From: Myxococcota bacterium
GTDB taxonomy: Bacteria; Myxococcota_A; UBA9160; PR03
Assembly: GCA_041611735.1 (NCBI GenBank)
Contig: JBFIML010000044.1
Coordinates: 1 to 37,235 of the forward strand
Length of the DNA stretch: 37,235 nt
Direction of reading: 5' to 3'
The notes under the pieces are model-generated. The model was not told the DNA's origin. It did not search any database and saw only the letters and a list, made by a program, of their open reading frames with translations. The position numbers and the translations under genes were made by a program. Within the stretch, counting starts at the first letter, position 1. The number at the start of each line of letters is the position of its first letter. Positions 1 to 37,235 of this stretch are shown here, piece after piece.

Positions 1-187
1 AGCTCAGGTGCAGGCCCCCCGTCACCTGGGCGAGGCCGGACCCGGCCACCGGGACGACCGTATTCGGATTGGAGTGCACGAGCTGGAGGGTGAGGGTGCC
101 CGTGAAGGCCAACGTGGCCGCGCCGGCGGGAGCCGCGGCGAAGGTGGCGAGGACGAGGAGACAAGCTCCGACTCGACGTAGGCGCAT
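1..187 (-). CDS. Secreted protein, N-terminal part only (runs off the left edge)
   Basis: Not in the ORF track because it has no stop in the window. ATG at 187 is preceded by GGGGGAGAG. It reads MRLRRVGACLLVLATFAAAPAGA|ATLAFTGTLTLQLVHSNPNTVVPVAGSGLAQVTGGLHLS..., a Sec signal peptide with an A-x-A site followed by a beta-rich mature region. Confidence 0.75.
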   Translation of the reverse strand, partial: MRLRRVGACLLVLATFAAAPAGAATLAFTGTLTLQLVHSNPNTVVPVAGSGLAQVTGGLHLS

Positions 188-229
188 GGTGCTCTCCCCC
201 GGGGCCTTTTCCCGACAGAGTGCACCCTA

Positions 230-1651
230 TCACGGCTCCCGGGCGGGGTACAAACGCGTGCGGCGCAGGGGGGCGTCGGCCGGCCACCTCCAGGGCCGGT
301 CCAGGAGCCAGAGCTCGAGGGAGGCCACCCGCCGCTCGGGATGCGCGCGGTTCCAGCGCCGCACCAGCCAGTCGGCGTAGAGCGCCCGCTGCGGCGCATG
401 CGAGCGGCGGGCCAGGTTGAGCTGGTACTTCCACCAGCGGTTGTTGCGGGAGCGGCGACGCGGCTGATCCCAGTCGAGGGGCGCTCCGTCGCGATGCAGG
501 TCCACGCGGCTGCCGTCCTCGAGCGTCGCCGCGAAGACCGCGTAGCGGTTCGTCATGGGGCGCGTCCAGAGCTCCCAACGCTGGTCCAGGCGCAGCAGCC
601 AGGTGGTGGTCCACATCGGCGTTGGGGTCCAGACGCGCCGGGCCGGGCGGTCCAGGGTGTAGAGGTTGTGGAGCAGGACGCACGCCAGCAGGTAGGCGGC
701 CAGGGCATTCGCGGCCAGCCGGAGCCCGCGACGTCGCGCCGGAGCCGCTGGCGGGATCGGGACTCCCAGGCGGTCCCACAGCCATCCCGGCAGGAAGGGG
801 ATCCAGGCCACGGCCATCACCACCGGGAAGAGTCCGATCTCGAAAGTGGCCCCGATCCCGACCAGATGGAAGCTCGCGAAGACGGCCACGGCGAGGGTGC
901 GGAGCTGCGGCGTCCAGAACGGGAAGAAGGCGAGCAGCACCCCCCAGCGCTCCAGCTGGAGGGCGAGCCAGCTCAGGACCGGAAGCGCCTCCGGCCAGCG
1001 CAGCAGCTGGCGGCCCAGGGGCGTCGCCACTCCCTCCACGCTCATGGCCTGGGCCAGGAAGGTGAGCTCCTGCCAGGGTGCCTCGCGGAGCTTGAAGAGG
1101 GCGGCGAGCGGGTAGATGAGCGCCACCTGGAGCAGCAGGGCCGCACTCGCCACCGAGACGACGGGGTTCCCTTCGCCGCCCTTCCCGGCCCGTCGCCGCG
1201 CGTCCAGAGAGGCGTGCGCGCCCAGGGGCAGGAAGATCGACCAGAAGAGCAGCAGGCGCAGCACCACGTCGCCCCCAGTGTTGACCAGGGGGTTCCTGGT
1301 GTGCAGCGAGATCAGCAGGAGCCAGGAAAGGAGCGTTGCCAGGCGCGTGTGCCAGCCCACCAGCAGTGCCGCGGCGCCCAGGCCGGCCAGGACGAAGAGC
1401 GTCGCCTGCCCGGCCACGCTCCCGGTCCACAGGTGGATGGACCAGAGCGGCCCCGCCGCCCCCACGAACTCCGCGTGGGCCGCGCGCGGTAGCACGCCGA
1501 AGTCGGTGTAGAAGGCCTCCAGGTCGGCGGCGCGCTGGATCCCGTCGACGAGGAGCAGCAGCGCGAGGGCGACCCGGAAGAGAGCGAGCGTGCGCAGGTC
1601 GATGCCGAGGAGCGGGCGGAGCTTCGGGGCGAGGGCGGGCAGGACGGACAC
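230..1651 (-). CDS. HTTM-domain membrane protein (vitamin K-dependent gamma-carboxylase-like TM domain)
   Basis: 473 aa, many TM helices. Motifs IDLRTLALFR, FYTDFGVLPR, SLHTRNPLVNTGGD..LRLLLFW..FLPLG..SLD, FHL.I..F.IGLFP and LRLDQRW are typical of bacterial HTTM proteins. Confidence 0.85.
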   Translation of the reverse strand: MSVLPALAPKLRPLLGIDLRTLALFRVALALLLLVDGIQRAADLEAFYTDFGVLPRAAHAEFVGAAGPLWSIHLWTGSVAGQATLFVLAGLGAAALLVGWHTRLATLLSWLLLISLHTRNPLVNTGGDVVLRLLLFWSIFLPLGAHASLDARRRAGKGGEGNPVVSVASAALLLQVALIYPLAALFKLREAPWQELTFLAQAMSVEGVATPLGRQLLRWPEALPVLSWLALQLERWGVLLAFFPFWTPQLRTLAVAVFASFHLVGIGATFEIGLFPVVMAVAWIPFLPGWLWDRLGVPIPPAAPARRRGLRLAANALAAYLLACVLLHNLYTLDRPARRVWTPTPMWTTTWLLRLDQRWELWTRPMTNRYAVFAATLEDGSRVDLHRDGAPLDWDQPRRRSRNNRWWKYQLNLARRSHAPQRALYADWLVRRWNRAHPERRVASLELWLLDRPWRWPADAPLRRTRLYPAREP

Positions 1652-1706
1652 CCCCGAGTCTAGTGGGACGCGGGCCGGACGGCCCGCTCGTGTACCCTCG
1701 CTCGTC

Positions 1707-2213
1707 GTGATCTACATCTGCAGCCTCGAGGAGATGGCGGGCCACGTGCGGGCACTGCGGCCCGGGCGGCTCGTCTCGCTGCTGGCGCCCGAGGAGCAGC
1801 CGCCCACGCCCCCCGAGATCCGCGCGGAGCTCCACCTGCGTGTCGGCCTGCACGACATCACGCAGCCCGTGGAGGGGATGCTCGCGCCCGAGGCCCATCA
1901 CCTGGCGGAGCTGGTGGACTTCCTGCGCGACGCGGGTCCCGACGAGAGTCTGCTGCTGCACTGCATGGCGGGGGTCAGCCGCTCCCCGGCAGCGGCGTTG
2001 GTGGCCCTGGCCCTCGCGAACCCGGGCCGCGAGGCGGAGGCGGCCGAGCGGCTGCGCCGGGTCGCTCCCCACGCCCAGCCGAACCGGCGCATGATCGCCC
2101 TGGCGGATGCGCTGCTCGGCCTGGAGGGGCGGCTGGTGGCGGCGCGGGAGGCCATGGGGCCCGCCGATCTGCTCCTGGCGGGGCCGCTCGTGCGCCTGCC
2201 CCGCGTCTTCTAG
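1707..2213 (+). CDS. Predicted protein-tyrosine/dual-specificity phosphatase-like protein (COG5350 type)
   Basis: GTG start at 1707, 168 aa. P-loop LLLHCMAGVSRSPAA (HCxxGxxRS), upstream acid loop LHDI, and C-terminal PNRRMIALADALLG. Confidence 0.85.
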   Translation: MIYICSLEEMAGHVRALRPGRLVSLLAPEEQPPTPPEIRAELHLRVGLHDITQPVEGMLAPEAHHLAELVDFLRDAGPDESLLLHCMAGVSRSPAAALVALALANPGREAEAAERLRRVAPHAQPNRRMIALADALLGLEGRLVAAREAMGPADLLLAGPLVRLPRVF

Positions 2214-3073
2214 ACAGGCGCGCGCCGTCGCCCGGCCAGGAGCGCGAGGCCGAGGCCGAGCAGCAGGCCCGTGCCGGGCTCCGGCACGAGGAGCGCGAAC
2301 AGGGCCGGGTCGTTCACGATGTAGCCGTCCAGGCCGAGCTGCACGGCCTGGGCCATCTTGGCGGGGGTCTCCGGGAGGAAGGGCTCCAGGTTCCAGGCGA
2401 AGGCCAGAAGCCCGCGGCCCTGGGCGTCGGCCAGCAGACCCGGAAACGTGTTGGTGTAGTTCTCGAAGACGAGCGAGATCCCGTCCACCCCCACGGCCTG
2501 CATGTGGTCCAGGAAGTCGGACGGGCCGATCCCGAACGTGGTGGCGGTCCACAGGATGCGCGCGCCCGGCAGCGCGGCGCGCACGTCCGCCACCTGGGCG
2601 TCGTTCCAGGCCGTCACCCACAGGTGCTCCAGGGGGAAGGCGGTGGTGGCAAGCGCCGCGGCGATCTCGCTCCCGAACAGGAGGCTCGACTTCTGGTCCA
2701 GCAGCAGCGGCCCCCGGGCGCGCGCCTCGAGCAGGGCTTCCTCCAGGGTCGGGATCGGCTCGTCCGCGAAGCCCGCGCCGAACCAGGAGCCGGCGTCGAG
2801 CTGGCGCAGCTCCGCCAGGGTGTGGGCGCCGACCAGACCGCTCCCGTCGGAGGTCCGCTCCAGGGTGTCGTCGTGGAAGATCACCACCTGGCCGTCCTGG
2901 CTCTTCTGCAGGTCGATCTCCACCCAGTCGGCGCCGGCCTCGAAGGCCCCGCGCAGGGCGGCCAGGGTGTTCTCCGGGAAGGCGGCCGAGTAGCCCCGGT
3001 GCCCCACGTTGAGGGGGACCGCGCCGGCCAGGGCGGGCCAGAGCAGCAGCAGGAGAGTCGCGGCGATGCGCAT
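2210..3073 (-). CDS. Secreted glycerophosphodiester phosphodiesterase with C-terminal PEP-CTERM sorting signal
   Basis: Signal peptide MRIAATLLLLLWPALAGA. GDPD motifs GHRG...PENTL, EIDLQKSQDG..VIFHD and IPTLEE. C-terminus VPEPGTGLLLGLGLALLAGRRR (PEP, TM helix, Arg cluster). Confidence 0.9.
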   Translation of the reverse strand: MRIAATLLLLLWPALAGAVPLNVGHRGYSAAFPENTLAALRGAFEAGADWVEIDLQKSQDGQVVIFHDDTLERTSDGSGLVGAHTLAELRQLDAGSWFGAGFADEPIPTLEEALLEARARGPLLLDQKSSLLFGSEIAAALATTAFPLEHLWVTAWNDAQVADVRAALPGARILWTATTFGIGPSDFLDHMQAVGVDGISLVFENYTNTFPGLLADAQGRGLLAFAWNLEPFLPETPAKMAQAVQLGLDGYIVNDPALFALLVPEPGTGLLLGLGLALLAGRRRAPV

Positions 3074-3086
3074 CGGCGGCTTGCGT

Positions 3087-3111
3087 CCCTTCCGAAAAGT
3101 GGTCGGAAGGG
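3087..3111. other. Inverted repeat (9-bp stem, 7-nt loop) just upstream of the GDPD gene
   Basis: CCCTTCCGA-AAAGTGG-TCGGAAGGG. On the minus strand the 3' arm carries the purine run GGAAGGG 13 nt before the ATG. Confidence 0.45.
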
Positions 3112-3160
3112 CGGGACGGTGGCGACCCTCCCTCGGGGGCGCCTCGGACCCGGCGCCCGC

Positions 3161-3379
3161 TCAGTACGAGACCTCGTGGCTCTCCCGGCGCAGCCGCAGG
3201 ATCCGCTGCCGCAGCTCGTCCTCGGTGCCCTCCGGGTCCTCGAAGCCGAAGAGCTGGCCGGCCAGGGACTCGATCTCCCACAGGAGCTCCCGGCCCAGCG
3301 GATCGAGCTGCGCCGACTCCCGGCACACCTTGGCGAGGGCGCGCAGCCGGCGTCCCCGACGCGTAGCCTCGGCTTCCAC
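3161..3379 (-). CDS. Small hypothetical protein (72 aa, charged, probably helical)
   Basis: GTG start with a strong SD (GGAGGAG) about 5 nt upstream. GC3-rich codons and E/R/L-rich composition, unlike the shadow ORFs. Confidence 0.65.
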   Translation of the reverse strand: MEAEATRRGRRLRALAKVCRESAQLDPLGRELLWEIESLAGQLFGFEDPEGTEDELRQRILRLRRESHEVSY

Positions 3380-3447
3380 TCATTCTCCTCCCCGCAGGAG
3401 TCCACCCCGGAGCCTACGCCACGCGGGCCGCTTCGTCGCGGCCTCGC

Positions 3448-3476
3448 AACCAAGACGCCCCGCCGAAGCGGGGCGT
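3448..3476 (-). terminator. Probable intrinsic terminator or very stable hairpin with a C(UUCG)G tetraloop
   Basis: Minus strand ACGCCCCGC-TTCG-GCGGGGCGT (9-bp stem) followed by CTTGGTT, a weak U tract. Confidence 0.55.
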
Positions 3477-3477
3477 G

Positions 3478-3559
3478 AGCGGAGGGCCGTTCGAGCGTCC
3501 ATGAACCGCCTGTGAGCGGACCTCGGGCACAACCTTTCGAGTGCCCGGCCCTCCACGCT
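3478..3559. ncRNA. Candidate structured RNA (three-way junction), family unknown
   Basis: Outer helix GGAGGGCC (3481-3488)/GGCCCTCC (3547-3554), extendable by AGC/GCT. It encloses hairpin GGGCAC/GTGCCC (3525-3546) and a bulged helix CGAG-GTCC/GGAC-CTCG (3492-3525). Folded by eye only. Confidence 0.4.
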
Positions 3560-3563
3560 GAAG

Positions 3564-4568
3564 CTAGGCACGCGGATCGTCGTGACAAGGGCCCGACGAC
3601 GCCCTGGCCGAAGGGTCGGCTGGGGGACCCGTACCCGTCGCAGACGCTTCGCCGAGCAGTCTGGCGAAGTCGAGGGCGTTGCGCACCGCGTAGTCGCCGT
3701 AGCAGTTGTTCATGAGCACGTGGACCTGCTGGGCCTGGGCAGCGAGGCGCCTGGCCGGCTCCAGCCACTCGCGCAGCTCCGCCTCCGAGTAGAGATACCG
3801 GAAGCGCTCCGCCGCCGTCAGGCCCGACGCCTCCCAGGTCTCGGCGTTGCGGCCGTGGAAGCGGATCAGGGCGAGCGGTGCCGTGCACGCCACCACCGGC
3901 GGCGTCGAGGAGCGGAAGCCCTGGGGCTCGTCCACCACCACGTAGGCCAGGCCCAGGCGCTCCAGGAGGGCCAGGGTGTCGCCGCGGGCGTCCTCCTCCA
4001 TCCAGCCGCCTCCCCGGAACTCCACGGCGAGGGGCCCGGGGAGCCGCTCCGCGAGCTCGTGCAGGGTGCGCCGGCTCGCCTGCGAGCGTCGGAACCAGCG
4101 CGGGAACTGGAAGAGCACGCAGCCGAGGCGGCCCGCCTCGGCCAGGGGACGTAGGGCCTCGTCGTGGAGCGCCCAGAGCCGCTCGCGGCCCGCCGGCGGG
4201 ACGGCGGAGAGGTAGACGCGCTCCTTCGCGCGCGCGCTCTTCGAGAGGAGCGCGCGCACCTCCGGCGGAAGGCTTCCGGTGGCCACCGGGTGCCGGGTCA
4301 GCAGCCCGTAGGCCTTCACGTCGAAGCGGAAGCCGGGGGGGGTGCGCTCCACCCAGAGCCGCGCGTTGCGCGCCGAGGGCGGGGCATAGTAGGTGGAGTC
4401 CACCTCCACCAGGGGAAAATGCCGCGCGTAGTGGCGGAGCCGTGCGGCGGGTGTGCGGACGTCGCGGGGATAGAAGCGACCGGAGGCGAGCAGGGAAGGG
4501 TCGGTCCAGCCGCAGGTGCCGTAGCAGACGTTCCCGATGGGGAGGGCAGCATGCGGGAGCCGCGTCAT
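3564..4568 (-). CDS. DUF72 (YecE-like) domain protein
   Basis: ATG at 4568. Motifs GTCGW, VEVDSTYY, FDVKAY..LTRH, LFQFP, AVEFR, DEPQ, IRFHGRN, RYLYS..EL and MNN...A..NA are the DUF72 pattern. Confidence 0.92.
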   Translation of the reverse strand: MTRLPHAALPIGNVCYGTCGWTDPSLLASGRFYPRDVRTPAARLRHYARHFPLVEVDSTYYAPPSARNARLWVERTPPGFRFDVKAYGLLTRHPVATGSLPPEVRALLSKSARAKERVYLSAVPPAGRERLWALHDEALRPLAEAGRLGCVLFQFPRWFRRSQASRRTLHELAERLPGPLAVEFRGGGWMEEDARGDTLALLERLGLAYVVVDEPQGFRSSTPPVVACTAPLALIRFHGRNAETWEASGLTAAERFRYLYSEAELREWLEPARRLAAQAQQVHVLMNNCYGDYAVRNALDFARLLGEASATGTGPPADPSARASSGPCHDDPRA

Positions 4569-4613
4569 GGGCGAGTCGGCTCGCACACGACGCGGCATCC
4601 CGGCGCGCGCGGA

Positions 4614-5081
4614 CTAGTCGTCGTACCCCGCCCACGGGCCGTAGCCGGACGCGCACGGCGCCCCGTGGTGGTAGTGGTGGTGCTCGTGGTGCACGACCCG
4701 AACCGGCGCATACCCATAGCCGGCATGGTAGCCGTGGCCCCGGTGCCGGTGATGGTGCTTCCAGCGCTTGTGGTGGTGCTTCCAGTGCTTGCGGTGCCCG
4801 GGCGGCACGTGCGCGTAGCCGTCGTGCCGCTCGTAGCGCCCGTACCCGTACGGTGCATGACCGCCGTGATGCGGGCCGCCGTACAAGATCGCGCCAACCA
4901 CGTGCTTGCCGGCGTTCACCGCCTCGTGGGCCGTGATCCGGCCCAGCTCGTCCTTGAAGCCGCGCTCGAACTCGTCCTTGGCCTGGGCCGAGGCCGGGGC
5001 GAGGAGCATCCACGCCCCCAGCGCGAAGACCGCCAGAGTCGCGCGCGCAGCCGTTCTCGAGACGCTCATGTGGGTCGCCAT
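4614..5081 (-). CDS. Secreted His/Gly/Tyr-rich protein
   Basis: Signal peptide ending APASAQA and SD-like AAGGGGGG upstream. About 26 His in 155 aa, including HWKHHHKRWKHHHRH and HHEHHHYHH. Confidence 0.75.
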   Translation of the reverse strand: MATHMSVSRTAARATLAVFALGAWMLLAPASAQAKDEFERGFKDELGRITAHEAVNAGKHVVGAILYGGPHHGGHAPYGYGRYERHDGYAHVPPGHRKHWKHHHKRWKHHHRHRGHGYHAGYGYAPVRVVHHEHHHYHHGAPCASGYGPWAGYDD

Positions 5082-5827
5082 GGGAACCCCCCTTGCCTTT
5101 CTGCCGAGCTCGTCTCTTCGAGTCTCAGCTTACCGGATTCGACCGCCGTCCTCCTCGCCCTATTCGCCGGGGGGTCCCACGGGGCGGCAGCCGGGGGACC
5201 CAAGGGTTCAGCGTTCCATCCGCTTCGGCCGGCGGGTCCCGCCTCGCTCCCCCAGCCGATCTGGAGCCCGTGGAAGGCGATCCAGGCGGCGAGCGAGAGG
5301 GCGTTCACCGCCACGAGCCCCACCCTACCGAGCCGATGTTGGAAGCGTCGCCACAACACCCACGAGGCCGCGGCCATGGCGAGGAGCTCGGCGAGCCCCA
5401 CCCGGGCCCCATGGTGTCGGGGGTCCCAGTAGGAGAACGGGCTCACGAAGCGCCAGTCACTCAACGGATACAGATGGCCGTGGGCGTCCTCGCGATGCAG
5501 CGGCAGGTCGCCCAGGGCGTGGAGCAGCAGGGCCGCGCAGAACAGGGCGGCGCCGCGGCTCCGGGTCCAGAGGGACGCGCCGAAGCCGAGCGCGGCCAGG
5601 GGAATCGAGTTGAAGAGGTCGAAGAAGGCCTGCCAGGAGCTCTCGAAGTACGCAGCGCCCCAGACGTGGGACTCGGGCGCGCCGAGGACGAGCTTCTGCC
5701 AGCCGTAGAAGAGGAAGAGGGGCAGGTCCGGCAGCAGCGAGCCGGTCAGGACCGGCGCAACGTGCCGGCGGTCGGGGCCTCGGGCGAGGAGCGCGACTCC
5801 GAGGACGGCATGGGCGGCGCTGTTCAC
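5066..5827 (-). CDS. Membrane-bound metal-dependent hydrolase-like protein
   Basis: N-terminal His (MNSAAH), GSLLPDL and LLHALGDLPLHREDAHGH..P...W...SP.SYWD motifs with TM helices, the layout of YdjM/Zn-phospholipase-C-like membrane hydrolases. The last ~60 aa look like a low-complexity extension. Confidence 0.7.
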   Translation of the reverse strand: MNSAAHAVLGVALLARGPDRRHVAPVLTGSLLPDLPLFLFYGWQKLVLGAPESHVWGAAYFESSWQAFFDLFNSIPLAALGFGASLWTRSRGAALFCAALLLHALGDLPLHREDAHGHLYPLSDWRFVSPFSYWDPRHHGARVGLAELLAMAAASWVLWRRFQHRLGRVGLVAVNALSLAAWIAFHGLQIGWGSEAGPAGRSGWNAEPLGPPAAAPWDPPANRARRTAVESGKLRLEETSSAERQGGFPWRPT

Positions 5828-5865
5828 GGCTCCATCAGTCTATCCACAGGGCTCGCCCCCAACCG

Positions 5866-5881
5866 TGTGAGCCGGATCACC
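5866..5881. promoter_or_regulatory. CRP/FNR-family-like operator
   Basis: TGTGA-GCCGGA-TCACC, a 9/10 match to TGTGA-N6-TCACA. It is centred about 31 bp upstream of a minus-strand TAGACT -10 hexamer (5842-5837) in front of the hydrolase gene. Confidence 0.35.
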
Positions 5882-6066
5882 CGCTGCACGGGCGCATCCG
5901 TCGAAGCTGGCGCCTGGGGAGCTTCAGGGGGGCGCTGCCGCGGCGCACGGACGGGCTCCCGGCGGCTCGAGGTGGCAGAGCGGGAACTGGCCCGCGAGCC
6001 ATGGACCCTCAACCCAGCGCACGGGGCCACCGATGGGGGGTCTCCGTCCGGACGGAAGGAACCCCC

Positions 6067-6183
6067 TTGAACCAGCCGCCCCGCCTCTTCGTGAGCTGCA
6101 TCCGCTGCGGGCGTTTGCACCCGCTGCCGTTCGTGCCCGAGACGAACCCCGTCTGCCCCCGCTGCGTCCGGCGACGTTCTTGA
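6067..6183 (+). CDS. Putative zinc-ribbon microprotein (38 aa; 60 aa if the ATG at 6001 is used)
   Basis: SD-like GGAAGGA lies 6 nt before TTG at 6067. Sequence MNQPPRLFVSCIRCGRLHPLPFVPETNPVCPRCVRRRS has two CxxC pairs and GC3-rich codons. Confidence 0.55.
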   Translation: MNQPPRLFVSCIRCGRLHPLPFVPETNPVCPRCVRRRS

Positions 6184-6196
6184 CGTCAAGAACGTC
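6173..6196. repeat. Perfect 24-bp palindrome spanning two convergent stop codons
   Basis: GACGTTCTTGAC|GTCAAGAACGTC. It extends by four more pairs after one mismatch (6168-6201). Confidence 0.9.
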
Positions 6197-7007
6197 CCCG
6201 GCGGAGCAGGGCGGAGAGGCCGTAGACGAGGGCGGCGAGCAGGACGATGAGCGGGCCGGGGGGGGCCGACAGGCCGAAGGCGTCGGAGAGACCCCAGGAC
6301 AGGAAGAGCCCGGCCGTCGTGCAGAGCGCGCTCACCGCCGTGGCCACCGCCATCATGGCGCGCAGGCCACTCGTCCACTGGCGGCCCACCGCCGCCGGCA
6401 CCGTGAGCAGGGCGATGGCCAGGATGACGCCCACCACCCGGATCAGGGTGACGATCGCCAGCGACGTGAGGGCCAGCAGGGTCAGCAAGACCGCTTCCAC
6501 GGGCACCCCCGCCACCTCGGCGAACTCCTCGTCGAAGGACACCGCCTGCAGCTCCTTCCAGAGCAGAGCCACCACGGCGACGATCACCACGTCGAGGACC
6601 GCCACCAGCTCCACGTAGCCCCAGGGCACGAAGAGCAGGCTCCCGAACAGGTAGCTGGTCAGGTCCGGGGCGTAGCCCGGTGCGAAGGCCACGAAGACGA
6701 TCCCGAGCGCCATGCCCACCGCCCACACCATGGACACGAGCGTGTCGAAGCCGGAAGGCAGGCGCCGGTGCGCGATGCCCACCAGGAGCCCCGCCAGCAG
6801 ACCGAAGCCGGCGGCACCGAGCATGGGATGGAAGCCGACCAGGTACCCGAAGCCGACCCCGCCGAAGGCCGCGTGGGACAGCCCGCCCGAGAGCGAGGCC
6901 AGCCGCTTGGCTACCACGTAGGTGCCGATCACCCCGCACGCGATGCTCGCCAGCAGCCCGGCCAGCAGCACGCGGCGGAAGAACGGCAGCTCGAGCGCCT
7001 CGATCAC
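6186..7007 (-). CDS. znuB: Zn/Mn ABC transporter permease (ABC-3 family)
   Basis: GTG at 7007 overlaps the ATPase stop. Motifs GVIGTYVV, GLSHAAFGG, SYLFGSL, SFDEEFA...G and VGVILAIALL..PA. Confidence 0.92.
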   Translation of the reverse strand: MIEALELPFFRRVLLAGLLASIACGVIGTYVVAKRLASLSGGLSHAAFGGVGFGYLVGFHPMLGAAGFGLLAGLLVGIAHRRLPSGFDTLVSMVWAVGMALGIVFVAFAPGYAPDLTSYLFGSLLFVPWGYVELVAVLDVVIVAVVALLWKELQAVSFDEEFAEVAGVPVEAVLLTLLALTSLAIVTLIRVVGVILAIALLTVPAAVGRQWTSGLRAMMAVATAVSALCTTAGLFLSWGLSDAFGLSAPPGPLIVLLAALVYGLSALLRRGRS

Positions 7008-7777
7008 GTCTCCCTCCGCGGGCCCTCGTGCCGGGGCAGCACCCGGTGCGGATGGCCGTGGGCGAGCAGGTCCACCGGGCAGCCGTAGGTCGCCTCGAAC
7101 ATCTCCGGCGTGAGCTGCCGGGAGGGATGGAAGAAGAGGCGGCGGTTCAGGCAGGCCACGCTGCGCACGTACTTGGAGATGGCGCCCACGTCGTGGGACA
7201 CGATCACGACGGTCATGTCCCGGGCCAGCTCCTCGAACAGCTCCCACACGCTGCGCCCGATCCGTTCGTCGAGGCTCGCCGTGGGCTCGTCGAGGAGCAG
7301 CAGCTCGGGCTGCATGGCGAGCGCCCGGGCGATCAGCACGCGCTGGAGCTGGCCGCCGGAGAGCGTCCCGATCGGGCGTCCGGCCAGGTCCGCCATCTCG
7401 ACCCGCGCGAGCGCGGCGTGGGCGCGCTCGCGGTCGGCGCGCGTGAAGGGCCGCAGCCGGGGGCGCGCAGCGAGCCGGCCCATGAGGGCTACGTCCAGCA
7501 CCCGGATCGGGAAGTCCAGGTCGAACTCGAAGCGCTGCGGGACGTAGCCGAGCCGCCCCCGCGCGTCCGCCGGGCTTCGCCCCAGCACGCGCACCTGGCC
7601 CCGGTCCGGCTGCAGCAGGCCCAGGATCACCTTGAGCAGCGTCGTCTTGCCGCTTCCGTTCGGTCCCAGGATGGCCAGGTAGTCGTGGCGCTCGAGCACG
7701 AGGCTCACGTCTTCGAGGACGGGCAGGCCGCGTCGCGCCAGGGAGACGCCGGTGAGCTCGAGGGCCGGGGTACTCAC
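7004..7777 (-). CDS. znuC: Zn/Mn ABC transporter ATP-binding protein
   Basis: Walker A GPNGSGKTT, GYVPQ, signature LSGGQLQR, Walker B LLLLDEP, SHD switch, and C-terminal AHGHPHRVL..H. Confidence 0.93.
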   Translation of the reverse strand: MSTPALELTGVSLARRGLPVLEDVSLVLERHDYLAILGPNGSGKTTLLKVILGLLQPDRGQVRVLGRSPADARGRLGYVPQRFEFDLDFPIRVLDVALMGRLAARPRLRPFTRADRERAHAALARVEMADLAGRPIGTLSGGQLQRVLIARALAMQPELLLLDEPTASLDERIGRSVWELFEELARDMTVVIVSHDVGAISKYVRSVACLNRRLFFHPSRQLTPEMFEATYGCPVDLLAHGHPHRVLPRHEGPRRET

Positions 7778-8634
7778 GGAACGGCCGCCGCGGCGATGCG
7801 GCGCGCCACGTGGCGCAGGTTCGCGATCCAGTCGCGGGCCAGGGGATCCAGCGACTCCACGCGCGCTCCGACCTCCGCGGCGACGACCTCGGCACTCGCT
7901 GCGTCGAACTGCGGCGACGAGAAGATCACCGTGACCTGCGCCTCCCGGGCCTGCCGCATCAAGTGTGCAAGCCTTCGCACGTCCGGCGCCTTGCCTTCCT
8001 GCTCGATCGCCACCTGAACCAGGCCGTAGTCGTCGGCAAAGTAGCCCCAGGCCGGGTGGAAGACGAAGAAGCGGTGCCCCCGGGCCTGCGCCAGCAGGCC
8101 GCGGATCTCGGCGTCGAGCTCGTCGATCTCCGCCTGGAAGCGGCGCCGGTTCGCGGCGAGCGCGACCGCGTCCGCGGGGACCCGGGGCGCCAGGGCCTCC
8201 TCCAGGCGCTCCGCCAGCACCCGCACCCGGGCCGGGGAGAGCCAGACGTGCGGATCGTCGCGGTCGCGCCCGACCGCCTGCGTGCTGTCCACCACCGGGA
8301 GCCCCGGGTAGTCGGCCAGGAGATCCTCGAGCCAGGTGCGCTCGAAGGAGAGGTGCTCGTGCCCGACCTTAACGAAGAGCGCGGCCTCGGCCACCGCCCG
8401 CAGCTGCTCGAGGGTCGGCTCGTAGGTGGCCGGGCTCGCGCCGGGCGGGAGCATCACCTCGACGCGCACCCGCTCGCCGGCGATGCGCTCCACGAAGAAG
8501 GCCAGGGGCAGGATCGAGACGACCACCCCGGGCCGCGGGTCGCGGACCCGCTCGGCGCAGCCCGGGAGGAGTGCGAGCGCGGCGAGGAGCACGACGAGGG
8601 CGCGCCCCGCCCGGGGGCCGGGCTTTGCCGACAT
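7774..8634 (-). CDS. znuA: Zn/Mn ABC transporter substrate-binding lipoprotein (ZnuA/TroA family)
   Basis: ATG at 8634, the real part of the 1070-aa track ORF. Lipobox LPGC; motifs PGASPATYEPT, DPHVWLSP, FHPAWGYFADDYGL and LDPL. Confidence 0.9.
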   Translation of the reverse strand: MSAKPGPRAGRALVVLLAALALLPGCAERVRDPRPGVVVSILPLAFFVERIAGERVRVEVMLPPGASPATYEPTLEQLRAVAEAALFVKVGHEHLSFERTWLEDLLADYPGLPVVDSTQAVGRDRDDPHVWLSPARVRVLAERLEEALAPRVPADAVALAANRRRFQAEIDELDAEIRGLLAQARGHRFFVFHPAWGYFADDYGLVQVAIEQEGKAPDVRRLAHLMRQAREAQVTVIFSSPQFDAASAEVVAAEVGARVESLDPLARDWIANLRHVARRIAAAAVP

Positions 8635-8643
8635 GACGGCGGG

Positions 8644-8653
8644 TGGTAGCGTA
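8644..8653. promoter_or_regulatory. Overlapping divergent -10-like hexamers between znuA and the acyl-CoA ligase
   Basis: Plus strand TGgTAGCGT (extended -10, hexamer 8647-8652) overlaps minus strand TACGCT (8653-8648) in a 48-bp divergent gap. Confidence 0.35.
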
Positions 8654-8682
8654 CTCGCCGGGGGAGCCACCAGGGAGCGTCC

Positions 8683-10485
8683 ATGGCCGAGCGAGCCGAT
8701 CAGGAGAAGCAGGCGGGTCCCGAGCCCGCCTCCCTGGCAGAGGCCTTCCGGCGCACCGTCGCCGCCCACCCGGAGCGCGTGGCGGTCCGCACCCTGGAGG
8801 AAGGGGGGGCGCTCACCTGGCGCGAGCTGGCGGACCGGGTCGATGCGCTGGCGGGCGGGCTCGCGCGCCTCGGCGTCCGCCACGGTGACAGCGTGGCGCT
8901 CATGCTCGCCAACCGGCCCGAGTTCCACCTGGTGGATCTCGCCGCCATGACGCTCGGCGCGGTCCCGTTCTCCATCTACCAGACCCTCACGCCGGAGCAG
9001 ATCGAGTACGTGGTCGGCGACTCCGGCGCACGCCTGGCCGTGATCGAGCGCGCCTACTTCGAGTCGTTCATGAAGGCGCGGCAGAACCTTCCCGCCGTGG
9101 AGAACGTGCTGGTGATCGACGGCGAGGGGGAGGGCGGTACGCTGCGCCTGTCGGAGGTGGAGGGTTCGAACCCGGGCTTCGACGTGGCCTCCGCCTGGCG
9201 GCGCATCGGACCCGACGACCTCTTGACGCTGATCTATACCTCCGGCACCACCGGGCCGCCCAAGGGCGTCCAGCTCACGCACCGCAACCTGCTGGCATCG
9301 ATCCGCGCCGCGCGCGAGGTGATCGGCTTCCCGTCGCAGGCCCGCGTCATCTCCTGGCTGCCCGCTGCCCACATCGCCGAGCGGGCCGCCCACCATTACC
9401 TCCCGATCGCCTTCGGCTTCACGATCACCACCTGCTCGAACCCGCGCGAGATCGTGTCGGTGCTGCCGAAGGTGCGGCCGAACTGGTTCTTCGCGGTGCC
9501 GCGCATCTGGGAGAAGATGAAGGCCGGCCTCGAGGCGCGCCTGGCGGCGCTGCCCGAGGCCCAGCGCCAGGGCATCGAGGCGGCGCTCGCCGCCGCCCTG
9601 GAGAAGGTGCGCCTCCAGCAGGCCGGCCGGCCCGTGCCCCGGGAGCTGGCCGAGAAGGTGGCGGCGGCGGACGCGGCGATCTTCTCGGGCCTGCGCACCA
9701 TGCTCGGCCTCGACCAGGCCCAGGCCGTCGCCGCCGGCGCGGCGCCGACCCCGCCGGAGGTGATCGAGTTCTTCCATGCCCTCGGCATCGAGCTCGGCGA
9801 GCTGTGGGGGATGTCCGAGACCTCGGGGACCGGCACGGTGAACCCGCCGGGCCAGGTGCGCATCGGCACCGTGGGCCGTCCCGTGCCGGGCGTCGAGATC
9901 AAGCTTGCCGCCGACGGCGAGATCCTGATCCGCGGCGACTGCATCATGCCCGGCTACCGAAACCTCCCGGACAAGACCCGTGAGGCCTTCGCCGCGGACG
10001 GCTGGCTCGCCACCGGCGACATCGGGGAGTTCGACGAAGAGGGCTACCTGCGCATCATCGACCGCAAGAAGGAGCTCATCATCAACGCCGCTGGCAAGAA
10101 CATGTCGCCGGCCAACATCGAGGGCACGCTGAAGGCCTCGAGCCCCCTGATCGGGCAGGCCTGCGTGATCGGAGACCGGCGGCCCTACAACACGGCGTTG
10201 ATCGTGCTGGACGCGGACTTCGTGCCGGCCTGGGCGGAGCAGCACGGTCTGGCGAGACGCTCCCTGGAGCAGCTCGCCGGGGAGGAGAAGGTCCGGCAGG
10301 CGGTCGCCGCGGGCGTCGAGGCGGCGAACGCCAAGCTCGCCCGGGTCGAGCAGGTCAAGAAGTTCACGATCCTGCCCGGCGACTGGCTGCCCGGCGGCGA
10401 CGAGCTCACCCCCACCATGAAGCTCAAGCGCAAGCCCATCGCCGAGAAGTACGCCCGCGAGATCGAGGCCCTGTACGCGGCTTGA
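8683..10485 (+). CDS. fadD: Long-chain fatty-acid--CoA ligase (AMP-dependent synthetase, FadD11/FadD15-like)
   Basis: 600 aa. AMP-binding IYTSGTTGPPKG, WGMSET, GWLATGDIG, IIDRKKELII..AGKN and C-terminal ELTPTMKLKR. Confidence 0.93.
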   Translation: MAERADQEKQAGPEPASLAEAFRRTVAAHPERVAVRTLEEGGALTWRELADRVDALAGGLARLGVRHGDSVALMLANRPEFHLVDLAAMTLGAVPFSIYQTLTPEQIEYVVGDSGARLAVIERAYFESFMKARQNLPAVENVLVIDGEGEGGTLRLSEVEGSNPGFDVASAWRRIGPDDLLTLIYTSGTTGPPKGVQLTHRNLLASIRAAREVIGFPSQARVISWLPAAHIAERAAHHYLPIAFGFTITTCSNPREIVSVLPKVRPNWFFAVPRIWEKMKAGLEARLAALPEAQRQGIEAALAAALEKVRLQQAGRPVPRELAEKVAAADAAIFSGLRTMLGLDQAQAVAAGAAPTPPEVIEFFHALGIELGELWGMSETSGTGTVNPPGQVRIGTVGRPVPGVEIKLAADGEILIRGDCIMPGYRNLPDKTREAFAADGWLATGDIGEFDEEGYLRIIDRKKELIINAAGKNMSPANIEGTLKASSPLIGQACVIGDRRPYNTALIVLDADFVPAWAEQHGLARRSLEQLAGEEKVRQAVAAGVEAANAKLARVEQVKKFTILPGDWLPGGDELTPTMKLKRKPIAEKYAREIEALYAA

Positions 10486-10883
10486 GCGTCCCCCGTCTGG
10501 TCTGGGAGGGCGACGTGCAGGGGTCCCTGCGGCTCGGTTCCTCCCCGCAGCCCCTGCGCTCGGTGGAGGCCCTGGCCACCCGGGTGCGCGAACCGGGACT
10601 GGAGCTCGACGGGGAGGAGTGCGCCCTGCTGGGCGGCTTCGCCCTGCTGCTCTGCATCCGCGACGTTCGCGTCGGCCGGGCGGGGCTCGTGCTCCCCACG
10701 GCGCAGCGGCGCCTCCAGGCGGCCTGCGGCGAGCTGCTCGACGGCGAGCAGGCGCGGGCATTCCGACTCGGCGTCGAGACGCTCGCGGAAGACCTCCACC
10801 CGACCCGCGGCGAGCCCCACCACGTGCTGGCCTATCTGGCCTGGCTGCACCTCGAACGTCGCCTGGAAGAAGCGCGTCGCTAG
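10482..10883 (+). CDS. Hypothetical protein (133 aa)
   Basis: TTG start overlaps the fadD TGA. It fills the gap exactly up to the treY stop (shared CTAG) and has normal codon usage. Confidence 0.65.
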   Translation: MSVPRLVWEGDVQGSLRLGSSPQPLRSVEALATRVREPGLELDGEECALLGGFALLLCIRDVRVGRAGLVLPTAQRRLQAACGELLDGEQARAFRLGVETLAEDLHPTRGEPHHVLAYLAWLHLERRLEEARR

Positions 10884-13711
10884 CCCAGCAGCAGCGCGAC
10901 CGGCAGCTCCTCCAGCAGCTCGGCCAGCGCGAGCTCGGGACGCGCGGGGGCTCGAGGCACCCGCCGGCGCCGGCCGGTGAGCGCATCGCGCAGCGTGCGC
11001 CCGGCCAGGTCCGAGGGCAGCCGGATCCGCGTGGCGCCCCACACCGCCGGGCCCACCGGGGCGCGCGTCGCGTCCCCGGTGAGTGTGCGCGGGAGCCGCG
11101 GCACCACGCTCAAGGCCGCGCGGCGCCCGCTACGGCGCACGAAGGCGATCACGTGCCGCGCGTGCTCGCCCCGGGCACGCAGGGGCCGGTAGTCGCCCTC
11201 CGCGAATAGCCGCGGATGGCGCTGCCGCGCGGCGAGGGCCGCATGGATCGCGTGGAGCTTCAGGCGGCCGTCCTCGGCTCGGGCCAGGAGTCCGCGCAGG
11301 AAGGCGCTGCGCCGTCGCCCGGCCGCTCGGAAGGCGTGCTCCGCCCGGGCCAGCAACCGCGCCCGGTGCGCGAAGTCGACCGGCCCGCGGTTGTCCGGAT
11401 CCACCAGGCTGAAGGTCCAGAGCTCGTCGCCCTGGTAGAGGTCGGGCACCCCGGGCGCGCTGAGCTGAACCAGGGTCCGCGAGAGCGCGTTCCACAGGCC
11501 CGGACGCGCCACCTCCGCCACGAAGGCGGCCAGGTCGCGCTGGAACGCCGCCGCCGCGCCGCGCGGAGCGGCGGCCAGGAGGGCGCGCACGAAGGAGCGC
11601 AGGGCCGCCTCGAAGGCCGGGTCCGGGTCGATCCAGCTCGTCTCGCGCTTGGCCTCCCGGGCGGCTTTGACGAGATACGCCTCCGCGCGGGCGGCCAGGC
11701 GCGCCCGGGCCGGCGGCCCGGGCGCGCGGGGCCCCAGGGGCCACACGCCCACCAGGGTCTGGTAGAGGAACCGCTCGGTATTCGCGTCCGGAAGCCGGCG
11801 GCGCCCGACCCGCGGGCGCAAGACCCGGTTCGTGCGTCGCCAGCGCGCCACGGCGCGAGCCCAGTCCGTGGGGAGCTCCGTGAGCACGTCGAGGCGTGCG
11901 CGCACGTCGGCGCTGCGCTTGGTGTCGTGGGTGCTCGCCGCCAACAGCGTGCCGGGCCAGTGCCGCGCCCGCTCCCGGTTGCGGGCGTGCAGCTCGGCCA
12001 CGGCGCCCTCCAGCCCGTGGCCCGGCTCGCCGCCCACCTCGTTGCGGGAGAGCAGCGGGGCGTGGGCGTAGTGGGCCGTGTCCTCGATGCCCTTGGCGGC
12101 GGCGGGTCCGGAGGTCTGCTGGAAGCGGCGCAGGAAGGCGACGCGCACGCTCCGAGACGGAGCGCCCGGCAGCGAGGCGCCGAGCAGCCCCTGGCGGACG
12201 CGAGCCAGGGCCCGGGGCGCGGCGCGCCCGCTGCGCCGGGCGTCCGCCAGGGCCCGGGCGAGCCGGGCCCGATCGGTGCGCGAGAGCCGGCCGCGGCGGT
12301 CTGCGTAGGTGCGGTAGACCGGGAGGTGCACGATCGTCTCGGCGATCGCCGTGCGCAGCTCCGCCGGGGTGACGCCCGGCGCGTGAGGCGCGAGGTCCGC
12401 GGCGAGGCGACGCACGTCGGCGCGCAGGAGCTCGCGCAGGACGAGCCGCTTGCCCGCCCGCCCTGCCGCAGCGAACGAATGCCGCGTCCCGGTCGCCCGG
12501 GCCCCGCTCCGCTCCAGCGCCCGGGCCCCGTGCGGATCGAGAAGCGCGTCCTCCAGCTGGTTCAGGAACTCGTAGCCCGTGGTTCCCTGCACGGGCCATG
12601 AGCGAGGCAGGCGCTCGTCGGCAGCCAGGATCTTCTCCACCAGCAGCACGAAACGGCGACCCCGCTCGGCCCCCAGCCGGTGCCCCAGGGCGCGTCGTAG
12701 CCGCCGCAGGTAGTCGGCCGGGTCGAGCAGCCCGTCCACGTGGTCGATGCGAAGGCCGTCCACGAGATCGCGCGCAGCCAGATCGAGCCAGAGGACGTGG
12801 CTCGCCGCGAACACGCGGGCATCCTCCACCCGGATCCCGATCAGCTCGTTCACGTCGAAGAAGCGCCGGTAGTTGAGGCGATGCCGGGCGCTCTTCCAGG
12901 GCGCGGGCCGCCAGGCCTGGCGCGCCAGCAGCGCCGCGAGACGCCGCCGCGCGGCGGCGTCGCCGCGCAGCTGCCGGGCGGCGGCCTGCAGCGCCCGGGG
13001 GCTGCGGCCCACGAGCGCGCGCAGGCGACGCCGGGCCCGGGCGCTGGCCTCGGCGCGGGCCCTCAGCGCGGCGCCATCCGTCCGCGTGCGCGGGGGCAGC
13101 TGGCGCAGGGGAGCGAGGAGCGCTTCCAGGGCGGCGCCCGTCTGCCGTCGGCGCCCGACGGTGCGGGCGGCGAACGCCTGGGGCCAGGTGGCCGGGTCGA
13201 GCGGCCAGGACGATGCGTGGCGGCGCAGGCGCAAGACGCCGTCCACGCAGACCAGGGTGAACTCGTCCCGGGCCAGGGCCTCGGCCAGGGGTCGCTCCAG
13301 GACGGGAAGCAGCAGCGGGCGGTGGCGGCGGGCGCCGGGGGGACCCCAGTCCACATCGAACCAGCGGGCCCAGCGGGAGGCCGGACCGTGGGCGAGCACG
13401 TCGTCGAAGGCGGGATTGGCCGGATCCGCGGCCAGGTGATTGGGCACCACGTCGAGGAGCAGCCCCAGGTGAAGTCGCCGCGCCGCCGCCGCGAGGCGCA
13501 CCAGCGCCGGCAGCCCGCCCAGGACCGGGTCGACGCGGGTCGGGTCCACCCCGTCGTACCCATGGGGGCTTGCGGGGCGCGCCTGCTGGATGGGCGAGAG
13601 GTAGAGATGGCTCACGCCGAGCCGGGCCAGGTAGGCAAGCAGCGGGCGCACCCGGGCCAGGGTCAGCCCCCCGCGCAGCTGCAGGCGGTAGCTGGCCCGC
13701 AACGGGATCAC
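10880..13711 (-). CDS. treY: Malto-oligosyltrehalose synthase (GH13)
   Basis: GTG at 13711 overlaps the malQ stop. Motifs ASYRLQL, HLYLSPI, HGYD..DP, DVVPNH, NYRRFFDVNEL, GLRIDHVDGL, VEKIL, QQTSGP..AKG.EDT, STHDTKRS and SLVDPDNRGPVDF. Confidence 0.95.
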   Translation of the reverse strand: MIPLRASYRLQLRGGLTLARVRPLLAYLARLGVSHLYLSPIQQARPASPHGYDGVDPTRVDPVLGGLPALVRLAAAARRLHLGLLLDVVPNHLAADPANPAFDDVLAHGPASRWARWFDVDWGPPGARRHRPLLLPVLERPLAEALARDEFTLVCVDGVLRLRRHASSWPLDPATWPQAFAARTVGRRRQTGAALEALLAPLRQLPPRTRTDGAALRARAEASARARRRLRALVGRSPRALQAAARQLRGDAAARRRLAALLARQAWRPAPWKSARHRLNYRRFFDVNELIGIRVEDARVFAASHVLWLDLAARDLVDGLRIDHVDGLLDPADYLRRLRRALGHRLGAERGRRFVLLVEKILAADERLPRSWPVQGTTGYEFLNQLEDALLDPHGARALERSGARATGTRHSFAAAGRAGKRLVLRELLRADVRRLAADLAPHAPGVTPAELRTAIAETIVHLPVYRTYADRRGRLSRTDRARLARALADARRSGRAAPRALARVRQGLLGASLPGAPSRSVRVAFLRRFQQTSGPAAAKGIEDTAHYAHAPLLSRNEVGGEPGHGLEGAVAELHARNRERARHWPGTLLAASTHDTKRSADVRARLDVLTELPTDWARAVARWRRTNRVLRPRVGRRRLPDANTERFLYQTLVGVWPLGPRAPGPPARARLAARAEAYLVKAAREAKRETSWIDPDPAFEAALRSFVRALLAAAPRGAAAAFQRDLAAFVAEVARPGLWNALSRTLVQLSAPGVPDLYQGDELWTFSLVDPDNRGPVDFAHRARLLARAEHAFRAAGRRRSAFLRGLLARAEDGRLKLHAIHAALAARQRHPRLFAEGDYRPLRARGEHARHVIAFVRRSGRRAALSVVPRLPRTLTGDATRAPVGPAVWGATRIRLPSDLAGRTLRDALTGRRRRVPRAPARPELALAELLEELPVALLLG

Positions 13712-15840
13712 CGGGAGGCCCGGGAGGCCAGGCCCGCCAGGGCGCGACGCACGCCCGGGTCGCGACCCAGCGCGTCCACCCGCAGCCGCATGCGCCGTGT
13801 CCAGCTCGGGTGGCGCTCCGGAGACACGCCGGGGAGATTGAGCGCCTCGGTCTCGCCGCTCAGGTCGTCGAGCGCCACGCCGACCAGGGGCGCCGGCGTG
13901 CGACACAGGAAGGCGTGCACGGCTGCCGAGAGCTCCGGGTAGGCCGGCGGCGGGTCCGTCCGGCCCGCCAGCCCCTCCGCCGCCAGGCGCCGCAGCAGGG
14001 CGCGACGCTCCCACGCGCGCTGGCGTTGCGCCTCGCGGAAGGCGGCAGCGTCCGGGATGGCGCCCACGGTGCGGCGATCGACGAGATCGCGGCCCTCCCA
14101 GAAGCCCGCCAGGGTGGGGAGATCGTGGGTGTTGGCGGTGACCAGGGCCCGCCTCGAGTAGCGCGACGCAGGCCGGAAGCGGCCACGTCGGTCGCGTTCG
14201 AACAGGAGCACCCGTGAGGAGAGCACGCCGGCCCGGGCCAGACGCGCCGGCAGCCCGCGCGGGACCGTCCCCAGGTCCTCGCCCACCACCAGAGCGCCGT
14301 GGCGACGGCTCTCCAGGGCGAGGACGGCCAGCAGCGCGTCGGCGGGGAAGCGCACGTAGGCGCCCTCGCTGGCGGGTCGGCCCGCCGGGATCCACCACTG
14401 ACGGAACAGGCCCATCACGTGATCGATGCGAAGGGCGCCGGCATGTGCGAAGGCCGCGCGCAGCAGCAGGGTCCAGTAGCGGAAGCCCTGAGCCGCCAGG
14501 CGCCGGGGTGCGAGGGGCGGAAGCCCCCAGTCCTGGCCCGTGGTCGAGTACTCGTCGGGGGGCGCGCCCAGGGAGGCGCCGTCCACGAAGAGGCCCGGAA
14601 AGGCCCAGGCGTCGAAGCCGGAGGCGATGCTCCCCAGGGCGAGGTCCTGGTAGAGGCCCAGGGCGAGGCCGGCCCGCCGCGCCGTACGCGCCGCCTCACC
14701 GAGCTGGCGGTCCAGCTCGAACTGGATCCAGGCCTCGCGCTCCACCGCACGGGCGTGGGCCGCGGCGAAGTCGCGCACGCCCGGCGCAGCGGGCTCCCGA
14801 TAGCCGCGCGGCCAGCTGCGCCAGTCGCGGGCGTGACCGCGCGCGGCCAGGTGCTCCTCCAGGGCCGAGAAGATCGCGAACTGCCGGAGCAGCTCCCCTC
14901 CCCGGGCGCAGAAGGTCGCGAAGGCGCGACCCCGCGGCGTGGCGCCGCGCCCGTGGATGCGGCGGAAGCGGCGGTGGAGCTCGGCCAGCAGGGGACGCTG
15001 CAGGGCGTTCACCCGTTCGTAGCGAACGCGTCCTGCGCGGCGCAGGGCGGTCAGCTCCCGCACCCGGGCGGGGGGGACGAGCCGCGCCCCGGCGCCCTGC
15101 TTCCACTCCGGCGTGGCGGTGGGGTCCAGGTAGAGGGGATTGCGGAACAGCCGGCTCACCGGCGAGTAGGGGCTGATCTCGGGCATGCGGTTGCGGACGG
15201 CGTGGAGCGGATTCAGGCCCACGAAGGCGGCGCCGATGCGGCCCGCGAAGCGCGCCAGTGCGCACAGGTCGGTCAGGTTCCCCACGCCGAGGTCTCGGGT
15301 GCCGCGCAGGGTGTAGAGGTGGGTCCAGAGTCCGAAGACACGGCGGCGGCCCAGGAGCTCGGCGACGTCGCAGCAGGCGGCGGGTGCCACCACGAGGGTC
15401 TGGCTGGCGTGACGCAGCGTGCCCGGGCCGTGCAGCACCAGCCGAACCTCGTGCACGCCCGGCGGCAGCCGCGGCAGGCGGGGTCCCGCCGCGCCGCGCC
15501 GCCAGCGTCCCTCGGCCGCGTGCACCGGGCCGTCCTCCTCCTGCACCTGGAGCTCCCAGCGGACCGGCATCGCCCCGGGCTGGCGTAGCCGCAGGCGTGC
15601 GCGCCGCCCGGCACCCACCAGCTGCACCGGGTCGAGGGCCTGCGCCTGCTGCTCCGCCTCGAGGGCCTCCAGGGCGTGGCGGGCGGCGGACTCGTCGCCG
15701 GCGTCGATCCCCAGGGCCGCCAGCAGCGCCACCCGCGTGGCGTCCGAGGTGACGCGGCGCCGGCCGCTTCCGGCCGCCTGGTAGGCCGGCAGGATGCCCA
15801 GCCGGTCGGCCAGGGCGCGCAGGGCCGGGCGCCGCGCCAC
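13708..15840 (-). CDS. malQ: 4-alpha-glucanotransferase (amylomaltase, GH77)
   Basis: Motifs GLNPLHA, SPYSPVSRLFRNPLY, GLYQDLALG, GAPPD....GQDWGLPP, LRIDHVMG, GEDLG, THDLPT and NLPG. Confidence 0.95.
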   Translation of the reverse strand: MARRPALRALADRLGILPAYQAAGSGRRRVTSDATRVALLAALGIDAGDESAARHALEALEAEQQAQALDPVQLVGAGRRARLRLRQPGAMPVRWELQVQEEDGPVHAAEGRWRRGAAGPRLPRLPPGVHEVRLVLHGPGTLRHASQTLVVAPAACCDVAELLGRRRVFGLWTHLYTLRGTRDLGVGNLTDLCALARFAGRIGAAFVGLNPLHAVRNRMPEISPYSPVSRLFRNPLYLDPTATPEWKQGAGARLVPPARVRELTALRRAGRVRYERVNALQRPLLAELHRRFRRIHGRGATPRGRAFATFCARGGELLRQFAIFSALEEHLAARGHARDWRSWPRGYREPAAPGVRDFAAAHARAVEREAWIQFELDRQLGEAARTARRAGLALGLYQDLALGSIASGFDAWAFPGLFVDGASLGAPPDEYSTTGQDWGLPPLAPRRLAAQGFRYWTLLLRAAFAHAGALRIDHVMGLFRQWWIPAGRPASEGAYVRFPADALLAVLALESRRHGALVVGEDLGTVPRGLPARLARAGVLSSRVLLFERDRRGRFRPASRYSRRALVTANTHDLPTLAGFWEGRDLVDRRTVGAIPDAAAFREAQRQRAWERRALLRRLAAEGLAGRTDPPPAYPELSAAVHAFLCRTPAPLVGVALDDLSGETEALNLPGVSPERHPSWTRRMRLRVDALGRDPGVRRALAGLASRASR

Positions 15841-15841
15841 G

Positions 15842-18069
15842 CTAGCGCGCCGGCGCGAGGACCAGCACTGCCAGCGGAGCGAGCCGCAGGCACAGGGACT
15901 GGAGATGGCCGTGCAGCGGCACGGGCTCCGCCTCCAGCTCGCCCCGGGTGGGATAGCCGCTTCCGGCGTAGCGCCCGTCGTCGCTGCAAAGCACCTGGCG
16001 ATAGCGCCCCGGGGACGGGACGCCGATCCGGTAGTCGTCCCGCGGCACCGGCGTCAGGTTGAGGACCACGACCCGGTGGTCGTCCCCGTCGCGGCGCAGG
16101 AAGGCGAAGACCGAGTTCTCGCGATCCGAGCAGTCGATCCAGGCGAAGCCCTCGGGATCCGGATCGCGGCGCCAGAAGGGAGGCGCCTCCCGATACAGCC
16201 GCCCCAGGTCCGCCAGGAAGGTGGCCAACCCCTGGCGCATGGGGTCGCCGGCCAGGTGCCAGTCCAGGCTCATGTCGTGGTCCCACTCCCGATGCGGTGC
16301 GAGCTCCGCCCCCATGAACAGGAGCTGCTTCCCGGGCCGCAGGAACTGGTAGGCCAGGAGCGCGCGCAGGTGGGCGAACTTCTGCCACGGGTCACCGGGC
16401 ATCTTCTCGAGCAGCGATCTCTTGCCGTGGACGATCTCGTCATGGGAGAGGGGATTGAGGAAGCGCTCGGTGTACTCGTACACCATGGCGAAGCTGAGCT
16501 GATCCTGATGCCAGGATCGATGCACGGGAGGCCGCTCGAAGTACTCGAGCGTGTCGTGCATCCACCCCATGTTCCACTTGAAGGAGAAGCCGAGGCCGCC
16601 CTCCTGCGGCGGGCTCGTCACGCCGCCCCAGGCGGTCGACTCCTCGGCGACGGTCAGGACCCCGGGCATGTCGTCGTGCAGGGTCTGGTTGAGGAAACGC
16701 AGGAACTCGACCGCCTCCAGATTCTCGCGTCCCCCATAAACGTTCGGGATCCACTCGCCTTCGCGACGGCCGTAATCCAGGTAGAGCATGGAAGCCACCG
16801 CATCGACACGCAGGCCGTCCACGTGAAACTCGCGCAGCCAGTACAGCGCATTCGAGATCAGGAAGTTGCGGACCTCGGTCCGGCCATAGTTGAAGATCAA
16901 GGTGCCCCAGTCCGGGTGCTCGCCGAGGCGTGGATCCTCGTGCTCGTAGAGTGGGGTTCCATCGAAGCGGCGCAGGGAGAAGTCGTCCTTGGGGAAGTGG
17001 GCGGGTACCCAGTCGAGGATCACCCCGACGCCATGGCGGTGGAGGTGGTTCACCAGGAAGCGCAGGTCGTCTGGCGAGCCGTAGCGCGAAGTGGGAGCGA
17101 AGTAGCCCGTCACCTGATAGCCCCAGGAGCCGTAGAAGGGGTGCTCCGCCAGGGGCAGGAACTCGATGTGGGTGTACCCGTAGCGCTGCGCGTACTCCAC
17201 CAGACGCGGGGCGATCTCCCGGTAGGTGAGGAAGCGGTTGCCCTCCTCCACGACGCGCGCGAAGGACCCGAGATGCACCTCGCAGATGGAGAGGGGCTCG
17301 CGGGCGGGTTCGCGTCGCGTCCGCTGTGCCATCCACTCGCCATCGCTCCAGGCGAAGCTCGACGCATGCACCCGTGAGGCGGTGCCCGGAGGACGCTCCA
17401 TGGCGAACGCGAACGGGTCCGTCTTGAGGCGCAGGGCTCCCTCGCGGGTGCGGATCTCGTACTTGTAGAAGGCTCCCGGCTCCACGCCGGGCACGAACAG
17501 TTCGAAGATCCCGGAGCGGCCCATGGAGCGCATGGGCAGGAGCCGGCCGTCCCAGCCGCAGAAGTCGCCCACCACGCTGACGCGCCGGGCACTGGGGGCC
17601 CACACGGCGAACGAGGTGCCCGGCACGCCGTCCACGCTCCGAAAGTGCGCGCCGAGCACCTGCCACAGCCGGCGATGGGTCCCCTCGTTGAACAGGTGCA
17701 GATCCACGTCCCCGAGCGTCGGCCAGAAGCGATAGGGGTCGTCGCGCTCCCACACGTCGCCGTGGGCGAAGCGGAAGCGGAGCCGGTAGCGCAGGGGCAG
17801 GCTGTGGTCGGCCAGGAATACGCCGAACAGCCCGTCACCCAGCGGCGCCATGGCCCGGGGCTCGGAATCCTCCAGCAGGCACTCGGCTCCGCTGGCGTCC
17901 GGATGGAAGGCGCGCACTACCACGCCGTCGCGGTCGGCGGCCCGTGCGGGGTGGGCTCCCAGGACGCGGTGGGGCTCGTGGTGTTCGCCGTGGCGCAGGG
18001 CCCGGGCATCCGCCGGAGAGACGGCGAGCACCGCCGACTTCACGCCGCCGTGGGTCGCGTCCTTCTGTG

Positions 18070-18073
<4 letters not shown>
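15842..18073 (-). CDS. glgB: 1,4-alpha-glucan branching enzyme
   Basis: ATG at 18073 overlaps the glgX stop. Motifs FAVWAP, EHPFYGSWGYQ, DWVPAHFP, GLRVDAVASMLY, AEESTAW, KWNMGWMHD and LSHDEIVHGK. Confidence 0.96.
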
Positions 18074-20183
<2,110 letters not shown>

Positions 20184-20184
<1 letters not shown>

Positions 20185-22018
20185 CAGGCGGTCTCGCCCG
20201 CGTAGTAGACGGCGCTCTCCGGGGCCAGGGGCAGGGCCGGCGCCCCCGCCGCCAGGCGGCGCGGCGCGGCGCTCCCGGGCCCGCCGAAGTCGCCATCCTG
20301 GCTGTCGATCCGCAGGCGCCAGGGGTGCCTGCCGGCCGGAAGCGGCAGCTTCGCCTCCGGCGTCCGGCCCAGGTGGAAGGCCGCCAGTCCCGGGCGCCCG
20401 CGCTCCGGAACGTAGTGGACGCGGATCCAGCCGGCTTCGGCATCGTGCTGGACGCGCACCTCCGCGGCGCCGGGGCGCAGCGCCGGCTCCTCCCGGCGCA
20501 GGCGCAGCAGGGCACGGTGCAGCGCCAGCAGGCCCGCCGGCTGGGGGCCCGACGCGCGCGCGCGGTCCAGGCGCGAGCGCTGGAAGGTGTCCTCCGCCGC
20601 CGGGTCGGGGACCGCGGCCTCGCCCACGAAGGCGGCGAACTCGCGCCGGCGTCCGCCGCGCACTGCGTCCAGCAGCGCCGGGTCCCCGTGGCTCACGAAG
20701 TAGAGGAACGGGTTCGTCTCCCCGTACTCCTCGCCCATGAAGAGCAGCGGAAGCCCGGGAGCGAGCAGCAGCAGGCTCGCCGCCAGTCGCAGGCGCGCCG
20801 GTCCCACCAGGGCGGCCAGGCGCTCGCCGAGGGCGCGGTTTCCGATCTGGTCGTGGTTCTGCACGAAGACCACGAAGCGATCCGCAGGCACGTCGCGGGC
20901 CGGCGCGCCGTGGCGGCGTCGCCGATGGACGGAGTAGCGCCCGTCGTAGACGAAGCGTTCCGCCAGGGCCCGCGCCACCGGCTCGACGCCTCCGAAGTCC
21001 TCGTAGTAGCCCGTGCGCTCGCCGGTCAACGCGGCGTGGACGGCGTGGTGGTAGTCGTCGTTCCAGACCGCGTCCAGGCCCAGACCGCCGTGTCGCACCT
21101 CGCGGACGAGCCGCGAGTCGTTCGCGTCGCTTTCCGCCACGACGTGCAGGGTGTGCCCGCGGCGCTTCTCGCATGCCCGCACGGTCTCGGCCAGCTCGGC
21201 CAGGAAGGGGCGGGCGCTCTCGTCGTGGATGGCGTGCACCGCGTCGAGTCGCAGCCCATCGAGATGATACTCCTCGAGCCAGTGACGCGCGTTGTCCAGG
21301 AAGTAGGCGCGCACCCCGTCGCTGTCCGACCCGTCGAAGTTGACCGCCGCCCCCCACGGCGTGCGGTAGGCGTCGGTGAAATATGGTCCGAAATCGGCGA
21401 GCACGTTGCCCTCGGGTCCCAGGTGGTTGTACACGACGTCCAGCACCACGGCGAGCCCGAAGCCGTGGGCCGCATCCACCAGACGCCGCAGGCCCTGTGG
21501 GCCCCCGTAGCTGTTCTGGGGCGCGTAGGGGAAGACGCCGTCGTAGCCCCAGTTGCGCGCGCCGGGGAACTGCGCGACCGGCATGAGCTCGACGGCGGTG
21601 ATGCCCAGCTCGCGCAGCGCCGGCAGATGGGCGATCGCTGCGTCGAAGGTCCCGGCCTCCGTGAAGGTCCCCACGTGGAGCTCGTAGAAGACGAGGTCCG
21701 CACGCGAAACGCCTGTCCACCCGCCGTCGGACCACGCGAAGGCGGTGGGATCGACCACCCGCGACGCGCCGTGCACGCCCTGCGGCTGGTGGCGGCTGGC
21801 CGGGTCGGCGCGCACGAGCCGGTCGTCGAGACGGAACCGGTAGTCGTCCCCGGCGCCGACGTCGTCCACCAGCGCCTCGAAGACCCCCGGCTGCCCCGGC
21901 GCGGGCGCCAGGGGTACGCAGCGCGGAGCGCCGCCCAGCAGCTCCACGGCCACGTGCGTCGCGTGGGGGGCCCACACGGAGAAGCGCACGCCGACGCCGG
22001 GGAGCGCTTGCGCGCCGT

Positions 22019-22022
<4 letters not shown>
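20184..22022 (-). CDS. treZ: Malto-oligosyltrehalose trehalohydrolase
   Basis: GTG at 22022. Motifs DPASRHQPQGVHGAS, YELHVGTFT, RNWGYDGV, GLRLDAVHAI, QNHDQIGNR and FMGEEYG. Confidence 0.96.
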
Positions 22023-25308
<3,286 letters not shown>

Positions 25309-25312
<4 letters not shown>

Positions 25313-27327
25313 GCGGCGGCAGGACGGGCGGGCGCGGGCAGGCGCAGCACGTGGGCCACCTTGTCGCCGGGATCGAGCCGCACGTAGTTGCGTACGCCCC
25401 GCCAGGTGTAGCGCTCGCCCGTGATCAGGTCCTCGACCGGAAAGGGATCCTCGGGCGTCAGGCCCAGGTCCGGGAGCGGCAGATGGACCAGGGTCTCCTG
25501 GGGACGCTGGGGGTCGAGGTTGACGGTCACCAGCAGCTCGTTGCCCGGCGCGGACTTGCGGTAGCAGAGGATGTGCTCGTTCTCGCTGGCCAGGAACTCC
25601 AGGTTGGCCAGCTGTCGGAACGCCGGGTTCTCGCGGCGGATCTGGTTCAGCCGGCGGATCTCGGCCTTCAAGTTGCCGGGCGCGTCCCAGTCTCGCTGGC
25701 GGATCTGGTATTTCTCCGAGTCGAGGTACTCCTCGCTCCCAGGTCGCACGGGGACGTTCTCGCACAGCTCGAAGCCGCTATAGATTCCGTAGAGGGGTGA
25801 CAGGGTGGCGGCCAGCACGAGGCGAACCCGGAACGCGGCGCGGCCGCCGGTCTGCAGGTACTCGTGCAGGATGTCCGGCGTGTTGGCGAAGAAGTTGGGC
25901 CGGAAGTACTCGGTCATGTCCGTGCGGGTCAGCTCGGTCAGGTACTCGCGCAGCTCCCAGGCCGTGTTCTTCCAGGTGAAATAGGTGTACGACTGCGTGA
26001 AGCCGAGCTTGGCCAGGCCCTTCATGCGCTTGGGACGCGTGAAGGCCTCGGCGAGGAAGAGGGTCTCCGGATGCCGGCGCTTCACGTCCGCGATCATCCA
26101 CTCCCAGAACGCCAGCGGCTTGGTGTGTGGGTTGTCCACCCGGAAGATCTGGACGCCCCGCTCGATCCAGAACAGCAACACGTCGCGGCACGCGTTCCAG
26201 AGGCCCTCGCGGTCCTCGCACCAGAGGTTGAGCGGATAGATGTCCTGGTACTTCTTGGGGGGATTCTCCGCGTAGCGAATCGTCCCGTCGGGGCGGACGT
26301 GGAACCACTCCGGGTGCTCCCGCACCCAGGGGTGATCCGGCGAGCACTGCAAGGCGTAGTCGAGGGCCACCTCGAGGCTCAGGCTCTTGGCGGTCTGCAC
26401 GAAGTGCTCGAAGTCCCGCAGCGTCCCGAGCTCCGGGTGCACGGCCGTGTGCCCGCCTTCCGGGCCGCCGATTGCCCAGGGGCTGCCCGGGTCGAGGGGG
26501 CCGGCGCCGGGTTTGTTGTTCGGGCCCTTGCGGTGGGTGCGCCCGATCGGGTGGATCGGGGGCAGGTAGATCACGTCGAAGCCGAGCTCGGCCAGCTCCG
26601 GGAGCCGTCGCTCGGCGTCGGCGAAGGTGCCATGGCGGCCGGGCACCCGGGCCTGGGAGCGCGGGAACAGCTCGTACCACGCGCCGAAACCCGCCGGCAC
26701 CGGGTCCACGATCACCGCCAGGACCCCGTCGTACCGGGTCAGCTCCACGGGGTCGATGGGGCCCTGGAGGAGGGCGAGCAGCTCGTCGGAGAAGGCCACC
26801 GCCAGGCGCTCGTCCTCGGGCAGGGAGGCGTCGCCGAGACGTTGCGCCTGCTCCCGAAGCCGCCGCGCCGCGGAGGCCCGGGCCGCGCCGGCGGCGCGCT
26901 CCAGCAGCCCCGCGCCCTCCAGCAGCTCACTGGCCACGTCCTGCCCCACGTCGATGCGCTTGCGCAGGTCCTCGCGCCAGGTTCGCCAGGGGTCCGGCCA
27001 GGCTTCCACCGTGTACTGCCAGTGGCCGATGCAGTCGAGCACGAACGAGCCGTACCAGCGGTCCGGATCGAAGTGATGGACGAGCGGCGCGTGGCGCCAG
27101 TCGCGGTCGGCGGGGCCCCGATAGCGGATGCGGGCGCCGAGGCGGTCGTGCCCATCCTTGTAGAGGTCGGCGCCCACCTCGAACTCGTCCCCCACGAGCC
27201 GCTTCACGGCATGACGCCCGCCGTCCACGCACGGCGATACGTTCTCGATCACGACGCGTGCGAAGCGCACGTCCCCCGGAGACGAGCGGCGGGGCCTGGA
27301 GTCGCGGGAAGGTGCCGGGCGGACCAT
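25309..27327 (-). CDS. glgE: Alpha-1,4-glucan:maltose-1-phosphate maltosyltransferase
   Basis: Motifs WYELFPRS, YLPPIHPIG, GSPWAIG, QCSPDHP, AENPPKKYQDIYP, FRVDNPHTKP, FLAEAFT and NTPDIL. Start is uncertain (27327 preferred; 27348 or 27384 possible). Confidence 0.95.
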
Positions 27328-27338
27328 CGAGCCGGCAG

Positions 27339-27348
27339 ATGGTAACAT
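27339..27348. promoter_or_regulatory. Symmetric bidirectional extended -10 element
   Basis: ATGGTAACAT reads TGgTAACAT on + (towards cdaA) and TGtTACCAT on - (towards glgE). Confidence 0.5.
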
Positions 27349-27376
27349 CCGCCACCGGACGTTTCTAGGGCACGAC

Positions 27377-27424
27377 GCTCGCAAGGTAGGGCTCGCAAGG
27401 TAGGACGGGGCAAGGTAGGACGGG
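27377..27424 (+). repeat. Three tandem direct repeats of GCAAGGTAGG
   Basis: Core copies at 27381, 27395 and 27410 (periods 14 and 15). GCTCGCAAGGTAGG x2 (27377-27404) overlaps GCAAGGTAGGACGGG x2 (27395-27424). Confidence 0.9.
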
Positions 27425-27438
27425 ATTGGGGGGCGTCC

Positions 27439-28647
27439 TTGTCTTTCCTGCGATCGCTGATCGAGATCGATCTCCGCGCGCTCGCGGACCTGATGGTCGT
27501 GGCGCTGCTCTTCTGGGCCCTCGTCCTATGGGTCCGCCGCACGCGCGCCCGCCTGGCGCTCGCGGGTCTCGCGATCGTGGGCGGGGTGTATCTGCTGGCC
27601 CGGGAGCTCGACCTGCGGCTCACCGCCTGGATCCTGCAGGGCTTCTTCGCCGTCTTCGTGATCGTGCTGGTGGTGGTGTTCCAGGAGGACCTGCGGCGGC
27701 TGTTCGAGCAGATCGCCGTCTGGGGCCTGCGCCGTCAGACGCCCCCGGCACCGCCCCAGGCGTTGGACATCCTGGCGCGGACCGTGGCACGGCTGGCTGC
27801 GACGCGGACCGGCGCCTTGCTGGTGCTGCCCGGCCGCGAGCCCCTGGACCGACACGTGGAGGGAGGCATTCTCCTCGACGGCCGCTTGAGCGAGCCGCTG
27901 TTGCTGAGCCTGTTCGATCCGCACTCTCCGGGCCACGATGGGGCGGTCGTGGTGGGCGGAGATCGGGTGATGCGATTCGCACTGCACCTGCCGCTCTCGA
28001 GCGACCGCGCGCAGCTCGCAGCCACCGGGACCCGTCACGCGGCCGGGCTCGGCCTGGCCGAGCGCACCGACGCGCTCTGCGTGGTTGTCTCCGAGGAGCG
28101 GGGAAGCGTGTCGGTGGCCCGGGAGGGGCGTCTGCGCCGGCTGCGTCGCCCCGAGGACCTGGCCGGGGAGCTGCGGCGCTTCCAGACCGAGACGGCGGTG
28201 CCGGCCGCGGACGTGGCGTCGGTCTGGCGCCGACTGGTTACGGGATGGCGCGAGGCCCTGGCCGCCGTGGTGGCGGCCGCCGGCGTGTGGGTGCTGGTGG
28301 TGCCGGGGTCCACGGTCACGGAGGTGGAGCGCACGGCGCTCGTCCGCGTGGAGAACCTGCCCGAAGGGTTCGTGCTCGACGCCGTGGAGCCTTCCGAGGT
28401 GCAGGTGGTGCTGTCGGGGCGCCGCCGGGACCTCGTCTTCCGCGACCGCGCCGCCCTCAGCGTTCCCATCGACGCGCTGCTGGTGAAGCTCGGTCGCCGC
28501 ACCTTCGACGTGGAGCCGGAGCGGGTGCGACGCCCACCGGGCCTGACGGTGGTGGCCGTGGAGCCCACGCGGGTGCGGGTCTCGGTGCGCCAGGTCGGGG
28601 AGGGCGCACGCGAGAAGAGCGGCGCTTCCGGCCCGAACGCCCCGTGA
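27439..28647 (+). CDS. cdaA: Diadenylate cyclase (CdaA/DacA type) fused to a TM helix and a YbbR/CdaR-like domain
   Basis: Three N-terminal TM helices ending VVFQEDLRR. DAC motifs TGAL, PGHDGAVV and GTRHAAGLGL.E.TDA..VVVSEERG.VS. Then a TM helix and a beta-rich YbbR-like region (V.VENLP.G...EP.EV.V.LSG, ...VEP.RV.V). Confidence 0.9.
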   Translation: MSFLRSLIEIDLRALADLMVVALLFWALVLWVRRTRARLALAGLAIVGGVYLLARELDLRLTAWILQGFFAVFVIVLVVVFQEDLRRLFEQIAVWGLRRQTPPAPPQALDILARTVARLAATRTGALLVLPGREPLDRHVEGGILLDGRLSEPLLLSLFDPHSPGHDGAVVVGGDRVMRFALHLPLSSDRAQLAATGTRHAAGLGLAERTDALCVVVSEERGSVSVAREGRLRRLRRPEDLAGELRRFQTETAVPAADVASVWRRLVTGWREALAAVVAAAGVWVLVVPGSTVTEVERTALVRVENLPEGFVLDAVEPSEVQVVLSGRRRDLVFRDRAALSVPIDALLVKLGRRTFDVEPERVRRPPGLTVVAVEPTRVRVSVRQVGEGAREKSGASGPNAP

Positions 28648-28656
28648 GCGACGCGG

Positions 28657-29751
28657 TCAGCCGGCGTCGTCGCCCAGGTACTCGCGCAGCTTCGCCTTCC
28701 AGCCCGGATCGTCGATGCGCTGGAGGAGCGTCCGGTTGAGGGGCTCGCGCAGCGGACTGCCCGGCGGAAGCGCGATCGCATAGTCCTGACGCTCGAGGTC
28801 GAAGGGCAGCGTGCGCAGCTCGCCCGGCCATTCGGTCTTGACCAGGTGGCGGAGGATCGGGGCGTCGTAGACCGCCGCGTCGGCCCGGCCCGCGACCACC
28901 GCCTGCAGGGCGTCGCGCACCCCCGGGTAGGCACGGAAGCCGATGCCCTCCCGCTCGAGCCAGCGCCCGCTCGTGGTGCGGGCCACCGAGGCGACGCGCA
29001 CCCGGGCCAGGTCCCGGGGGCCGCGAATCGACGACTCGAGCTGCGAGAGGGTGAGGGCCGAGGCGATCGCCGCCGTGAAGCCCGAGATCGTGACGATGCT
29101 GAAGAACATCCAGAACAGGGCCAGCGTGCGCCCGGCGAAGGTGCGCGGCGCCTTGTCCCCGTAGCCCACGGTGGTCATGGTCACGGCCGCCCACCAGAAG
29201 CCGGAGCCGATCCCCTGAGCGGTGCCACCCCCGAACTGCTCGGGGTTGCGGCGCCGCTCCAAGGCCCACACCGCCAGGCCGGCCAGGAACAGGGCCACGG
29301 CGAGGGCCCACAGGGCGCGCAGGAAGGCGGACGACGCGAGCCGCGCCAGGGCGCCGCGCCAGCTTCCCTGCCCCCGCGCCGCCACGACCACGCCCAGCCC
29401 CGAGCCGTAGAAGGGATGCGTGAAATCCATGCGCTCCTCGCGCTCACCCGTGACGGTCAGCGCCCCGAGCCCTGCATCCAGGGAGCCCGAGGCGACGCCG
29501 TCGAGCAGGGGCTCGAGGTCGAGGGGCTCCAGCCGGAAGCTCCGCTCGAGCCGCGTCGCGAGATCCCGCCACAGCTCGACCGCAAGTCCACTCCAGACGC
29601 CCTCGGGGCTTCGCAGGGCGAAGGGCGGCGCCTCCTTCACGCCGACGACGAGCTCGCCTTCGGCCGCTCCTGCGCCTCCCGCGAGCCAGAGCCCGAGCGC
29701 CAGCACGACGGCGCCGCGCCGGCGCCCGTGCACCGCGGCCAGTCGCCTCAT
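28657..29751 (-). CDS. GluR0-like ligand-gated potassium channel (split amino-acid-binding domain plus K+ pore)
   Basis: Signal peptide; S1 (VGV...PPF, LTVTGERE..DFTHPF); M1; pore WWAAVTMTTVGYGD; M2 ending FTAAIASALT; S2 (TTSG, YDAPIL, YAIALP.GSPLR..LN..LL). Confidence 0.9.
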   Translation of the reverse strand: MRRLAAVHGRRRGAVVLALGLWLAGGAGAAEGELVVGVKEAPPFALRSPEGVWSGLAVELWRDLATRLERSFRLEPLDLEPLLDGVASGSLDAGLGALTVTGEREERMDFTHPFYGSGLGVVVAARGQGSWRGALARLASSAFLRALWALAVALFLAGLAVWALERRRNPEQFGGGTAQGIGSGFWWAAVTMTTVGYGDKAPRTFAGRTLALFWMFFSIVTISGFTAAIASALTLSQLESSIRGPRDLARVRVASVARTTSGRWLEREGIGFRAYPGVRDALQAVVAGRADAAVYDAPILRHLVKTEWPGELRTLPFDLERQDYAIALPPGSPLREPLNRTLLQRIDDPGWKAKLREYLGDDAG

Positions 29752-29773
29752 CCCCTTCCCTCCGGGCGGCGAG

Positions 29774-31000
29774 TCACGGCACGTAGCGCTCGAAGAAGCT
29801 CTTCAGCGAGCGGCCGGCCGCCTGCTCCGCCAGCACGCGGAAGCGCTCCGTGGTGATCGGGCTACGCTCCTCCAGAAGCGCCCGCAGCACGTCGTCCAGA
29901 TCGTTCTCGCCGTCGCTGGCCTTCTCGATGGCTCCGTTCAAGCGGTCGAGCACCGCCACGGCGCGTGCGGTGGTCGCCCCCGAAGCCTCGGCGATCCTCA
30001 GCTTCGACGCCCGCTCCCCGCGCGCCGTCAGCCGCGCCAGGGTCTTCTGGTAGCGCCTCCGGCTCACGGTGCGCGATCGGACCAGGAGCTGCAGCGAGTA
30101 GTACTCGGCCAGCCCCTCGATGATCCAGTCCGCGTCGGCGGCCGGTCGCGCACGCAGCACCGAGTGGACCAGCTCGTGCAGCAGCGGACTCGTCCCGTCG
30201 CTCGAGATCAGCGGACGGGCAGCGTGTACGTAGAGGGAGTTCGGGCCAGACAGGCCTCCACGCCACATGGGATCTCCGGCCCCCACCACCAGGAGTCGCT
30301 CGGGGAGCGTGCCGAGGGCGTCGCGCAGCTCGGGTAGCGTCCAGCGCAGCAGGGCCAGCAGGTCCAGACGCCGCAGTCCCTGGCGGGTCGGACCGGCCAC
30401 CGACACCCGCGTGCCCGCGATCCGCTCGCGCACCACGCCGAGCTTGCCGGCCACGAACCAGCCGATGGGCCGGTCGAAGCCCCGATCCGGGTGGTCCAAC
30501 GTGAAGGTCCCGTCGGCGGCGCGGGCGTAGGGTACGGCCACCGACCATCCCTCGGGCAGGCGCAGCCGAAGCCGGGAGCGCGAGAGCGCCCCCACCCGGG
30601 TCACCACGCGCGCCGGCGGTACGAGATCGTCGCCGCGGAACAACGCCCAGTTGGCCGCGCAGCGGGAGTCGTAGGAGCGCCGGTCGCGCAGATGGTCGAT
30701 GCGGAAGCGGTAGCGGAGGCTGCCGCCCACCGACGGCGGGGTCCATTCGACTTCGCTGCCTTCCACCGCGACCTCGCCCGATCCCTCGAAGTCGCGGTGC
30801 CGCTCCGGATCGATCTTGAAGCGGATGCGTCGGAGCTGCTGCGCCCCATCGCCGAGCTGGATCGAGACGCGGGCCACCTTCTCGGTGGGAACGAGGCGCA
30901 CGTCGTAGAGTACGTGGTAGCGCGTCTCCTGGGCCGCCGTGGGGAGGGCGCCGACGAGAAGCGCGGTCGCCACCCCGGCTGCCAGCAGCCCGGATCTCAC
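29774..31000 (-). CDS. Secreted gluzincin-type (HEXXH...E) metallopeptidase, M61/MA-like
   Basis: GTG at 31000 overlaps the ATP-grasp stop. Signal peptide MRSGLLAAGVATALLVGALPTAA; beta-rich N-domain; GGL; LLHELVHS...WIIEGLAEYY. Confidence 0.8.
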   Translation of the reverse strand: MRSGLLAAGVATALLVGALPTAAQETRYHVLYDVRLVPTEKVARVSIQLGDGAQQLRRIRFKIDPERHRDFEGSGEVAVEGSEVEWTPPSVGGSLRYRFRIDHLRDRRSYDSRCAANWALFRGDDLVPPARVVTRVGALSRSRLRLRLPEGWSVAVPYARAADGTFTLDHPDRGFDRPIGWFVAGKLGVVRERIAGTRVSVAGPTRQGLRRLDLLALLRWTLPELRDALGTLPERLLVVGAGDPMWRGGLSGPNSLYVHAARPLISSDGTSPLLHELVHSVLRARPAADADWIIEGLAEYYSLQLLVRSRTVSRRRYQKTLARLTARGERASKLRIAEASGATTARAVAVLDRLNGAIEKASDGENDLDDVLRALLEERSPITTERFRVLAEQAAGRSLKSFFERYVP

Positions 31001-31950
31001 GGTGTGCGGCCCGCCGCGATCTGCCGGCCGAGCGCCACGCGCTCCGCCAGGGGAAGGGCGCGTTCGGCTTCCCCGAGCCGGTCCACCGCATCGAGGCGGG
31101 GGAGCAGCCCCGCCCGGTTTGCGATCTGGATCGCCAGGCCCGGGCGCGCGTTCAGCTCGAGCACCACGGGGCCGCGGCGGGTGTCCACCACCACGTCGCA
31201 GCCCACGTAGCCGAGGCCGGTCTGTTCGGACGCCTGCACGGCGATCTCGAGCAGACGCGTGAAGTCCGGGATCGTGCGCCCGAGCAGGGGTCGTCCGGTG
31301 TCCGGATGGACGTGGATCGGATCGTTGCGCACCACTGCGTGGAGGGTGCGTCCATCCGCCAGGCTCACGCCGGCCCCGATGGCGCCCTGATGGAGGTTCG
31401 CACGCCCCCCGGAGCGCCGCGTCGGGAGGCGCGTCATGACCATGACCGGAATCCCGCGGTAGACGATCACGCGCACGTCCGGGACCCCCTCGAACGTGAT
31501 CTCCGCCAGCTCCGGGTGCACCTCCAGACGCTCTTCCACCAGTACCTGGTCCGTCTGGCCGCCCAGGGCATACAGACCCGAGATGATGCCCGAGGCGTGG
31601 TAGACCAGGTCGGCGGTGCGGATCCAAAGCCCGCCCGAGCGGAGCAGACGGTCCTCGCGACGGTCCCAGATCACCAGGATCCCGTCTCCCTGGGCGCCGT
31701 GCGCCGGCTTCATCACGAAGGAAGCGTGCGCCGCAAGCCGATGCGGGAGGTCGCGCAGCTCGAAGTGGTGGCGGGCCACGGCATACAGTGCGGGGACCGG
31801 GATCCCGGCCGCCTGGCACAGGCGCTTGGACAGGAGCTTGTCGTCCACGCGAGGGTAGAAGCGCCGGGGATTCACGCGCAGGGTGTACTGCGCGTTGCGG
31901 CGGTTGATGCCGAGCACGCCCTCGCGGCGCAAGGTGCGAAGCAGCCTCAC
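30997..31950 (-). CDS. Alpha-L-glutamate ligase-like ATP-grasp protein (RimK-related; TIGR02291/ATPgrasp_ST type)
   Basis: GTG at 31950, 317 aa. Motifs GVLGINRRN...NPR..YP.VDDKL, FVMKPAHG.QG.GI, ISGLY.LGG, GVPDVRVIV, RLPT..S.G.ANLHQGAIG.G and LELNARPGL.IQIAN. Confidence 0.92.
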   Translation of the reverse strand: MRLLRTLRREGVLGINRRNAQYTLRVNPRRFYPRVDDKLLSKRLCQAAGIPVPALYAVARHHFELRDLPHRLAAHASFVMKPAHGAQGDGILVIWDRREDRLLRSGGLWIRTADLVYHASGIISGLYALGGQTDQVLVEERLEVHPELAEITFEGVPDVRVIVYRGIPVMVMTRLPTRRSGGRANLHQGAIGAGVSLADGRTLHAVVRNDPIHVHPDTGRPLLGRTIPDFTRLLEIAVQASEQTGLGYVGCDVVVDTRRGPVVLELNARPGLAIQIANRAGLLPRLDAVDRLGEAERALPLAERVALGRQIAAGRTP

Positions 31951-33527
31951 GGCGTGGCGCCTCCCGCGGGACGGCTGAAGACGCGGAAGCGGATCAGATC
32001 GCTGACCCGGTAGCCGGTATAGCTGCCCATCAGGACGAGCAAGCCCATCACACAGAAGACGAGCTCCGGAAAGCCGAACATGACGTGCTGGGCGAAGCGG
32101 CTCTGGAACACCGGATAGGCGCTCACGGCCACGAGTGTGGACCACATGGCGCGGATCAGCGCCTCGCGCAAGCCCTCCTCGGCCATGACGATGGAGAATC
32201 GTTCGATCAGCATGGTGAGGATGACGATGGGAAAGAGCACACCCTGGACGAGCTGGCGGCTCTCGCTGCTGCGGCCCAGGATCGCCAGGGCCGTGACGCC
32301 CAGGATGACCAGGCACAGCAGGATCGAGAGCCGCGGCACCAGCAGGAGTCGCAAGCGTTCCAGCAACACGCGCCCCAGGATCCCGATGGCGATCACCGCC
32401 GCCACCATGGCAAGGCCCAGACCGAGCGAGCTTTCCCGCAACGCGAGGGCGATCAGCACCGGCATGAAGGTGCCGAAGGTGGGAACGCCCACCACGTTGC
32501 GGAAAGCAGCCACGACCAGCGTGCCCAGGGGGATCACCAGCAGCAGCCGCATTACGCGTTGCGTCGCCACGGGAAGGCGGTAGAGGGAGAGGGAGGCCAC
32601 CACGGGGTTGGGTGGCACCATCATGACGGCCAGCTCCTCCGGGCGCAGCCGCTGGCGCAGGGCGTCGTAGCGGAACGCGACGGCCTGGATTCCCGTGGCC
32701 CGGATGCCCTGGAGCGAACCGGCCTGGAGCACCAGGCGATCGGCAGGGCGACGCCCGAAGAATCCCTCCACGGGCGAGAGCGAGATCCAGCTCCGCCCGA
32801 GCCAGGCCTCGGCCCAGGCAGCGAGCTGGGGCTCCGCATCGCCGCGCAGGCGCAGCCCGAGCACGGGTCGGGCCGGAATGCCCGCCGTGCGGAGCAAGGT
32901 CACCAGCAGGCGCGACTTGCCTTCTTCGTTGCCTTCCCGGGCAGCCAGGGTGAGGAAGGCGTCGTCGCTGCCCGTGGAGGCGGTGGCGATCTCGTCGCTC
33001 ACGAAGGCGAAGATCGTGCGCAGCCGCCCCACGGGATCCTCGAGAGGGGGGAGCGGCAGGGTCTCCAGAACGCCTCGCATCTCCGGGGCGTAGGAGGGGA
33101 AGTCGGCGCTCGGCTCGCCGTACTCGCGGGCGACGGACGCGGGCGGCGGCGCCACCGGCGGCTCCGGCAGCAGCGTCTCGACCTCGGAGAGCTGGACCCG
33201 GAACCCGTGCACGATCTCGTGCACCCCCCGGAAGCGGCCACTCCAGACGCCGGTACGGCGGTCGTCGTCGCTGCGGATGCTGAACACCAGGCGGTCCGAG
33301 ACGGATCGTTCGTCGAACACGACCTGGCCGGTCCCCGAGGAAGGCAGAGGCGCCTGAACGCTGCCCCGGCGCCCCGTGCCGCGCGCCGTGATGGTCAGAT
33401 CCACCCGCCACAGTCCCTGGGGATCGGAGGGCACGAGGGGCAGATCCAGCGCCAGCACCTTCCAGAGGAAGACGGTGCTTCCGAACAGGAGCAGGGCGAT
33501 CCCGGTCCAGCGTGCCGCGGGGTTCAT
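31947..33527 (-). CDS. Inactive transglutaminase-like domain fused to a 7-TM domain (UUP1/RloB-type membrane protein)
   Basis: N-terminal TM. The transglutaminase-like segment (GNEEGKSRLL..LLR.AGIPAR, LAAWAEAW, W..LSP) lacks Cys/His/Asp. The 7TM region has SLYRLP, RNVVGVPTFGTFMPVLIALA, LLLVPRL, FPIVILTMLIER and G.YTGYR..DL.RF. Confidence 0.9.
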   Translation of the reverse strand: MNPAARWTGIALLLFGSTVFLWKVLALDLPLVPSDPQGLWRVDLTITARGTGRRGSVQAPLPSSGTGQVVFDERSVSDRLVFSIRSDDDRRTGVWSGRFRGVHEIVHGFRVQLSEVETLLPEPPVAPPPASVAREYGEPSADFPSYAPEMRGVLETLPLPPLEDPVGRLRTIFAFVSDEIATASTGSDDAFLTLAAREGNEEGKSRLLVTLLRTAGIPARPVLGLRLRGDAEPQLAAWAEAWLGRSWISLSPVEGFFGRRPADRLVLQAGSLQGIRATGIQAVAFRYDALRQRLRPEELAVMMVPPNPVVASLSLYRLPVATQRVMRLLLVIPLGTLVVAAFRNVVGVPTFGTFMPVLIALALRESSLGLGLAMVAAVIAIGILGRVLLERLRLLLVPRLSILLCLVILGVTALAILGRSSESRQLVQGVLFPIVILTMLIERFSIVMAEEGLREALIRAMWSTLVAVSAYPVFQSRFAQHVMFGFPELVFCVMGLLVLMGSYTGYRVSDLIRFRVFSRPAGGATP

Positions 33528-33542
33528 GGCGTCTTCGCCGGC

Positions 33543-34655
33543 CTACTCGGGCCGCTCGTCCACCTCGAAGGAACCGTCACCGCCTGCGTCCGGGGCCGTC
33601 CCGTCGGCTTCCTCGTCCGAGGTGAGGATGGTGCCCTCGGAGTAGTCCGGTTCGATTCCGATGTGGAAGGCCGCGTAGCCGGGGATCACGATCTGGTCCA
33701 CCGCCATGCCGATCACCCGGCCGCGTTGGGGGGCGCGCACCACGGCTCGCTCGTTGGAGAGGGGGTCGATCACGATGCCGAGCACCTCGCCCTCGGCCAC
33801 CACGTCGCCCACCGAAACCCGGGCACGCAGAATGCCCCCGTCGTCCACACGCACCCAGCGCGAGCGATAGTAGACGCGCTGGTTGCCCCGCAACCACGAG
33901 CCACGTTCGTCCAGCATCTCGAGAGAGCGCATGACGCTACGCACTCCCTGCACCCCGCGTTCCACTTCCTCGCGCTGGAAGCGCGTGGGCTCGCCGGCTT
34001 CGTAGGTGATGGCCGGAATCGTTGCCGACACGGCCGCTCGCCGCAGGGTACCCGGGGTGCCGACGGAGTGCACCACGATCTCGGCCCCGAAGGCAACGGC
34101 CAGCTCGGTCACCTTCGGCTCGCGCAGATCGGCGCGCACCTGGGGCACGTTGGTACGATGGAAGGAGCCCGTGTGCAGGTCCACCAGCATGTCGCAGTGC
34201 CGGATCACGCCGTCGAAGAAGGCGTGCGCGATGCGTGATGCCGAACTGCCGTGGGGATTGCCGGGGAAATAGCGATTCAGGTCGCGCCGATCCGGAAGGT
34301 ACCGGGAGCCGCGGCGGAAGCCGTGCAGGTTCACGATGGGCACCGCGATGACGGTGCCCGAGAGCTTCACGGGATCCACTTTCTCGACTACCTGCCGCAC
34401 GATCTCGACGCCGTTCACCTCGTCGCCGTGGACGCCCGCCGTGAGGCACAAGGCCGGCCCGGACTGCATGCCGCGCAGCACGAAGACGGGCGTGGGCAGC
34501 GAGTCGCCCACGAACGACTCGCTGGCCACCAGGGCGAGCGGCCGCGCCTCGCCCGGCACCACCACCTCGCCGAGCAGGTGCAGGGGCGACCACCCGTCGG
34601 CGGCGCTGGCGCTCACCACGAGCGCCCCCAAGATCACGCACAGGGCTCGAGTCAT
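33543..34655 (-). CDS. Secreted succinylglutamate desuccinylase/aspartoacylase-family (M14-like Zn carboxypeptidase) protein
   Basis: Signal peptide MTRALCVILGALVVSASAA. Zn motifs AGVHGDEVNG, RRDLNRYFPG, DLHTG and ITYEAG; a biotinyl-like C-domain; an acidic tail. Confidence 0.9.
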   Translation of the reverse strand: MTRALCVILGALVVSASAADGWSPLHLLGEVVVPGEARPLALVASESFVGDSLPTPVFVLRGMQSGPALCLTAGVHGDEVNGVEIVRQVVEKVDPVKLSGTVIAVPIVNLHGFRRGSRYLPDRRDLNRYFPGNPHGSSASRIAHAFFDGVIRHCDMLVDLHTGSFHRTNVPQVRADLREPKVTELAVAFGAEIVVHSVGTPGTLRRAAVSATIPAITYEAGEPTRFQREEVERGVQGVRSVMRSLEMLDERGSWLRGNQRVYYRSRWVRVDDGGILRARVSVGDVVAEGEVLGIVIDPLSNERAVVRAPQRGRVIGMAVDQIVIPGYAAFHIGIEPDYSEGTILTSDEEADGTAPDAGGDGSFEVDERPE

Positions 34656-34663
34656 GGCGCGCT

Positions 34664-34672
34664 AGGCTAGCA
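34664..34672 (-). promoter_or_regulatory. Extended -10 element for the five-gene operon (probably leaderless)
   Basis: Minus strand TGcTAGCCT, 8 nt before the ATG at 34655, with no SD. Confidence 0.4.
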
Positions 34673-34739
34673 CCCGATCCTGCGACGCCGGCGCCGCGCG
34701 CGCGAGCCCCGGCTGCCTGGCGTGGCGGTGCCGCGCCGC

Positions 34740-35111
34740 TCAGCGTGGAATCCGGGCATCGGCGGTGCAGCGGCGGCCGGCGACCTCCAGTACGGCCACG
34801 TACTTCTGCGGCGTCCGGTCCAGATCGAGGCCGATGCGAGCCGTGAAGGGCCCCGGGCCCACGGGCCGGCCCTCGCCGGAGACGAAGCTGCCAGAGGGGT
34901 TGCGGGCTGCGAGCCACGCCTTCGCCGGCGAGCCGGCGCGGCCCTGGACGGTCCACGCCGCCCGCACCGAGCCCGGCCGCACGTCCCACTGCGCGACTTG
35001 CACCACGCGGATCTCGCAATGCTCCGGGCGCAGCGCTCCGCCGCGTCCGGCGCATGCGACCGCGAACAGCACCAGGGCCGCCACGGCGGCGATGCGCGTA
35101 CCGCTGCTCAT
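34740..35111 (-). CDS. Hypothetical lipoprotein (123 aa, beta-rich)
   Basis: GGAGG lies 9 nt before the ATG at 35111. Lipobox FAVAC; two further Cys near the ends of the domain (possible disulfide). Confidence 0.7.
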   Translation of the reverse strand: MSSGTRIAAVAALVLFAVACAGRGGALRPEHCEIRVVQVAQWDVRPGSVRAAWTVQGRAGSPAKAWLAARNPSGSFVSGEGRPVGPGPFTARIGLDLDRTPQKYVAVLEVAGRRCTADARIPR

Positions 35112-35153
35112 CAGGGTCACCCTCCTGCGGCCACCAAGGGGGGCCTTCTCCCC

Positions 35154-35768
35154 TCAGTCGATGCCGAAACTGGACTGCTCGCCGGGGTAGATGTCGTTGC
35201 GGCGGATCACCAGGAAGAAGAGACTGTAGGTCTCGAAGGAGGCGCGGCCGAGCACGCCCTCGCTGTCGGCCACGCTCGCCCCGCTGCGGTCGTGGGCCAC
35301 CAGTCGCAGCTGGGCGTAGCCGCGCTGCTTCAGTACGCGGGCGAACGGAATCTCCGGGGTGGAGCCGCCGGGAATCGGGAGCGCTGGAACTCCGAAGCTC
35401 GTGTTGCGTGAGGCGGTGCCGAGGCCTCCCGCCAGCAGCACCAGCACCCACTCTGCCTGCTCGAGAGCCACCACCCGCGCTCCCAGCGTTCGCGCGCGGG
35501 CCTCGGCCAGAGCCTGGGCGTAGGGTGCATCGGCGCCGTTCAGGGCCGCCACCTCCACCGCCACCGCGCGCCCCTCGAGGTCCGGCCAGGTGAGGGCGTC
35601 GAGGGCGCGCTCCGCAGCTCGGTGGACGAGGAGCTGCTCGGTGGCCGAGCGGGGCGTCTCGGTCACGTAGCGCTGGTAGGTGCAGCCGAGTCCCAGTGCG
35701 GCGCCGAACAGGATCCACGACGGCGCTGCCAGAATGGCAGGCGCGCGGCGAACCAACGATCGTTTCAT
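35154..35768 (-). CDS. Lipoprotein, DUF6655/MafA-like
   Basis: ATG at 35768 and lipobox LGLGC. TETPRSATEQLL...A.ERA followed later by FGVPALPIP...PEI...K.RGYA resembles this family from memory. Confidence 0.65.
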   Translation of the reverse strand: MKRSLVRRAPAILAAPSWILFGAALGLGCTYQRYVTETPRSATEQLLVHRAAERALDALTWPDLEGRAVAVEVAALNGADAPYAQALAEARARTLGARVVALEQAEWVLVLLAGGLGTASRNTSFGVPALPIPGGSTPEIPFARVLKQRGYAQLRLVAHDRSGASVADSEGVLGRASFETYSLFFLVIRRNDIYPGEQSSFGID

Positions 35769-35893
35769 CGACCCCCCTGGCGAGGTGCATACGGTAGGAA
35801 GCCCCGCGGCGGACGCAAGCCGTCCCCCCGGGTCCGCAGCGCGGAGGACGCCGCGAAGATAGACTGGGTGCCGCTCGGTGGGGAGGATACGGA

Positions 35894-37105
35894 ATGGGCG
35901 ATTGGCTCCGCGATCAGCTTCGCCGCCGGCCACTGTGGTTGAACCTGCTGCTCGGCTTCTGCGCCTACATGGCCTTCGTCTACGTGCCGTGGGATCTGCT
36001 GGCCAAGCCCGTGGCACACGACGAGCAGGCCTGGTTCGGCTTCGTCGTGCACGGCTGGGCCGCCAAGCTCACCACCCCGCTGCACGGGATCGTCTACGGA
36101 CTCGCCGCCTACGGCTTGTGGCACAGCAAACGCTGGATGTGGCCCTGGGCGGCCGTGTACGCCGCCTACGTGGCACTGAGCATGGTCGTCTGGTCGTTCG
36201 TGTCCTACGAGGGGGCGTGGCCATCGCTGGCGATCGCGGGGGCCACCTCCCTCCCGCTCGGGGCCCTGGCCGTGGCGCTGTGGCGCGCGCGTCCGCACTT
36301 CCAGGCGGAGCGGCCTCCGCTGCGGGGCCGCTACGGGGAGTGGGCGCTGGTGACCGGCGCTTCGGCGGGGATCGGGGCCGCCTTTGCCCGGGCCCTGGCT
36401 CGAGAGGGATTCTCGGTCGTCCTCACGGCGCGCCGGGAAGACCGGCTGCGCCAGCTCGCCGCGGAGCTCGAGAAGACTCACGCGGTGGCGACCCGCGTGG
36501 TGGTCGTGGACCTGACCGCGCCGGATGGGGCCGATGTGCTGGTCGAGCGCGTGGCGGACCTCGAGGTGGGCATGCTGGTGAACAACGCGGGCTTCGGCTG
36601 GCAGGGCCGTTTCCACCGGCAGGAAGGCCGCCGACTGCGGGAGATGGTGCAGCTCAACTGTGTGGCCCCGGTGGTCCTCACGGCCCGGCTGTTGCCGGGC
36701 ATGCGCGCGCGCGGACGCGGTGCGGTGATCTTCACCGGCTCTGCGGCGGGCCGGCAACCGCTCCCGCTGCATGCCGTCTACGCCGCCACCAAGGCCTTCG
36801 ATGGATTCCTGGGAGAGGCCTTGTGGGCCGAGCTGCGCGGCAGCGGGGTGGACGTGCTGGTGCTCGAGCCCGGTGCCACGGAGAGCGAGTTCCAGGCGGT
36901 GGCCGGAGAGATCGCGCACGCCGGGGAGCCGGCGGAGCGGGTGGTGGCGCTCGCCCTGGAGCGGCTGGGCCGCCAGCCTTCCGTGCTCTCGGGGTGGTGG
37001 AACTGGCTGCGGGCCAACGCGGGCGCGCGGCTGCTGCCACGGACGGTCTTGTTGCTGCTGGCGCAGCGCGTGATGGAGAAACGGACGCCCCCCGCCAAAC
37101 TCTAG
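35894..37105 (+). CDS. Short-chain dehydrogenase/reductase fused to an N-terminal multi-TM domain
   Basis: SD GGAGG. The first ~135 aa form about 4 aromatic-rich TM helices. The SDR part has ALVTGASAGIG, ARR (NADP-type), LVNNAG, GS.AG, YAATK and PGAT.SEF. Confidence 0.88.
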   Translation: MGDWLRDQLRRRPLWLNLLLGFCAYMAFVYVPWDLLAKPVAHDEQAWFGFVVHGWAAKLTTPLHGIVYGLAAYGLWHSKRWMWPWAAVYAAYVALSMVVWSFVSYEGAWPSLAIAGATSLPLGALAVALWRARPHFQAERPPLRGRYGEWALVTGASAGIGAAFARALAREGFSVVLTARREDRLRQLAAELEKTHAVATRVVVVDLTAPDGADVLVERVADLEVGMLVNNAGFGWQGRFHRQEGRRLREMVQLNCVAPVVLTARLLPGMRARGRGAVIFTGSAAGRQPLPLHAVYAATKAFDGFLGEALWAELRGSGVDVLVLEPGATESEFQAVAGEIAHAGEPAERVVALALERLGRQPSVLSGWWNWLRANAGARLLPRTVLLLLAQRVMEKRTPPAKL

Positions 37106-37126
37106 CTTGTGGTGCGACTTCTGGGT

Positions 37127-37143
37127 CTGGCACGGGATGTGCT
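37127..37143 (+). promoter_or_regulatory. Sigma54 (-24/-12) promoter-like element facing out of the window
   Basis: CTGGCACGGGATGTGCT: GG(37129-30)-N10-GC(37141-42), with a perfect TGGCACG -24 box, in non-coding DNA after the SDR stop. Confidence 0.55.
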
Positions 37144-37235
37144 TGAGGTGCGGGGATGCCGCGCCCGGCTCCGTCGCGTCCGCCGCCGTTCTGTCCGAAC
37201 CCGGCCTGCGTTTTCCATCGCGATCCCAGGGTTTG

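Follow-up and report, generated by a model that had tools for sequence, protein, structure and literature searches.

The role of glutamate receptors in prokaryotes has been a question since 1999, and the earliest direct evidence on it that we found in the literature dates from 2026. A contig of a Myxococcota bacterium (GenBank assembly GCA_041611735.1, JBFIML010000044.1; the window analysed is the stretch of 37,235 nt from position 1) carries a gene for a GluR0-type K+ channel directly behind genes for a peptide ligase and two putatively secreted peptidases. Does this channel belong functionally to the genes that it follows, and if so, what would it sense? The features concerned are listed in the order of reading of the minus strand, the convergent gene last.

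34740..35768 (35768..35154; 35111..34740), minus strand: two small co-directional ORFs 5' of gene A, with lipoprotein-like N-termini
33543..34655, minus strand: gene A, putatively secreted AstE/AspA-family (M14-like) zinc hydrolase, 370 aa
31947..33527, minus strand: gene B, RloB-like membrane protein, 526 aa
30997..31950, minus strand: gene C, RloC-like cytoplasmic ATP-grasp ligase (alpha-L-glutamate ligase-like), 317 aa, GTG start
29774..31000, minus strand: gene D, putatively secreted two-domain M1/M61-fold zinc peptidase, 408 aa, GTG start
29752..29773, minus strand: D-E spacer of 22 nt, with the Shine-Dalgarno-like run GGAGGGAAGGGG directly 5' of the ATG of E
28657..29751, minus strand: gene E, GluR0-type ligand-gated K+ channel, 364 aa
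27439..28647, plus strand: convergent gene for a CdaA-type diadenylate cyclase (DAC, E-value 1.8e-33; CdaA_N, E-value 2.6e-6)

The five genes A to E are co-directional with the spacings given in an earlier note on this DNA: a gap of 15 nt between A and B, a GTGA overlap at the B stop/C start and again at the C stop/D start, and a gap of 22 nt between D and E. The stop of E lies 9 nt from the stop of cdaA, and no terminator-like site was found on the minus strand within A to E. The single candidate promoter proposed in the same note was not recovered, as a consensus scan found no sigma-70-like site in 28300-36000. The unit may begin further upstream of A, since two more co-directional ORFs lie there (gaps of 42 and 84 nt), and these are possibly part of the same transcription unit. 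A Pfam search assigned neither ORF to a family; the last 25 residues of the second (35111..34740) are 68% identical to those in a sister genus, G003. The same D-E junction occurs in G003, with a 26-nt spacer containing GGGAGG.

Genes B and C form the core of the locus. B combines an N-terminal TM helix, a transglutaminase-like domain without the catalytic Cys and a 7TM domain, and matches PF14402 (7TM_transglut, E-value 7e-63), PF01841 (Transglut_core, E-value 1.7e-12) and PF14400 (Transglut_i_TM, E-value 2.1e-8). The expected catalytic Cys position is occupied by Ser and is not conserved in 41 orthologues. B is the sole PF14402 match in the source genome, and it is not an RloB orthologue at the level of the NF052267 RloB 'exception' model, since it scores 210 bits against a cut-off of 900. 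C matches PF14397 (ATPgrasp_ST, E-value 3.9e-79) and TIGR02291 (370 bits, cut-off 314); assignment to RimK was rejected (TIGR00768, 51.5 bits, under the cut-off of 143). Docking of the 7TM part of B with C scored 0.44 (best control 0.00), with at least 88% of contacts agreeing between runs and a partner pLDDT of at least 81. Among 157 solved complexes 116 reach the docking mark, and among 215 mismatched pairs 2 do; at scores of 0.60 or below it is reached by only 18 of the solved complexes and by both of these mismatches, so that the model lends weak support to a contact.

The earlier note had called this pair a recurring module of unknown product. It does recur, but it is not wholly unknown: it corresponds to RloB and RloC of the Rlo system, described as the RloABC operon of Pseudomonas aeruginosa (Lormand et al., mBio 2025, PMC12239564). 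According to the results reported there, RloA cleaves poly-glutamate in runs of 8 or more Glu, loss of the Rlo protease leads to hypo-osmotic sensitivity, and the hypo-osmotic defect of a triple rloA mutant is suppressed by rloB and rloC mutations (PMC12239564). In the published distribution, 96% of RloB matches fall in Proteobacteria (PMC12239564), whereas the source genome belongs to a lineage of 72% G+C. We found no RloC product identified in print. In Pseudomonas, the system is important for tolerance of antibiotics, for the formation of biofilms and for survival under osmotic stress.

Common to Rlo and the present locus are an inactive-transglutaminase/7TM protein beside a TIGR02291/PF14397 ATP-grasp ligase, and a secreted peptidase. 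The secreted retropepsin RloA (PF05618) has no match among the five genes; its place is taken by a putatively secreted AstE/AspA-type hydrolase and a putatively secreted M1/M61-fold peptidase, both exopeptidase-like, whereas RloA is an endopeptidase that requires at least 8 Glu. The K+ channel gene is a further addition. The link to poly-glutamate and osmotic stress, reported for Rlo, is drawn here from gene context only. Judged by its gene content, the locus is a variant of the Rlo system and not a canonical member. The only PF05618 match in the genome is a 158-aa protein with no signal-like segment, near RimK on contig C6, where a RimK-type cytoplasmic set is found. The locus shares with RimK-RimB and RimK-AstE-like sets the pairing of an ATP-grasp alpha-L-glutamate ligase with a glutamate-removing peptidase; it differs from them in that C is not RimK, the peptidases have export signals and a 7TM partner is present.

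The family assignments proposed earlier hold for all five genes with Pfam and NCBIfam profiles, the M61 match of D being borderline, and N-terminal export signals were found in both peptidases. A matches AstE_AspA_cat (PF24827, E-value 2.6e-46) over profile positions 2-191 of 192, and 3cdx is its best PDB match by sequence (E-value 2e-21). Its HGDE and DLHTG motifs, which align with 3cdx, presumably supply the zinc ligands of the HxxE...H type. Naming A as AstE, AspA or DoeB was rejected, all NCBIfam equivalogs being far under cut-off (TIGR02994, 74 bits against 403; NF002601, 37 against 180; TIGR03242, 29 against 306). The protein has a hydrophobic signal-like segment at residues 1-23 and an acidic C-terminal tail. 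A paralogue in the same genome (44% identical) is without the signal-like segment and adjoins RimK and the RimB-like retropepsin on contig C6, and this relation parallels the published one between RloA and RimB.

The Pfam Peptidase_M61 score of D, 22.0 bits, equals the cut-off of 22, and neither a PDB search by sequence nor the NCBIfam models gave a match. The AlphaFold2 model (mean pLDDT 92, with residues 1-22 below 50) matched 4fgm, 7xyo, 6ifg and 8j9c best in Foldseek, with probability 1.00 each and query TM-scores of 0.59-0.72 at only 16-19% identity. Like the M1/M61 gluzincin aminopeptidases, it would have an N-terminal beta domain and a thermolysin-like HEXXH...E domain, but it has only these two domains in 408 aa. 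The zinc-site residues H275, E276, H279 and E295 (HELVH...E) are invariant among 48 sequences, as is a stretch that precedes HEXXH in the protein, D243-P-M-W-R-G-G-L-S251; no canonical GXMEN exopeptidase motif was recognised in D. The protein is basic (pI about 10.3). An N-terminal hydrophobic segment within the first 60 residues is present in 43 of 47 homologues of D and 18 of 27 of A. Orphan paralogues of D occur away from any RloB (loci L158-L160, L163 and L164).

The GluR0-like character of the channel was also confirmed. E is laid out as a signal-like segment, S1, M1, a P-loop with TVGYG, M2 and S2, with hydrophobic segments at 138-166 and 209-235. Its SBP_bac_3 match (34-360, E-value 3e-17) surrounds a Lig_chan match (147-251, E-value 1.1e-16), and Ion_trans_2 is matched at 7.8e-14. 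The best PDB match is 2pyy, the ligand-binding core of a bacterial iGluR homologue (E-value 9.3e-27), limited to residues 34-126 and 241-347. R104, D296 and the filter T194-G198 (TVGYG) are invariant among 82 homologues, and R104 and D296 align with their 2pyy counterparts. We take R104 to bind the alpha-carboxyl and D296 the alpha-amino group of the ligand, as the Arg and Asp of the iGluR pocket. The S1-M1-P-M2-S2 order without a third TM, the filter and both pocket residues are shared with GluR0 (Synechocystis slr1257; Nostoc 2pyy core), and as read from its sequence the channel is intact, with K+ filter and amino-acid-pocket residues kept. The best NCBIfam match is the glutamine-binding GlnH, under cut-off. 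R258 was dropped as a hint of an L-glutamate ligand, being Gly in G003. Synechocystis GluR0 is described as a K+ channel of the plasma membrane with a role in the control of cell volume and in K+ responses (PMC13099474). What sets E apart from GluR0 is its position behind peptide-ligase and peptidase genes; we found no such context for a GluR0-type channel in print, including in PMC2950845.

How general is this arrangement? Of the 48 RloB loci retrieved from the same class, 41 keep B, C and D side by side and 26 have A. Occurrence of the channel near the module in other genomes had been set as a test beforehand, and the outcome was mostly negative. The channel adjoins the module in one of the 48 loci, that of G003; RloB and RloC lie within 10 kb of a channel homologue at 1/80 genome loci and 0/80 metagenome loci; and among gammaproteobacterial rlo loci the channel is near in 1/27, with four unrelated genes between. 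At the 160 channel-homologue loci elsewhere, the channel was never part of a module operon; the 80 metagenome loci, which are short (median 4.8 kb), contain none of the genes A to D. Of 10 genomes carrying channel homologues, 7 gave no PF14402 match, and in two of the remaining three the genes are unlinked. Within the same family, 15 of 16 other genomes have RloB and only one has a channel homologue. Adjacency is thus confined to one lineage, the source genome and G003, and on this distribution the channel is a lineage-specific addition to the module.

The neighbours of the module bear on what the addition may mean, and they support the glutamate theme proposed earlier. Glutamate dehydrogenase is near 5 of the 48 module loci, in three of them co-directional and 41-107 nt away, at either end of the module. 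At one locus (1/48), D is directly followed by a fusion of a dicarboxylate symporter with an amino-acid-binding domain (SDF + SBP_bac_3). The same queries found no glutamate dehydrogenase near 27 gammaproteobacterial rlo loci, where MscS was also absent (0/27). In these loci an AstE-like gene comes after canonical rloABC in 4/27 and lies ahead of rloA in a fifth; a D-like gene comes after rloABC in 1/27. MscS is near 12/48 and CdaA near 9/48 module loci, and MscS is near 34/160 channel-homologue loci (23/80 and 11/80), directly beside the channel at seven loci confirmed by Pfam. Part of the MscS and CdaA signal is inherited gene order, since these neighbours are concentrated in few families. 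In G003 the channel, MscS and the Rlo-type module form one co-directional array.

We consider it somewhat probable that the locus is a periplasmic glutamate-releasing variant of Rlo acting in K+/glutamate osmotic homeostasis, in which E couples glutamate to K+ flux. C would build an alpha-glutamyl peptide or tail at B, and the product would reach the periplasmic side, where D, as an aminopeptidase-like enzyme, and A, acting on the C-terminal acidic residue, may trim it to free glutamate. The glutamate would then be handled differently by lineage: here it may open a glutamate-gated K+ channel, with K+ flux in either direction, and elsewhere the symporter-SBP fusion or glutamate dehydrogenase would fill the place of the channel. 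Such lineage-varied flanks are independent comparative evidence pointing to free glutamate as the periplasmic end-product, and gene context suggests K+/glutamate homeostasis, osmotic or cell-volume, as the physiological frame. A closed circuit of ligand and receptor is not a general design, because the channel is mostly not near the module elsewhere. It is a reasonable hypothesis for the source clade, because other glutamate-handling genes lie at the module ends elsewhere; a closed loop there is plausible, and the addition of the channel in two genera hints at sensing of self-made glutamate tied to osmotic balance. The A + D variant also offers a simpler enzyme set for an in vitro test of the poly-glutamate idea.

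The distribution of the channel would also fit a passenger, a horizontally acquired GluR0-type gene that landed between D and cdaA in the ancestor of the two genera and owes its transcription to read-through from the operon or to a weak promoter of its own, functionally unconnected to the module. Relatives without the channel have D followed directly by convergent cdaA (L117, L122, L124, L125 and L127), the closest homologues outside G003 (53-57% identity) are labelled as other phyla while those within the same order are only 34-46% identical to E, and in the great majority of cases the channel family occurs without the module. We nevertheless hold this to be rather unlikely. The D-E junction is tight and carries a ribosome-binding run in both genera, and E (66-69% identical between G003 and the source genome) has diverged about as much as A-D (68-77%), so that it has been kept since before the genera split. 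Moreover, other glutamate-handling genes occupy neighbouring positions in other lineages, and MscS is a recurrent neighbour common to the channel family and the module.

Two further explanations dispense with a free glutamyl polymer or with the module itself. C might modify a protein or part of the envelope, such as a peptide related to peptidoglycan, with A and D trimming that modification and E sensing another amino acid or amino-acid availability in general. In their Discussion, the authors of the Rlo study commit to no substrate and draw attention to phenotypes involving cell shape and beta-lactams (PMC12239564), the ligand specificity of SBP_bac_3 is broad, and GlnH is the best NCBIfam match of E. 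The glutamate dehydrogenase and dicarboxylate-symporter neighbours, however, point to free glutamate, D is basic, the family of A acts on N-acyl Glu/Asp, and the RloB orthologues compared here have no conserved acidic C-terminal tail usable as a protein substrate; we regard this explanation as improbable. Nutrient scavenging, with A and D as ordinary secreted enzymes that degrade peptides from outside, E signalling the amino acids set free and B and C as mere neighbours, would agree with the export signals and with the orphan D paralogues, but we give it very little credence: B-C-D are contiguous in most loci and have start/stop overlaps in the source locus, and AstE-like and D-like genes also follow canonical rloABC in gammaproteobacteria.

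Beyond the glutamate-releasing variant that we prefer for this locus, the pairing of GluR0-type channels with MscS gives prokaryotic glutamate receptors a physiological setting in K+/glutamate release and volume control. It is conceivable, if doubtful, that GluR0-type channels, large MscS and Rlo-type modules form a three-way neighbour network in which periplasmic glutamate is a self-generated signal gating K+ flux in volume regulation. The glutamate would either leave the cell by way of MscS or be cut by peptidases from a glutamyl polymer after its export, and in the source genome the Rlo-type module would supply an ionotropic receptor with its ligand. If true, this would amount to autocrine signalling in a prokaryote, as a counterpart to glutamatergic signalling. 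Each gene pair of the network was observed in different phyla.

Five minus-strand genes, here called A to E, occupy 28657..34655, and a reading of the sequence bore out the co-directional arrangement and spacings described in the earlier note. A and B are 15 nt apart, B/C and C/D share GTGA start/stop overlaps, and a 22-nt spacer separates D from E, with GGAGGGAAGGGG directly preceding the ATG of E.

Features of the locus in the window
35768..35154, minus strand: upstream ORF, lipoprotein-like N-terminus, no Pfam family, co-directional with A-E
35111..34740, minus strand: upstream ORF, lipoprotein-like N-terminus, no Pfam family, co-directional with A-E
34655..33543, minus strand: A, AstE/AspA-type peptidase
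33527..31947, minus strand: B, RloB-like
31950..30997, minus strand: C, RloC-like
31000..29774, minus strand: D, M1/M61-fold peptidase
29751..28657, minus strand: E, GluR0-type channel
27439-28647, plus strand: CdaA-type diadenylate cyclase, convergent with E

A, B and E are marked as coding by their high third-position G+C, and the coding status of C and D is backed by family matches and conservation. The one candidate promoter of the earlier note was not recovered by a consensus scan of 28300-36000, which returned 0 sigma-70-like sites and is uninformative at the host's 72% G+C; a consensus scan of the minus strand inside the five genes gave no terminator-like sites. Since the two lipoprotein-like ORFs precede A in the same direction, at gaps of 42 and 84 nt, the unit may exceed five genes. 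In a sister genus of the same family (genome G003) an MscS-like gene (417-aa ORF) stands in their place; no such MscS gene was found upstream of A in the window. Only 9 nt lie between the stop codons of E and cdaA, so both transcripts would have to overlap. Beyond cdaA is an alpha-glucan/trehalose cluster (13711-27384, minus strand) comprising a 4-alpha-glucanotransferase, an alpha-amylase-family gene, a TreS-maltokinase-like fusion (1252 aa) and GlgE.

The core pair of B and C is of a known kind, that of the Rlo system of P. aeruginosa. B joins a transglutaminase-like domain to a 7TM_transglut domain, and its catalytic-Cys position, a Ser here, is unconserved across 41 orthologues. The RloB orthologues examined lack a conserved Glu tail at the C-terminus. 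C scores 370 bits against TIGR02291 ('alpha-L-glutamate ligase-like protein'; cut-off 314) and is not RimK itself. Peptidase partners of such ligases were reportedly noted by Iyer et al. in 2009 (Mol Biosyst). The earlier note had pointed to a recurring pair of ATP-grasp and inactive-transglutaminase-7TM proteins of unknown product; the pair does recur, but it already has a name, RloB/RloC. According to the P. aeruginosa study (PMC12239564), RloA is a secreted retropepsin that cuts stretches of at least 8 glutamates, cells lacking all three RloA paralogues are sensitive to hypo-osmotic conditions, and rloB or rloC mutations suppress this defect. The words carboxypeptidase, metallopeptidase and potassium are absent from its main text, and the A-B-C-D form with metallopeptidases was found neither there nor in literature searches.

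C docked against the 7TM part of B with a score of 0.44 (best control 0.00), at least 88% contact agreement between runs and a partner pLDDT of at least 81. Of 157 solved complexes, 116 attain the docking mark, against 2 of 215 mismatched pairs; scores at the mark but no higher than 0.60 come from only 18 of the 157 and from both mismatches. The model lends weak support to C sitting on the 7TM part of B.

The two secreted peptidases of the earlier note held up as a prediction, with N-terminal hydrophobic segments that are putative export signals on both A and D. A belongs to the AstE/AspA family of zinc hydrolases (PF24827, E 2.6e-46; best match in the PDB 3cdx), and because all NCBIfam equivalogs score far under cut-off it is none of the family's characterised enzymes. 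D is basic (pI about 10.3), and its hydrophobic residues 1-22 were modelled with low confidence. No PDB relative of D was found by sequence at E up to 1. Its predicted structure is confident overall (pLDDT 92) and matches two-domain M1 and M61 aminopeptidases (4fgm, 7xyo, 6ifg and 8j9c; probability 1.00), and H275, E276, H279 and E295 are invariant in 48 sequences. Orphan D-like genes (46-51% identical), with no RloB nearby, were seen at five fetched loci (L158, L159, L160, L163 and L164), adjoined by HDOD-domain and MoaA-like radical-SAM genes.

Contig C6 of the same genome (G000; L166:386-1932 and L167) encodes a cytoplasmic set without export signals: RimK, an AstE-like paralogue of A (44% identity) and, convergently, a RimB-like retropepsin of 158 aa. 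With this signal-free paralogue beside RimK, A would stand to its paralogue as published RloA stands to RimB, and by that analogy A appears to be an exported copy of a cytoplasmic glutamate-trimming enzyme.

Of 61 genomes from the order, own genome counted, 37 have a RloB homologue, as do 15 of the 16 other members of the family. A sample of 401 genomes from the phylum yielded D homologues in 40, which all belong to one class. We fetched 54 module loci, 48 of which contain RloB.

Gene make-up of the 54 module loci
ABCD: 23
BCD: 16
ABCDE: 1 (G003)
BCDA: 1
ABC, locus cut by a contig end: 1
BC: 5
B only: 1
D only: 6

B, C and D occur together at 41 of the 48 RloB loci, and A is present at 26. The expectation that the channel would recur near the module in other genomes was largely disappointed, as the neighbourhood survey placed it at 1 of the 48 RloB loci, that of G003. 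This genome, from another genus of the same family, has the identical gene order and a 26-nt D-E spacer with GGGAGG. In relatives without a channel, the convergent CdaA gene that adjoins E in the window comes directly after D; the channel gene therefore occupies an insertion position.

As the earlier note proposed, E is laid out like GluR0, with M1, P-loop and M2 interrupting the binding domain. Among solved structures it is closest to 2pyy, a bacterial iGluR ligand-binding core (E 9.3e-27), and TVGYG, R104 and D296 are invariant among 82 homologues. As in iGluRs, R104 and D296 would hold the alpha-carboxyl and alpha-amino groups of the ligand. R258 was rejected as an acidic-side-chain contact, being Gly in G003 and Gly or Asn in most homologues. 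Elsewhere in the order, homologues of the channel share only 34-46% identity with E, against 53-57% for the best from other phyla. In a 2026 study (PMC13099474), Synechocystis GluR0 is a K+ channel of the plasma membrane that influences cell volume following a KCl upshock and acted as a passive influx path, and the authors raise the possibility that glutamate leaving the cell activates it. Whether K+ would move in or out through E depends on the membrane potential.

Neighbours of the module were counted by uniform tblastn over the 48 RloB loci and Pfam scans of the flanks. MscS-family channels occur at 12 loci, directly upstream and co-directional in L112 and L149, and L142, L143 and L152 share the order MscS, small regulator-like ORF, A-B-C-D. 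CdaA was found at 9 of the 48, RloA-like genes at 6 and a Kef-like Na_H_Exchanger plus TrkA_N gene at 4. Glutamate dehydrogenase occurs at 5, in three cases co-directional within 41-107 nt (upstream of the module in L113 and L115, downstream in L116). One locus (L129:11800-14055, plus strand, genome G020) has a 752-aa fusion of a sodium:dicarboxylate symporter (SDF) with SBP_bac_3 right after D. A common origin of its SBP domain and that of the channel was rejected at only 28% identity over 90 residues, so the fusion is no argument for a common ligand. The fusion gene is followed by a gene of the DUF2062 family, which is likewise found beside the rlo operon of L018. By Pfam, RimK adjoins the module at two loci (L153 and L162); in L153:5675-13205 (minus strand) A-B-C-D is followed by a true RimK and beside it a second AstE-like gene, placing exported and RimK-type sets in one cluster. 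The same queries found MscS, CdaA, glutamate dehydrogenase and the Kef-like gene at 0 of 27 gammaproteobacterial loci.

Gene content, B-C-D conservation, export signals, folds, intact channel signatures and neighbourhood statistics are matters of observation; the locus is real and the variant interesting. In the mechanism we propose, C would make an alpha-glutamyl peptide at B and the glutamyl product would arrive in the periplasm. There D, working from the N-terminus, and A, at a C-terminal acidic residue, might cut it down to free glutamate. That glutamate may be sensed here by E, taken up in G020 by the SDF fusion, or oxidised by glutamate dehydrogenase in other genomes. The closed ligand-receptor circuit of the earlier note is offered as a hypothesis, built on one lineage.

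E might instead be a passenger gene, and its distribution fits such a reading. The tight D-E junction is conserved, the divergence of E is similar to that of A-D, and the accessory genes are coherent, which argue against this, and we consider a passenger possible but doubtful. It is rather unlikely that C modifies a protein or envelope peptide and makes no free polymer, and plain nutrient scavenging seems very improbable.

The gammaproteobacterial sample comprised 201 genomes of the class of genome G434, taken as Gammaproteobacteria, and PF14402 occurred in 29. The tally includes G576, an unpublished genome that contributed no other data. At all 27 fetched loci an RloA-like gene adjoins RloB. 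An AstE-like gene, 48-53% identical to A, is present at 5 of the 27 (L174, L183, L186, L189 and L191), after the canonical rloABC operon in four and before it in one; the one read, in L183, encodes 475 aa with a long N-terminal extension. One locus (L175) has a D-like gene (43% identical) after the operon, and at one (L183) a homologue of the channel lies 4.6 kb upstream, beyond four unrelated genes.

Of the best 80 channel homologues in species genomes, a single one, that of L018, lies within 10 kb of RloB and RloC; genes for an MscK-like and a PilZ protein and one on the opposite strand stand between it and canonical rloABC. A, B, C or D was found at 0 of 80 metagenome channel loci (median length 4.8 kb; 30 of 80 at least 8 kb). 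PF14402 was present in 3 of 10 genomes with a channel homologue, unlinked to the channel in two of those three.

Neither the addition of a channel to the module nor an MscS-channel pairing was found in print. Gene context is not a subject of the titles and abstract openings retrieved by a search on GluR0 and mechanosensitive channels, gene-context words are absent from PMC2950845, and the text of PMC13099474 uses 'adjacent' a single time, with a different meaning, and 'operon' not at all. MscS occurs in the flanks of channel homologues at 23 of the 80 genome loci and at 11 of the 80 from metagenomes, counts that overstate independent events because many of the loci are relatives of one another. 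At seven loci from several phyla a Pfam-confirmed large MscS-family gene directly adjoins the channel.

Adjoining MscS-channel pairs
L006:7976-11059: co-directional, 6-nt gap
L050:2-2467: co-directional, 9-nt gap
L012:6200-11017: co-directional
L029:9968-13444: co-directional
L011:2280-5344: convergent
L039:2790-5032: convergent
L060:9797-13558: convergent

Gaps in the co-directional pairs are 6-170 nt, and by source labels MscS-channel pairs come from at least eight lineages. Several of the channel-side MscS proteins share 41-51% identity with the one encoded ahead of the module in genome G318. One metagenome contig carries two channel homologues in tandem (L244:1582-3698).
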